The translations under genes were made by a program, and so were the position numbers. A stretch of 64,000 nt of DNA, taken from assembly GCF_000315625.1 (NCBI RefSeq), contig NW_005434673.1:978828-1042827 (forward strand). The letters run 5' to 3'. The DNA is from Guillardia theta CCMP2712. Lineage: Eukaryota > Protista > Cryptophyta. Position 1 is the first letter of the stretch; each line of letters begins with the position of its first letter. Under the pieces are notes generated by a model. The model had not been told where the DNA came from and made no database searches. It saw only the letters and a list, made by a program, of their open reading frames with translations. Below are positions 1-64,000 of the stretch, one piece after another.

Positions 1-681
1 AATCTCGCTGTGAACGGGCTCCCACCCAACACTTAATCCCTCACTCTCCCCTCCTCCCTCAACCCTCTTCCTCCCTCACCTCCATCCTGTGTTGGGATCT
101 ACTTGCAGCGGAACACATCTCCCGAACCCATAGCGGAAGTCGGCCAGGGACCCCGAGGCCCTCTTAGCAAACATCGCAGGAGCATTTGCCCTTCGCCGCA
201 TTATCTCCTCCTCCTGTGCGAAGCTCCTGACTCCGTTGAACTTGCTCGACTCCTCTGCCATCTTCTTCATCTCCTCCTGTACCGACACCTTGGTGCAGAA
301 CACCAGCACCCTCGACCCTCCCGTGAGACCATAGCTCTCCAAGCTCCGACTCCTCGCGTCCTCCCCCACTTCCGCGCCCCCGTCCCTCCATGTCGCCTCG
401 CTCAAGATGGCGCCATTGGCACAGACCTTGTGATGGCTCTGACTGCAATCTTTCTGCTGGGAGACCAACTCGTGGAGCTGGTACATGCTCGCATGGATGC
501 AGACAACGAAGCTGATCCCTGCTCCCGCTATCGTCACTCTACACTCGTCCTTGCCTACTTCGAGCGGAACCGTCCTCTGACTTCCACCCTCCTCCGAGCT
601 TTCTTTCAGCCGCTCATACTTTCGAGGAGCGCCTACGTGCCCAGCAGCGATGCTGAAGTCCAGCGGTCTAGGTGCGCTCAT
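1..681 (-). CDS. Ubiquitin-like domain protein, probably UBL-WLM (Wss1-like) metallopeptidase; 3' part lies beyond the left edge
   Basis: ATG at 681 (MSAPRPLDF). UBL-like segment ending SLESYGLTGGSRVLV, followed by VRSFAQEE..YGFGRCVPL, which resembles the linker preceding WLM domains. GTGAG donor at 79. The WLM core (HEXXH) is not in the window. Confidence 0.5.
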
Positions 682-1776
682 AGATTGAAGGAGCAGACTT
701 CGTTTCTCTGTGCTTGACCCTTCTGCAGTGTTCAATCCTCCTTCTATTCCCTTCCCTCCCTCTTGGTTAAACTCCTGGCTAGTCCTCCTTGTTCTCCACA
801 CGCTTGACTCGGTATCCCGTCCTCGTTCTCGTCCTCCTCCTGTCTTCCTCCTCCTCCTCCTCCTCCTCCTTATAAGATATAGCTCCGCTCCCTTCGTTGC
901 TCGCCTGGACAGCCTGCCCGACAAAATTTTCACTCAAACCGCACAAAAATCTATAACGGCTACAATATAAAATGTAACGGTATTGCGGTCAATGGGTCAT
1001 CAACGGTCAGATAGCGTTTTTATAACGATATTTTAGAACCCGTTGGCGTATAAGGCAAGGAGTGGGGGGAGATGGGGGTGATAAGCAGTAAAAGATGGGG
1101 TAGTCTGCTGCCGAACCTTTTGAGATCACAGCACATCTTTAAATTGGTTTTATTCGATATCGAGGGACGGTAAAGCATCTTTTTCATAAATCAAAACTAT
1201 ATATTTAATTTATTAAAATAGTTTTTAATCCTGAAGGTACTGTGTACTAAAATGTATTATATAACACCTATTTTTCAAGTCGATCTCTCTTATGTGGCTG
1301 CTGACACGGGTCATATGTGTGCCTTCAGGGGCCCTAGGTGGGTGGGGTAGTTTATGAAGGGGTACTTCTCGGTTCATATGGGGGGTGCTTTGTGGTGGTT
1401 CATGGGGGCAAGGGGGGGTGGTATTTTGGTTAACTCATTGGGGATGAGATGCAAATCCTCCATTGGGATGTCGGGGGGTTCGGGGGGTGGGTGGAGGGGG
1501 GTAGGGGGGTGCAAGGAGGTCTTCTACGTCCAACGCCAAACTTTTCCGACAGTATAGAAATGATTTTGATGAATCTTCAAGTCAATACTGTATTTTCAAA
1601 TTATTGAGAAATATGGGCTCGAATTTTATCATTTGGGAAACATGAAGGACCTCTGTCGCGGAAACACGTGCTGCGCATGCTCAAAACCTTGCTTTTTCCA
1701 TCCGCCCCCTTCCTGCCCGCGTCCCTGCCCACGTTGCTGCCAACCAACTATCTACTTCCCTTCCTCCTCTTCCCTC

Positions 1777-1975
1777 AAACCCTCATCCTTCCTCCTTCCT
1801 CCTTCCTCCTTCCTCCTTCCTCCTCCCTCCTCCCTCCTCCCTCCTCCCTCCTCCCTCCTCCCTCCTCCCTCCTCCTCCTCCTCCTCCTCCTTCCTCCTCC
1901 CTCCTCCCTCCTTCCTCCTCCCTCCTCCTTCCTCCCTCCTCCCTCCTCCCTCCTCTGCCCTTGCTGCCTCCCTTC
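1777..1975. repeat. (CCT/CCCT)n polypyrimidine microsatellite
   Basis: Directly visible. Confidence 0.9.
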
Positions 1976-2397
1976 TTCCTCGCTTGCCCAACTTAGTCAA
2001 TCGTCAACCACCCTCCAGCCATCCCTTCACATTTTCTCCTGCTCTCTGCATCTCTTATTCCATCCCTTCATCTACCACTTGCGCCGCCACCTTCAGCAGC
2101 ACCAGCACCACCAGCTATTACCTCAGCCATGGCAGCCACGTCGACGCAAACGACCTCATCCTGACTCCACCACCCTGATTCACCCATTCTTCTCACCATC
2201 TTCTCCTCCTGCTTCGCCACAACCATAACAATAACTAGCGCCGCCGCCGTCATCATCACCACCACAACCACCACCACAACCACTTTCAATCCCATCCCTC
2301 AACATTTCCTTAGCTTCCTGCCATATCAAGTCCTGCGGGCTCGTTGCTCGCAGTAAACGTTTGACTTCAACCTGACCATCCATGACAGGTGATCGCC

Positions 2398-5300
2398 ATG
2401 GATGCCATGCTCGTTCAGTACATCCGCCGTGGTACTCCTTCCAGCCTCAGGACCCTCCAGCAGGATGCGCTCTGGACGGGGATCCTGTGCGGAGGGTGCG
2501 TCATCCTGCTACAGCGGATGAACGTGCTGGATCTGATTCAGGGACCGGGGACATGGAAAGAGCATGCTGTGTGGTCGCTCAGGGGGATCCTGTCGAGGCT
2601 GCGGCAGGTGTACAAGGGCCTCTTCCAACCCAACAAGCCCCCGGTGTTGAAGATGCGGCAAGATGTTCCTCCGTCCTTCTGGGACCCTGAGAGGTAGGAG
2701 GAGGAAGAGGAGGAGGAAAGGAGGAAGAAGAGAAGGAGGAGGAGGAGGAGGAGGAGTGTGCTTGTGTGCTGATGCAGTCTTGGTAGCCCGTTGATGATCG
2801 GACCGGATGTGCCTCCTAGCACGGGGTCGCTCAGCGAGCCCCTGGTGTCGGGGATGTGGAAGGACGAGGATCTCGGGCGGGGGATGCGGTGGGAGCGGGA
2901 GACGCGTCCTCTGACGCGCCACCCGTCGAAGCAGGACCTCAAGTACCTCATGGCTCCTCACGGACCCGACAGCCCAGGACGGGGGAGGCCGGACTGGTCG
3001 GACATGCTGCACGGGCTCAAGAGCAGCGGGGGGAAGACCGGGCTGAGCCAGAGGTCGACGGGAGAATTGTCCGGGAGCAGGAGCATGGAGATCTTCCCGG
3101 ACGAAATCTCCGAGGCGACTGAAGAGGATATCGCCCTGGCTAAGGAGAGGTCGAGAGAGCGGGCCCACAACGCGCGATCCGCAGCGTCAGTCCGCGTGTT
3201 GGACTACCAGGGCTACCTGCAGCTGGACAAGATTCTCAAGGCGCAGGAGCCCCAGAGCAGGATCTACGACATGGAGGTCCACGACGAGATGCTCTTCATC
3301 ATCATCCACCAGACGTACGAGCTCTGGTTCAAGCAGGTGCTCCACGAGCTCGACTCCGTCCTCCACATGTTCAGCAGCCTCCCGCACAAGAGCGTGAAGG
3401 AGATGGACGTCTCCCTCTGCCTGTCGCGCTCCTCCCGGGTGGTTGAGATCCTCAAAGTTCTGGTCAGCCAGTTCGACGTGCTCGAGACGATGCACCCCCA
3501 GGCCTTCAGCGACTTCCGAGATTTCCTTTCCCCTGCCTCCGGCTTTCAGAGCATGCAGTTCCGCCTGGTAGTCACCGTGTCCTGCCGTTCCTCTTTCTCC
3601 TCCCCCCTCTCGATCTTCCCCCTTAGCCTTCCTTCCCCCCTCTCCCTCCTCCCTCTTCTTGACTCACGGCACACTCGTTTGCCTCCTCCTGCCATTCTCC
3701 GTCCCACTCGTCTTCCAAGATCCTGGCGCAGGCGCGGGAAGTGATCGTGCGGTGCTAGGTGGAGAACAAGCTGGGGATGCGACCGGAGCAGCGGATCCAA
3801 CACTCGGGATGTCCCTACTACCAGCATCTTGCTCGAGAGGAGGAGCGAGAGGAGGTGAGCTCGACTTTGATGCTTCGATCGTGCTGAAAGACTTTTCCTT
3901 GTCCCCCCCCTCTCCCTCTCCCTCTCCCTCTCTCTCTCTCCCTCTCCCTCTCCCTCTCCCTCTCCCTCTCCCTCTCTCTCTCTCTCCCTCTCCCTCTCCC
4001 TCAGGTGTTGGCAGCTGAGCGTGAGGTGGGTCTCTTGGACTATCTCGGCGAGTGGCTGGAGAAGGTGAGGAGGGAGGAGAAGATGTGGATGTTGTTGATG
4101 CCTGACTTCGAGAAGCTGATGGATGAAGTTTTCAACGACTTCGATTTCGCCGCCTACATGAAGGAAGCGATCGAGCAGGTGAAGGGAAGGAGGTCGATGC
4201 CGTTGGAGGTGACTTGGTGCGGTACAGGCTGCTGTTCATGATCGTTCGGCGATCGAGAGATTTCCAACAGTGAGAACGTCCAACAGACACGTTGAGGTGA
4301 ACGTGTCAATGGCAATATTGATGATGATAATGATGATGATAATGATGATGATGATGATGTGATTGACTGTTGACGTTGTTCTCTGTCGTCCCTGACACTG
4401 TGGATGGTCAGAGCAAGGAGAGTGCGCTCAACGGTCTTGAGAAGAAGAGGTAATCTTGTTGGCCTCCCCCGCAATCTCTCACTCCCTCTTGCAGGCTCGC
4501 GCACTTGAAACTCTTCGATGAGCAAATTCACAACGAACTCATCAAGAAAGGCATCCGCCAGGTGATTATCTCCATCACCATCACCATGATCGCATGCTGA
4601 TTTGAGCTCTTGGCAGTTGAGCTTCAAGGCTACGATGGCGTGTGTCTTCGTTCAGTCCTTCTCCCATGAAGCAGCTTTCCAGGTCCACCCCATCCCTCCA
4701 TGCTCTGTTTGCGATCTCACTGGCTCAATGCAGACAATTCAGCGATTCTTGACGAAATTGATCGAGATCGACGAACTCATAGCAAGATGGCGGCAGAGGT
4801 GACTCTCCTCCCGCACATGACGAGTCAAACTTGCTCATCGTATTACCTCAGACATTCGAGTCTTGTGCTCAGAATGATTGGAAGCAAGGATGGAACCGGA
4901 GGTAAGTTGTTTCTTTCTCTGCCTCTGCCTCTGCCTCTGCCTCTGCCTCTGCCTCTGCCTCTGCCTCTGCTGCTCCTCTCCTGCTCCTCTCTTCTCCTGT
5001 CCTCTCCTCTGCCTCTGCCTCTCTTCCCTTCCCCTTCTTTCTTTTCTTCTTGTAAATTTTGCTGACTGGCTTCATACAGGTTCATCGGGACATGCCTATC
5101 TCAACGCAGTAATGCAGAAGTCAAGAATTTTCGTCGGTGAGGAGGAGGACGAGGGGAGGAGGGGCTCGTTCTCACTATGATTACAGATTTGTGCCACTGC
5201 TCGCACTATCTCCTCCCTCAACACTCAATGCTTCCCCTCCCTGCGGAGGTCAAGAGGAGGTAACCAAATCGATCCTCGTCATGTTGTCATTCTCTACATT

Positions 5301-5598
5301 CGCTCTCCGCGTCTCTTCTCTTCCTCATCTCATCTCCTCTCTTCTTCACTCTTCTCGTATCATCCTATTTCCTCCCATTTCATTTCTCTTCTCCTCATCT
5401 CCTCTCCCTTTCGTCTCGCCTTCTCCCCTCCTCTCCTTGCTGCTTCTCTATTCATTGGGGTTGACGAGTGCACCTAGGTTGCAAATGAGCTTATCCCGAG
5501 CTTCTTCGCATCCCTTCATGAACGAGCTAGGTGAAACAACGTCGGAGAGAGGGACAACAAGATCTGATGACTGTTGGGCAGTCGACTTCAGAGACTAG
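2398..5598 (+). CDS. TDO2: Tryptophan 2,3-dioxygenase (eukaryote/vermilion type), multi-exon, with long N-terminal extension
   Basis: LDYQGYLQLDKIL, VHDEMLFIIIHQTYELWFKQ, FRDFLSPASGFQSMQFR, IDELIARWR..H..LVLRMIGSKDGTGG/SSGHAYL. Last exon stop at 5596-5598. Start codon tentative. Confidence 0.93.
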
Positions 5599-5902
5599 CA
5601 GCAACGCTACCTTCAACCAGCCCCGTCATCCGCCCTTCTCTTTTCTCTCGTGTATATTCTTTGATCTTCGACCCTCATTCACGCTCGATGAAATTCTTTC
5701 TACACTTTAATCATTCAAACGTAAAAGTACATGATAGAAAACTGTCTCCCGTCGGAAAACTGTCCTCCTCCTCCTCCCCCTCCTCCCCCTCCTCCCCCTC
5801 CTCCCCCTCCTCCCCTCCTGCTACACCTTCTCGCCTCGCCCTCCTCTTCATTCACCAGCCCACTGACACCCCACACCCTTCCACCTTCGCCTCTGACTTC
5901 CG

Positions 5903-6793
5903 CTACTCAAGGTAACCCCGCCGAGCTTGACGGGCCTGCGGGCTGTTCCCGTTAAAGAAGTGAATTTTCCGGGCGAAGGGCGACGGCTGCTGCAGCACCG
6001 TCTTGGGCTCCTCCGACGGAAGTCGCAGGAGAGGGACGGGGCTCGCAAAGGAGCCTTGAGGGCTGAGGTCTCTCACAGTGAACCCTCCCGAGCTGAGAGG
6101 CGTCAGGCTGTCCGACACGTCCACCTGGAGGCCTGAGATCGGTTCATGCAGCTGGACGTCAGGCCGGGACCGATCATTCCCGTCTTGCTCGATGTCAAGC
6201 GTGACATCACTAGGATCCATCACAGGAGAGTGTCCTCCCTCCTCCCTCACGATCTCACTCTCCCCCTGCACGACTTGTCGCACCCCCGCACCTCTTGGAC
6301 CAACCAGCTCCTCCTCCACTTGGACGTTCCTTCCCTCCTCCACTTCCGAAGGATCCGGGGAAACTTCATCCGAGGGGGTCGCGAGCGATGCCTCAAGAGC
6401 TTCTTGAGGAGGCTGCCACTGGTTCAGCTTCCGATCACCTCCCTCTTGCAGCCCTGCGACTGCCATCCTCATCTCTGCAGGACCCACAGCTGGCGATGTG
6501 CTGCCACTGCTCGGCGTCAACTTAGGCGTCAGCTTCCAGCTCCGTATCCCCGAGGCCTCGCTCGAAGTTGAGTCCCTGTCCCCTCCCTTAGCACGATCGT
6601 GCGGTTCCACTTGAATCGATATGCTCATCGGCGTGCCTCCTGCACTCTGCCGATTGAAAATCTCCTCTTCAGGCAGCGAGATCGAGGTGCTCGGGCCCTC
6701 TTGCAAGTCCGCTGATACAACGAGAGTGAGGCAAGAACAAGAGGGAAGGTGGAGCGGGCGGGAGGAAAGAAGTTGAAACCGATGAAGAAAAGG

Positions 6794-6842
<49 letters not shown>

Positions 6843-8697
6843 AACAGGAGTGATATGTATAGAAAACGAACCAATCGATTCCTTCACAGCATCAGAAGAA
6901 TTCTGGACATCCCCTTCGGGAACTGGGACCAAATCTCTCTGCATCTCTGCAAGATACGCAGCTTTCCTCGTCTCCTCCTATACAGCACAAGGTCAGCATC
7001 TCGGGTAGCAAAATCGTTCAGTTCCTCGACCTCGGCTTTCTCCTTGGCAGACAGATTTGTAAAGATGACCCCGACGAAGAGAATCAAAACCCCCAAGATG
7101 AACATGACCCAGTTTTGCACTGAGAAGTTCACCATTTCCTGCCAACAGAATGACGATGCTGTGTTTGCAAGATTGAACAGTGCAAACCTCGTAGAAGATG
7201 GCTCCAGTTATGATGCTCCCAACATTCCAGAAAACATAAAAGTTGGGGATGTGATACAGTGCATCATTCACGGAAAGGCTCTTGTTGATCAAGAACAATT
7301 GTGACGGAAGTGAAATACAGAAGACAACTATGATCACGGCAACAAACGGGTCTGTGAACTGATTGCTTCCAGTAATTGAAGGAATGATTAGACCAGAGAA
7401 AGCCTTGCCGAACAAAACTGTGAAATCTGCCACAAAAGATGCAACGATGCAATAGACAGCTCCAATCCTCTGCGAATTGGCAGGCAAAAACAGTCAGAGG
7501 CACAGGGGCACAACACATGAAACAGCTGATTACCGTGGATGGTCTTTCAATTGCTTCATTTTTTGATCTGGCTTCGTTCCTTCGCTTTACGTAGTCCATC
7601 CGCATGATGATGAAGCAAGCACCAATCAAACTTGCGAGAATGCAGAGCATAACTTTAACATTGGTCTTTTTGTACTGATTCACCAGAATCTCGATGGACC
7701 AATCAATCTGATTCTTCTCACTCCCAAAGACCGTCAAGAGAATTCCGCAGATGATAATCAATGACGACATGTAATCTTTCTTGCTTGTGTGCTCTCGCAG
7801 AATAAACTTGGCAGTGAGCGTGTTCACCTGAATATTCAAGTCCGTTGGTGACTCTGAAAATTGAAGCAGAAACAACTTACCACAAGCGCCCAGCTTCCAA
7901 CTAGAGTCACAACAGATTGCTTTGATATCCCAAGAGCCAAGAAGTCAAACAAATTGCCAATGGCAAAAATGCAAAATCCCAGCAACCAAGTCCACGGAAC
8001 CTGAAATACATAAAATCGATAAGATGAAATTTTGCTTTCTACAGCATTAGAGTCGACCTCTTGGAGTAAAGATGCTGGGCAGCAACAACAAGGCCATGTT
8101 CCGGATAGCCTATGAGGAATGCGGTTAAGGAGCAGGACTCAGCATCCAAACATGTCACCTCGGTATCTCTTCGACGTGTGCGCTGTCTTCCAACGGGCCA
8201 GAGGATGCATGTCTACGAATCTCGTGTCAACCTTCAGCCATTTGCACGCATGGAAAGATTTACATCTCTGCTATCTCGTTCTTCACAAAGTCGTGGCCGG
8301 AGGCAGGGGAAACATTCTTTGGGTCCTTGGATCCGTTCGAGACCTCGTCTTGCCTCTCATCACCATTCTCGCTGTTCACACTGTGAGAGGGCGTGTACGA
8401 GTGTGCAGGCTCTGCAGCAAGATCATGGTCTTCGATCTCCGAGGTTGCAGGGTGAGTTGTCATCGCATTTGTTGCTTGTTCCCCGCTGTTCTGTAGCCGT
8501 TTGAGACTCTCCTTTTTCTCTGTCATTCTTTCTCTCTCCGCTTTTTCCTTGCGGATGTGATGCAGCTTCCAGAGGGACAAGCCAAGGGCCTCCAGAGTGG
8601 ATCCGAGCAATGCCAGGAGAACGCCATAGAGATAGCATTCATTGCATCCCCCTGAACTGCTCGTGCTCGTTGTGTTGGTAATGGCTGGTTCCGTCAT
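5903..8697 (-). CDS. NIPA-family (DMT) Mg2+ transporter-like membrane protein, multi-exon
   Basis: TM1 YGVLLALLGSTLEALGLSLWK; VNTLTAKFILREH; QLFLINKSL..DALYHIPNFYVFWNVGSIITGAIFYE; final TM MFILGVLILFVGVIF; long disordered C-tail. Confidence 0.8.
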
Positions 8698-11101
8698 TTC
8701 GTTGTTAAGGTTTGAAACAATCACACGAAACGAGTAGGAAGTTCAGTCGAGTAGAAGACTTTCTTGCTTCTTCCATGGCCTACAAGATCTTGCTGGGTGA
8801 ATCTCCTCGAGCTCGAATCTGGTGTGCCGGAAGGAGCTCTCAAAATTACTGTCTATCAGACAAAAAGTTAAAAATACACATCAGACTTGAAAACCAATGA
8901 ACATGGAAACATCACTGAGCTGAAATCTGATTCAAGAAAGGTTGGAAAACATCGACATCACACTTGCTCAACTCAAATTGAATAAGGCAGTCAGGATGAT
9001 ATGCCATCGGAAAATTCAAGTCCACAAAATCAGTATCACATCAACTGTTGCACAATTGTAAATGCACAAGTGTATTCCGTAAACTCTGTGAAGTGAAGCA
9101 TGAAATCACAACAGTGATGGTGGGGGAGGGGAAAAAGAACGAGCACAAGCTTGAGTGTGGACTTGTTAAGTGTTTCATGCTGGATCTGAACATCAACTCA
9201 ACTCTGATCTGATCGACATCTCGAGGAGATCTCTAAATTGACCACACCAAACCTGTTTCATGAAGACAATCTCACCTTCTCTTCCCCTTCTTCTTCATCG
9301 CGCCCACCAGCTCGCTCCATTTGCAGGAGGAAGGACCATTGGGAAGGTTTGCGGAAGGGGAATAAAGGGGGTACCCCATTGGTGGGTTAGCACGGGTGGG
9401 TTTGAAAAATAGGGTGGGGTACCAGGGTGGGGCGCTTGCGGCAGAAGAGGAGTTGGGGGTAGGGTAGTAGACTAGGAGGGTGACACAACGGGTACCAGGG
9501 AACAAAGATTGCACAGAAATGCACGGGTACTGGAGAGGAAATGGGGGTAGGGACTATGGCGGGTAGGGTAATGGACCCCACTGGGATCAACCAGAAAATG
9601 CAGTTCGTGAGTTTCATTTGTGGTGGGGGTAGTGGGAATACGGGTAGGGGTGATGTGTTAAGTTCAAACACAGGAGGTGGGTACTTGAAGGAACTCGGTG
9701 GGGAAAAGGGTGGGGTGGGTGTTCTGGGGGGAAAGGGACAAGGAACTGGGGAGTTGGCCCGGGTGGGGGAAAAAATGCTGAAAGGTCGACAGATCAGATT
9801 TGGGTGGGTAGGGTGGGGGGTAAAGGAGGGGTACAGACTGGGCATTTTGAAAGTTGAACTTTGGAACAGAGGGTAGTAGCCAACGGGGGTAGTGGAGGGG
9901 TGGGGGTAGCTGAGCCGGGCTGCACAGCATGAGCTGTTCGAAGAATCCACTACAATGTGACAGGGTGGGGTAGTTCAGATTACGTGTTGACACTATGTAG
10001 GTACCGGTGGTAGTGCAGAGTGCGCCGGATGTGAGGACCCGGGTGGTAGAGGGAGAAAAAGACCCGTGCACGAAGATGAAGTGGTGTTAGAGATAGGGTG
10101 GGGTAGCTGATCAGTTTTCAACTTTTCTGGCATGGGGTCGTGACTTGGGGGTTGTCGCTCTGAGAGTGATGGGCTCCAAGAATATTTAGAAACTTTCTCT
10201 ATAATTTTGAAATCTGAGAATAATCTTTGGAATAGAATACAGGTTTTCCGAAGTTCAGTCGCCGTCGCTCGCCGAGTGTCACCCGGAGTCGGACAGCCGG
10301 GCCGGGCGGGCCTCCGAGTCCGGGCCGCGCCCGCGGCCGACAAACCAGTAAAGAAGGATCTTGAGATCCATTGCACTTTGTACCAAGAATAATTAAGTAG
10401 CAGCTTTTTCCATTTTAAAAGGGAACAATGGTACACATTATAGATACAAAAAATCCTTTTTTCGTATCTATGTAAAATATCTTGGTAACATGAGACTATC
10501 TGAAGATTCATTTTAGGTACAAATTGCATTATACAATGATTATACGGAAGCTGGTTCCGTCATAGAACCTTTGTACCGTAGTTTTTAAAAACTCAAAAAT
10601 GTGACAAAAATGGTTGTAAACCATGGGCGCTTGAGAGCTGGCGTGAGAGGAGAGAGGAGAGTGGAGCATGGAACAGGGAGCAGGGAGCAGGGAGCAGGGA
10701 GGAGCAGGACAGCATTGAAAAATGAGGAAGTTCACTTGTAGATTGAGATGGGAGAAAGCCAGCGTTTGGGTTGAGCAAGAGTCTCGGGAAAAGAAAGCAG
10801 ATTAGGCGGGAAAGACAGGGACCTAGTCGGCAGGTTAGGTACGCGCTGGAACGTTTGGGCGCTTTTGAAGTATCAAATAATGCAGACACGTTTATGTAGA
10901 GCAGACGAATATGGACGTGGTGTGGAGGGAAGTAAGCAGGAGGGAAAGAGAGCACAAGTAACGATATAAAACAGTGAAAAATGATGGGGGAGGAACTTAT
11001 AGTGCTTGTCCTAGGCCTCGTCTCGTCACCCTTCCTGCATGATCATTCTGGTCCTATAAATATCCTAGGGATTTTTTATCTCCCATGCTGAATATTCAGA
11101 G

Positions 11102-14100
11102 ATGGACTCGAGGATCCAGCCGCACTCGGCAGGGAGCATGAACGCAGGCGGGCAAGAGGAATTTCAGCACCTAGCGTACCCGTCGACAGAGCTCATGGAG
11201 AAGGAGCCCTGTACCGGCGTCTCTGTGAATGGGAGGAATGAGGGAGCGAAGGGCGAAGGCATGCAGCTCAGGAAGAGAAAACCCTCCCTTGTAGGAAGGA
11301 GGAGTGTATCACCACCGAGGAGAGGAACTTCGAACCGATCGATCTCACAGGAGGAGGAGAATGAAGCGCCCACGCGCCCACGCACTCTCTTCAAGACCTT
11401 CCCCGGCGTCTTTCTCTTCTGCTTCTGGGTGGTTGAGTTTGGGATCCTCGTTCACCTCCTCCCCCTCATCACTCCGTACGATTGTGTGGCTTCCCAGGAG
11501 GCTGAGCAACTGCATGAGGCGCTCAAGAATTCCAAGATTGTGAAAGTGATGATTGCACTCATCTTTGGGATCTGCATCATGTTAGACTTGTCGGGCATTG
11601 TGATCTCCATCAGCCCAAAGAAGAAGCAGTTGAACAGCATGGTGTTGTTCATCAACTCCGTCTCCTTCAGCATTTACATCTCCACCATCTTCGACGTCAT
11701 GCCGACAATCTGCGATGTCAACGGAAAGCCCATCCCGATATTTGTTTATGTGCAGTGGATACACACAACACCTGTCATGATCATAGTTCAGTCTGCTTTG
11801 GGGATGTCCATGGAGGTTCGTGGCTGTTCACGATGCATTCAGATCTGACGCACGCTCAGGAGGATTTTGTGAAGGATTGGAAAGCTGTTTGCTGGACCAT
11901 CTTTTGGGATGAATTGATGATGGTCCTGGGTAATAACATCACAGGTTTCACATGCTTCCATGCTCACGGTTGGACAGGTATCGTCCATACCTTCCTGGAC
12001 CAGCACTGGATAGGGTGGGCAGCTTTCTTTGCCTCCTGTTTGAGCTTCGTGCTAGTTTGCAGAGGAATCCATCATCTGTCAAAAGCAAGGTGATAGAATC
12101 GTCAGCGCAAGTCTCCCGCTAGTCCACCCTCACTCTTGTTTCAGCGCAAACAACGCCGCTACCACCTACGAGATGACGTCGATTCAAGGCCTCGAGATGC
12201 TCACCTACATGCTGTGGTCTGCCTTCCCTTGCATTCATTTCTTGCACTACATGGGTGAGTTTCTATATTGGTCCTACAGAGAGGGAGAGGTGTTCTTACT
12301 GACGTGCAGGATTCATTGACGGCCTGTATTACGAGATCCTTCGCTCATTCGTCGATGTCACGTCGAAGTTGATCTATTCAGGTCAGTGCAGACAGACAGT
12401 GTTGCTCTTCGTGACTCCTTCAATGCTCCAGTTGCTCTGCTCACCGGAAATTTTTGCGTTTTGGATATTGTCGCAACGTTGCGACTAGCACAGGTGAGAA
12501 AAGGGGAACATGGGTGTGGGGATGGCGGAAAAGTAGTAGTTTGAGGTGTGGTCAGAGGAGGGGGAGGAGCAGGAGGAGGCGAAAGATAATCATGAGATTC
12601 CTGCTGCAGGTTCAAGCAGAGAAGGAAAGAGACTCGAAGCATAACGCTGTCGTGCGTGCCGAGGTCTCCTCAGCCTCGATCTTCAGGCATCTGAGCTGCC
12701 ATGCAGGCCATGAATCGAGCGCTTCAGATGGCGTACCTGGAGGCAGAGACTTCAGCCCGCCTCGCCCGTCAGTTCCTCGCCAACATGAGCCATGAGCTTC
12801 GCACTCCCCTCAACGCCGTCATCGCCTTCACTTCCCTCGTCCTCGACTCCCGCGACCTCAGTCCCCTCCATGAAGAGTACCTCTCCTCCTCCTTGACCTC
12901 CGCCGAGGCTCTCCTTGGCATCATCAACCAGGTCCTGGACTTCTCCAAATTTCATGCGCAGGAGGAGGAGGAGGAGGAGGGAGGGGAGGAAGAACGACCC
13001 AAGTCGTCCGACGCTCGGCCCTCGCTAGTTCAGCTCAACATCCAGACGTTCGACCTGCTCAAAATCTGCGACGAGATCTGCGACATTCTGGCAGAGCGAG
13101 TGAACGCGCGCGACGTCGACTTTGCGGTGGAGATCTGTCCACTGCTGCGGGGGGAGAAGGTGCCGAAGCTGCTGGGAGACCCGGTGAGGCTCCGCCAGTG
13201 TCTCGTCAACCTCTGCGACAATGCCGCCAAGTTCTCCAAGGATACGGGGGGTCAGGCCCTCTTGTCCGTCGAGGTGGAGGAAGGAGCCTTCGGCGAGCTG
13301 CTGGTGCTCGCTCAAGTCTGGGACAACGGCGATGGCATCCCCAAGGACAAGCAGCCGCTCCTCTTCGTTCCTTTCTCGCAGGTCCCCCCCCTCACCCCCC
13401 CCCCCCACACACACCAAGCATCTCTGCTGCTGGAGTGTTTGACATGGTACCAGGTGGACTGCAAGTACTCCCGCAAACATGGCGGGACGGGGCTGGGGCT
13501 CGCGATCACCAAGAAGATCGTGGACGCTATGGAAGGTTCGATCGAAGTTTTTAGCGAAGGACCAGACAAAGGGTCCACCTTCACCATGCAGATCTCGTTC
13601 CCCGTCGCCGCCGATGGGGAGGAGGGGCTGCAGCAAGGTTCTCCTCTACGTATGACCAAGCTGAGGTACGATCGTCTCTTTCGCCTCCCCTCTCCCCCTT
13701 TCCCTGTCTCCCTCCTCCTCTCCGTCTCCCTCCCTCCTCTCCACTCTCCCCCTTCTCTCTCCGCTGATCACCCCATCGCAGCGGCTGTGTCAAGGTGCTG
13801 TTGCCCAAGGGTCCCGGCCAAGAGCTCGCGGTCAAACTTTGCGAATCCTGGGGACTGAAGGTGGACAACTTTTGCTACGAGCAAAATGCGGTGCCATCGA
13901 TAGGCAAGATCCGGTCGCTGTTAAACAGCTTCGAGTGGAAGGGAGAAACCAAGGTCGTGCTGCTCATCGACTCCAAGATCCACTCCCTCCTCATCGACGA
14001 GAACATCCAGCTGGCAACTGGCAAGAACATCCTCGTGGTCGGCAGCCTCGACCACCTCTGGGAGCAGATGCAGCGGGTGCGGGTGGATCCTGCTAGGTTC

Positions 14101-15181
14101 CTCCTCCGTCCCATCAAGTCCTCTCTCTTCCGCCACAAGCTGGAGGCTGCTATTGCTCTCTCCAGCACCACAGACTCGCACCTGACCGTAGAGTCCATGC
14201 GCACCTCGTTCTTCAAGGAGGTTCAGTTCGGGACGAGGCTCGACTTCCAGTACGACTCCAGCATGCCCACTCATGTTCTGGTGGTGGAGGTAGGGATTCT
14301 CGTTTCCTCTCACTTGCTCTGCTCTGAGTTTGTTCTCCCTCGCCCTCTTCCTCGTGCTACTCGTGCTGCGTCCTCACCTTCGTCCACGTCCTCCCTCCTC
14401 ACACTGGATGCAGGACAACCCGGTCAATCAGAAAGTTGCGGTCGCGATGGTGCAGAAGACTCTCGGTAAGTGACTTGAGGGGGGGGGGGGGGAGGCAGCG
14501 CATGACGAGGAACATCAGGACGGGAGCATGTGATTGTTGACGTCGCAAACAACGGTGAGCAAGAGTCTCGCCACGTTCGAGTTTTGTGCCTTCCTCGTCC
14601 TCATCCTGTGCCTTGATTCGCATCCCCCTCGTGCTGCACCTTGCTGCCTCCTCGGCCTCCTCTGCCTCCTATTCTCTTTCTCCTGCCATGACGTGCTGCT
14701 CTTCCAGGTCGGGAAGGCTTGGCCAATTCAACAGAGCACGGCCACAAGTGAGTTAGCTGGCAGGGGTGCTGGAGAAACTGACGAGGAGCAGGTACGATCT
14801 TATCCTCATGGACGTCCAGATGCCTGTCATGGACGGCTTGGAGGCCACGAGACGCATCAGGGAGTGGGAGAAGGTGGGTGGAGAGTCTGTGCTAGACCAG
14901 CTCTGACATGGGTGCAGTCGCATGCGGGGGAGGCTCCATACTTCATCGTTGCGGTCACAGCGCATGCCAGCAAGATGCATGTGGAAGAATGCTTAGAAGC
15001 AGGTGAAGTCTTCACTTTACTCCTCTCACCCTGCAGTCTCCTTCCTCTCCCTCCCCTCCCCTGAAGGATCCCCTCAGGAATGAACAGGCACGCGAGCAAA
15101 CCGCTCACCCTCGTGTCGATGAGAAGAGTTGTCGAGGAGTATCGCGATTGGCGCGTCAAGATGTTCAAATCTTGTAAATAG
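11102..15181 (+). CDS. Histidine kinase rhodopsin (microbial rhodopsin + HisKA + HATPase_c + degenerate REC + REC)
   Basis: Spliced exons give helix [15 protein letters not shown], helix [11 protein letters not shown], helix F MLWSAFP and helix [11 protein letters not shown] (Lys at 12366-12368). H-box [11 protein letters not shown]; N-box [10 protein letters not shown]; G1 DNGDGIP; G2 GGTGLGL; receiver [28 protein letters not shown]. Stop TAG at 15179-15181. Confidence 0.92.
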
Positions 15182-15303
15182 CGAAGATTCACCAACATCG
15201 ATATTGTTTCTCTACAAAGAACAGCCCATTCACAAACAAACCTGCCGCCACATTCCTTCCATTTCCTCTGAGCAGGAGCGAGAGAGAGCGAAGGGCGGGG
15301 GCT

Positions 15304-16546
15304 TTAGAGGAGGAAGGAGTCAACGGAATGTCTCCTGGCACCGGCGGTGTCAGGCATGAGGCAGACCAAGGAGCCAGCAGCGAGGGGGGAGAGGTTCAGC
15401 AGGTCGGGGATGAGGTCAGGGTTGAGCCCCTGCAGGGTTGTCATGTTCATCCCGAACCTGCTCGAGAGCCTCGTCCAGGTATCCCCCACCTGCGACAGGT
15501 ACAGATTCCCGAGCCTGATCCTCTGACCGACCAGCAGCTCGTCCGGGGAGAAGAGCTGGCGGTTCGATGACCAGATCTGCGTCCAGTCGGTCTGGTGGCG
15601 GTAGGCGAGGCTCTGGAGGGAATCGGAGGAGGAGATGCAGTAGAAACATTTGTCGACCGAGTACCTCACCTGGGCATACTCGCAGCTCCCTCGCCTCAGC
15701 AGCTCAGCCACGAACGTCCGCGCGTTCCCCGCCATGTCCATCTCAGGCGTCCAGCGGATCTGGAGGGAGTGAACTTTGACGTATCCCCACTCCCTCGCGT
15801 CGATGAACTGATCGCCGTTGGTGTCCAGCAGACTCACGAGCTTGCTGCGCATGTCCTTGCTGTAGTTGAAGGCGCCGGCACGCGAGAACTCCAAGCGGGA
15901 GAGCACGCCATTGCTGTCGGCGTCAAGAAAGGAGACGAGGAGGTAGGGAGAGGAAACTTTCATCATTCTGTAGGCTCTCAGCGCCTCTTGCGCGTCCAGC
16001 ACGCCGTTCCCATCCACATCGAAGGTGTCGAAGATGACAGTGCGATAGATGAAGTCCCCTTGACGGCTCCACTCCTACACCATCAGGTCAGGACCAGCAG
16101 AGTCAGCCCTCAGAGGAAACCTGCTTTGACCGCCTCCCATCCTTGTTCAAGTCCAACTGATTCACAAGGTCATAGCGAATGGCGCTGGCGTTGGTCAGGC
16201 CCAGGGCCCTTTCAAACTCCAGCACCTCACTGTAGCTCAGCGAGAAATCGCCATTGAGATCGAAAACATTGAAGAGCACGTCGGAGTATGGCAGAGGGTA
16301 GCTGGACGACGTCGACACGTCAACAATGGAGCCTGGAGGAACCGAGTCCCGTTCGATGCTGTCCATGCTCAAGGTGCTCCATATCATGCTGAAGTTGACT
16401 TGGATCAAGGTCTCGCAGCCGGGCGACGTGAATTCCAGAGAGAGGTTGTAGGGTAGAAGTGGGCATTCAATCAAGGCTGTACAACACCCAATCCATGAAA
16501 TGAACACAATCGCTGCATACCCTATCCTCCCACTCCTTTGCAACAT
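15304..16546 (-). CDS. Secreted protein with five EF-hand loops and two C-terminal LysM domains (2 exons, intron 16075-16120)
   Basis: Hydrophobic N-terminus (YAAIVFISWIGCCTA). EF loops DLNGDFSLSYSE, DLNKDGRRSKQE, DVDGNGVLDAQE, DADSNGVLSRLE, DTNGDQFIDARE. LysM patterns Y.I...DSLQSLA....W..IW..N......L.VGQRI and GDTW..LS.RFG.....LQ.LNP. Confidence 0.82.
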
Positions 16547-16595
16547 AGTTGAGCGCTTGTATTCTATATCCCTTCCTTGTAAAAGCTTTTAGATT

Positions 16596-16890
16596 CTCTC
16601 TCCTCTCTCCTCTCCTCTCCTCTCCTCTCCTCTCCTCTCCTCTCCTCTCCTCTCCTCTCCTCNNNNNNNNNNNNNNNNNNNNNNNNNNNNNNNNNNNNNN
16701 NNNNNNNNNNNNNNNNNNNNNNNNNNNNNNNNNNNNNNNNNNNNNNNNNNNNNNNNNNNNNNGACCTCTCCTTTCGTCTCCTCTCCTCTCCTCTCCTCTC
16801 CTCTCCTCTCCTCTCCTCCTCCTCCTCCTCTCCTCTCCTCTCCTCTCCTCTCCTCTCCTCTCCTCTCCTCTCCTCTCCTCTCCTCTCCTC
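16596..16890. repeat. (CCTCT)n pentamer microsatellite spanning a 100-N gap (16663-16762)
   Basis: Directly visible. Confidence 0.95.
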
Positions 16891-17319
16891 GTTGCCGTTC
16901 GATGTATTGATCACAAATTCTCACTTTTCTAACTAACTCTAACTCCGCTCAACTTACATAAAAAAGAAGTCAAACTTGAAACCTCCGTTTTCATTTTCAA
17001 GTTTGACTTCTTTTTTACGGTAGGTAGGTAGAAGAGTAGTACTAGTTTTTAACTTAACTTTGAGTAACTTAACGAGAGTAGACTGTACTGAGACACAGTG
17101 AAGTAGTTCGCTCCTTATAATAGTGGTAGTAGTACTGACGCTGGCACGGCCCGGCCGCCGGCCGCGCACACCTTGCGCGGTGCCACACTGGGTGCCACAG
17201 TGTGATGGCAACTGAGACCCAATGAAGAGAATGACAAGATGGGAATTTGAAGAGGGAGAGGAAAACAGGTCGAAGAGAAGATGATTAGAAGAGCTGAGCA
17301 GTCTTTGTTCTCTGCTGCA

Positions 17320-20300
17320 TCAGAAGAGCCTCCACTCGCCGCATGGGGTGAGGATATTGCAGAGGAGATAGCATTTCCCCGTTGAGTCTCCGCAAGCAAG
17401 GATACCCTGTGGTCAATCAACGTCAGAGCAGCGCGTATCGCTATCTTGACTCACCGTCCGCAAGCTCGTCGCTGACACTGAGCTACAAGCTGACTCGCAT
17501 ATCCACCTTCCCACCTCGAGGAACGTCGAGCTCGAGTAGATGATGACATGCCTGTCCCACGACCCGGTGACGATGTGCCTGTTGCTGGGCGTGAACGTGA
17601 CCTGCGAGACAGTATCGCGATGATCCTCCCAGCACTTCACCAGCCCCCCTCGCAGATCCCACAGTCTGCAGCTCTTGTCAGGAGACCCGGACAGGATGGA
17701 AGATCCGTCGGGACTGAAGCGCACGGAGGTGATAGTCTCCGAGTGGGAGATCAACTTCCGCACCAGCCCCTTCATCCTCGCGTCCCAGACTCGCAAGAAG
17801 TTGTCGTCTCCCCCGCTCACGAAGACGTTGTCGCCAGGGGAGACGCTGCAGCTGCGGACGGCAGCGAGATGCCCCAGGTGAGGAGCAGCCTTGGAAAGCT
17901 CCTTGGCCGACTCCACGTCCCACAGCCTGATCGAGTGATCCAGCGACACTGACACGACTCTCCTGCCGGAGGGAAAGTAGTCTACCTCCAGCACGCTCGC
18001 TTCATGTCCCCTCAGTGCTGCCAACAGACGTCCAGACTGCAGCTCCCAGAACTTGATAGCCTCGTCCTCAGAGGAGGTGATGAAGTGCGAGCCCTCGGGA
18101 TGAAACTTGCACGACGTCAGCGCCCCAGCATGTCCTCTCCTCGGCTCCTCGACTATCTTGGCGTCCCGGAGGCTCCGGAGGGCGTATGAGGTGTCGTCAG
18201 AGGCTGTGATGAAGAAGTCTCCCTTGGGGGAGAAGGCGATGCTGGTCAGGCTGCCGTACTGCTCGAACACTCGCTCACTCCTCTGCGGGCTGACTCCCTC
18301 ACTCCTCTGCGGGCTGACTTCTCCTCCTCCTCGTTGAATCTTCTCCTCCTTCTCCTCCTCATCTCCCTGAGAAGCCTCCCCCTTGGACGCTTTCTTGGCG
18401 GTTGAGTGAGACTGGCTCGGATCGTCGCGCAAGAGCCCCCGCAGGTTCCAAGTGCGGATGGAGCCGTCAGCCCCTGACGACAGCGCCACGTACTCGTCTA
18501 TCGACACCGCGACGCCGTAGACAGGCCCCTGGTGCCCGGCGAACTCGAACAAGGAGAAGTCCACCAGGGGGTCCCACACCCTCACCGTCGCGTCGTAGGA
18601 GGTGGAGAGGATGTAGAGACCCGAGGGAGTGTAAGTCAGGGCCAGCACTGGCCCCTTGTGCCCCTCCAGCTGCCGCTCAACTGAGCAGTCTGACAGCTTC
18701 CAGATCAAAATCTTGCAGTCGTCGCCGCTCGACGCGAACTGATCGGGAAACCTTGGGTTAAAGCAGAGGGCCCGCAGGCCGTTGGAGTGACCTCGCAGGA
18801 CGTTGTTTGGCTGCCTGATCTCCTTCACGTTGTCGTCGAAGGACGAGAACTTCCAGGTCATGATGACAGCGTCGGATCCAGCTGAGAAGATCCAGGCGCC
18901 GTCGTTGGAGAAGCAGCAGGCTCTGACCCCCAGCTGGTGCGAGAAGAGCACGTGGGTCTCGCGGAAGGTGAGGGCGTCGAACACGTGGATGGTTGCCTTC
19001 TGTGTACCGGCGATGATGGTGTTCCCGTCGGGGCTGAACTTGCAGCAGGTGGCAGGAGACTCGACGTAAAGGTTGGCGAGCTCGATGCCGGACTGGATCT
19101 CCCAGAGCTTGACGGAAGTGTCGATGGAGGCCGTGATCATCCTCAGCCCGTTGGAGGAGATGTCAATGGCTGTGATCGCGCTCCTGTGCCCCCGCAGCTC
19201 ATGCACGCAGGCTCCGCTCTCCATGGTCCAGAACTTAGCGATGCTGTCGTCAGCTACCGATACGACGTACCTCCCGTCATGCGTGACAGCGAGCGCTCGG
19301 ATCCACCCCTTGTGCCCTCGGATGGTGCGCAGAAGAAGCATGGCCTCCTCACTGACTTTGATCTGCTTTAGCCAGTTCTGCCCCTCCCACCCGAAGCAGA
19401 CGTGCTGAAACGCCAGCTGGCTGACCAGTGAGCTGGAGGGCTCGTTGATCATAGTCTGGACTAGGAGCTGGGGGAATTGGAGCAGGGTCTCTGCTGAGGC
19501 CGTGAAGAAGCGCTGGAGCTGGAGGAGGCTGGAGGAGGTGGACAGGAGGTCGCCCTCGAACTGAGACTGAGGTGAGTGGATGAAGCTGAGAGTCACGAGC
19601 AAGTCGCTGCAGTACTCGTGCACCCTCCCTGTGAGGACGCAGAGTCGGATGAAGCTGAAGGACATAAGGATCTTGGTGGCCTCCTGGTACCGCTGAGCAT
19701 GGAGAAGGTGAGTTATGAGCGAGTTGGCTGCCCGATAGTCGTTCCCTGTCCAGGTGAGGGCGAGCTCCGGGTCTAACCTCGCCCAGAAGTAGGAGGAGAG
19801 CTTGTGATTGAAGGCTACCTTGACCGCTGGGTCCTGGAGGCCGTAACGCCTCGTCAAGAGCTGGACGAGCTTGCGGGAGGAGAACTGAAGAGTCTGGCTG
19901 TCGGCCTCCTTGAAGAAGAGAAGAGGGAGCAGGAAGTACTTCATGGACAGCCAGAGGGTCGTCGGAAGGATCTTGAGCTTTGTTGCGCTCCCACCTCCCG
20001 CACCTGCGATCGGCGACTCGATGGACTCGAGCCTCCTCTCCTCCAGCTGCTCCTCCAGCTGCTCCCGGGCATAGTCCTGCGCCACTATCATCCTGATCTC
20101 CGTTTCTGTCAGGCCGTACACAGACGCGATCATCAAGTTGACAACGTTCTTGCACAGCTGGGCACCGCAGAAGGTCTCTGCGCTCTGGAAGTAGAAGTCA
20201 CACAACCCTTCGAATGAAGGAGGCAGAACGCTGATGAAATCGTCCGCGTGCTTGAGATGCTGATCGAAGTCCAAGACCATGCTCCCGACCACCTTGAGGT

Positions 20301-23300
20301 AATCGGGCCAGTGCGACTCGGCTCTCTGCACGATGAGGCTCACTTGCTCCATGCTGAGTCGCTTGCTGCTGTGTCGCACCAGACAACTCAAGACTTCCTT
20401 GCGGTCAAACACGTCGAGGGGGTTGACTTGAAAGAAGACAACGGACAACCTCTGGTTGCTAGCGACTGCCTTTCGGATCATGCCGGCATGCGACATGGCG
20501 AAGATGAACTTGAAGCTCTGAGGGAGGCGGACGGGCAGCCAGTCGAACCGCAAGCCCTCGATCCTCTCAGGGCTGTCCAGGACTATCAAGACCTTCTTCT
20601 TGGGATGAAACTCGTCGACAAAGTGGCAGAGGTTGAGAAACTTGAGCCTGAGCAGGTTGTACTCCGAAGGGATCGGCAGCAGCTGCGAGGGATTCTGAGG
20701 AGGAAGCTTGGGGGAGTAGAGCTGCTTTGGGTGGGTGTATCCGCAACCCTCCAGCACCTGGGAGAGTCGCTGCAACAGGATGTAGAGAAAATACCTGACG
20801 GTGATCCTGCGGGAGGATACGGAGAAGTAAAAGCTCAAGACTATCGGATTGTCCCAGGAAGCCCCTCGCTCTCCCAAGTCGACTCTGCTCTTGCTCAACT
20901 GACGAATGCCTGTGTTGGAGTTGTTCTCTACCACCACCTGCTCTTCCAGCATTCTCTCCAACATCGCCATGAGCTTCGATTTGCCACAACCAGCCTCTCC
21001 TTGCACTATCAGCAACGAGTTTGCGTCGGGATCCGACACATGTTTCCGCAGCCGATCTAGGAACTCGTACCTTGCAGCGTATTTCTGGCTCTCATACTCA
21101 CCGAACCTCTCGAACCTCTCACATTCGTACTCAATGTTCTTCATCGGCCTCTCAAGGCAGCGCTGTAGAACTCCGGAGGATCGCAATGTTGCAAGGATGT
21201 CATCAGCAACTCGATTCCCAAAGTCTTCTAGCCCATCCAGCAGCACCCTCCCTTCCCCGTCCAGCCCGTTGTAGAAGCAAGGGTAGTCCTTGTAGACGGT
21301 CCCCTCAACCAGCAAGAGATCCTTGAGGTCTTGCAGCCGCTGCCGCATCGCCAGGTCCATGGAGGTATGGCGATCTCTTAGGCTAAGGAAGGGAAGTTCA
21401 GTCAGAAGTTTTCTCTTGTTACGGTCATCTCTCTTCATCACGTTGCGCAACGACTTGGGTGTCTTCTTGATCTGAAGGAGGAGCGAACCCTTCTCGTGCT
21501 CTCCCAGTGCTAGATTCAATGTTGTTGTAACTAGGGGAGAGATGTTGTCGAGATTGATCTCGGCCGTTCCTATCACCTTCCTTCCTCCGAAGATCTTTGT
21601 CGTGCAAGCCTGCAACGTGATAGTTTGATTCTCAACCTCCTCATTGTACAAGAGCCTGAACGACTCGTCGAAGAAACTGTTCTCACTTCCTCTTGTCTTC
21701 GTCTTCACCTTTTGATAGTCCAACTCCATTTCAACCCACACTGGCTGCCCTTGAATCCCCGTCTCCTCTATCTGATCGTCTTGTATGTACAACTTCTCGA
21801 TAAGTCGCACTCTCTTCAGCACGCTTTCTCCCTCCTTCAACGCTGACAGCCCTTGCTCTGTTTGCATCCCCATCAGCTCGTTCACGATTCCCTCGGGGCT
21901 CTTCGCAGCCTCCTCCCCGCTTGGCTGGTAGACATCGGGCTCGACTTGGAGCTCGAGGAGAAGAGCCCCGGGCTTGAGCTTCTTGGCCAGCTTCAAGTAG
22001 GAGGTGGGAGTCAGCCCAAGGGTCTTCCATGCTTTCTTCGTCCTGCCGTCCTGCAAGCTCTTGACGACCAGGCGCGACTTGAGGACGGAGAGGGAGGAAG
22101 CTATCTCATGGAGGATCTGTTCCTGCAGGTCCTCCCTGGCTGCCTTCCTCTTCTCGCCGCGCCCGATCACCGACCGGGTATCGTATTCCAGCAGCAGGAA
22201 GCACCACGTCCTGTACGCGTCTAGCTGGTCCTCTTGGATTCTCAGCACCTGGCTGCTCACAAAGCCACCGGCCTGCGCAGTCGTCTTGTGCGACAACTCC
22301 AGCCATCTCTCTCTCTCCACGTTCTGCCGCAGCGCCCAGGCCTGAGCTGCGTGTAGCGCCTGCACCCACAGATCCCTCGACTTCTTGTCCTTCGCTCGGA
22401 ACCTTAACTTCCTCAACGACTTTGTGTTGCCGAGAGGTTTTTCGAGGAGCTTGCCGATCATCATGACCTCGTCAAGTCGACGGCCTGTGACGTTTGCGAG
22501 GATGAAGTCTCGTTCTCCCTCCTTCGACACCTGCCAGCTCCACAAGTCAATCGTCGAGTGCTCAGGCTTGTCAGGAGGATCATTCTCCACCATGTACTCC
22601 ACCACAGCGAATCCCTGGAAATCCAACGAATTCTTCAGCTCCTCCAGTTGACCTTCGCTTGCTCCTTCTTGTTCAAAGTCCCACAAGACTTTCCCTGAGA
22701 TCTTTTCAACAACTCTCTCCGTGTACCCATCCTCGTCCTCAAACTCTTCGATCAGCTTGTCTTGAAACAGATACACACTCCGCAGCTCTACCACAGTCTT
22801 TCCAACAACGCTAGCATGCCGAGCTATCGTGTCGTACTTCACGTAATCCTTGTCGAGATCCACCGTCCAGAAAACTTCCTTTGACTTGAGGTGAACAAGG
22901 GAGATTGGCTGTCCGTCAGGGTGATCTAAGTTCCTGAAGGAGCCTTTCAACCCGTACCTCTCGTTTCTTATCTCTACCACGACCGTCTCCAGCCTCTTTG
23001 TCATCACCAGCTCATTGCTCAACATCACTGCGCCCTGAAGAAGCTCATCCAAGAAGGTCCTAGTATCAATCTCATCCTGCCACACCACTTGGCTCGTCCT
23101 GTAGTCCCTCATGATGACTGGATCCCCTGACAAGCTTCGCTGCAACGCAAAGATTTGCTGGTTGATATGATGATACTCCACCAAAGTCTTGTCCTCCACA
23201 TTCCTCCTTGACGGGACTCGTGCCGGTGCCAGCGGCTCGTCGACGAACTCGATCGGCTCAGTCATGATGTCGTCTCCTATGGAGGAGCTCCCCGCATCTT

Positions 23301-26300
23301 CCCCTCCTGACTTGCCCTGGGAGCCGAAATTTCCACCGGCAGTCTCAAGATGGACTGAGCTCAGGTCTTGACCTCTCGCTTGTCCTCCTTCTTTCCCTCC
23401 TTGGTTCTCTTGCTCCTTCCCTACGGCATTCCCCCCTTCGCGACCTCCAGCCTGATCAGTGTCTCCCTCGTTTTCCTCTCCTTCCCCCTTGCTCCCTATC
23501 CCATCTTGCGGGTTGCTCTCTGCTGGCTCGACGAGGTTTTGACCCTCTTCCTCGTCCTCCTCATCTTCATCTCGCAGCTTCAGCACGTCATTCTCGTCAA
23601 CATTTACAGGCTCTGCGAAACGATCTTGACCCAAGTCTGATGAGTTTGAGCTTTGATCGTCTAGAACTTTTGAGCTTGCCGTGTCTTTTCTCTCGAGGAG
23701 TTTTTGTTCAGTGACCTCAACAGCACTCCTCTGAAATTCCTCCCACACAGAGCCATCTTCATCGTTCTTGACATTCCACAACTCACCTTTGTCATAGTAA
23801 TCACATATTTGCTTCGGGATTCCAAATTGATCGACAACGAGGTAGCAAGGTTTGTTGTCCCAGAAGTAGAACTTGGCGATTCTTGAGTTGTTGACAAAAT
23901 CTGCTTGTCTTTGACCTCTATCTATCAGCATGTTCAGATGCTGCAAGATAGAGGCGTCAGACGATGGCTGCCAGAGTTGGAGAGCAGCAAAGAGACTTGG
24001 CAGGTTCACATCCTCCGACCATTCCTGGCGCAAAAACAGCATTAGGAGGAGAGGGATGGAGCAACAACAGCACGGCCTTACCCCATCGGCTTCACAGACC
24101 TCTTGGACCCTGAAAGAAAGCAGGATGCACTGAAGCGGCAGCTCTTGGTTTGAGACGAGACCTGGGAGTATGAGAGACAGGTTGCTTTCTTCATCTATTT
24201 GCCTGTCTTGTTGATTCTCTGACAAGAACTTTCCCTCCATGATGTCTCTGACTACTTCAGGAAGGAGGACCTTCTCGTTCTCATGGTAGAGCACCTCGAG
24301 GGGAGGGAACTTGTTCTTGAGCTCTAGCAGATACTCCTGCCACTGATCGCGCAGCGCCCTTGACTTGGCCAACAACTTGAACTCGGGCTTGTCTGGTTCG
24401 ATCCCAAGGTGGTTCCACTTGAAGACAAGGAACAAGGAGAACCCTTCGGGGTTGTGATCTCCAAAGACTAGTTCCCCGTCTTCACTCTCAACATCGTACG
24501 ACAGCAGGTTGAAATGTCCGTACCCCTTGATGCTCAACATGGGATACTCCCCGCTTCCATCCGCCAGGCAATCCCGGGCTATCCATTTCGTCCCCAGCAA
24601 GGAGCTTTCTCGCAAGGTAGCAAACCGATCGCTTCTCGTCAGCTCAAACTCCGCCTGCTGCGTCTGCTCATCTTCTTCCAAAGTCTCGTCCTCTTCCAAG
24701 ATGTCTTCGGCGGTCAAGTCTGACCTTACCGAGCTCTTCCTGCTCAACAGGCTTGCATGACTGCTGCGCAACGAGGTCATCGATCGTTTCCTCGTCGAGG
24801 ATCTTCGGTACACCTTGTGCTCTATAGCCCCCTTCACCGCTCCTCGAGCCTTTGAAGTATTCTCCCACTCCTCAATCATGGTCCTCGTCCTCTGCTGGAT
24901 GTTCTCGTTGGATATCATCTCGACCAGCTCATTTAGGCCCATGAAAGCATCGATGCAACGTTTGAACATGTCGACCTTCCCGCTGAGAGCCTCTGCACGG
25001 CTCGCATCATCATGCACATACTCGAAGTAGCTTCTCATCTCCTCGCATGTCCACCACTTCCCCCGGTACACATTGTGTATGGCCTCCACCTTGACAGAAT
25101 CAGCAGCGCCCTTCCTTTGCAGGCGGGAGAGGTCGACGAGCAGTTCCTTCCGTTGGTTCTCTGCCGGGCGCAACTTCTTGATCCTCGGGCCCGAGTCCTC
25201 TTGCGTCATTTCACTGACTTCACTGTCATCATCGAAATCTTCATCATCGTCCTCATCATCCTCCTCATCATCCTCCTCATCATCGTCCTCATCCTCCTCC
25301 TCTACCTCTTTCTTCTCCTTTTCTGGCTGTTTCTTCGCTTCCTGGGCTGGTTCCTTTGCACTTGCTGCATCCATTTTCGGCTTTTTGGTCCTTGTGTCCT
25401 TGACCACTTTCGGTTGAGCCTCTTTCCTGGCAACGCTCTCTGATTTCATCTCGCCTTCCTTGTCTTCATCAACAACATTCATCCTCTCTGCATCATTGAA
25501 ATCCTCTTCTCCTTCAATCTTGTGAATTGCGTCTGATGTCAGGAAAAACTTCTTCCTATCTCTTCTCGTGATTGTCTTGTAGGTCATCCTTGCGGCCTTG
25601 AGCGGACCAATCAGAGGGAACAACACGGCTCCTCCTAACAGAGCAACGCTCCCCATGAGCACTTTAGACAGTCCCTTGACAGCAAGCATCGGGAGGTTCG
25701 TCGACGCTTTAGATGTCAGTCGACCGCCCTGGCGGGTCTGGCCTTGACCTGCCGCCAGCTCATCCTGCAAGTCCTGACCGAACAAGTCGATTCCTTGAAA
25801 GACGTGAATGTCCACATACGCTGAGTTTGATTTCACGGGCCCAAGGCTGCGAGCTATCAACTCCATCTCATGCTCATTCTGAGCCTGCACGAGCTCTTTC
25901 TCCTCCCTCGCCTTCTTCTGCGCCAAGAGCATCGCCTGCTGCAGCTGCATGTCCGTCAAGAACGCGGGGTCTTGCATCCAGGCGTTGTTGCGCAGGTAGA
26001 AGAGACTGTAACTCCCTTGTTTCGCGGTTCCACTGCGCGATCGAGCTGCTTGCATCCTCTTCCTGATGAAGGCGTGTACGATCTCGAGATGTACCAGAGA
26101 CATGTTTTCTGGCATCTCTCGAATCCAGTTGAACCTGTCATGCTCAAGATCTCCGTAGTCTCTGTAATATGCATCAGGCTGCCAGCCGTAACTGTCACCC
26201 AAGAGGTTCAGGAAGTAAGGGAAGCAGTTGTCAATCTCATCAAGATGAAACTTGAGCGCTCGTTTGTGATAGCACTCTGACTTGGAGACAGCATGCCTCA

Positions 26301-29300
26301 GGTCCACAGGGATGAAATGAGCTCGGAAGTCATGGAGGTATTCGTTCAGGGCAGGGAAGATTTCAGAGTGCAGGAAGTCTCTTTCCGGCTTCATATCATC
26401 CCAGTCACTGCTGATGTAGAAATGAATGGCCTTGTAGCCGACCTGGTCCGAGTCTTCCAGCCTCTTGCCCTTGACGTCTTCGGGGATATAAATGTCGTTC
26501 ATGTCCACTTGAAGGCTCATCATCTTCCCGTGCACGGGGCCCTTGAGCGCGATGTCATCGATGACTCTCAGCATCTCGCACTTGGCGAGTTTGTCGGCTG
26601 AGCTCAACTTGCACAGGCGAACGAACCTGCGAGCAAGCGCCTCTGGTTTCCAGACATCTTTTCCCATCATGTCGTCAAGGAAGAATATCTCAGCGACGCC
26701 TTCTAGGAGGTCGAACTTGTTCAAACTGATTCGGCTCTCAGGCAGATCAAGCAGGAAGGAGACCTCAGACCGCAGTTGCTGCATGGCGAACTTGCTCTCA
26801 GCTATCAAGCTCCGCCCTGGTTCGTTCTCTTCCTCCTCCTTGAGAAACTTGACCTCTACCGAGTAAGGAGCATGGCGCGAGCCTTGAGGCAGCCTCTTGT
26901 GCCGCGCAAGCTTGGTCAGGTCCTTGGAAACAATGGCCCTCCGCAAGCGCTTCTTGTTGATCTGAACGAGCTTCTCTCGCTCGAAATCAACATCCCAGTG
27001 CTTTCTTCTCATTATCTCCGCCGAATGCTCTTTTTCCCTCACGATCTGTCGCTTCAACATCGCTTTGAACCTCGGAAAGTGCTTGGCATAGCAGGTGTCG
27101 CCGTATTCCTTCACGGTCTTGCTCCCCCAGTGGTGATACCAGAAGTGATCGAGGTGGCATTGAATCGGCTTCGACAAGATCGAGAAAGGCTCTCCGCACT
27201 CTGCGCACCTGCCAGACATGTTCCTACTCTTTCTGAGATTGTTTTCTACCAGTTCTCGACGCAATTCACTCGCATAGTTTTGGTCATAAACTCTGCGCTT
27301 CTCCTGCTCAGCTTTCCACTCCAAATCAAGCTTGCTCAGGTGAGACTCTTCTCTCTCTTGCTCCATCCGTGAAGAGGTCGACTCGTACTCCAGTACAACT
27401 CCTGAAGACCCCAGGGAGTGACGACGTTGAAGTTTGTACATAACCTTTGACTTCTTCATCCCGATCGACACGTCAGTGAAAGGCGTGTCCAAAGAAAGCG
27501 ATTTGCTCCTCTTTCTCTGAGATACGTGAAACTCCGGCAGAGTCTTTATCCGCATCTCTACGCACAACTCACCAACGGGATCAGATTCTGCAAGGTTGTA
27601 CAGCAAGAGATTTTGAAGGACCTTGATGTTTGGTTTCAATTCTTTGAATGCAAAAGAGGCATTTCCAATCAAAGCGTTTGTTCTGATCAAGTCATAGTCC
27701 AGGACATCAAAACGAACAATGTCTTGTTTGTCCAACGAGTGAGCTTCAAACTCGAAGGACTCGTTGAAGTTCGGGTAGTTAGTCTTGAATCTGATTCCTG
27801 TCTTCAAGATCCTCTCCTTGAACTCTACACTGACAAACGAATCGCAAAGCTGTTTGGTACCGAGAGGCTTCAACTCTTTCGCTGACAAGATCTTGACAGT
27901 GAAGATGGTGTCGGGAGGAAGGTCAGTTGGCTTCGGGACCAGAGATATCTCCAGGTATACTTCACCCTGGTATTCCGGGTGCAGGTAGTCCTTCAAAGGA
28001 TACCACTTGCAAACTGTTTCTCCTACACTGAAGCCCAGGAGGTCGATATCCACTCGTCCGCACGAGTCGTCTTTAGATCCGAAGTCATGATCGAAGCATT
28101 CGATGCCCAACGACGTGTCCATGGTACTCGAGCTTGTCGGGAAGACAAGGATTTCGTTCCAGCGAGGGTGCAGAGTCTTGAAGATGGTTGAAGTCTTCTT
28201 TGTCTGACCCTCGAACCTGGCGATCACGTACGGGTCTGAAGTGCCGCCCCAGTCGAGAGCCGGGAGGTTCCTCGCTTCCGAGACTCGAATCCGAAGCTGA
28301 GAATCTGTATCTTGCTCGCTGAGCTTCTTGCGAATGGAGATCTGGATCTTTACCTCCGCTCTAGAATCGGGCAACTGGAAGTTTTCCAGGAGCAACCATC
28401 TCTCGTGCAGGTAGTTCAAGGGGAAGTCCAACAGGTTGAGAGCAGAAGTTCCAATCATCACATCCTTCCTCCATTCCATGTGGTCCATTCCTGTAACGAC
28501 CAACGCACTGTCCAGCCGATCTTCGAACCCCTCGAAAACAAACGATTCGTTCCACTCAGGTCTGCTGTACAACCCCTGCTTGAATCGGACCTTGGTCTTC
28601 TGCACCCTCCCCTCGAACTCTACTTTGAAGTAGGGGTCACATGAATCACTCCTCGCCCTCGGAGGCAGCTTCCTGGCCTCCAGGATGGTAACGCGGATGA
28701 TGGTATCGAAGTCTTTTAACTCCCTCATCTTCTTGAGGCTGACCTGGACGTTGATCCTGCCGTAGAAGTCTACCTCCTCGTTCCTCCTCCTCTTCACCTG
28801 ACTCGGGTCCCCGTCCTTGCTGAACTTCTGCAAGTCGTGCCATGTTCCACTCCCAACCCCGGCAAGGTTCTCATTCATCAGGTTGATTCGGCAGCTGCCA
28901 ATCAAGATGTCTCCCAGGATGTTCTGGTGGAAGCAGTGGATCTCAACAAAGTCGTTGCTCACACTTGAGCTCTGTGCTGGGAACTCAAAGATCTGCCTCC
29001 ACATTGGCTCTAGAGTGCGCGACTTGACATCCGTCTTGAAGACTTGGCTCTTGTACTTGACGATGGCGTAGGAGTCGACAAATCCGTGGAAGCCCAACAC
29101 GGGAAACTCTTGTCCCTGGATCAGATGCACAGACAGCAGGGAGTCCGGCTCGACCGGCTTTCTCTTCTCGAAGCACAAGGACACCTCCACCTCAGCTCGG
29201 ACCTGAGGATCCGAAGGGTCCAGTATGATGTACCATGACACGATGGGCTCGGAGTCCAACACCATCTTGGAGATGTTGATGTTGCAGCCTCCCATGTACT

Positions 29301-29911
29301 GAGGGTCGTCCTCCTCCTCCCAGTCCCAGCACTGCAGCTGCAGCTCTTTCGTGTCTTGGATCTGATTTTCCTCATTGACGGTCCACACCGGGAACTCGAG
29401 CGTCTGGTTCCATTGAGGAGCGAGAGTTCTCATCCTCACTTCCGTCTTGAGGTCTCGTGCTCCCAGCCTGAACAGCAGGTACCTGCAGACACGTCGGGTC
29501 AACAGGAACAAGGTCGGTGACTGCGGAGGCTGCTCACGGATCGCTGAGCCCATCTTCATTGCGAGCAGGAAGATTTCTTGCTTGGATGGCAACAATGCTC
29601 AAGACCTTTTGCAATCAGCTCAGAGAGGTAGAGGCAGAAACTCAGTGCAAGGCTCACATATGGTGAGTCCGCGTCCGGATCGATAGGCTCTTCTTCGCCC
29701 TCCTTCTTCTGCTTCTGCCAGGATCGCTTTGAGCTTTTACGTCGCAGCAGGACGAGGGAGGCAGGACAAGGCAAGACCAACAACAGGCAAAGATGAGGGA
29801 AGATAAGGGGAGGGGAGGAGAGGTCAGGGAAGGGGAGGTCAGGGGGAGACTGTCATGTACCTTCCTGCGGAAGACCGAGGAGAGGGCGGGAAGGGAAGCA
29901 CCTCCCCCCAT
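17320..29911 (-). CDS. Giant STAND NTPase: 5 tandem C2 + Zn-finger-like + DUF4062 + (split C2, PH-like insert) + NACHT-like ATPase + WD40 repeats (TEP1/NWD-like C-terminal half)
   Basis: 12-kb ORF 17413-29595 plus small 5' exons (MGGGASLPALSSVFRRK / KQKKEGEEEPIDPDADSPY / VLSIVAIQARNLPARNEDGLSDP) and a 3' exon 17320-17406 (GILACGDSTGKCYLL). Walker A GEAGCGKS at ~20977-21000, Walker B VLIVLD. DUF4062 FYISSDWDDMKPERDFL..LGDSYGW..SLVHLEI. Many GH..WD repeats. Confidence 0.88.
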
Positions 29912-30329
29912 CTCGCCTACGGCATTGCTACCGCTATCGCCCCGCCGTCGGAGTGAGGCAGACCCGCGAAATGAGAACGGGACTGTAAAAGAAAGAAAGA
30001 CAAAAAAGAACGGACCCGTTGTATTCCAACAGTTGAACTTCACGTGTAAGTTGAGGAATCACTTGTAAGTGCTTGAACTTCTTTACTTGTAAGTAGTTTA
30101 GACTTGCACCTGCTACTTGCGAATGGTGGTCATAAGGCTGGTAACGGTTACTAGGATTGCAGTTTCGAGTGCTCCGGTCATTTAGGTTAGGGTTTAGGTT
30201 TTAGAGGCGCCTCTACCTTTGTATCATATCTGTTCAGGACAAAATTCGTCGAATTCTACTTGTGACTTGACCGCAACAGCCTAACTGTTGAGCTTCGGAA
30301 GATTCAAAGAGTGTGAGTTACGATTTAAG

Positions 30330-31595
30330 TTAATGCATCAATTCATTCAACTCATTCAATTCTACTCGTTGCACTCGTGGCCATGCTGCAACCTGCCACC
30401 ATGACATCACATCCTCTATCGGAAATCTCACTGTCAGAGAGCGCATGCATCCTCACCGACGCCTTCTGCCCCGGCGTACTGTATCCCCATGAGGCGAAGT
30501 ACACGTTCACGCGCGAAGAGAGGAAAAGATCCGAAACAACCTGCCAGTCTCTCAGACAGGAATGAGTTGCTAGCTCGACTTCACATTCTTGATCACTCCT
30601 GCGTTGTCATCGAAGTAATGCAGGCGGTGCTCTGTGTTTGCAAAAATCAACGTAAAGGTAAGAAAGACTTGCAAGGCCGTACCCGGATATTCTTTTGCAA
30701 TTTCAGACAATGCCTGAACCTAAAGGACGCCCGTCAGATCAAACAAGGAAGATACAACCTGCACCTTTGTGTCCTGCGATACTTTCACGACTCTGCTTCG
30801 CTCCAGCTCGACCCCTGATCTTTTCAACACCGAGTTGGTGAAATCTTGTTCATTGCTGGTTAGGACGTAAATTTTATCCCCGAAGCTTCTCAAAGCTATG
30901 TCAATCCCAGGATACAGAGGGTTTTTCTCCATCCAATGAACGATGTCGTCTTGTCCAGCAGCCTCCTGTGCTGTGAAGGTGCTGAGCAGGTCGTTCTTTT
31001 TGCACTGGTACTTGTGCAACAGCACGTCTCTCATGAAATCCCAATTTTCAACCATCTCTCCTGCTGACAATGGCCGCTCTCCTGAGGGCGACCGCTTGGC
31101 TGTTACGGCTTCAGACACGCAGAGTCTTGCGGCAAGAACCAGGTCTGCAGGGTCCGAAGCTACGGGCCTCAGTTGCTTCAACTTCTCCTCTAGCCACCTT
31201 GGAACATGACCTCCTTCATCAGCCTCATACTGGCTCCAGTCATAGCCCACCCAACTCTTCCTCACGCCAGCATCCCTTGCGCTCAGATAGGCGCACTCCT
31301 GCATGGTTTCAGGCCAAAGCTGTCTGGCAGCGAGGACTGCGGTTTCAACGTAGTTTGAGACAGTGTTGCAAAGGACTCCATCGAAGTCGAACACGTAAAC
31401 ACTTTGCTCCTGAGCATCACATCTCAACGAAAAACTTCCTTCCCTCACTCTTCCACGACTTCTTCCTGGATTGAAGGAGTTGTGTCCTAAAAGTTTCCGT
31501 GGCCAACCTGTCCCGCCCGCGGCAACAAAGCCATTCACACTGACGATAGAGCAGCAACCCGTAAGCAGCAACAGAGCAAGCCCAGCATATCTCAT
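30330..31595 (-). CDS. Plastid-targeted HAD-superfamily hydrolase (cyanobacterial/plant chloroplast type)
   Basis: Leader MRYAGLALLLLTGCCSIVSVNG-FVAA; motif I YVFDFDGV; LYPG; later exons HYFDD and YFASWGY; stop TAA at 30330-30332. Confidence 0.82.
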
Positions 31596-31988
31596 CCTCG
31601 CTCCTCTTCTCCATGCTCGTCCCCCATTCCCTCTCCTTCCTTCCACACCGCCATTGCCAGGCACCCCCGTCATCGCAATCCTTGTAACAAGCAAGCTTCA
31701 AATCCGGGTCCGCCTCAGCCGGACCCGCACACTGAAAACAGTCACACTAGTAGTCAAGTTAAGTTAAAGTAGTCCGGTTCAATTCAGTGAACGCGGCGGC
31801 CCGGCCGCCGACCGTCCGGGCCCGGCAGTTTCACACCGGACCTCGGAGTCAGGGAATGCAGCACTGCAGGCATCGAGCCGATGGAGTCAATGTGTGAGTC
31901 ACAATCATGACAAACTTGCAATATGATTGCCGGAGGCCCGGGCAACGTCGTGCCAATGTAATACGGTTGTATATACTTGTGTCACTAA

Positions 31989-32060
31989 GCGTTCGTAGTG
32001 TAGTGGTTAGCACATCAGCCTTCCAAGCTGGTGGCCCGGGTTCGAGTCCCGGCGATCGCA
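31989..32060 (+). tRNA. tRNA-Gly (anticodon TCC)
   Basis: 72-nt cloverleaf: acceptor GCGTTCG/CGATCGC (one T-T mismatch), A-box TAGTGTAGTGG, anticodon arm TCAGC-CTTCCAA-GCTGG, T arm GGTTCGAGTCC, downstream T-run terminator. Confidence 0.95.
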
Positions 32061-32339
32061 TTCTTTTTGTCTACATAGATATGACCTCCCACAAGAGCTG
32101 CCAATATGGCAGGCTCTATGGACATATCTTGCGCACAGTGAGCTACTCCATGCTCCTGTGTCCTTGTTTGCTGCCGTGCTTCTGATTTTTGCTCTCTCTC
32201 TTACACCTCCATCCTCTCTCCTCGCGATCCTTCCTCTCTGTTTCGTGACTCCGATCAACACTCAACCATCCCTTCCCGCACAGAGACTCGCGATCCCTTG
32301 CCCTCGACTCGCATTGATCGAGGCACTGCATTTTGAGGG

Positions 32340-34051
32340 ATGGCGCACCACAAATGCTCAAAGAAATTCCTCGGTATCTTGTGCATAGCCGGAGTTGTTG
32401 TCATGTGGGTCGGGTCGTCTGAGCTTATCCAGATCATTTTTGATGATCGGAATTTCGCGAGACCATTCTTCCTGACTTACTTCTCAACGTCGCTATTCTG
32501 CATCTACCTCCTGGGTTTCTTGTTTTTATCTTCGTGGCGCAATGGAAACAAGGCTCCATCCACCGATGGCAGTTCAACAATAGAGGAGAGCCGTGCTATG
32601 TTGCTGGATTCAGCTGCCACGGAGGAGGATGCGTTGCCGCCGGCAACTAAGCATGAATCCCCGCAAGGATTCAAGACCGGTTGGCAGACGGCAATGCTTG
32701 CAGTCCAGTTCGTTCCCCTTTGGTTTGCTGCAAACTGGACTTTCAATGCAAGTCTATGCACGTGAGCTTTGACAACGTTCAATGGAATCGAGATCAATCA
32801 CCCCCTATTACAGGAAGTGTGGAACAGGAACGACGGTTGCATCAAGTACAGTCATAAGGTTTCAATCAATCGCTGAGAAATTTTCTGAAGCGTCTTGAAA
32901 GCTCTTCATCGTCGTTCTTCACGTTGATAATGTCAGCGTTGGTTCTGAAAGAACATCTTTCTTGGGTCTTTGACTATGTCGAGTTAATGTTAAATGATTT
33001 CTATCTTCTGCAGATCAAATTTTTATCAGTTCTGATGAGTTGTGGTGGAGTGGTACTAGTGACGGAGTTTGATGAGGGTTCGAGTGCCGAAAGCTCATTG
33101 CTGGTATGGCAACAAGACGCAGTGTGCTTTCACTGACTCTGCTAAAATCAGGGAGACGGTTTGTCTTTGATTTCTGCGATTCTTATGGCAGCCTTCACGG
33201 TCTTGACGTGCAATCTTTCTTATCCTTGTGAAGTCTGAATTGCCTCTTGCAGGTCCAATTGAAATACGTGGTTCCTAACGAAGACGAAGTCCGGATGCCG
33301 ATGCTGCTAGGTTGGTTGACTGTCGAGCAAGCCGTGCGAACGTGTCTGATTTGAGGTTATCTACCAGGTTTTCTGGGGCTATTCACTCTGATCATTGGAC
33401 TGCCGTTCCTCCTCTTGTTTCATTACACCGGGTTGGAGAAGTTTGAAGGGGTCAGCCGGCCTTGAGGTGTTTTTAGACGGTAACCCTCCTGCACCCAGAT
33501 CCCCCTCAATGTTTTGGCGTACCTGACTTTCAACGGAGTGGTTGGAACCGTCCTCTCAGACCTGCTCTGGGCGCAGGTCTCTCAGAGCGCTCCGAGTGCC
33601 GCTGACATGCGATGGCAGGCCATTGTGTTCACTTCTCCGCTGCAGGCAAACCTGGGAGTCAGCCTTACCATCCCCTTGTCCTTCTTCGCCGACGAGGTCT
33701 GTGATCCAGTCAAGCTTCGGAAGGAGCTCACGGTTTGCTGCATGACAGATTGCTCAACGGCACGTGGGTCACAAGATGAAGTGGGAGTACTTCTGCGGGG
33801 CGGTACGCGCTACGTTCTGACCGACTTGTTTCTCTCTCTGACTGATGCGAATTCACTTCAAGGCTCTGGTGTTTGTCTCCTTCGTGGGTGTGAACAGCTA
33901 TGCAGAAGACCGCAAGGACCCAAGTAGCCCTGACGTCGACATGGAATCCAACATAGGCCTGGAGGACGTCAGGTGGGCCGCATATTCCAGCCTCGGAGAG
34001 ATGTCTGACTGCGTTCTCGGCAGTGGAGGGGATGACCCCGGGGCTGAGTAG
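32340..34051 (+). CDS. SLC35F5/Thi74-like EamA (DMT) transporter, multi-exon
   Basis: MWVGSSELIQ.IF..F.RPFFLTYFSTSLF, FVPLWFAANWTFNASL, LTFNGVVGTVLSDLLWA, TSPL.ANLGVSLTIPLS..AD. Confidence 0.88.
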
Positions 34052-34424
34052 GGCAGACTCGGAGTCTGGCCCTCGCTGATGCCTAAATGTGGCCCATGTA
34101 ACATAGATTCGGATAAATGAGTGTTATAGTAGCAAGGTTATAAACCACCGTGGCACAGTAGCCTGAGTCAACTTGCTGCTGGAGCCCGGCCGACTCGGTC
34201 ATTCAACGGCTGATGACTCGCGGCTGATGACTCAGTGGCGGCAGGGGCCGGGCCGGGCCGGGCCCGGTGGGGGGGTGGGGGGCGGCCTAGTGGGGGCGGC
34301 CGCCGGGGCCCAGCGGCGGCCGGGCCCGGCGGCGGGCCCCTGGACTCAGTGAGGGGCTGGATGAGGGGCAAGAAATGACGGGAATGAGGGGGATGACAAG
34401 GCCTAGAGGCTATATCGGGTGGAC

Positions 34425-37420
34425 ATGTCGGCGATAGGCGGTAAGCGAAGCGATGGAGGAGGGGAGGAGAGATGTCCGGTAGCAGTAGAGGAGGATGTAG
34501 CTTCTGTCCATGTCCGTACAGCAGAGCAGGAGGTGCAAGCGGACGATGTGCAATGTTCGGAGGTCAGATCCCAAGCACGAGAATCAGTACGGTCCGAGGT
34601 TGCAAAGCGAGGAACCAAGAATGAGAAGGTCTCTGGTGACTCTTGGGAGCAGCAGGGCCTCTGGTGACTTGAGGTGCTTTAGCATTGAGAGAGTAGACTG
34701 ATGTCTCGGCATCATCACATCCTAGTCCCTCAAGTCCGAAACCTTTCTCGGAATGGCATGTCGTGTTAGGAATGTTATTCTCAGCTGCCCATCTACCTTG
34801 TTCTCGACCTTCGCTGACAACGGCTTGAAGGCGAGGACCTAGAGAAGCTGTTGGAGAGGATTCGGAGGAAACACGAGGTAAGGACCATGGGTGGTTCCCT
34901 GGTGCAAGAAGCTGACTGGGTTGTGTGTGTTCCAGTCGCAGCAAGGTGCGTCCAACCCGAGGTCTACAGTAGGGATCGTTCTGGAAGGTGAAGCGACGCG
35001 TGGGAGTCTCGATCCCCCGCAGCTGACTAATGGCTCCTATCAGGCGTCGCTGTGAACCTGGTAGTCCCTCGAAGCCCAGCTGACAAGTGAGCTGCTCATG
35101 TTCTTGTCGCCTCCTCTCAGCTGACACCCTTGGCAGGACGTACAACGGGCTCAAGATTGAGAACGGTGATGTCGTCACGAAGATCGATGGGGCCCCGGTC
35201 ACCAAGAGCGACGTCGCAGCTCAGCTCCGAGGGCGAGACATCCCTGGAGAGATCGTGACCGTTTCGATCATGAAAGCTCACAGCAATAGGGAGGTTGACT
35301 TCAAGCTGACCAAGGCGGACATGCGCTCTGTGCTGCACTACAAGGACCTGTTTCTCACCCTTGGGGAGCTGAACTCTGAGAACTCAGTGATCAAGTCAGA
35401 GAAAGTCTCGAAGAAGATTGTAGAGCTCGAGAACAGGGTCAACAACATCATGGAGTTTCACAGCTTGCGAGACAGCAGCAATCATGCTCATGTAGAAGAG
35501 TTGGAGCAGCTCGTGCGCGAAGTTTCACTTTCCAATCAAGAGATCGCGAACAAGTGTGCGAATCTCGAGGCGACGTTGAGGGCGCAGGAACGGGAGAAGG
35601 AGAGCGCTGGCAGAGATTTTGAGAGCATTAAAGGAGCAGAACAAGAGCTACAAAGGAGATTGAGGGAGCTTGAGAGAGAACGTGACGAGACCAAGAGGCA
35701 GCTCGATGGCGCTAGGGTTGCAAACAACAACTTGCAGTGGACAGAGAAGCAGTTGGAGAGTTGTCGCAGCGAAGTCGAGACTCTCACAGCTGCAAACAAC
35801 AACTTGTCAGAGCAGTTGAGGGCGTGCAAGGAGTCGGAGAAGAGCTCCGAGGCAGAGAGGAACCGATCTCGCCAGGACTTCTCCATGCTCAGCCAACTGG
35901 TAGAAGACTTGAAGAAGCAAATCGATGTGATACCTTGTCTGTTTACTAGGGCTCAGCGTTGACTTGCCTGCCAGGTGATCAGAGGGAATGAGAGCAAGTT
36001 GACGAACGACCTATCGGACGAGAGGAAGAGAGCCCAGGAGCTGGAGGAGCGGCTCAAGGGCGCGGAAGATGTTTTCACCAAGAAGATGAAGGCGGCAGAG
36101 GCGGAGGCTCTCGAGATGGTCAGGTTGCAGCAGCAGGTCAAGGAAGAGGCTCAGGTCAAGGCAGACCTTCAGGTAAGACTCGCCGTCCCGTTTGCCCCTT
36201 GTCTTGACCCCCAGCTGCCAGGCCCAGCAGATGGCTCTGAACCGGGAGTTGAGCTTCTCCAAGGCGACGATCTCGAAGCTGGAAAAGGAGTTGGAAGATC
36301 TGTCGTACATCAAGGAGGAGCAGGCGAAGAACGACTCAAAGAGCATCAAGGACGTGTTCGATGAGTGCGCGAGACTGAAGGATGAGCTCGCGACCCTAAG
36401 GCTGGACGCTTCCAAGAACGACTTCTTCCTCCAGCAGACGAAGGACCGCTGCTTCTTCCTCGAGCAGCAGCTGGCGGAGAGCAGGGACTTATTGAAGATC
36501 ACCTCTTCCGAGCTTGAGTGGGAGAAAGCTGAGAACTATGACCTCAAGGAGAAGATCGCAAAGGGCTCTCGGGGATCCCAGCTGACGTCCAGCATGGAGC
36601 CCGTCGAGTCGGCTAAGATGAGTGTCCTGAGGGCAGAGAACGAAGACCTTCGCAAGAAAGTCGACTCTCTGCGAGAGGAGCGGCGGCAGGTGAAGTCTCG
36701 AGGAGGAGGAGGAGGAGGAGGGGGCGAGCTGACACTGTGCAGGCCAGGGAGACAATGGAGAGGCAGCGGGCCGGCCTGGACGCGCTGCAGCTGGGGTATG
36801 GGCAAGCGATCAAGAGCCCCTTGGACATGGATGCTCGCGTGCGGATCCAGACACTCCAGGTAGCGGTGGAGCAGCGAGACCAGGAGATTCTTCAGCTCAG
36901 GAGGCAGCTGGAAGATGCCATGGTGAAGAAGCGGCAAATCCCGCTCTACTCGGGGCAGCAGGCGACTCCCGACCAGCTGAGTGACGGCAGGAAGGGGAGG
37001 AGGGAGGGAGGAGGAAGGAGATCGGCTGCATTTCCGCTGTTCAACGCGCGCACGGACGACATACCTCAAGTCGCCACCATCGCTCTTTTCCTCCTGTGCC
37101 TGGACAGCCTCGTCATCCATGTCCAGGATACTTACTTCCATGGCGACAAGGGCGGCGTCCTGGGGTTCCTCTTCATCTGCGGCTCGCTCGCTGCTGTCAT
37201 CTTTGTGCTCCTCACGCTCTTCAAGTTCTTCTTGCGGCTGCTGGGGGAGAGAAATCAGGAGGTGAGGAGAGGAGGAGGAGGAGGAGGAGGAGAGGGGAAC
37301 GCAAGTATCCTGACGGAGGCCGAGCAGGAGAAGGTGACTGTGCAGGTGATATCGGAGCACGCTCCTTTACTTCCCTTCCAGCAAGGGAGCTACGTCAGCG
37401 AGTCCCGTCCTCAGATGTAA
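34425..37420 (+). CDS. PDZ domain + long coiled coil + two C-terminal TM helices; start uncertain
   Basis: Spliced STVGIVLE/GVAVNLVVPRSPAD/KTYNGLKIENGDVVTKIDG (PDZ); heptad-rich exons 35400-36930; hydrophobic IALFLLCLDSLVI and GVLGFLFICGSLAAVIFVLLTLF. Confidence 0.7.
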
Positions 37421-37845
37421 GTCATATCCTCCCCTCCTCCCCCCAGCCCTTTCCCAGTGCTCTTGCCTTTGGGCTCCTGCTTCTCCTTGCCCCCCTTCTT
37501 CCGCCTCCCTGTCCTTCTTCTTCACTCGTGACCGAGGCAATCGACGCAGGGAGCAAGGAGCAGAGGGAGCGCGCAAGAGCAACAAGAAGCAAGATATCAG
37601 GTGCTCCTCCTCTCCCCTCACGCTCCCAATAACAAGTTTGCAAGATGGTCCAACAGCACCGGCCAACCCCACCACGATGTGTAGAAAATCATGTAAATGT
37701 TTAGTTGAGGTCTATTACAGAAGTTTTTCCCCATCAAGGCTCCTAAATCTCTCTCCTCTCCTTCCCACCCGTTCGATAGCCCGAAACAGGTGACAAGGTT
37801 AGTAGCTGTTGACGAGCGCACTCCCTTGAGACACTCGCTCTTCCT

Positions 37846-38643
37846 CTAGAACCAGGAGTTCTCAGAGGCCACAGCCCAGAAGAGCAGTCCTCCACCAGCT
37901 AGGATCACCTGGTATCAAACAACAACCATGTCAGGCAGGAGAAGACAGGACGCGATCTGAAATGTGTTGGAGTGTTTCATCAACATGAACCTGGGACAGA
38001 TGAGAAGATCATTGCAGTGAGGACTCACCGGCAGGACAACGAAGACTCCTCCCTGGTTCACAAACTCGCTGTCTTCCTTCACCTCCTGCTTATCCTTGCC
38101 CTGCATGCTTTTCCATTGCTCCTCGTCGATAGGCTGCGCATACATGACGTTAGCTGATCCTTCCTCTCATCCAGCAAGACACAGATGCATCATGCTCCTC
38201 ACCTGCTCCATCTTGTTCAACAGGGAGATGGCAGTGTTTGCCGTCGCCGCGATGGCTGTAGTTCCAATCTTGATCGTCTCCTTTTGCGCCCGCTCCATTG
38301 GGGTCAAAACTTGCTCTTCCCCTGTGGACTTGTCCTCTACTCCTCCTTCTTTCCCCAGCCCGAGAGACGCGATGCGGCTCTCGAGCTCCTCGTCTGAGAG
38401 AGTGGAAGAGATCACCTCCTCCTCCTCCTCCTCCTCCATGGAGTTTGAGGCATCATTGACTGAGGGAACAGAGTCCTTGGACAGGAAGAGAGAAGCACGA
38501 CGGCGAGGAATTCTAGCGCTGACGATAGAGCGGCACAACCCTACGGAAGCATGGGAGGATCGCAGAGGAAGAACGTTGGGAGTGAAGGAGAAGACGCAGA
38601 CGGCACTCAGACACAGGACAAGAGCGAAGAGGGCAGACTTCAT
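37846..38643 (-). CDS. Small plastid-targeted membrane protein of unknown function
   Basis: Leader MKSALFALVLCLSAVCVFS-FTPNV followed by an R/S-rich transit peptide; last exon VILAGGGLLFWAVASENSWF*. Confidence 0.7.
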
Positions 38644-39216
38644 GGTTGCGGGCAGCTCCCAACTTCTCTCAAACTGCCGCAATAGCAATGTCAAGAAAGT
38701 GATGAAAAATCTTCCAACATGTTTGTAAATCAAGTTCATCATCAGTGATACTGACCTGACAAAGTCATCTTTGTCTAGCTTCTTGTTCCATTCTCTAATT
38801 TTCACTGCTCTGTCTACCCCCGCCATGCCTTGTCCTCTCAGCCTCATCTTACCCCTGTGTCTGCCTCCCTGCCATGCCCTCTCTTCACAAATCCCTCCCT
38901 CCTCCCCTCCCTCCCTCCCTCCCTCCCTCCCTCCCCTCCTGCTCTCCCTCCCTGCCATCCCTCTTATAAGTGCTAACACGTATTTTATTTGCCTCCCACT
39001 ACCCTACCCCCACATCAAAGTATATAATCATTTCCAGTAAACAAAGAGGTAGTGGTACATACCCCTACCCATACTTTTTGGGTTGCACCTGCTTTCAGTA
39101 TGTTAGGGGGTGGTCAGTCCGGATTTTGCGAAATCAATTTTGTAGGATGTGTAGAGCAGCGAAGGGAGGAGGGCAGAAGCGGAGAGCTAGGATGCAAGAG
39201 AGAAGAAGAAGGGATG

Positions 39217-39437
39217 AGCAGAGCAGAGCAGAGCAGAGCAGGGCAGAGCAGGGCAGAGCAGAGCAGAGCAGAGCAGGGCAGGGCAGGGCAGGGCAGAGCA
39301 GGGCAGAGCAGAGCAGAGCAGAGCAGAGCAGGGCAGAGCAGAGCAGGGCAGGGCAGGGCAGGGCAGGGCAGGGCAGGGCAGAGCAGAGCAGAGCAGGGCA
39401 GGGCAGGGCAGGGCAGAGCAGCGCAGAGCAGAGCAGA
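39217..39437. repeat. (GCAGA/GCAGG)n pentamer satellite
   Basis: Directly visible; the same unit recurs at 58906-59128. Confidence 0.95.
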
Positions 39438-39499
39438 TCGTTGCGAAGCCTCTAGGCATGCAGAAGTGTGTTTATCAGAGTCTGACCATCTCAGAAGGA

Positions 39500-41053
39500 A
39501 TGGTAGGGCGAACAGTCCTATTGGTCACCGTGGCATTAGTTTTGCTACCCACAAGGTGATAAATCAAGTTCCTTGTACACAAGAACCATGTTCTCTGGAT
39601 CGAGTTGTTGTATCAAAAGCTCTTTGTACTCTGTCTTCCGTGCATCACCGCGCAAGGAACTTCAGTGAAAGGTTTTGCAGCTCTGGATTCCAGACTCGGG
39701 CGGGGTTTGCCAACAATGCAATCAGGACCCATCGATGTGAGAACTTTGTGATTGAACGATTGAACGTGACTTGCAGTTGTAGCGTTGTGCTCTGCCGCTG
39801 CCAGGAATATCCGCATGGGGCTATTCGACTTCCTGAAGCCTGTAGAAGACTCCCTCCCTCTAGTTTCTTCTGATCTCTTGGCTCGCAGCAAGAACAGCAG
39901 CGACCGTCGAGTCCCGACGGGCCATGGAAGGTGTAGGAGGAGCCAGGGGCTCAACATGTCTGAGCAGCCTCACTCGCAGAAGCTGCTGGACGAGGAGACG
40001 GGAAAGAACTACTTCTGGAACACTGAGACCGGTTGTTCGTCCCCTCCCGCTCCTCCAGTGCTGACCGAGCGAGCAGGAGAGACGACGTGGGACAGTCCGT
40101 TGGTGGAGAAGACAGGTACCCATGATAGATCCATATCCTCTCCTCGACTCTCCCGTTTCATCCTCGTCTGATGCTGTCTCTGATCGGTTACAGCAACACT
40201 TGAAGTGAACAAATTCCGACAAGTCAAACGTTTGACATTCTCAACCGTCCCACTAGTCAACTTGACCTTCCGGCAGGTGACACACGGCAGACAGAAGCTC
40301 TGCCGTTCCCTGTGGACTTGCTAGCGGGAACATACCTTGAGGGCAGGCAGCTTTCATGTATCTTCCAGGCGTCTCGGGACGGGTCTGTGAAGCTGACGAG
40401 AGTGCTGGTCTGCTGATCGCCTGTAGATGGTCAGCGAGCAAGTTCCATTCCTTGTGCGACAACAGGGGTCCTTGCGTCGTCTACTGCGAGGTCTTCCATG
40501 AGTCTACCCGGCGCCCCTGCCCGCATGCTGACGGACTTGACGAGCAGACGGAGCAGGGGAGCAGGTTCGGAGCCTTCAACCCTGATGGATGGTGCTCCGA
40601 CGACGACTGTCTGCCCAACTTGCATCCTCCTCCGATCCTGACCGGGAGCATGCAGATCGCTACAACCTCAACACCTTCCTCTTCTTCTGGCCGGCAAAGG
40701 TGCGTCCTCCTCCCGCTGCTTCTCTCTCGTCAGACCCTCCACCAGGATGGTGCGGGTCCTGTCAAGCTGCCCAAGGTGGGAGGAGGAGACACAGCGCTCT
40801 TCGATTATGCTCGGTCTGGGCCTCACTTCGGTGCCGATGGACTCGTTATCGGTGTGAGCTCCTCCTTCTCCTCCTCCTCCTGCTCTCTGAAGTTACAGCT
40901 CACCTTGATGTCGCAGGAGCGGGACAAGCTGCTGTCACCGGTCTGTTTGCAGGGCCAGACTTCAGCGATAGTGACAAGACGCAAGGACAACTGAAGGTGA
41001 GTATGGAGGAAAGACCGCATGGAATGGCGACGATGCGAAGAGGGACTTGGGGA

Positions 41054-41107
<54 letters not shown>

Positions 41108-41500
41108 GGCAGGAGCAGGAGCAGGGGCAGGGGCAGGGGCAGGGGCAGGGGCAGGGGCAGGGGCAGAAGGCTGAATAGGATCATGCAGGATGTCATTTCC
41201 CGGCTTGGACAGAGTTACGCGAGGATCCCGAAGGAGTGAGACCAGCGGAAGAGCTGATTGCTCCTGCGCATGCTCACCCTGCTCCTAAGGTTCGGTCAGA
41301 CGAGCATTCTAGGAGGCGACCGCGAGAGCGCCCGACTTGCCGAAATGAAGGTGCGTCCTGCTTGCAGCCATCATGCGATGATGGGAGGAAGAACAGGTTT
41401 ACGCAGCCCCAGAGCTCTTCTGATTCAGATTTGTACATAAAGCTTGCCTTCTACACCGTCTCTCTGCTGCCGCCGCCGCCGGCTCACTCCTGCTCGGACT
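39500..41500 (+). CDS. Plastid-targeted WW + TLDc domain protein (3' end uncertain, near gap)
   Basis: Spliced leader MVGRTVLLVTVALVLLPTSSG-FQTR..RMGLFDF; WW-like KLLDEETGKNYFWNTETGETTWDSP; TLDc FH.LCDNRGP, FGAFNPDGW, LFDYARSGPHFGADGLVIG, SRLGQSY. Confidence 0.82.
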
Positions 41501-41556
41501 CCTGATAATCCTACTGCTTCGGATACAACCTCCTCCTCTTCCTCCTCCCTCCCTCC

Positions 41557-42192
41557 NNNNNNNNNNNNNNNNNNNNNNNNNNNNNNNNNNNNNNNNNNNN
41601 NNNNNNNNNNNNNNNNNNNNNNNNNNNNNNNNNNNNNNNNNNNNNNNNNNNNNNNNNNNNNNNNNNNNNNNNNNNNNNNNNNNNNNNNNNNNNNNNNNNN
41701 NNNNNNNNNNNNNNNNNNNNNNNNNNNNNNNNNNNNNNNNNNNNNNNNNNNNNNNNNNNNNNNNNNNNNNNNNNNNNNNNNNNNNNNNNNNNNNNNNNNN
41801 NNNNNNNNNNNNNNNNNNNNNNNNNNNNNNNNNNNNNNNNNNNNNNNNNNNNNNNNNNNNNNNNNNNNNNNNNNNNNNNNNNNNNNNNNNNNNNNNNNNN
41901 NNNNNNNNNNNNNNNNNNNNNNNNNNNNNNNNNNNNNNNNNNNNNNNNNNNNNNNNNNNNNNNNNNNNNNNNNNNNNNNNNNNNNNNNNNNNNNNNNNNN
42001 NNNNNNNNNNNNNNNNNNNNNNNNNNNNNNNNNNNNNNNNNNNNNNNNNNNNNNNNNNNNNNNNNNNNNNNNNNNNNNNNNNNNNNNNNNNNNNNNNNNN
42101 NNNNNNNNNNNNNNNNNNNNNNNNNNNNNNNNNNNNNNNNNNNNNNNNNNNNNNNNNNNNNNNNNNNNNNNNNNNNNNNNNNNNNNNNNNNN
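41557..42192. other. Assembly gap (N run) flanked by CT-rich microsatellites
   Basis: N run. Confidence 1.
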
Positions 42193-42405
42193 TAGGCCAA
42201 CTTCCCCCTCCTCTCCTCTCCCTCTCCTCTCCTCTCCTCTCCTCTCCTCTCCTCTCCTCTCCTCTCCTCTCCTCTCTTCCTCTCTCTCTCTCCTCTTCTT
42301 CTCCTCTTGTCTCCCTTCCCCTCTGTCTCCCCTTCTTCCTTCTCTTCTTCTCCTTTCCTCCTCCTATCATATTCTATCGACGTGAACTTACGATGCTGAT
42401 CCAGG

Positions 42406-42875
42406 CAGCTTGCACTGTCCGACGACCTGAAGAGAGCATACAGCCATGTGAACCCCTCCCCCCTCCCCTCGCCTCCCTCGCCTCCCCTACGCCCCCCCCC
42501 TCTCCCCCCCCCCTCTCTTGACTTCCCTGCATTCCTCCTCCTGTGAATTGACCAATTCTTCAGATCCTGATGTCCAAGTCATCGAGACGAGGGGCAAGGG
42601 GAGAGGGCTGCAGGCTGCATGCGCCATCAGCAAGGGGACGATTGTTTGCGAGTACCTTGGAGAGATTTTGCCGATGCATGAAGCAAGAAAGCGACAGAAG
42701 TTGCCTGTGAGCTTGCTGATCTTGCCGACCATGACATGTTGTAGGAGGTATGATGAGATGACACCTCCGTTGAATTATGTCTACGTGCTCAGGGAGATCT
42801 TCATTCGAGGAGGTATGCCTTACATCTCTCCATCTACTCTTCCTCCTTTTCTGCTTCCTCCTCGTCCTCCTCGTC

Positions 42876-42911
<36 letters not shown>

Positions 42912-43543
42912 CTCGTCCTCCTCCTCCTCGTCCTCGTCCTCGTCCTCGTCCTCCTCGTCCTCCTCCTCCTCCTCCTCCTCCTCCTCCTCCTCCTTGGCCT
43001 TCTCCTCCGCAATTCAAGTGACCATCACAAGGCCGAGAGGTCGCTCTTCGGACGACAGTAGATGCGACTATCTTCGGTCTCTTTTTGCCTCTGCAGCTTT
43101 CAAGTTGATCTTTTCACTCAGGCAGCGTCGGGCGATTCGTCAATCACTCGTGTGACCCCAACATGGAAGCAAAGCCCGTAACCTGCTCCTGCTCCCTCAC
43201 CGCCCCTCCCTCTCTCCCCCCTTCTGCTCCCTCTCCCTTCCCCCGCCCCTACCCCTGCCTGCCGCCATCACCATTGAGCATGTGCTGATCACAGTGAAGG
43301 TTCGAATCGACGCGGCTCTTCCTCGCATTCTCTTCTGCGCTAGTCGGGACATTCTAGCTGGGGAGGAGCTGACCATTAGCTACGGAGAAGGTTGTTGACG
43401 TGAGCCTTGAGCCGTTTGTGACGACTTATCCAACACCAGCAGATGCTCACGGAGGGGGCAGCAAGTGCGTATGTGGGGCAGAAGCATGTCGGGGAAGCCT
43501 CCCAAGGGAGGAAAGTTTGTACGAGGAAGAGGAGAAGAGGTGA
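42406..43543 (+). CDS. SET-domain lysine methyltransferase with post-SET; 5' end probably in the gap
   Basis: GKGRGL, GT.VCEYLGE, DA..FGSVGRFVNHSCDPN, A.RDI.AGEELTISYG, post-SET CVCGAEACRG. Confidence 0.88.
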
Positions 43544-43756
43544 AGAAGAGTCGTCACATGAGCCTGTTGATCCGATCAGTACAATTCATCCATGTTACAA
43601 GTCCTCAACTTCATCGTCTCCTCTACATAACTCTGCACGTCAGTTGGCATGCTGCTCTGAAAGTTGCCGGATTCTCTTCGTTCCGTTCACATGTTACCTT
43701 GTTCCTTGACAAACAGTCTTGCTCCTTCAATCCTCTGCGCGTCCTCCTTCGGCTGT

Positions 43757-46700
43757 TCAAGAAGATCTTTGTCCGCCTTGCATCTGTTGATGTGTTACAG
43801 GTTTCCTTCCCTGCACTGAGTTCTTGGCAGTATAGCTCCCCCGATTGTCTCTTCCATGATTGCCAGTTATTGCTGCATTTCCTTGAGAGTTGACACGCCT
43901 CCGACCTCGCTGAGAGATAGTCTGCTGGTCTCCTTCTTTCAAATTAGTCTGCTTCCCTGCCGCCTGAGAGATCCTCTGCTTGGCTGCTCCCCGCGAGTTG
44001 CCCTTGTCACTCAGGTTACTCGCTTGTTGCTCGACATTCTCGTTCATCACGACATTCGTCGGTTCTGCTTTCTTTTCCAAGTCCACAGGTTGCACATTCA
44101 CGAGGCCCTTGAGGTTCAGCAGCAACTTCCGGTCCTGTTCCAATGCTTGCTGACTCTTGACCTCCTTGCCTTTACTTGCTTGCTCGAAATTCTTTGGACC
44201 GGAAGAGGGCTGAACTCCGGTCGTCACCTTGCCGTTGTTGGCTGCCTTGCCCTGGACGGCTCCATCCGCTGGCCTTGGTTTCATCTTTACGCCTTCTTCT
44301 TCCACTTCATCAATCTGTTCTTGCGAGGTGGGTTCTAACGAGCACTCGCTGTCTTTCAGAAACGCGTATTTTACCTAGAACAAAGTTCGTTTCAACAAAA
44401 TCTCGTGACAACAGCGAGAATGATGACAGCGAAGCATTCGAGCCGAAAGAATCTTATGTGTACTAACCGTCAATTGGTCCTTTGAGCCAAAGTTCCACTT
44501 CCGCTTGTTCTCTTTGTCATTCAGGTACGATTTCACGAAGAGATGAAATTCCTATCATTATGGTGAGCATCTTTGGAGCAGAATCACCACAACTACCTCT
44601 TGCTGTCCTGTCTCAATTTTCAGTGTCGGATCAGCCCCTACGGTTACCGGAGGAGTGACCTCGTACTTTGTGATACGAGACACATGGATTATCATCCTGC
44701 GACTCTGCTTGCAAGCCTGCATGCTGATGCGCAATGGATGCTCTTGCCCGTATCTCTGTATCACTTCATGCAGGATATGCGAAACGATCTTCATAGACTG
44801 AGCTGAAGGTGAGCTGTAGACGACAGACTGGAGAGCCCTCTCACCTCATCGAAGAAGAATCTACCCATCTGCGGTGACCCGTAGAGCAGAGTGTCCATAT
44901 AATCCAGCGTGATATATTGGAACCCAAAAATTTCCTGAGAACCAACAGCTTAAATGAAGGGTTCATTTGGTAGAGGATAGCCTACCTGAGTGTTGTGATA
45001 TGTTACAAATGCACCATCCATCGCACCGATTCTGAGCTGGCACGAGTACTTCAAGAAGGCAGATCGGAGCATGTCATACAACTCTCGTTCAAACGAGTGC
45101 CACAGGCCGTATTGTTGGGTGATGCGATAGTCAGTGAAGTGAAGGTGGCATTCCTCAGAGGGGATGTCAGGGAGTATATTGTAGCAATTGCGGATAGCGT
45201 GAGTGGCCCTTGTCTTGAGATCGAAGATCTTGTTCTTTCCCAGAACACAGTCCAACTAGGAGAGAATGATCACAATCTAAACCCTAGAAAGACAAGAATT
45301 TACCTGCGAGCGTAACATAATGCCGTTGCTGATAGAGAAATTGTACGCTCCGAGCAAGAGCTCCTCTGGGAATTCAGGCATTTCGTCGCTTCCCAGCGGT
45401 TTCAACATCAGCGAGTTGAAGGTTTTCTTGTCCATGGTCAGCATTCTCTCCATCGCCTTCCCCAAGTCCATCAAGATCTTGTTCCTCTGTTCTTTCTCGT
45501 TCTCAGCATTGATGCACATTATTCCGTTGTGCGGGATCAGATGGACTACGGCAGGTTTCAACCTGATCGTGGATGTGAACTGATTGGGCATGTTTCGAAA
45601 GGCAGAAGAAAATTTGGAAATGTCCACCGGCTTCCAGTTGGAGAGCAGCTGGGGTATCGAATCAGCACACCGTCTCCTCTACCACAGCAGCAACAACTCA
45701 CCATGTACGCGTGCGAGTACAACCCCGAGATCGAGCTGGTAGAGGCCTGAAATGATGCTCCGTGTTCGGCAGCGAGTTTGTTGAGCTTGGCATCTTGAGA
45801 CGGAGGGATGAAAGGAGGGATCCCGGCCCAATTTATCTCATCTGGCTGCGCGATCTTCTTGAGGAAGCTGTCAAAGTGGGCCCCACGGAACTTGCTCGAG
45901 AGCGGCACGGGAGTCTCGGTCTTGGTGCTGATAATCTTCGAGAGCCCATGGGCAAGCTCGGGTACCTCAGCGTCCGGGCCGTGGGCCTCAATTAATTGGA
46001 AGCCAACAGGTTTTGGGAGAGCATTCCACGTCACGTCCGAGGGGACATACCTCTTCGGCGTGTCCCTCGACAGGTTGTCGCGAGACTTTCGGGCAGTCTT
46101 GATGCTGCTGCGGTGCTCCTTCAGCCATTGCGCTGCCGCTGCTTCCGCTGCCGTCCCTCTGCTGTCCCCCTGCCCGCTAGAGCTCCTGCCGGCACCCTTG
46201 ACTTCGCAAATTTCGGAGCCTCCAGTGCCTGACTTCTGATACGAGAACAAAGGCTCCGGAAGTCGGAAAATTCTGAACAAAGAGAAGAGTTCAGAGCGAG
46301 ACGATTTACCCTGCTTCGCTTGCTCCGCCTGCGTCGTCTGGTCCTCTTGCTGCCAGCCGACCATCACTGTTCAAACGAGGAGAGGAAACATGTCAACGTA
46401 CCCCAGACGAGACTTCAACTTTCGCTGGTTCTTGTCTTGTACTGCTCTCCACCGGTGCATTTGATCCGCTTTGATTGCCTGACTGAGCGGCAAGGAAGGC
46501 GAGGAATCTTCTCTCGCTAGCCGCCCATGGTAGGACACATTTCCTGAGGGCGCTCTTCAGCATCATCCTGTGCTGGGATTCAAGATGTCCTCAGATCCTA
46601 TCTTGCAGTAAATGTGGGTTCTATCAGACTCAGAGAGCAGGTGGTTCCTCCGATGTGCAGCTGCAAACTTCGTACTGTCCCTGCACCACGGTTGTAAAGT

Positions 46701-46902
46701 CCAAATCTTACACAAAATCCGCTGACAGGTTGAACATGAACAAGCTATCAGGGGCTTTTGGATCCTCGTTTCTACTGGATGACGTTATGAAGTCCCTTGC
46801 TTGTCTTGCTCCTCGTTCCGCCCCCTCCTCGCCTTCTTCTCTCGCCTCTTCCCCTGCTCCTGCCTTCGCAGCCCTGCATAACAGCGGTTCACGTGCCCAC
46901 AT
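43757..46902 (-). CDS. PET127: Pet127 mitochondrial 5'-3' exoribonuclease homolog
   Basis: STSSIS, ILMDLGKAMERMLT, MLRSQ, IFDLKTRATHAIR, SFERELYDMLRSAFLKYS.QLRIG.MDGAFVTYHNT/EIFGFQYI. 3' end approximate. Confidence 0.88.
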
Positions 46903-47120
46903 CAGACACTAATGAAAGACCCCCCGGTGGGGTGGGGTGGAGGTCAGGATGGGGGTCAAGGGGTTGTGAGTCCTAGGCAAATTCGTGCTAAAAGTCCCCA
47001 GGTGGGTGGGTTATGATGCCCAACCCCCCTGGGGTGGGTACAGCTTCAGAGGTAGAACGACTGGGGGTGATTTTGTGGGTTTGCCAGGGTGGGGGGTGGG
47101 GAAAAGCAAAACTTCACATC

Positions 47121-48772
47121 ATGCAGCGACTGGCAGGGAAGGTTGCAATAGTGACCGCGTCCACTGCAGGTGACAAGGAGGAGGGGAGAATGGGGAGGAG
47201 AGGAGGAGAGAAGAGAGTGAGAAAGAGCGAACCGAGTTGCCATCAGTGCATGTGATCTGGAGAAGACTTGTTGAGGAAGGAGTAATGAAGTAGAAATGCG
47301 GTTTCGGAAGGGGCGCAACGAGATGTGGGAGGTGGAATTGAGAGACAAAACTCTATGAAAACAATCATCTGTTTCTAGGAGTAGATTTATTGACGATATA
47401 CGATACAAAGCACTTGTTCCTGGTGCGCTCAACGCTGTTTGATAGCTGTAGTGGGCCGAAATCTCTACTTTCGCAAACTGACGACGGACAAACTAGGGAT
47501 CGGACTTGGCATTGCCAGAAGACTTGCTCAAGGTTGAACCAACCTTCTCTGTTTCTCAATGTTGAGCTTGTTTGGTCTTCGCAGAGGGAGCAGGAGTTAT
47601 GATATGCTCCCGTAAACTTGAGAATGTCCAAAAAACAGTGGACATGCTGCGATCGGAGAACCTCAAAGTGGAAGGAATTCCTTGTCATGTGGTCGGTTGC
47701 TCATCAAGATACAAACATGTGAAGCACAGATGACACGATGTTCACTCAGGGAAAGGCTGAAGATCGTGAGAACCTCATCAAGGCAACTTTGGACAAGTTC
47801 GGTACGACTAAGTCCTGGCAGACGCCGACCATGCACATGACACAAGGCGTGACAGGAGGAAGGATCGACGCGCTTGTCTCGAACGCGGCAGTGAACCCCG
47901 GTGTGATGTGCAAGTGGGCATGAAGAAGAGCTCACTACTTGCTCTCACAGCGTACGGGCCCCTTCAAGAAATGAGCGAGTCGCAGTGGGAGAAAATATTT
48001 GATATCAACGTGAAATCGGTCGCTCCGTGATGGACCTCTGTGCCCTGAGAGATTATGTTGATCTTGAACTCTGCAGGCTTTTCTCTTGTCAAAGGAAGTC
48101 ATTCCAGTGATGCAGCAGGTAAAGGAAGCCGCTCTTTGACACGAGGGTACCCTAAAACTCGATTGAAATAGCAAAAGTCGGGTTCTATTGTCATGGTTTC
48201 CTCCATTGCTGCATACACGGCTATCGAGGGACTAGGCGCATACTCAATCAGGTGAGTGTCACTCTCCCATGCCGAAGAGATTGTCACTGGTGCTCAGCAA
48301 AACTGCTCTGCTCGGACTTTCCAAGGTCATTTGCAAGCTCGAAGCAAAGCAAGAGGGTTTATTCATCACAGGTCATTGCGCATGAGCAAGCTCAGTACGG
48401 CATCCGCTGCAACTGCATCGCTCCTGGAATCGTCAAGGTGAAAGCTCCTTCTCGAGCCAACCAGAAAGTGCCGACCCACTTGTTTACAGACACATTTCTC
48501 TGAAGCTCTCTGGACTGATCAGAAAGTGCACGACAAAGTCGTTAGACAGGCAGATCGTCGTTGGCTTGCTCATACCTGCTGACGAGGCTGGCAGGTCCCA
48601 TTGAGAAGATTCGGAGAAGCAGAGGATATCGCAGGTGCCGCTGCGTTTCTCTGTTCAGCCGACAGCAGCTATGTACGCGTTCATTTGCACTTTGGTGAGA
48701 GTCTGAGTCAACTGTCAGATGACTGGGGAGACCATGGTGATCGCTGGAGGAATGCTTCCTGCAAAGATCTAG
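47121..48772 (+). CDS. DHRS4-like short-chain dehydrogenase/reductase with PTS1-like C-terminus (-AKI)
   Basis: LAGKVAIVTASTAG/IGLG, IDALVSNAAVNP, YxxxK (AYSIS/KTALLG), IRCNCIAPG, GETMVIAGG..PAKI*. Confidence 0.9.
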
Positions 48773-49203
48773 AACTGTCTGACAGCCAAGACTAGAAATG
48801 GAAATCTTGTGACGTGTTTGTATGGCAGACTTGCTTCATCTTAGTTAGAGCAGCGCACTGGGTAATGAATACAGCAACACTACCCTCACGATACGATCTG
48901 TCTGAGGCTGACTCGCCTTGGTGTCATGACGGAGTTCCGCGCAGTCGGGCGGCTACAGCCCCTCATGTTTACCACATGGCCCCTATACTATAGCTGACCC
49001 GGTTATAGCTCCCTTGCGACAATACGAAAGGGTGTGCTTTCAGTCCATCGAAACAATGCATCTACCATCTCCACCGGACAATGATCCGAAAGGACACGAT
49101 TTCAAGAGATGCTGTCTGTAACCTCGTGCAACTTCTTCTGAGGGGGTGGGTGGGTGAGAGGCCTCGATAATCTTTCTGCGCTTCCTCGTCCCTAGCGCCT
49201 GCC

Positions 49204-49722
49204 ATGTCCCTGCCCCAAACCTACCACGTCGTCTATCCCCGCAGAAGTACCTCCCAGCTCGCTCTCCACAGAAAGCCCAAGATCTACATCACCTCCAACA
49301 AGATCCAAAGCCTTTTCCACCTCCGTCAAACTGACGCCGCCAGGATGCTGGTACCTTGCTCTCCTCCTCTCCTCTGCCACGCCCCCCCCCCCCCCCCCCC
49401 CTCATAACGACAGACCGAGAGAGCTGACTCATGTCCTACTCTACAGGGCATCTCTTTAACCGCGCTCAAGAACGCGTGCAAGCGGTTGCGGATACCCAAG
49501 TGGCCTTACAAGCGGACCTCCGACAGCGGCGATGATCACAACGGCGCGAGGGACGCACAGAGCGGCTCGTCCTCCTCAACAGCCCCTCCTGCCCCATCGT
49601 CGTCCTTGACGTCGGAGAAGGGCGAGAGAGAGAGCACACACGGCAGGACATGGACGGGAGGGCGAGGAGGACCGGGGATGGAGACATTGCTTGAGGAGGC
49701 CCTTGAGCACGCGGGCTGCTAA
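49204..49722 (+). CDS. Small RWP-RK domain transcription factor (2 exons, intron ~49351-49446)
   Basis: IT..KIQSLFHLRQTDAARML/GISLTALKNACKRLRIPKWPYKR. Confidence 0.88.
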
Positions 49723-50314
49723 TGGTCGGGTGAGCAACAGAGCATTCCGTCGCCTGGAGTGAGAGGGGAAGGCAGGATAGATGTTTAGATAGAAACTGTT
49801 AGTGTGCTATAGTATAGTTGTGTTCCTTTACCAGCAGATGTACTGATGGAGCAAACCGCTGAAGATGTGTTGATAAGAGGAAGTAACTAATTGAGTGTCA
49901 TGATTTCAAAAAAACGGGAGAAACTGAACAGCGCGACAACTGATAAGACTGATCAGCTTCTCATGAGCGTAAATTTCAAATCGATTGTTCAGAGTCGTCT
50001 AATCCTGAACTTCACACGCCGCCGCGGCTGTGGAAGCACTGCCAGCAGGTGGAGCAATGCCGAAGGGAGGAGAAGAGCGTTCGAGGAGGCTGCCAGATCA
50101 TCCTTTCGATGATCTGAGAGTATTGCGACTCAAATAAGCTTGGGCTTGGATCAATGCTTCTCGCAGTGATAATCGATGACATGTCATCGCGATCGACTGA
50201 GTGGGTTTGCTCATTTGTGACAATCAGGCTGGGATCTCAAATGTCATGCTACTAGCGTGCTATTAGACAGTAAGGAGTTGAACAACCGTACTGAGACATT
50301 CGCTAATGCAGCTA

Positions 50315-50602
50315 CTGCCAATCTCGGCTCAACGTTCACAACCTATTTGATCTGAGGCTTTGCGTAGAAACTGTCTTCTGTTCACAAAGCTTGTAATTCG
50401 GCTTCGATCTGAATGCTGAAGGCATTTCATACATTTCCATGACTGCCTATGAATCAACTTCGATGCACAGAATCTGCAATACACGATGGCACTCGGATCT
50501 CTTAGTGTGTGGCCCGGGAGATCTCGTCGGGGAGGGGGCGCTGCTGCGGATCAGACTGACATACAGTTGCTCTAGGAGGCTCTGGAGCACGCGGGCGACT
50601 AA
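50315..50602 (+). pseudogene. Decayed tandem paralog of the RWP-RK gene
   Basis: Remnants NVHNLFDLR (vs KIQSLFHLR), ISMTA..RW (vs ISLTA..KW) and QLL*EALEHAGD* (vs TLLEEALEHAGC*), with GAG->TAG at 50573-50575 and frameshifts. Confidence 0.62.
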
Positions 50603-50611
50603 TCAGCCTGG

Positions 50612-50669
50612 GAGTATGACTGCGAGGAAAGACATACAAGGAGTATGACTGCGAGGAAAGACATACAAG
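50612..50669 (+). repeat. Perfect 29-bp tandem duplication GAGTATGACTGCGAGGAAAGACATACAAG x2
   Basis: Identical units at 50612-50640 and 50641-50669. Confidence 0.95.
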
Positions 50670-51396
50670 CGTTTTAGTGAAAATTCCGAAGCTTGGCAGG
50701 CTGTCCGGTCACAGATTGATCCAACTGTGATTACTTTTCACACCGTAGTTGCGCTGCAACCATGAGCTTAGACGGACCTGTTAGTGCAAGAGGCATCAGA
50801 TCAGTAAAGAACTCGAGAGCTTGTGGTGCTTGCAAGTTACCAGTCATGCCAGTCATATGGCCGCAGGGGGACGAGCATCAGTCAAGTCAGCACTAAAAGC
50901 TAGATTCACTCAGATCCGGGTCCATTGATTCGATGGGACGGTCGCCTAGTACCGTAGGCTCCGAGTGAATTAACTAAAACCCGTGCCCTCGTGACCTCTG
51001 GCTCCCTTGAAGTCTGAAAGGACATCATTTCGAGCCGTCTCGCCCTCACTATCCGTGATACTATGATATCGCATCCTTTGAGGGGCTCAGTCACTTGAGT
51101 TGATCAGAGCAGCGCACCGTCTCACACTAAAATAATTCACGTTTCAAGTCTTACAGGAGAGTTTTGTTTACTCGGGGCTATCTGACTGGCACGGCTGGCA
51201 TGCGATCCATCAGTAGTAAAAACAATACTTCAAGTAACCAGCCCCGCTGTCCCTGATCGGCGATCGGATCCCAGTGTGACTAAGGACTGAGTCCGACCGT
51301 ACCGGCGTGGCCCGCCGGGCCCGGGCAGGGCCCGGCCCGGTACTGTTATTATTAATGAACATCCTGTAACGTTTCATAACGATTGGGAACCGGAGC

Positions 51397-52873
51397 ATGT
51401 CGGGGTTGCAGGAGGCGCTAGTAGCAGCGGGCGGGGAGGAGGAGAAGGAGAGACTCCTGCTCCTGCGACGATGGAAGGACTCCATGTCCTTCCTCACTGA
51501 AGATCAGCGATCCTTCTGCATCCTCCTCTCCTCGTCTGACCCAGACTTTGTGCTCAAGACGTCATCGCCGCTGAAACTCAGTTTCACCCTTCCCGCTTCT
51601 TATCCAGCAGTGCCATGCCAGGTCTGTCTCCTGAACGAAGACATACCTTCGCACATTCGTGTCCTTGTTGACAAGGCCATCAATGCCGAGGCTAAGAAGC
51701 TGGCGGGGAAGACGATGGTTTGCTCCTGTCCTGTCTCGTCCTGTTCTCACCTGCAGCAGGTGCGCGAGCTTCTCAAGTGGTTCGACAACAACACATCCAC
51801 AATCTTCCAATGTGCTCTGGATGTTCACAACGCAAGGACGCAAGTCACCCCGCCAAGAAATGCTACCGCTCCTTCTCCTTCTCCCTGGACGCCCGAGGAG
51901 CAGAAGCTGCTGGAGGCCGCCATGAAGGAATTCCCGAGCACCATGGAGGCGAGCGAACGCTGGGCGTGCATTGCTTCCAAGGTAGCTGGAGGGAGCAGAT
52001 CCTTGTCCGACTGATCGCTGGGGCAGGTGCCGGGGAGGACGAAGAAGGACTGCATTGAGAGGTTCAAGGAGCTCAAGAAAGCGTTGCAAGCCTCCAGCAG
52101 CAAGTCGCAACCAGCACCGAAGGAATCCAAGGAGGAGGAGGCAAAAAGTGAGCAGGAACAGACCAAGACATCTCATGAAGGATCCTCTTCCTCCCAGCGT
52201 GAGTGGACGAAGCAGGAGCAGCAGGCTCTGGAGTCTGCCCTCCAGGTTCGGGCTGTAGCGCTCGGACGTTCCTCCTGGTGACTGAGATTTGCGAAGGAGT
52301 TTCCATCGAGCATGGAGCGCAAAGAGAGATGGACCAAGATTGCAGCGAGAGTTCAGACTCGTTCTATGCAAGAATGCTTCTATCGCTACAGAGTATGATG
52401 TTGGCAATGATGAAGAGGTTATGTTGATGGTGGTGTTTATCATAATCCTGATCATGATCGTGATCGTGAGGAGGAGTTGGTGGTGCGATGAGTGAGTGGG
52501 AGAGGCATGAGAATGAAGATGTGGGATGGAGGGTTGACGAAGATGCTCTACTGATGTGCGACACGGGAAGGATCTGAAGAGGATGCTTGAGGAACAACTC
52601 GTCCAGGCTGCCAAGCAGGTGACTCTCGCTACTGTGATGTTGATTCACAATGAGCAACTTGTTGGTTTTGTAGCAAATCAAGATAGAGAAGACCGACAAG
52701 AATCAGAAACAATCAGCTCAGGCAAACTCACTCTCTGCATCCTTTCACTTCACGATTGAGACGGAGGAGACCTCGAGAGCGAAGGTTCGTGTCCCCTCTT
52801 CAACCCTTCGTCCGTGATCCTTTCTCAGGAAGATAAGGGCGAAACCGACAGCGAAGAAGAGGACGACGACGAT

Positions 52874-52911
<38 letters not shown>

Positions 52912-54078
52912 AACTTCTAGTGAGGACGGGGACGGGGCACCACGATCGCACATCCACTACCTCGGTGAACAGGTTGCGCGGGAGAGCTCGACTGATTTTC
53001 TCGCCCCCACAGACACACAAGATGGGGCCGACGCGCTGGCAAACCTGACGAGCCATCACAGGTTTACGTTGGAGGGAAGGAGTGAAGGAGCGCTGACGAG
53101 GGAGGCAGGGGAATCCAACTGAAACTCAACGACCTCCTCCTGCTGGGCGTAAGCTTTGCTCAAGTCTCACTGATCAGGGTGCAGTGTGCTTGCAAGCGGT
53201 GATGTCGGGCTGAGGGGAGGGGGGGGCGGCTGATCGTTGTGAGAGCAGGTGCAGTCTGAACTTGGACGTCAAGGGGGGCAGGCGCTCGACCTTCGATGAG
53301 GACTGTACTCGATGCAGGATGATGCAATCGTTCGGTTTTCGACCAGACGTTCTGCATGCTAACAATAACTGTTGCGGGTGATGATTTCTACTCCTCCTCC
53401 TCCCCCCCCCTCCTCTGCGAGCAGCACCGCGATCGCAACCACCTCTAGCATATATCGTCGTCGTCGTCGTCGTCATCATCATCGTCATCATCATCGTCAT
53501 CATCATCATCTTCTTCTCCTTCTTCTTCTTCTTCTTCTTCACCACCGCCACCACAATTCCCATCTTTCTTATTCTTTTGCAGATATATCGATGCTGAGGG
53601 TGTTGTTATCGTGGATCTTCTTCCCCTGGATCTGTGGGTCTCTTGCAGCAGTTGCAACTCAGAATCCGTCAGTCTCTCCTCCTCCTCCTCCTCCTCCTCC
53701 TCCTCCTCCTCCTCCTCCTCCTCCTCCTCCTCCTCCTCCGTCCTCCTCTTCCTCCTCCTCTCCGTCCTCCTCTTCCTCCTCCTCTCCGTCCTCCTCCTCC
53801 TCCTCCTCTCCGTCCTCCTCCTCCTCCTCCTCTCCGTCCTCCTCCTCCTCCTCCTCTCCGTCCTCCCCCCTTCTTTCTTCTTCCTCCTCATTCATCCTCT
53901 TCTCGTTCCGACTTTATCCTCCCTGATCATATTCCTCCTGCTCAGCCCCTCTTCTTTCAAATTGCCTCCTCCTCTCGTACCGACTGAGCTCTGCAGATGG
54001 TCAAGGGATTGAGCAGGGGAAGGAGAAACGAGTTGACTTGTTTCAACTGCCACCAGAAAATGACCATCGGGTAGCCTG

Positions 54079-54113
<35 letters not shown>

Positions 54114-54136
54114 TCCGCTGCTCCTGCTCCTGCTCT

Positions 54137-54190
<54 letters not shown>

Positions 54191-54648
54191 AATCTGCCCT
54201 CCACTTCATTTCGTCTCTGCCGCTCTCTCCTCTGATCGTCTTGCAGCTATGGTGACCCTGGCTTCACCAAAGTCGGTCCGAGCGAGAGCGCGCAGACAGG
54301 AGAGGGCAAGAGGAGCAAAGGGGAGACAAAGGAGAAGAAGAAGGATTTGCTAGAGCTGGTCCCCGGGAAGCCTCTGCCGGATCGGGGGGCATGCGAGCAC
54401 TACCGGCGATCCACGTGAGCCCACAGAGTAGAGGAAGAGAAAGTGGAGGCGATTGAAGGGGGAGGAATCGATGGAGGGGAGGGGGAGGGGGAGGTGAAGG
54501 TGCAGAGGGAGGAGGGAGGAGAAGGGAGAAAGAGAACGCACAGACTTGCATCCTGATGTTTGAGCAGCCGATGGTTGCGGTTCCCCTGCTGTGGGAAAGC
54601 GTATCCGTGCGACATTTGCCACGAGAAGGTCTATCATAACCTTCACTT

Positions 54649-54720
<72 letters not shown>

Positions 54721-55378
54721 CCCTGCTCCTGCTCCTGCTGCTGCTCCTGCTGTTCGTTTACCACAGCCCTCCTGCTCCTCCTGCCCCTTGGTCCCTCCTC
54801 CTCTCCTTGACAATCAAAGTAGAGCGGCGATGGTTGTCCGCCAGGCACGTGGGCGAATAGGATGATCTGCGGGCTGTGCAGGTGAGGAAAAGGAGAGTGG
54901 AGGAGGAGGAGGAGGAGGAGGAGGGGAGGAGAAGGACAGGAGGAGGAGGAGGAGGGGGAGGAGGAGGGGAGGAGAAGGACAGGAGGAGGAGGAGGAGGAG
55001 TGAAGGAGGTGGAAGAAGGGAGAAGAGAGAGGAGGGGAGAAGAAAGAGGAGGGGAGACATGGGGCAACAGGAATTGAAGCAAGTAGAAATGCAGGAAGAA
55101 CCAGAGTGAGGGGGAGGGCGAGGAGAGGGAGGGCAAGAATGAGGAGGAGGAGGAGAGTTCAGTATCTCACTTCGAGCAGCATGGAGCAGGGCTACAGCAG
55201 CAAGGGGTGCAAGTTCTGCTCTGCGAGCTTCAGCAAGCCGTCGAAGAGTCACTGGGAAGGAGGGCAAGGGTGCAGAGAAAAGACGAAGATGTCGAACAAA
55301 GACAAGAAGAAATTCTCCGGCAGCAAGTACAAGACCCACTCCCGAAAGTCGGAGAGAGTCGGGCAGAAGAAGAGCTGA
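51397..55378 (+). CDS. RWD-like + 2 SANT/Myb + acidic tract + C-terminal CHY-type zinc finger protein
   Basis: FTLPASYP (RWD); WTPEEQKLLEAAMKEFP..ERW..IA.KVPGRTKKDC; WTKQEQQALESALQ; CEHYRRS../WLRFPCCGKAYPCDICHE, MICG.C, HWEGGQGCREK..MS.KDKKK. Confidence 0.78.
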
Positions 55379-55760
55379 GGAGAGGGAGGAGAGAGGAGAG
55401 GAGAGGAGAGGAGAGGAGAGGAGAGGAGAGGAGAGGAGAGGAGAGGAGAGGAGAGGAGAGGAGTAGGCGAGGAGGNNNNNNNNNNNNNNNNNNNNNNNNN
55501 NNNNNNNNNNNNNNNNNNNNNNNNNNNNNNNNNNNNNNNNNNNNNNNNNNNNNNNNNNNNNNNNNNNNNNNNNNNGGAAGTGGTGATGGTGGTGGTGGTG
55601 GTGGTGGTGATGGTGGTGGTGATGGTGGTGGTGATGGTGGTGGAGGAGATGGTGGTGGTGTAGGAGGAGGAGGAGGTGATGGTGGAGTAGTAGTAGTAGT
55701 AGGAGGAGGAGGAGGAGGAGGAGGAGGTGATGGTGGAGTAGTAGTAGTAGGAGGAGGAGG
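53445..55760. repeat. Cluster of intronic and downstream microsatellites ((CGT/CAT/CTT)n, (CCT)n, (CTCCTG)n, (GAGAG)n, (GGT)n) with a 100-N gap at 55476-55575
   Basis: Directly visible. Confidence 0.9.
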
Positions 55761-55809
55761 ATCAGCTGTAATACCTGCGTCCTTCTCGCTGCTCTTTGCT
55801 CGCTCGATC

Positions 55810-57160
55810 TCAAACTGGAATGTCGGAGGATTCAATCAGGATGTGCACAAACCAGCGATGGGGTAAGAAAGGAGCAAGGAGCAAGGAGGAAAACATCACA
55901 AAGGAAGGAGAAAAATACAAACGACAAGAGAAGAAAATTTACAACAAAAGGGCATGACATTGAACCTGAGCATCTAGAAGAACATTCTCCAACTTCGACT
56001 TTGAGATTTCTATCATGTCATCTTTCTCAGCTGTTGCAGGAAATCATCTCAAGCAAACATGTCAAAAGTTTTGCTTCACCTTCTCCACTCATGAGATCTT
56101 TGATCTGAAAGAAAAGAAAGGACGTGATCAGATTGCAACAAGAATCCAAGAGGATCGCATGACACAACAATCCGACAGCAAACGCTTTCATCTCACCTCT
56201 TCGGGGAGGTTTGTGTTGATGCTATGTGAGAAAATCTTCATGTCGAACAGGAACGTCGTCAGCTCTCCCTGGGAAAGAACATCACAACCCAGCATAACAA
56301 GCAAGGACAACCACCTTGAACAACTGATCCGCCCTCTTGTCGTACAGGTCTTGGAGCATCGACGCCTTTCAGACTTGCTCAGCGGGGTGCGAGGAGGAGA
56401 GGCAGAGATCTCTGCTATCACCCAGTGCGTCGGAAACTCCTCCCTGTCAGTCTCGTTGTGCTCGACCTTATGGTGCGCGATCTGTGCATCGTCCTCGATG
56501 AACCGAGAGTACCTGCTGATGACAGGCAGGAACGTGATCCCAGCTTCGTATCTCCTTGAGATCTCGTAGTCGTCGAAGGAGGAGGAGATTTCGTCGTCCA
56601 CTGCGATGATGTAGGCGACGTGAAGGGCTGTGTACAGCTCCAGCCCTAGGGCGGCACAGAGGTCTGGAGGAGGCGAGTGAGGGACGTCAGATTTGTGATT
56701 GTAAGACCTCGGTGGAGAAGATATTTCATGTTGATCCTGTAGTCGTCGTCGACATCTTGGGGGATCTGTGGATGAAGATGATTGAGATTGATCCATGTCA
56801 TGATGATCAAACGAATCATCACGTCCCCGTGCAAGTGATGTTTGAGATGATGGTCGATGTGACATAACAGCAGAACAGCAAGTACATGTGATATCACATC
56901 TGGCATCGTGAGCAAGATAAACTTTGTACCTCAAACTCCATGACGGCTGAGACGGGGAAAATGTGTTCTTTGCACGCAAAGTGAAGGTACTTGATAGACT
57001 TTAAGACAGAATCCTGGCAAATGAGATAAGATACAGCATGGCAGGAAGGAGAAGGGAGAAGGAGGAGAACAAAACTTTGCAGGAGACGTAAAAACAAGAG
57101 TTGAAAGAGAATGCTCTACTTTGCTCGACCTTGACAACTCAAGTTCCTTTTTCAACAGGA
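55810..57160 (-). CDS. Hypothetical multi-exon protein (boundaries uncertain; may be linked to the adjacent coiled-coil gene)
   Basis: Coding-like stretch 56188-56660 (LELYTALHVAYIIAVDD..FPTHWVIAEI) with flanking GT-AG introns; no family recognised. Confidence 0.4.
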
Positions 57161-57357
57161 GCTCATCTGCAAAACATGATCAATCCTCAAAAAAAAAAAA
57201 AAACAACTGGCAAGCCAAACTTCGTGTAGTTCTCGAAAGCTCTTTCTGTGATGAAAGAGAAGTCAAAACATTACACCATCGAGAGGTTTTTGCTCCTTTA
57301 CCTCCAACTTCACGACATCGCGGTCGCTCCCTCCTGTCTTTATCTGATCGCAAGGAA

Positions 57358-58590
57358 TCAAACATCCAAGATTCCATCATCTGCTCGTCTCACATGACGA
57401 GCGCGAGAGATAGCCTGACCCCTGCTATCTCCCTCCACTTCCGGGCTCACTCTGTTCAGCTCGTACTTCTCATTCATCTTCATCCAAAGCCTCTGCTCCT
57501 CATCACTTGCAGGGATTGAATTCTTGCGCTCCCTCGCCTTCTCCTCCCGACCGTTCAAAGAGCCCCCCCCTCTCATCACAGCATGCAGCTCCTCCATCGC
57601 GCTGCTCAACTCCTCCAGCGTCCTCTCCAGCATCCTGACCCGCTGACTGACGGCACCATCCTCCTTCCTCTTGTCGTCAATGATCCGATTTTTTTCTTGC
57701 AGCTCGACATCGAAAGCTTGCTTCAGCGCATACATCTTCGCCTGGTCTGACGTCTGCGAAGCGTTTTCCCTCTCCGCCTCCAACTGCATCATTCGCTTCT
57801 CCAGGTTGTTGTTGCTCCCCAGCAGGGTCTGCACCTCAGCCTCCGCCCTCTCCAGCTCCTTGCGAAGTGTCTCCTCCATGTCGTCGGGAGGGGACCTCGC
57901 ATGCGTGTTGGTCCTGGAGACATCGTAAAAGAAGCATGTCAAGGCTCGCAGAGAAGGTCCAGGCACACTGACGCACCTATGCTTCGTCGAGGAATGAATG
58001 GCGTTGATCAGGCTACCCATGTGCTCGCTCATTCGCTGCTGCTCCTCTCTAAGCTTCTGATTCTCTTGCAGGAGAATCTCCAGCCGGTCCGGCTGGTCAT
58101 GCTGCGCCTTGTTCGACTTCATCCTCGAGATCTCGAGATTTAGCCTGTCCACCTCATATTGAAGTTCGGCATTCTTGTTCCGTAGGAGCCGAACCTGATC
58201 CGAGGACGCGTTCGCTGTGGCTATGGCTGCATCGCGTTGACTTTGAACAGCTGCGACCTTGGCTTGAATCTTAGCCATCAGCTTCTCATCGTCGATCCTC
58301 CATCTTCCAGACCTCTTCTTCTTCAGCGCCTGATTCTCCTGCTCCAACCTGCGCACCTTCTCCTCGAGAGCTCGCGTTGAGCTCTTCTCCGTGTGGAGCA
58401 TATTTAACTTGCCCTCGATGTCCTCCATCTTCGCCTGCTGCAGCTGCATCTTCAAGTCCATCAGAGTCGGCATAGACGGAGGAGGTTCGTAGCTCAGGAC
58501 CACCCCAGTGTCGCTTCCTATCTGGACAAGTGAAGCCTCCGACCTCCTCCAGTCCTCCTTCCTGGTCGTCGAACTTCGCAGAGGTTCCAT
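57358..58590 (-). CDS. Coiled-coil protein of unknown function
   Basis: Long E/K/Q/L heptad-rich ORF; ATG at 58590 (MEPLRSS); probable small in-frame intron near 57925-57975. Confidence 0.7.
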   Translation of the reverse strand: MEPLRSSTTRKEDWRRSEASLVQIGSDTGVVLSYEPPPSMPTLMDLKMQLQQAKMEDIEGKLNMLHTEKSSTRALEEKVRRLEQENQALKKKRSGRWRIDDEKLMAKIQAKVAAVQSQRDAAIATANASSDQVRLLRNKNAELQYEVDRLNLEISRMKSNKAQHDQPDRLEILLQENQKLREEQQRMSEHMGSLINAIHSSTKHRCVSVPGPSLRALTCFFYDVSRTNTHARSPPDDMEETLRKELERAEAEVQTLLGSNNNLEKRMMQLEAERENASQTSDQAKMYALKQAFDVELQEKNRIIDDKRKEDGAVSQRVRMLERTLEELSSAMEELHAVMRGGGSLNGREEKARERKNSIPASDEEQRLWMKMNEKYELNRVSPEVEGDSRGQAISRARHVRRADDGILDV

Positions 58591-58787
58591 CACTCCCCCT
58601 AGCGCAGGAGGTCTGACTGGAACCTCTCCTACGGATCCTCCTCCTCCTCCTCCTCCTCCTCTCTCTGCTCCCCATTCCCGCAATCCTCCTCTTCCCCAGT
58701 CAAGCGCCTGCATTCGATAACGACCAGTTGGACTACCCCTACAAGGTCCTGAAGATACCCCACCATTATACTTACAGAATACCCCTA

Positions 58788-59213
<426 letters not shown>

Positions 59214-59357
59214 TCAGAATCATGAGGTAACTTGTAAGCAAGAGGAAGGAAAGATTATCATCAATAGGTACACTTCTGTAAGGAATAGATCGAGGGTGAG
59301 ACAGTGGACAAGTTAGAGGAATACAAACAGAATAGATTATGACTGTTTTTCCTATGA

Positions 59358-62300
59358 TTACACGTATCCACACTCTTCGCATTCGAATCCTCGTTCTCGT
59401 TCAAACCCCGACCTGGAACGCGGCAACATCAGATCATGAAGTGAACGTATCCTCTTCACCTGAGGACGAGACTGCACGACGTACGGGGACCCTCCCGACC
59501 AGCATCCCTCGATGTCCTGCGGCTTTCCTCCCATCGCCCCCTCCACCTCCTCTGCCAGCTTGCAGATGTTCATCACCAACTTGTCCAGCTCGCTAGTCGT
59601 CTGAATGATCGGATCCTTCCTGTACCCGATGATCTCGCGCTCGTAGTCGACCAGGGGCACGCTGTCGAAGAGCCCGGCGCCAGCGAAGTCATGAAGGTCC
59701 TCCGCGTCTGAATCAGAGCGGAAGACGAGTCCTCTTGCTCGCAGCATGACGCTCTTGCTAGGCATGCTCTCTATCCTCAGGACCTCATGGCTTCCCCTTC
59801 TGCACACAACACTGAGGGAGCGTCCTGGGAAGTTGCCGACGATAGCCTCGCCATGGCCCTTTGCGATCTCGATGTAGATCTCTGAAGGGTCCAGGTTGAG
59901 CGGGTTGACCGTGTGGACAACGAACGCATACTCAGCCTCGACGATCTGCTGGAGCAGGACAGCCATTCTGATCCTCTCGTTGGAGATCCCGGCCTTCTTA
60001 CAAGAGAGAAAAGCTCGCTCGTTCCACACTGACGACCAGACCCTTTTGATACAGTCTAGCGACTCTTGCTCGTCGACGACGACCTGCCTGAAGACTCCAT
60101 CTTGAAGGCTGCGAGCTATGTCGGCTCTGACCTCGTCGGGCACCTTGAGATCGAGGATGATGTTCTTGATGTCTTGCAGCTTACTTGGGATGTCCTCCGC
60201 ATCGAGAACCCCCAGCTGCTTCACAATCTCCGCGTACTTGCGCTGACTGTCCCTGTTATCCTGATGCTGCAAGACGTACTGGAAGACCCCAAAGGGTATC
60301 AAAGCTGATTTCGGTGTCTTGATCCAGTCTGGCAGCCTCCTCCTTACGTTGAGCAAGTTCATGGTCTTGCCTCCTGCAACCTTCTTGCCCTCCTCAAGAA
60401 TCTCTGATTCGAGGTAGACGAACTTGGACGGAGGTGTCGAGCGCTCTTCCTCCTCCTCCTCCATCCGTCGAGAGGAACCATGTGATGTATGCGAGTCCAC
60501 CATGTCATCCATCGCTCCTTCTGCCATCTCGATCGAGACCCGCTGCTCCAGCACCTGACAGACAACATCCTTCCCATCGAAGTCGAGGAACTGATGGAAG
60601 GATGCCAGGTCGAAGCAGGACGCGAACATCACGTGGGTGTTCCTCGCCCTCACAGCTATGTGTGACAGGACGTCAGGAGAGTCCTGCGTTATAACCGCCA
60701 CCACTCCCTCGGGTATCTCTTCCTCTCCGCTTACTCGACTTGACAAGAGGACTGTCGGGCAGTCAAAGCTCTTGAACTGCACGTCCTTGACATCGGCGAT
60801 CATGACAACTCCTCTAGCCCTCCTGCTTCCAGGCGAGATGACCTGCCATGACGGCAGCACTCCTGACCTGCGGAAGGCCTGAACAGCCTTCTGATGGATG
60901 AGAGAAACGGCGAACCCGACTCCTCCTCGCACCACTCCCTCAGTGAACATGGCGATGTTCCAGGTCTCGGGGGTCTTGTCCGGGTTTCTTCTCCTTATGC
61001 TTCCACCCAGCTGCTCGGCTATGGGCTGGAATAGGCGGTGACAGCGGTCGGCCAGCTGGCTCAGCATCCTCTCCAGGCGATCGAGATACGCTGCGGCAAG
61101 CAGCGCATGCCGGTGAGATTTGCTCTTCCACTCCTCCATGTTGATCCCCACCGTCTGGAGGAGACTGCTCCAGTCACGAAGAATCTCGACGAGCTCTGAG
61201 GTCAGGGAAAGCAGGGAAGAGTCAAGGTCCTCGTCCACCGAGCTCGACGCTCGTCGTAGAAACAGGCTCCTCATGTTTGAGGAGAAGAAGAGCGTGTAGC
61301 AGAGGGACTCAAGCGAGAGCAGCAGCCAAAGTGCCAAGTCCTTGACTTGCATACTTGAGAGAACTCCCTCCACCATCATCCTGCTCTGATCCTGTAGAGC
61401 GATGTCGAGGTAGAGCAGGTCGCGCACCTTGGGAACATGCTGCTCATGAAGAATTGATTCCCAGAGCAATCGGCGAGCAGCAACGGAGTTGAAGAAGGAG
61501 GTGAAAGTCTCCTGGTAGGCAGGAGAAGGATGGGTCCTCTCCACCTTCACTGCCTCCACAAGAGCGTTGAGATTCCCGGGGAGGAAACCTCTGCAGAGAT
61601 CATGCGAGTGCTCGAGATCAGCTCCTGCGTGAACGGATTTGAGGATTTGGAGGTAGTTGCTGAGCTCGTTGATCAATCCATTCTACGCATTAAGGGAAGA
61701 TGTTAGTGAAGATCAGGTTCAAGATTTAGAGGAGGCCAAGAAAGGAGTAATGAGATGAACTTTGAGAAGAAGGGAAGAATTTCTTGGACGTACCTTGATG
61801 GAAGGAAAGAAGATCGGATCTTGTAGAATGGGCCTCTCAAATGTTTGCAATCGCTGCTTGTCAAGCCCAAATTTGCTGAGGTGACTGTAGAATGCTTTGA
61901 GATCTCCATTAGATTGCAAGAATTTGATGTAAGCCTCGCAGATGTAGATGTCATCAGGAGTGCAGTTGTTGTGCAACTTTTGATGCCATTCCTCCATCCA
62001 CGTTCCCTTCCTCTTCTTGATCTCGAACTTCCTCATGATCACCAGGATCTCATCTCGGATCCTCTGTCCGTCGCCTCCTCCTCTTGGGATGGTAGACAGC
62101 ATCATACGAAGAATATCGCGATCAGACGCTGACTGTGAGGACTTCCAGTATTTGGCTACCACCTCCGACAGGATTTGGATTTCATCGGCAAGCTCTCTAG
62201 GCTTTGTGTTGTGCCTCCTTTGCCATGAGAGCTGTCTGGTTTGGGAGAATCTGAGCCAAACAAACAAATGTCGCAGCATCTCCCTGCTTTGCGAAGAGGT

Positions 62301-64000
62301 GATCATATCCCGTGCTGTCCTGAATCGCTCCATCAGGCTCAGGCCCCCTCGGCTTTCAAACTCGAGGATGGGCATGATCATAAGCGAGTCGTTGCCAACA
62401 TCAGCCTCGAAGTCTGTCATGCCCTTGTGACCCCTCTCGAACCTCGTCAACGGCACGTGAAAGTCACTCCCTCCAGCTGTCTTGTACCATCTGTTTTCCA
62501 CTGCATCCTTCAGCACGAAGTTGATAGCGATCGGTAGCGCTGAGTTCTCGCTTGCATGATTCATGTCAGCAATCACTAGTTTGATCTCGTAGATTGGCAC
62601 TCCTTTGTCGTCCACTCCGGTACTATCAAAGTTCGTCTGGACGGCGTTGTTGAGAACGTTTGATTGAGAAGGAATCATGTAGTCTCGTGGTAATTTCCAA
62701 TCGCCTGTTCAGATTCATGGGAGTCAGACCAGAGCGCAAAAGAGAAGTGAGAAGAAAAATAGCAAAATGAGATGTGAAAGGACAACAAGGAAGATGATGG
62801 TATTAGAGTAAGCGATGATTGGTCAAGAGAACAGGAAGTGAGTTGAAAAAGAACAGAGGGGAAGGGAAAAGAACATGCCTGGCCTCTCATATCCGACGCT
62901 CCAGTGCATAGCGATTGGCTTGATATCTTTCCCTGTCGGAATCACTTTGATACGAACAATCTCTCGCTCATCGTCGGTTTCCTTAAGGGCTATCAGCCTA
63001 GCTTGAATCGTCTTACCATCCTTGTCAAGACATTCGAACATGCTCTCATAGATCCTCGTGTCGGGCTCAGCCATCGCCTGAGACGAATTCTCGTCGCTCA
63101 TCTTATCCGAATTTGTTGTTGTCGAATGAGGAGTCTGGGAATGATGCAAACCGTCGACCCACTGATTGACCCGAGATAGAGACTTCGCTGAGATGCTCTC
63201 GGAATTCTCACTTTGCGGCTGCGCATGAGAAGCTGACACCTTTACACTCTGTGCAAGGAAGCATCAAACAATGAAATTCCCGTCGACCTGCTGAAAGTTA
63301 CCTGGTGTTCCCTCCTGTCATCTCCATCTAGAGCGATCGGCAGATTCGTTCTTTTCGCCAGCCTCTCCTCGAGCGTTCCATAATCTGCTTCACGATCAGC
63401 TGAAAACGGTCTTCCTTCACATCCTCCATATCGGAAGGACTGCACCAGTCTTGATCTCCTTAAGATGCTTCAAGTGCTCATGGAATGGAGCAAAAACCGA
63501 ATTTTCTCCCATTGGAAAAACTCTGCAAGTTGTAAAGTTTAAACTGGTCTGCAAAAGCACAATTCAAACCTCCCAGACTTGCTGTCGAACACTTTGAAAC
63601 GAATACCCAAGAAATCATCGAGCGACCCTCCGCGGGTTCCGTCGACTGCGATATGTAACTCTTCATCCATTGGTGTTCGAACCAACTTATCATTCAGGTC
63701 TGTTGAACCTTTTGGGAGTTGAATACCAAAATCTTTCGTAACAACCTTGGGATGCTCCAGCGAGCTGATGTCCTTCACCACCACACCCCAGTGCATCTCT
63801 AACCCTCTCTCCGGCGCCGAGCACACCAGCCGAACTCCCCTCTCGTCTTTCAACACCTGCACATGAGCTGTGAACAAACCGTGGCCATCGATGGCTTGCT
63901 CAAAGATGGTGGTAGAGTGCCCTCCTCGCAAGGTCAGACGATTCCTAGCCGCCCTCTCCTTCTGCATCAGGAAAGCTTTGAACTCCGTAGGAGACAACCC
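59358..64000 (-). CDS. GWD: Alpha-glucan water dikinase (5' end beyond the right edge)
   Basis: CBM45-like HW motifs and FVLKD..NRWYK..G.DFHVPL; GGDGQRIRDEIL..EEWHQKLHNN.TPDD; phospho-His PDVLSHIAVRARN (His at 60660-60662); FRSDSD.EDL..FAGAGLFDS; QDIEG..VVQSRPQ. Confidence 0.95.

What the first reader, a model, noticed from the sequence alone, without database searches (positions are those of the whole stretch)
11102..15181. Light-gated hybrid two-component receptor: 8-TM rhodopsin-HisK-pseudoREC-REC with no cyclase output
Seen: hand-splicing short introns (e.g. 11816-11859, 11930-11977, 12090-12144) joins a complete type-1 rhodopsin in frame to a coiled-coil linker ([17 protein letters not shown]), an intact H-box His (12791-12793), N/G1/F/G2 boxes, a degenerate receiver and a canonical receiver (Asp 14811-14813), followed by a stop. 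An extra hydrophobic helix ([21 protein letters not shown]) precedes helix A. Known: enzymerhodopsins have 8 TMs, and the best-studied green-algal histidine kinase rhodopsins (Chlamydomonas COP5/COP6, 2c-Cyclop) end in a nucleotide cyclase. Inference: this protein signals by phosphorelay to a separate HPt/response regulator. The rhodopsin half is fragmented in the ORF track and could easily be mis-annotated as a plain histidine kinase. I cannot tell whether this gene has already been catalogued.
Basis: partly seen in the sequence, partly recalled or inferred. Interest (0 to 1): 0.88.

Follow-up and report, generated by a model that had tools for sequence, protein, structure and literature searches.

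The report
Cyclase-less histidine-kinase rhodopsin, Guillardia theta
This is a real, expressed 995-residue light-sensor gene of the alga Guillardia theta, with a retinal-binding rhodopsin fused to a two-component histidine kinase; the protein type is already known, but the reference annotation records only its last 141 residues.

Summary
Window 11102-15181 (+) holds a 16-exon gene with 15 GT-AG introns of 43-153 nt. Spliced RNA contigs from three runs show every joint, and one 3122-nt contig spans 11039-15240. The spliced product is 995 aa and is identical to a MMETSP transcript protein (P0190).

Pfam finds Bac_rhodopsin, HisKA, HATPase_c and Response_reg, and no cyclase. An AF2 model gives 8 TM helices, including TM0; its best fold match is the 8-TM rhodopsin phosphodiesterase. 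The Schiff-base Lys355, H-box His427 and receiver Asp913 are intact. Residues 695-822 fold as a receiver that lacks the acidic pair and the Lys.

The organism is Guillardia theta CCMP2712. Its reference model here (GUITHDRAFT_149795) covers only residues 855-995. The gene is also missing from the published list of 42 G. theta rhodopsins.

The kind is known. Cyclase-less histidine kinase rhodopsins (HKRs) are described in green algae, and two G. theta HKRs were predicted in 2020. I find six such loci in this genome, and the scan noted the same architecture on four other pieces of it.

Features particular to this copy are Val at BR-R82, Gln at BR-D85, and a 2-residue insertion in an otherwise fixed 70-residue Lys-to-His linker. 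One HPt candidate exists in the genome. Light regulation and phosphorelay are inferred, not shown.

The parts
11013..15240 (+). Transcribed region (outermost ends of the spliced RNA contigs). The 5' leader holds two short uORFs, with ATGs at 11039 and 11085.
   Evidence: X4 and X1 contigs start at 11013/11016; the X2 contig spans 11039-15240. uORFs read.
11102..15181 (+). CDS of 16 exons, 995 aa plus stop: 11102-11815, 11860-11929, 11978-12089, 12145-12254, 12310-12381, 12432-12493, 12610-12663, 12707-13381, 13454-13665, 13782-14289, 14414-14465, 14519-14554, 14708-14747, 14792-14873, 14918-15002, 15078-15181.
   Evidence: The translation is identical to P0190, a MMETSP transcript ORF.
11102..11401 (+). 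N-terminal region, residues 1-100. Polar, with no Pfam match; predicted cytosolic because of TM0.
   Evidence: no family. Topology inferred from the 8-TM model and the Rh-PDE precedent (PMC7644710).
11402..11470 (+). TM0, the extra N-terminal transmembrane helix (residues 101-123). It is followed by a short lateral helix, ECL0 (132-143; 11495-11530).
   Evidence: AF2 model helices H12-34 and H43-54 of P0190:90-500. The best fold match is the 8-TM Rh-PDE 7cj3/7d7q, TMt 0.73-0.87. The motif PGxxxxxxW is conserved in homologs.
11534..12445 (+). Type-1 rhodopsin helices A-G (residues 145-364), spread over exons 1-6. Key residues: Val215 (BR R82; 11744-11746), Gln218 (BR D85; 11753-11755), Trp219, Thr222/Thr223, Trp323, Pro327, Asp351 (BR D212; 12354-12356), Schiff-base Lys355 (12366-12368).
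   Evidence: Pfam Bac_rhodopsin, 64.1 bits. Residue-level alignment to BR and Rh-PDE. Lys present in 24 of 24 family members and Asp351 in 23 of 24.
12446..12766 (+). Helical linker from helix G to the DHp domain (residues 365-418), crossing introns 12494-12609 and 12664-12706. It holds a 2-residue insertion relative to 19 of 22 relatives, at the exon 6/7 junction (about 12610-12621).
   Evidence: AF2 helices at residues 369-394 and 398-445. Lys-to-His spacing is 72 here against 70 in the relatives. The junction is RNA-supported.
12767..12955 (+). HisKA (DHp) domain, residues 419-481, with the phospho-acceptor His427 at 12791-12793 (SHELRTPLN).
   Evidence: Pfam HisKA, 63.8 bits.
13175..13597 (+). 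HATPase_c (CA) domain, residues 555-671, crossing intron 13382-13453. Boxes present: N (CDNAAKF), G1 (DNGDGI), F (FVPFSQ), G2 (GGTGLGLAI).
   Evidence: Pfam HATPase_c, 88 bits. Motifs read.
13783..14166 (+). Receiver-like (pseudo-receiver) domain, residues 695-822, a (beta-alpha)5 fold. Gly-Pro-Gly replaces the acidic pair and Arg replaces the conserved Lys (RPIK). An Asp (Asp757; 13969-13971) remains at the end of beta3.
   Evidence: No Pfam hit. AF2 pLDDT 81.4. The top Foldseek PDB matches are nearly all receiver domains, E 1.5e-4 to 5e-3, TMt 0.56-0.67. Family alignment.
14275..15127 (+). Canonical receiver domain, residues 859-978, spread over 7 exons. Key residues: Glu863/Asp864, phospho-acceptor Asp913 (14811-14813), Thr947 (14957-14959), Lys969 (15098-15100).
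   Evidence: Pfam Response_reg, 74.3 bits. The reference model GUITHDRAFT_149795 equals residues 855-995.
15179..15181 (+). Stop codon. No further coding exon follows.
   Evidence: RNA contigs end at 15201-15240. No Guanylate_cyc match on contig C1.

Best explanation
The locus encodes a histidine kinase rhodopsin (HKR) of Guillardia theta CCMP2712. It is a single 995-aa membrane protein.

**Layout, N to C.**
1. Cytosolic N-terminus.
2. TM0.
3. A 7-TM type-1 rhodopsin that should bind retinal at Lys355.
4. A long helical linker.
5. A dimerisation/phospho-acceptor domain with His427.
6. An ATP-binding catalytic domain.
7. A receiver-like domain that probably cannot be phosphorylated.
8. A canonical receiver with Asp913.

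There is no cyclase or other output domain.

**Proposed mechanism (inferred).**
1. Retinal isomerisation moves helix G.
2. The movement passes down the helical linker to the DHp bundle.
3. This changes autophosphorylation of His427.
4. The phosphoryl group passes within the dimer to Asp913.
5. From there it goes to a separate HPt protein, for which one candidate exists in the genome.

**Shown here:** gene structure, expression as one mRNA, domain content, intact key residues, and predicted folds.

**Inferred:** retinal binding, the sign of the light response, and the phosphorelay partners.
For: **Gene and transcript**
- One clean ORF results after removing 15 GT-AG introns.
- Every joint is present in RNA contigs of three runs, and one contig spans the whole CDS.
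- The product is identical to the MMETSP transcript protein P0190.

**Domains and folds**
- Four Pfam domains score above their gathering cut-offs, and nothing else is found.
- The best PDB sequence and fold matches for the N-terminal half are the 8-TM S. rosetta Rh-PDE, then bacteriorhodopsin.
- The AF2 model (pLDDT 84.5) shows TM0 + ECL0 + TM1-7 + linker + a DHp hairpin.
- The pseudo-receiver fold is supported.

**Conserved residues**
- Lys355 is kept in 24 of 24 family members, Trp219 in 24 of 24, Asp351 in 23 of 24 and His427 in 22 of 24.

**Family context**
- About 20 full-length relatives share the same Rhod-HisKA-HATPase-REC composition without a cyclase.
- Six colinear paralogous loci exist in the genome.
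- An HPt exon with 'HFHAHSIKGASATIGF' passes the Pfam cut-off.

**Literature**
- HKRs are light-regulated hybrid kinases, only some of which carry a cyclase (PMC12558739).
- Two G. theta rhodopsins were predicted to be HKRs (PMC7714340).
Against: - No biochemical evidence exists for retinal binding, for a photocycle, or for kinase activity in any cyclase-less HKR of this clade.
- The primary counterion Asp (BR D85) is Gln and the BR R82 Arg is Val. The chromophore chemistry may therefore be unusual or weak.
- No stand-alone response regulator was detected in the six-frame search. Every receiver found sits inside a hybrid kinase gene.
- Only one HPt candidate was found, on a single exon at a marginal score (25.1 bits against a 24.6 cut-off).
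- The raw-read RNA run gave only 13 reads, all near the 3' end. Native expression may therefore be low.
Confidence: 0.8

Rival explanations
1. The receiver domain is the end of the pathway. Phosphorylated Asp913 changes the protein's own interactions, localisation or oligomeric state, and no HPt/response-regulator relay follows.
For: - I found no stand-alone response regulator.
- There is only one marginal HPt candidate.
- Rozenberg et al. (bioRxiv 10.1101/2020.04.15.042127, read) suggest that the receiver domains of HKRs may also act as trafficking signals.
Against: - Hybrid kinases with a C-terminal receiver normally feed an HPt (established two-component knowledge).
- An HPt exon with the canonical HxxKG motif exists.
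- The six-frame search is coarse for short, intron-split domains.
Confidence: 0.15
2. The rhodopsin domain is no longer a photoreceptor. It serves as a membrane anchor or as a sensor of something other than light, and the kinase is regulated otherwise.
For: - Gln stands at the BR-D85 position and Val at BR-R82. Ours is the only Val among 24 relatives; Arg is kept in 17 of 24.
- G. theta expresses several rhodopsin-like genes without the Lys (PMC7714340).
Against: - Lys355, Asp351, Trp219, Thr222/223, Trp323 and Pro327 are kept, and the Lys is invariant in the family.
- Gln at position 85 is common in functional modular rhodopsins: 17 of 47 carry it, and Cop5 lacks Asp85 yet is photoactive (PMC7693036).
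Confidence: 0.08
3. It is a two-component cyclase opsin (2c-Cyclop type) whose cyclase part was missed, either as a further exon or as an alternative isoform.
For:
- The genome holds many cyclase domains: 81 six-frame matches.
Against: - RNA contigs from three runs end 20-60 nt after the stop.
- The MMETSP ORF ends at the same stop.
- No PF00211 hit lies on contig C1 or near any of the six HKR loci.
- None of the full-length relatives carries PF00211.
- A convergent gene starts about 120 nt downstream.
Confidence: 0.02

Closest known systems
Guillardia theta putative HKRs Gt_107802 and Gt_122016 (Konno et al. 2020, PMC7714340)
   Same: - Same genome and the same colinear rhodopsin-HK-(pseudo-REC)-REC layout.
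- Same Gln at BR-D85, and the same Asp and Lys in helix G.
- GUITHDRAFT_107802 carries the same four Pfam families.
   Different: - They form a separate clade from the window gene, which groups with the C99 and two C84 loci (tree).
- In the best local alignment to GUITHDRAFT_107802 (P0047), covering residues 141-666, the window protein is 47% identical.
- They keep Arg at BR-R82.
- Their Lys-to-His linker is 70 residues, not 72 (shown for P0047).
- They are in the published 42-gene list; the window gene is not.
Cyclase-less green-algal HKRs such as Ostreococcus tauri Ot-HKR (Luck et al. 2019, cited in PMC7693036 and PMC12558739)
   Same: Rhodopsin + histidine kinase + response-regulator domain without a cyclase. 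The output is presumed to go through the receiver.
   Different: - Different lineage (cryptophyte, not prasinophyte).
- Ot-HKR has a measured green-absorbing photocycle. This protein has no measurements at all.
Chlamydomonas/Volvox COP5 (HKR1) and COP6 / 2c-Cyclop (Luck 2012; Tian 2018, as cited in PMC7693036)
   Same: - 8-TM enzymerhodopsin with HK and RR domains on one polypeptide.
- Lack of the Asp85 proton acceptor is shared with Cop5 and Cop6 (PMC7693036).
   Different: - Those proteins continue into a nucleotide cyclase (plus SAM and other domains). This one stops 17 residues after the receiver.
- A receiver-like domain lies between the CA domain and the receiver here.
Salpingoeca rosetta rhodopsin phosphodiesterase, transmembrane domain (PDB 7cj3, 7d7q; PMC7644710)
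   Same: - Best sequence match in the PDB (E 2.3e-8) and best fold match (TMt 0.73-0.87 over the four chains).
- TM0, a lateral ECL0 helix, and a helical linker leaving TM7.
   Different: - The output there is a phosphodiesterase, not a kinase.
- Rh-PDE has Glu at the D85 position and keeps the Arg (alignment).
Hybrid kinases with a receiver-like domain before the true receiver, e.g. plant cytokinin receptors AHK2-4 (from my own knowledge, not tested here)
   Same: The order is CA domain, then a degenerate receiver, then a canonical receiver.
   Different: - I compared no sequences.
- The sensor domain there is CHASE, not a rhodopsin.

Membership tests
Histidine kinase rhodopsin (HKR, enzymerhodopsin) | Type-1 rhodopsin domain with the Schiff-base lysine in helix G | tested here: met
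   Pfam Bac_rhodopsin, 64.1 bits against a 24.6 cut-off. Lys355 aligns with BR K216 and Asp351 with D212. The Lys is invariant in 24 relatives.
Histidine kinase rhodopsin (HKR, enzymerhodopsin) | HisKA + HATPase_c on the same polypeptide, with the H-box His and the N/G1/F/G2 boxes | tested here: met
   HisKA 63.8 bits and HATPase_c 88 bits. His427 lies in SHELRTPLN. The motifs CDNAAKF, DNGDGI, FVPFSQ and GGTGLGLAI are present.
Histidine kinase rhodopsin (HKR, enzymerhodopsin) | Response-regulator receiver domain with the phospho-acceptor Asp | tested here: met
   Response_reg 74.3 bits. Glu863/Asp864, Asp913, Thr947 and Lys969 are present.
Histidine kinase rhodopsin (HKR, enzymerhodopsin) | Rhodopsin and kinase are one gene and one transcript | tested here: met
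   A 3122-nt RNA contig spans 11039-15240. The same joints appear in two further studies. The identical 995-aa MMETSP ORF exists.
Histidine kinase rhodopsin (HKR, enzymerhodopsin) | Eighth N-terminal helix (TM0) giving a cytosolic N-terminus | tested here: met
   This is a prediction only. AF2 places a helix at residues 101-123 packed as in Rh-PDE. The hydropathy peak at 95-126 is the second highest in the protein.
Histidine kinase rhodopsin (HKR, enzymerhodopsin) | Retinal binding and light-dependent change of kinase activity | not testable with these tools
   This needs expression, spectroscopy and a phosphorylation assay.
Two-component cyclase opsin (2c-Cyclop / COP6 type) | C-terminal class III nucleotide cyclase domain | tested here: not met
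   No PF00211 match in P0190. The transcript ends after the stop. No cyclase match lies on contig C1.
Phosphorylatable receiver domain (for residues 695-822) | Acidic pair after beta1, Asp after beta3, Thr/Ser after beta4, Lys after beta5 | tested here: not met
   The fold is receiver-like. However, Gly-Pro-Gly replaces the acidic pair and Arg replaces the Lys. Only Asp757 is kept. No Pfam match.

The most novel reading that the evidence does not exclude
The window gene and its three closest paralogs (loci C99, C84a, C84b) may form a cryptophyte HKR subclade with unusual retinal chemistry.

- They have lost both the BR-R82 arginine and the BR-D85 carboxylate, which leaves Asp351 as the only counterion. 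That could give an unusual chromophore state, for example an unprotonated UV-absorbing or bistable Schiff base as in Cr-HKR1.
- The window copy alone adds 2 residues to a helical linker that is otherwise fixed at 70 residues. The insertion shifts the helical register by about 200 degrees. It could invert or re-tune the sign of the light response relative to its paralogs.
- The relay could end, via the single HPt candidate, on the opsin-less HisKA-HATPase-REC-REC-cyclase gene on contig C25. That would be a split version of the green-algal 2c-Cyclop.
Probability: 0.15. Interest if true: 0.65.

Novelty: new member of a known kind. Interest (0 to 1): 0.4.

Why it matters
HKRs are the least understood enzymerhodopsins. 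Kinase activity has been shown only indirectly, through the cyclase output of 2c-Cyclops, and most papers describe the family as green-algal.

- **Family size.** G. theta, a model cryptophyte that has supplied widely used channelrhodopsins, carries six cyclase-less HKR loci. Only two were previously counted.
- **Annotation.** At least four of the six are truncated or fragmented in the reference annotation. The window gene is reduced there to a 141-aa 'response regulatory domain' protein.
- **Practical use.** The RNA-verified full-length model makes the protein ready to express. It also corrects the rhodopsin and histidine-kinase counts for this genome.
- **Experimental handle.** The window copy is a natural variant, with no Arg82, no Asp85 and a +2 linker. 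It can be used to study how a rhodopsin drives a DHp bundle.

The kind itself is not new.

Tried and rejected
1. **My first hand model.** I used a single 209-nt intron, 14555-14763. This is also in frame and gives 991 aa with '[15 protein letters not shown]'. RNA contigs instead show two introns (14555-14707 and 14748-14791) around a 40-nt exon, so that model is rejected.
2. **An earlier trial.** It used the wrong donors at 12382-12609 and 13637 and broke the frame.
3. **The search for homologous proteins on P0190 residues 95-385.** It returned no hit, even though relatives up to 57% identical over this region were already in hand. I treat this as a tool failure, not as evidence.
4. **The protein-atlas search.** It gave only generic Bac_rhodopsin clusters, scoring 0.81 or less.
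5. **Pfam Hpt search of the genome.** At the default E-value it found nothing. One exon appeared only at E <= 10 and then passed the cut-off when scanned alone.
6. **Raw-read RNA run X20.** It gave 13 reads, too few for ends or strand.
7. **Papers not held.** Luck et al. 2012 (PMC3501036) is not held. The supplement of Kabbara et al. 2018 is not held. I therefore could not tell whether this gene is one of their GthetHK3/5/8/10.
8. **Ot-HKR and COP5 sequences.** None was available by reference, so I made no direct comparison or joint tree with green-algal HKRs.
9. **Complex prediction was not used.** The HPt gene model is incomplete.

Full report
**1. What is in the sequence**

The ORF track between 11102 and 15181 is fragmented. 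Exon-sized pieces already match Bac_rhodopsin weakly, and HisKA and HATPase_c strongly. Removing GT-AG introns by hand gives a clean reading frame.

I then laid public runs on window 10600-15800. Contigs of three RNA-type runs from three studies (X1, X2, X4) carry the spliced form, and every joint is GT..AG. The 15 introns are:

| Intron | Coordinates |
|---|---|
| 1 | 11816-11859 |
| 2 | 11930-11977 |
| 3 | 12090-12144 |
| 4 | 12255-12309 |
| 5 | 12382-12431 |
| 6 | 12494-12609 |
| 7 | 12664-12706 |
| 8 | 13382-13453 (seen as contiguous pieces of the contigs) |
| 9 | 13666-13781 |
| 10 | 14290-14413 |
| 11 | 14466-14518 |
| 12 | 14555-14707 |
| 13 | 14748-14791 |
| 14 | 14874-14917 |
| 15 | 15003-15077 |

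One X2 contig of 3122 nt runs from 11039 to 15240, so rhodopsin, kinase and receiver lie on one mRNA. The contigs end 20-60 nt after the stop at 15179-15181.

My only error was in the receiver. RNA shows a 40-nt mini-exon (14708-14747, '[13 protein letters not shown]') where I had placed one long intron. The corrected CDS is 2988 nt, or 995 codons.

**2. Identity of the gene and its annotation**

- The genome has 87.1 Mb in 669 contigs and dozens of rhodopsin loci.
- Named hits identify it as Guillardia theta CCMP2712.
- A cluster look-up returned P0190, a 995-aa ORF of MMETSP Transcript_13022. It is letter-for-letter identical to my RNA-based model. X2 (2014; contig 3122 nt) may be the same data set as the MMETSP transcript (3126 nt), so these two may not be independent. 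X1 and X4 are.
- The same cluster holds the reference-genome model for this locus: GUITHDRAFT_149795 / XP_005842415.1. It is 141 aa, is named 'Response regulatory domain-containing protein', and equals residues 855-995 only.
- The profile search returned no longer protein from this locus. It listed proteins from 207 to 1760 aa.
- The alignment file of the 42 G. theta rhodopsins in Konno et al. 2020 contains none of nine diagnostic peptides of this protein. It does contain the paralog Gt_122016.
- The ID 149795 is not in their gene list.

The rhodopsin and kinase parts of this gene are therefore absent from the reference annotation and from the published rhodopsin census. The full-length ORF does exist, unnamed, in a public transcriptome.

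**3. Domains and key residues**

Pfam on P0190 gives four domains and nothing else:

| Domain | Residues |
|---|---|
| Bac_rhodopsin | 167-364 |
| HisKA | 419-481 |
| HATPase_c | 555-671 |
| Response_reg | 859-978 |

Alignment of the rhodopsin part to bacteriorhodopsin and Rh-PDE gives these equivalences:

| BR residue | This protein |
|---|---|
| R82 | Val215 |
| D85 | Gln218 |
| W86 | Trp219 |
| T89 / T90 | Thr222 / Thr223 |
| D96 | Val229 or Gln230 (non-carboxylic either way) |
| W182 | Trp323 |
| Y185 | Phe326 |
| P186 | Pro327 |
| D212 | Asp351 |
| K216 | Lys355 |

The kinase keeps His427 and the N, G1, F and G2 boxes. The receiver keeps Glu863/Asp864, Asp913, Thr947 and Lys969.

**4. Predicted structure of the N-terminal half**

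I ran AF2 on residues 90-500 with a 24-sequence family alignment. Mean pLDDT was 84.5. The model shows these elements:

- TM0 at 101-123
- a short lateral helix at 132-143
- seven TM helices
- a linker helix at 369-394
- a DHp hairpin at 398-445 and 451-490

The best PDB fold matches are the four chains of the 8-TM S. rosetta rhodopsin phosphodiesterase (TMt 0.73-0.87), ahead of bacteriorhodopsin.

**5. The receiver-like domain**

Residues 695-863 have no Pfam match. AF2 with 16 homologs gives a (beta-alpha)5 fold at pLDDT 81. Its best PDB matches are almost all receiver domains, with E from 1.5e-4 and TMt 0.56-0.67.

In the family alignment the acidic pair is replaced by Gly-Pro-Ser/Gly. The beta5 Lys is replaced by Arg in the invariant motif 'RP.K'. 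An Asp at the end of beta3 is mostly kept. 'Pseudo-receiver' is a fair name, but I have not shown that it cannot be phosphorylated.

**6. Family context**

- An exhaustive HMMER search of 1.84 billion representatives with the N-terminal rhodopsin half found only 40 proteins at E <= 0.001.
- All nine hits of 560 aa or more that I scanned have Bac_rhodopsin plus HisKA. Most also have HATPase_c, three have Response_reg, and none has a cyclase.
- The profile search gave about 20 such proteins, mostly unnamed marine metagenome or metatranscriptome and MMETSP sequences.
- Within G. theta there are six colinear loci:

| Locus | Reference model |
|---|---|
| C1 (this gene) | GUITHDRAFT_149795, 141 aa |
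| C99 | GUITHDRAFT_89769, partial, 512 aa |
| C84, two loci | GUITHDRAFT_77158 and 77188, kinase-only fragments |
| C272 | Gt_122016 |
| C31 | GUITHDRAFT_107802, 868 aa |

- A maximum-likelihood tree puts them in two clades, (C1, C99, C84a, C84b) and (C31, C272). The window gene is the earliest branch of the first clade, with support 86/95. Its best full-length match is only 48% identical, and that match is the C99 paralog.
- All six loci have Gln at BR-D85. Arg at BR-R82 survives only in C31 and C272.
- Across 24 relatives, position 82 is Arg in 17, His in 4, Phe in 2 and Val in 1 (ours). Position 85 is Glu in 13, Gln in 9, and Thr or Met in the other two.
- Gln at this position is common in modular rhodopsins, including photoactive ones (PMC7693036).

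**7. A feature particular to this copy**

The distance from the Schiff-base Lys to the phospho-His is exactly 70 residues in 19 of 22 relatives, including the three G. theta paralogs with sequences in that alignment. In the window protein it is 72.

The two extra residues sit at the exon 6/7 junction ('LAQ|VQAEKERD' against 'AQLRS--ERD'). That junction is RNA-supported. In a continuous helical linker, two residues shift the register by about 200 degrees. Whether this changes signalling is unknown.

**8. Downstream partners**

- No cyclase domain lies on this contig or beside any HKR locus.
- A six-frame Pfam search found one HPt exon, at G000:C259, containing 'HFHAHSIKGASATIGF'. It scores 25.1 bits against a 24.6 cut-off when scanned alone.
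- Every receiver match in the genome lies inside a hybrid kinase gene, so no stand-alone response regulator was seen. The search is coarse for intron-split domains.
- One of those genes, on C25, is an opsin-less HisKA-HATPase-REC-REC-cyclase.

**9. Comparison with what is known**

- HKRs are an established enzymerhodopsin family, and 'some' of them contain a guanylyl cyclase (PMC12558739).
- Ot-HKR is a characterised rhodopsin of this family (PMC7693036).
- Konno et al. 2020 predicted two G. theta HKRs (PMC7714340).
- Kabbara et al. 2018 listed four multi-TM G. theta kinases, together with Micromonas HK2/3, as an 'undescribed HK group' without recognising the rhodopsin (PMC6324907).
- TM0 and 8-TM topology are established for enzymerhodopsins (PMC7644710).
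- This scan itself noted the same architecture on four other pieces of this genome.

**10. Verdict**

This is a new, mis-annotated member of a known family, not a new kind of receptor. Light regulation, the sign of the response and the relay partners remain to be tested.

Noticed in passing
L021 (G000:C25:716500-724500), + strand, about 316-6761 in locus coordinates: A large opsin-less gene with a PAS-like N-terminus, then HisKA ('[18 protein letters not shown]'), HATPase_c, two receivers and a Guanylate_cyc domain (206.8 bits). This is a two-component cyclase without a rhodopsin, in the same genome whose six HKRs lack a cyclase.
   Followed up: partly
L020 (G000:C259:17913-21032), - strand, 1423-1686 and 1702-1827: The only HPt candidate found in the genome. 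One exon with 'HFHAHSIKGASATIGF' scores Pfam Hpt 25.1 bits against a 24.6 cut-off. A possible upstream exon reads 'VDLATALERCSGSMELLNQV'. The gene model is not resolved.
   Followed up: partly
L015-L019 (G000:C84:194000-203999, C99:1-9000, C84:1-4000, C272:13000-22999, C31:66000-75999): Five paralogous HKR loci, colinear with the window gene. Three of them (C99 and both C84) carry rhodopsin plus kinase in one long open frame. In the reference annotation they appear only as fragments: GUITHDRAFT_89769 (512 aa, partial), 77158 (276 aa) and 77188 (207 aa, partial).
   Followed up: partly
window 12610-12621: A two-residue insertion in the Lys-to-His helical linker (72 residues against 70 in 19 of 22 relatives), exactly at an RNA-supported exon junction.
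   Followed up: partly
window 11039-11141: Two upstream ATGs in the 5' leader. One opens a 6-codon uORF (11039-11059). The other opens a uORF at 11085 that overlaps the main ATG out of frame.
   Followed up: no
window 14555-14791: A single intron 14555-14763 would also keep the frame and would encode a different receiver helix alpha2 ('VLEKLTRSR'). No RNA contig uses it. It may be a relic or a rare alternative isoform.
   Followed up: partly
window 13381-13421, 13666-13781, 14480-14492: Introns carry long homopolymer or CT-rich tracts (a C-run, a CT-rich 116-nt intron, a G13 run). Unrelated contigs attach at the CT-rich tract as loose ends in the read-laying tables.
   Followed up: no
P0001 (ENA contig of 1253 nt): A 248-aa ORF 95% identical to exon 1 of the window gene, with scattered substitutions. 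This points to a closely related Guillardia strain or species in an environmental assembly.
   Followed up: no

Follow-up and report, generated by a model that had tools for sequence, protein, structure and literature searches.

A single cryptophyte gene encodes an NLR-like STAND protein with a C2-domain array and a NIR (DUF4062) domain split by about 1,530 residues

The minus strand of the window analysed here, 64,000 nucleotides of the Guillardia theta CCMP2712 genome (contig NW_005434673.1), raises the question of whether one gene joins tandem C2 domains to the DUF4062-NACHT-WD40 core of TEP1 and NWD proteins, as an earlier note had proposed from the letters alone, and what such a protein might do. 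Transcript contigs, the open reading frame and colinear homologues agree on the first point: 29911-17413 is a single expressed nuclear cryptophyte gene (family Geminigeraceae, judging from the nearest relative that has a name) encoding an NLR-like STAND protein of ~4,070 aa (Table 1). Most of it lies in one open reading frame of 4,060 codons without a stop (29595-17413 in the ORF list), within an uninterrupted 12.2-kb exon. The start ATG at 29911 is backed by spliced transcript contigs, and a search upstream of it found no in-frame ATG. The 5' exons are spliced in two independent transcriptome contig sets, where removal of the GT..AG introns 1 to 3, near the 5' end, is visible; the joint between exons 1 and 2 (29861/29714) is present in contigs of both X2 and X5. 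The assembled spliced coding sequence translates without internal stops.

A fourth intron is probable. The stretch 24081-24025 is missing from homologues, and the reading frame of the metagenome scaffold L001 breaks at the same spot. Three sampled 31-mers from this stretch occur in the genome-sized contig sets X1, X3, X4, X6 and X7 and in none of the transcriptome-like sets X2, X5, X8, X9, X11 and X12. The protein is 4,081 aa long with this stretch kept and 4,062 aa long with it spliced out.

Could the architecture instead be an artefact, with a neighbouring C2 gene and a NACHT-WD40 gene read through as one? A database protein of matching length was not found, and prokaryote-style gene calling cut L001 into four ORFs. 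Against this, all 4,060 stop-free codons lie in one frame, and the supposed boundary falls between two halves of one NIR fold (see below). One transcript contig of 12,317 nt (12.3 kb) starts in exon 3 and continues along the gene, and the order of parts is identical in L001, a colinear homologue, and in a transcript of Hanusia phi. The peptide from the latter (P0011) is 73% identical and colinear with aa 2049-3756, and every gap in the alignment is shorter than 8 aa. The long contig and the Hanusia transcript support a single mRNA, and we consider the two-gene reading very unlikely. Raw RNA reads were few, with only 7 on 6 kb of the gene from ~6% of run X17.

Table 1. Features of the gene in the order of transcription; positions are those of the window.
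Feature	Position	Strand	Basis or remark
Whole coding span	17413..29911	-	ATG 29911, stop 17413-17415; ORF list, translation, transcript contigs
Exon 1	29861..29911	-	encodes MGGGASLPALSSVFRRK; N-myristoylation consensus (Gly2, Ser6) and start of polybasic patch
Intron 1	29715..29860	-	146 nt, GT..AG; spliced out in X2 and X5 contigs
Exon 2	29658..29714	-	encodes KQKKEGEEEPIDPDADSPY; completes polybasic RRKKQKK
Intron 2	29606..29657	-	52 nt, GT..AG; transcript contigs and splice sites
Exon 3	29538..29605	-	encodes VLSIVAIQARNLPARNEDGLSDP, first strand and loop 1 of C2-1
Intron 3	29483..29537	-	55 nt, GT..AG, phase 2; transcript contigs and splice sites
C2-1 to C2-5, five tandem C2 domains	27538..29605	-	Pfam C2, five stretches, 286 bits; span includes intron 3
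C2-4	27931..28299	-	full five-aspartate Ca2+ ligand set
RRHSLGSSG motif	27400..27426	-	invariant in three-sequence alignment
Zinc-finger-like patch	27079..27207	-	C-x2-C, His (in WYH) and Cys (in TCY) invariant
Small conserved domain ahead of NIR	26536..26865	-	GKDxWxPE motif; conserved in three-sequence alignment
NIR N-terminal part, strand A to strand D	25951..26436	-	aa 1075-1236
Glu1192	26083..26085	-	aligned residue by residue to catalytic E1008 of human TEP1
Insert within NIR fold, between strand D and helix D	21361..25950	-	~1,530 aa, aa 1237-2766
Glycine-rich hydrophobic segment	25591..25695	-	most hydrophobic 19-mer of 4,081 residues, aa 1333-1351
Asp/Glu run in disordered linker	25225..25302	-	composition and 12-nt tandem repeat
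PH-like domain 1	24307..24648	-	probable, weak evidence
Probable intron 4	24025..24081	-	57 nt, GTAAGG..CAG, in frame, stop-free
Three copies of ~62-aa unit (four strands and helix, conserved Trp)	22615..23190	-	AF2 pLDDT ~90, unit alignment
PH-fold domain 2, long C-terminal helix	22288..22572	-	VIA-align Z 5.1-6.1
Small alpha/beta sandwich	21859..22218	-	VIA-align Z 7.0-7.9; like ferredoxin, SEA and TRADD-N folds
Sixth C2	21457..21819	-	Pfam C2 27.5 bits, above cutoff 22; VIA-align Z 5.5-6 to C2 structures
NIR C-terminal part, helix D, beta hairpin and helix E	21181..21360	-	YPCFYNGLDGEGRVLLDGLEDFGNRV; aa 2767-2826
NACHT-type STAND NTPase with winged-helix and helical domains	19339..21081	-	colinear with fish TEP1 over 675 aa, E 1e-7
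WD40 propeller 1	18436..19323	-	Pfam WD40 and propeller models
WD40 propeller 2	17530..18258	-	Pfam; follows charged linker

Read from the N-terminus, a myristoylation motif with a polybasic patch is followed by the five C2 domains, the Cys/His patch, NIR (DUF4062), NACHT, helical domains and two WD40 propellers. Every feature that the earlier note had listed was recovered in its place, with amendments to the C2 count and to the position of DUF4062 that are given below.

The N-terminus, MGGGASL, follows the N-myristoylation rule (Met-Gly at the start, position 6 small, position 7 other than proline), and homologue P0003, which begins MGAGASS, keeps the MGxxxS start. Gly2 is a predicted myristoylation site and may carry a lipid anchor. 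Pfam identified five C2 domains within the N-terminal 760 aa and one further on (295.9 bits in total); the five proposed previously thus stand as the N-terminal array, and the total is six. C2-1 to C2-5 are colinear in P0002 and P0003 at 40-43% identity. Only C2-4 has a complete Ca2+ ligand set, the other C2 domains being incomplete as judged by eye, and this is the domain that had been singled out from its motifs. Its acidic ligands in loops 1 and 3 are the D of LDWGG and the D of SDPY in LDWGGTSDPY (28257-28228), and the D-x-D and DD of FDHDFGSKDD (28095-28066). All five aspartates are kept in P0002 and P0003, the two homologues that have this region. The nearest solved structures are C2 domains of dysferlin, myoferlin and synaptotagmin-1/7 (E 1e-18 to 9e-23), and Pfam scans detected no FerA/DysF, C-terminal membrane anchor or SMP domain. 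Neither TROVE nor vWA matched in any Pfam scan of the protein, and the C2 array occupies the position of this TEP1 module, consistent with the proposed replacement.

Three conserved elements lie between the C2 array and NIR. RRHSLGSSG resembles a basophilic kinase site and might be phosphorylated. The Cys/His-rich patch described earlier as zinc-finger-like lies at 27207-27079 and has no Pfam match; across the window protein and two homologues, its invariant residues are limited to the C-x2-C pair, one His and one Cys, and metal binding is putative. The small domain with the GKDxWxPE motif likewise matched no Pfam family.

The NIR domain is the candidate effector. The best solved-structure match of its N-terminal part is the TIR-like chain of human TEP1 (11gz_A, positions 2-129, E 8.9e-15). 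This part scored 106 bits over positions 7-176 of a NIR profile that we built from nine NIR-NACHT proteins, and the Pfam DUF4062 score of 24.6 bits is 0.1 under the cutoff of 24.7. The conserved glutamate noticed earlier is Glu1192, the counterpart of TEP1 E1008 and, we take it, of E108 in PsAvs2. Glu1192 and 12 further NIR positions do not vary among seven sequences, two of which are the C2-armed P0002 and P0003. The assignment of DUF4062 to the TIR-like effector folds agrees with two 2026 preprints, in which NIR is a TIR-like NADase in human TEP1 and bacterial homologues, E1008 is needed for TEP1 activity, and activity rises with protein concentration (bioRxiv 10.64898/2026.05.01.722283, 10.64898/2026.09.04.749371).

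The remainder of the fold lies far downstream. The C-terminal part has the same TEP1 chain as its top PDB match (11gz_A positions 160-211, E 0.0096), matches positions 160-211 of our own profile (E 2e-5) and is conserved in P0011 and P0012. The two flanks of the insert correspond by alignment to fish TEP1 residues 837-989 and 1021-1606, and the NIR profile match is split in the same way. By these alignments, both halves of the five-stranded fold are recognised, separated between strand D and helix D by ~1,530 residues, and the insert is colinear in L001 and P0011. The DUF4062, NACHT and WD40 parts named by the earlier note are all present, but NIR is interrupted and, in sequence, does not adjoin NACHT. 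Given the conservation of the catalytic Glu, of the 12 further positions and, in divergent relatives, of both halves of the fold, we argue that selection acts on an intact NIR domain.

Is this domain an enzyme? The protein could instead be a non-enzymatic scaffold whose split NIR lacks catalysis, acting as an NPHP3-like switch associated with a membrane or flagellum, or as a C2-based, Ca2+-regulated trafficking or repair factor in which NACHT is an assembly switch only. The MGGGAS/MGAGAS start resembles that of NPHP3, which we take to be a myristoylated MGxxxS start, and the ferlin and synaptotagmin relatives of C2-4 fit a trafficking or repair role, against which stands the lack of any ferlin-specific part in the Pfam scans. 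A sulphate bound in the TEP1 active site is contacted by three arginines. Of these, R954 is kept here, and R908 is replaced by Asp and R976 by Ser; Ala at R908 or R976 lowers TEP1 activity (bioRxiv 10.64898/2026.05.01.722283, 10.64898/2026.09.04.749371). Purified NWD1, NWD2 and NPHP3 retain DUF4062 yet showed no NADase activity in vitro (2026 bioRxiv preprints). The insert itself could disable the NIR fold, which would count against an NADase mechanism. However, the invariance of the catalytic Glu and 12 further positions in seven sequences and the conservation of both halves argue that selection has acted on an intact domain, and we regard the scaffold as possible but doubtful.

The insert, the most extreme domain insertion documented here in a NIR fold, contains several candidate lipid-binding modules. 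PH-like domain 1 is tentative: its L001 counterpart matched Pfam PH below the cutoff (E 0.006), a profile search against the PDB gave no significant match, and the AF2 model is poor in this region. The ~62-aa beta-rich unit has a fourth copy at ~23683-23877, and fold comparison gave no clear match for it. In VIA-align comparisons, the modelled PH-fold domain 2 resembles many PH domains, including those of GEP100, Akt, ARAP3 and Grp1. The matches of the alpha/beta sandwich are not diagnostic because this fold is common. The first strands of the sixth C2 are poorly modelled by AF2.

The glycine-rich segment in the insert is internal and is the sole strongly hydrophobic stretch of the protein, with a Kyte-Doolittle mean of 2.13 over 19 aa. 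Its counterpart in P0002 is also top-scoring, and Gly/Ala-rich character is retained at the equivalent place in P0002 and P0003 despite sequence that cannot be aligned. With membrane-binding modules on all sides, the segment might on activation enter and perturb a membrane docked by the C2 and PH domains, the membrane being the target and NIR secondary or regulatory. Yet the segment is short and the only one of its kind, the stretch around it is partly disordered and poorly conserved, it has no match to pore-forming families in Pfam, and it might just as well serve as a re-entrant anchor or as part of a buried core. We consider attack on the membrane improbable, with a slim chance of being correct.

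Downstream of NIR, the assignment to NACHT follows from the long colinear TEP1 alignment, since Pfam NACHT (18.9 bits, cutoff 26.7) and NPHP3_N (18.8, cutoff 24.8) are both under threshold. The Walker A (GEAGCGKS, 21000-20977) and Walker B (VLIVLD, within 20595-20566) motifs already noted are intact and conserved in relatives, with the residues G, G, G, K and D invariant in six sequences. HTH_NWD1 and APAF1_C gave weak Pfam matches in the window protein, and APAF1_C is above its cutoff in homologue P0012 (26.3 vs 22.8). Ten WD40 repeats pass the Pfam cutoff and form two propellers, as the earlier note had estimated. A tandem repeat scan found a 24-nt repeat (18269-18332) in the charged linker ahead of propeller 2 and, among the WD40 repeats, did not show the repeat-driven diversification of some fungal immune NLRs.

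Taken together, these features are compatible with a membrane-tethered STAND switch that clusters an NADase, a mechanism to which we give an even chance. Weighing against it are the insert, the two replaced arginines, the inactive NWD1, NWD2 and NPHP3, the sub-cutoff Pfam scores of DUF4062 and NACHT, the scarcity of raw RNA reads and the lack of diversification among the WD40 repeats. The lipid anchor, basic patch and C2/PH modules would keep the protein on a membrane, and the Ca2+-competent C2-4 would make this binding calcium-responsive. Ligand binding by the WD40 propellers would permit nucleotide exchange by NACHT and oligomerisation, which would gather NIR domains. Once clustered, these would use Glu1192 to hydrolyse NAD+ or NADP+, in the manner of human TEP1 and bacterial Avs2-NIR. 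The lipid-binding insert, being placed within NIR itself, would most likely couple membrane state to assembly of the active site. Candidate outputs are defence, cell death and local NAD(P) signalling. The Ca2+-gated role in immunity or cell death suggested earlier is plausible, as far as the sequence can indicate. More specifically, the cassette of hydrophobic hairpin, PH folds and C2 inside NIR might gate the NADase as a cryptophyte-specific alarm for membrane breach or viral entry, set off when a membrane is damaged or when Ca2+ rises at the plasma membrane or at that of an organelle, and ending in local NAD(P)+ collapse or cell death; this we think unlikely.

Not until 2026 was NIR identified as a TIR-like NADase, and its eukaryotic roles (TEP1 in vaults, NWD1/2 and NPHP3) are obscure. 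Here, the NIR-NACHT-WD40 chassis sits behind an unmistakable membrane- and Ca2+-binding arm. The gene is a natural test of whether eukaryotic NIR-NLRs are regulated enzymes, of where in the cell they act, and of whether a TIR-like fold can withstand, or even make use of, a regulatory insert of 1,500 residues. With it, a cryptophyte lineage joins the record of NLR-like proteins; cryptophytes are absent from the main text of the NIR survey, which found NIR to be rare (9%) in Archaeplastida, a different lineage of algae and plants.

Relatives were found only among cryptophytes and a few metagenome contigs. We found no description of this architecture in the literature, which accords with the earlier view that it is not known from characterised proteins. 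The closest characterised relative is TEP1, at an identity of only 21-29%. In both proteins, a NIR that retains the catalytic Glu precedes NACHT, an APAF1-like helical domain and WD40 propellers. The protein described here differs in bearing a myristoylation motif and a five-fold C2 array in place of TROVE/vWA, in its split NIR, and in lacking two of the sulphate-binding arginines. NWD1, NWD2 and NPHP3 similarly have NIR and then NACHT, followed by WD40 (NWD1/2) or TPR (NPHP3), and our protein weakly matches the NWD1 winged-helix model. In contrast, their NIR directly adjoins NACHT and they have no C2 array, whereas this gene has neither a tubulin-tyrosine-ligase-like nor a TPR part.

The bacterial NIR effectors (Avs2-NIR, Swarozyc, Vulcan, Vesta and Evangelion), which deplete NAD+ once activated (2026 bioRxiv preprints), carry the same effector fold, with its catalytic Glu, on a chassis that combines a sensor with oligomerisation. 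However, they are prokaryotic, compact and cytosolic, sense phage proteins, and lack the membrane arm and insert. Ferlins, synaptotagmins and MCTPs share tandem C2 domains, and C2-4, with its full Ca2+ ligand set, is nearest to dysferlin, myoferlin and synaptotagmin C2 domains; unlike them, this protein has a STAND NTPase and propellers and lacks the C-terminal anchor, Fer/DysF and SMP. C2 domains on NLR-like proteins already have a precedent in basidiomycete fungi, where C2-NLR candidates carry a C2 lipid-binding domain N-terminal of NOD/NACHT (Dyrka et al. 2014, PMC4986451). By that description, C2 is itself the N-terminal domain in the fungal proteins, whereas here, in another lineage, a five-fold C2 array stands ahead of NIR.

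The giant gene on the minus strand holds a single open reading frame of 4,060 codons (29595-17413), and the frame of its first C2 domain, upstream of that ORF, is interrupted by short introns. Transcriptome contigs from four runs were aligned to window positions 24150-30149, and three GT..AG joints were seen in X2 and X5, two independent contig sets. The spliced coding sequence starts with the ATG at 29911, the first in-frame ATG past an upstream stop, and encodes 4,081 residues with zero internal stops. One X2 contig measures 12,317 nt; 5,383 of its letters cover 29587-24150, gapless except for the spliced intron 3. This contig runs on beyond the aligned stretch and, if it lies on the gene throughout, would end ~200-250 nt past the stop codon. 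A two-gene artifact, with neighboring genes read as one giant gene, was rejected as essentially excluded. The parts described below are carried by a single transcript.

A 57-nt stretch inside the giant exon is probably a fourth intron. The 19 residues that it would encode are absent in all homologs, and the ORF of the metagenome scaffold L001 is interrupted at the same point. Only one other stretch of the protein is more hydrophobic, an unusual property for coding sequence at this place. Three sampled 31-mers from it were present in the genome-sized sets X1, X3, X4, X6, and X7 and in no transcriptome-like set, including X2 and X5, which contain the flanking exon. Because three sampled words are weak evidence, we call this intron only probable. 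Its removal would leave a protein of 4,062 residues.

Features of the giant gene and its product (residues refer to the 4,081-residue translation)
Feature	Residues	Window positions	Strand	Basis or remark
Intron 1		29860-29715	-	146 nt, spliced in X2/X5 contigs
Intron 2		29657-29606	-	52 nt, spliced in X2/X5 contigs
Intron 3		29537-29483	-	55 nt, spliced in X2/X5 contigs
RRHSLGSSG motif		27400-27426	-	Between C2 array and Cys/His patch; invariant in three sequences
Long helix, then conserved strand YVDIHVFQGIDL	Helix from 1237; strand 1281-1292		-	First element of the insert
Glycine-rich hydrophobic segment	1322-1356 (peak 1333-1351)	25591-25695	-	Scores highest in hydrophobicity among all 19-mers
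Acidic and basic disordered linkers	Around 1385-1500			Composition
Helical repeat-like domain	1500-1604			All matches generic (Z 8 or below)
PH-like domain 1 (probable)	About 1671-1784			Weak: L001 counterpart matches Pfam PH, E 0.006
62-residue unit, four copies (four strands and a helix, conserved Trp)	1926-1994, 2157-2348	23683-23877, 22615-23190	-	pLDDT about 90
PH fold with long C-terminal helix	2363-2457			Z about 6 vs many PH domains
Small alpha/beta sandwich, common type	2481-2628			Z 7-7.9
Sixth C2	About 2614-2734			Pfam and fold search
Candidate fourth intron		24081-24025	-	57 nt, GTAAGG...CAG, pyrimidine-rich tail, in frame, stop-free

Within the first 760 residues of the ORF, Pfam detects five C2 domains, in agreement with the tandem array described in the earlier note; a sixth, far downstream and also recognized by Pfam, had been overlooked. 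One domain, C2-4, has all five calcium-binding aspartates, as had been proposed, and these ligands are kept in both of the metagenome homologs that cover the region. The nearest solved relatives of C2-4 are the C2 domains of dysferlin, myoferlin, and synaptotagmin. Judged by eye, the ligand set is incomplete in the other C2 domains. The CxxC/His patch (27207-27079) was likewise recovered, with a C-x2-C pair, one His, and one Cys invariant, and may form a small zinc site. The N-terminus, MGGGAS followed by RRKKQKK, combines a myristoylation consensus with a basic patch, and that of the C2-armed metagenome homolog P0003 reads MGAGASS. The motif RRHSLGSSG resembles a basophilic kinase site. Together with the myristoylation consensus and basic patch, it adds to the membrane theme.

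The predicted DUF4062 (NIR) domain scored 24.6 bits in Pfam, marginally below the cutoff of 24.7, but the stretch matches the solved TIR-like domain of human TEP1 (11gz_A) with E 8.9e-15. A protein-language-model search with this region gave no usable match. The Glu singled out earlier (26083-26085) is Glu1192, which is paired with chain position 115 of 11gz_A, the catalytic E1008, and is invariant among seven NIR sequences. The match to 11gz_A ends at chain position 129, and positions 160-211 of the same chain are the top PDB match (E 0.0096) of YPCFYNGLDGEGRVLLDGLEDFGNRV, ~1,530 residues downstream. Residues 837-989 of fish TEP1 align with the first NIR part, and residues 1021-1606 align with the second part, the NACHT, and the helical domains. 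A profile derived from nine NIR-NACHT proteins of the ordinary, contiguous kind matches residues 1076-1258 (profile positions 7-176, 106 bits) and again residues 2767-2826 (profile positions 160-211, E 2e-5). Since human TEP1, fish TEP1, and the profile each match two separated parts, the sequence comparisons indicate that the NIR fold is interrupted in the loop that joins strand D to helix D. The second part is near-identical in Hanusia and recognizable in the metagenome protein P0012. Large insertions are frequent in eukaryotic DUF4062 domains, according to the NIR survey preprint; a multi-domain insert of this size goes well beyond that remark.

The contents of the insert were read from the sequence, two AF2 models, and fold searches. 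Its glycine-rich hydrophobic segment, similar in character in the two distant homologs P0002 and P0003, might serve as a re-entrant anchor or act on the membrane; a minor rival explanation makes this segment the effector of the protein. The AF2 model of residues 1500-2000 is poor (pLDDT 46.9), and its usable parts are a generic helical repeat and one beta4-alpha unit. We grade PH-like domain 1 only as probable because a two-sequence profile gave no significant match in the PDB. The 62-residue beta-rich unit, which also occurs in single-domain proteins of Baffinella frigidus (KAJ1472906.1) and metagenomes, was modeled confidently and matched no known fold in the fold searches. A Foldseek search of the PDB with the model of residues 2140-2770 returned nothing with an E of 0.001 or lower, an ESM Atlas shape search reached a TM of only about 0.2, and a protein-language-model search with the repeat pointed only weakly, short of the level taken as reliable, to repeats of PQQ-type propellers. 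For the alpha/beta sandwich, we do not read the match to TRADD-N (Z 7.2) as a sign of homology, as it ties with SEA, RRM, and further sandwiches of this common type. The sixth C2 has a local candidate first strand at residues 2617-2623, where the AF2 model is weak; alternatively, the distant strand YVDIHVFQGIDL may be its displaced first strand.

Downstream of the NIR, the Walker A and B motifs are both intact and conserved in relatives. Ten WD40 repeats pass Pfam and form two propeller-sized blocks with a charged linker between them, matching the two propellers previously suggested. Fungal-style hypervariable WD40 repeats were set aside, with no high-identity DNA repeats detected.

The closest named relative is a transcript-derived peptide from the cryptophyte Hanusia phi (Geminigeraceae), with 72.6% identity over residues 2049-3756, an alignment in which no gap reaches 8 residues. 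Word-based searches with the NIR region recovered two metagenome proteins (~41% identity over the C2 array and first NIR part) and, beyond these, only generic DUF4062-NACHT-TPR/WD40 proteins without C2 domains. One of the two sits on L001 (ENA ERZ19035773), a 17.8-kb scaffold that is colinear with the whole giant protein, insert included. The frame of this homolog (3586-16211, plus strand) is broken at 7986/8301, 9455/9469, and 14433/14493; the breaks are probably introns, placed differently from those of the window gene except for 9455/9469, which corresponds to the candidate fourth intron. For the NACHT region, searches yielded nothing beyond Hanusia (74%) and a pair of distant metagenome proteins. 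When the insert was compared with 1.84 billion representative proteins using HMMER, only 19 matches reached E 0.001 or better: the Hanusia protein, a small number of metagenome proteins whose parts come in the same order, and short proteins that have single domains in common with it. Baffinella frigidus, another cryptophyte, has one protein with a domain of the insert. These relatives suggest that the source organism is a cryptophyte near Hanusia or Guillardia. Among database proteins of the source genome, none of this length turned up. The family seems to be a small one, restricted mainly to cryptophytes.

A short telomere-like run (aaacctaaaccctaacctaaa, about 30175-30205, minus strand) precedes the ATG of the giant gene by ~270 nt. 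Pfam supports EF-hand motifs as well as a LysM domain in the product of the gene directly downstream (15307-16017, minus strand). Farther away, ORFs at 57361-62678 (minus strand) carry the Ig-like N-terminal, phosphohistidine, and ATP-binding domains of an alpha-glucan water dikinase; such a gene of starch metabolism fits an algal nuclear genome.

The best-supported reading, each step of which we infer by analogy, makes the giant protein a STAND switch tethered to a membrane. Its anchor, basic patch, and C2/PH modules would give Ca2+-sensitive placement on a membrane, the WD40 propellers would sense a ligand, the NACHT would oligomerize, and the clustered NIR domains would cleave NAD(P)+. The DUF4062/NIR domain is a TIR-like NADase (bioRxiv 10.64898/2026.05.01.722283, 10.64898/2026.09.04.749371). 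According to one of these preprints, NAD+ is depleted upon activation of bacterial defense NIR proteins. Human TEP1 NIR hydrolyzes NAD+ and NADP+ via E1008, with activity that grows with protein concentration (2026 bioRxiv preprint). Several points count against this mechanism: two active-site arginines of TEP1 are not kept in the giant protein, NWD1, NWD2, and NPHP3 were inactive in vitro (2026 bioRxiv preprint), and the NIR fold is split. The main rival explanation is that the giant protein is a non-catalytic scaffold or trafficking factor.

We found no published description of a five-fold C2 array behind a myristoylation signal, of a NIR domain split by a lipid-binding cassette, or of the C2-array/split-NIR combination in cryptophytes. 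Basidiomycete NLR candidates with C2 domains provide a precedent (PMC4986451). The giant protein is not one of the ferlin-type proteins. Nor is it a TEP1 ortholog, because it contains neither a TROVE nor a vWA module. In its presumed way of working, it would resemble the TEP1/NWD-type NIR-NLR proteins.
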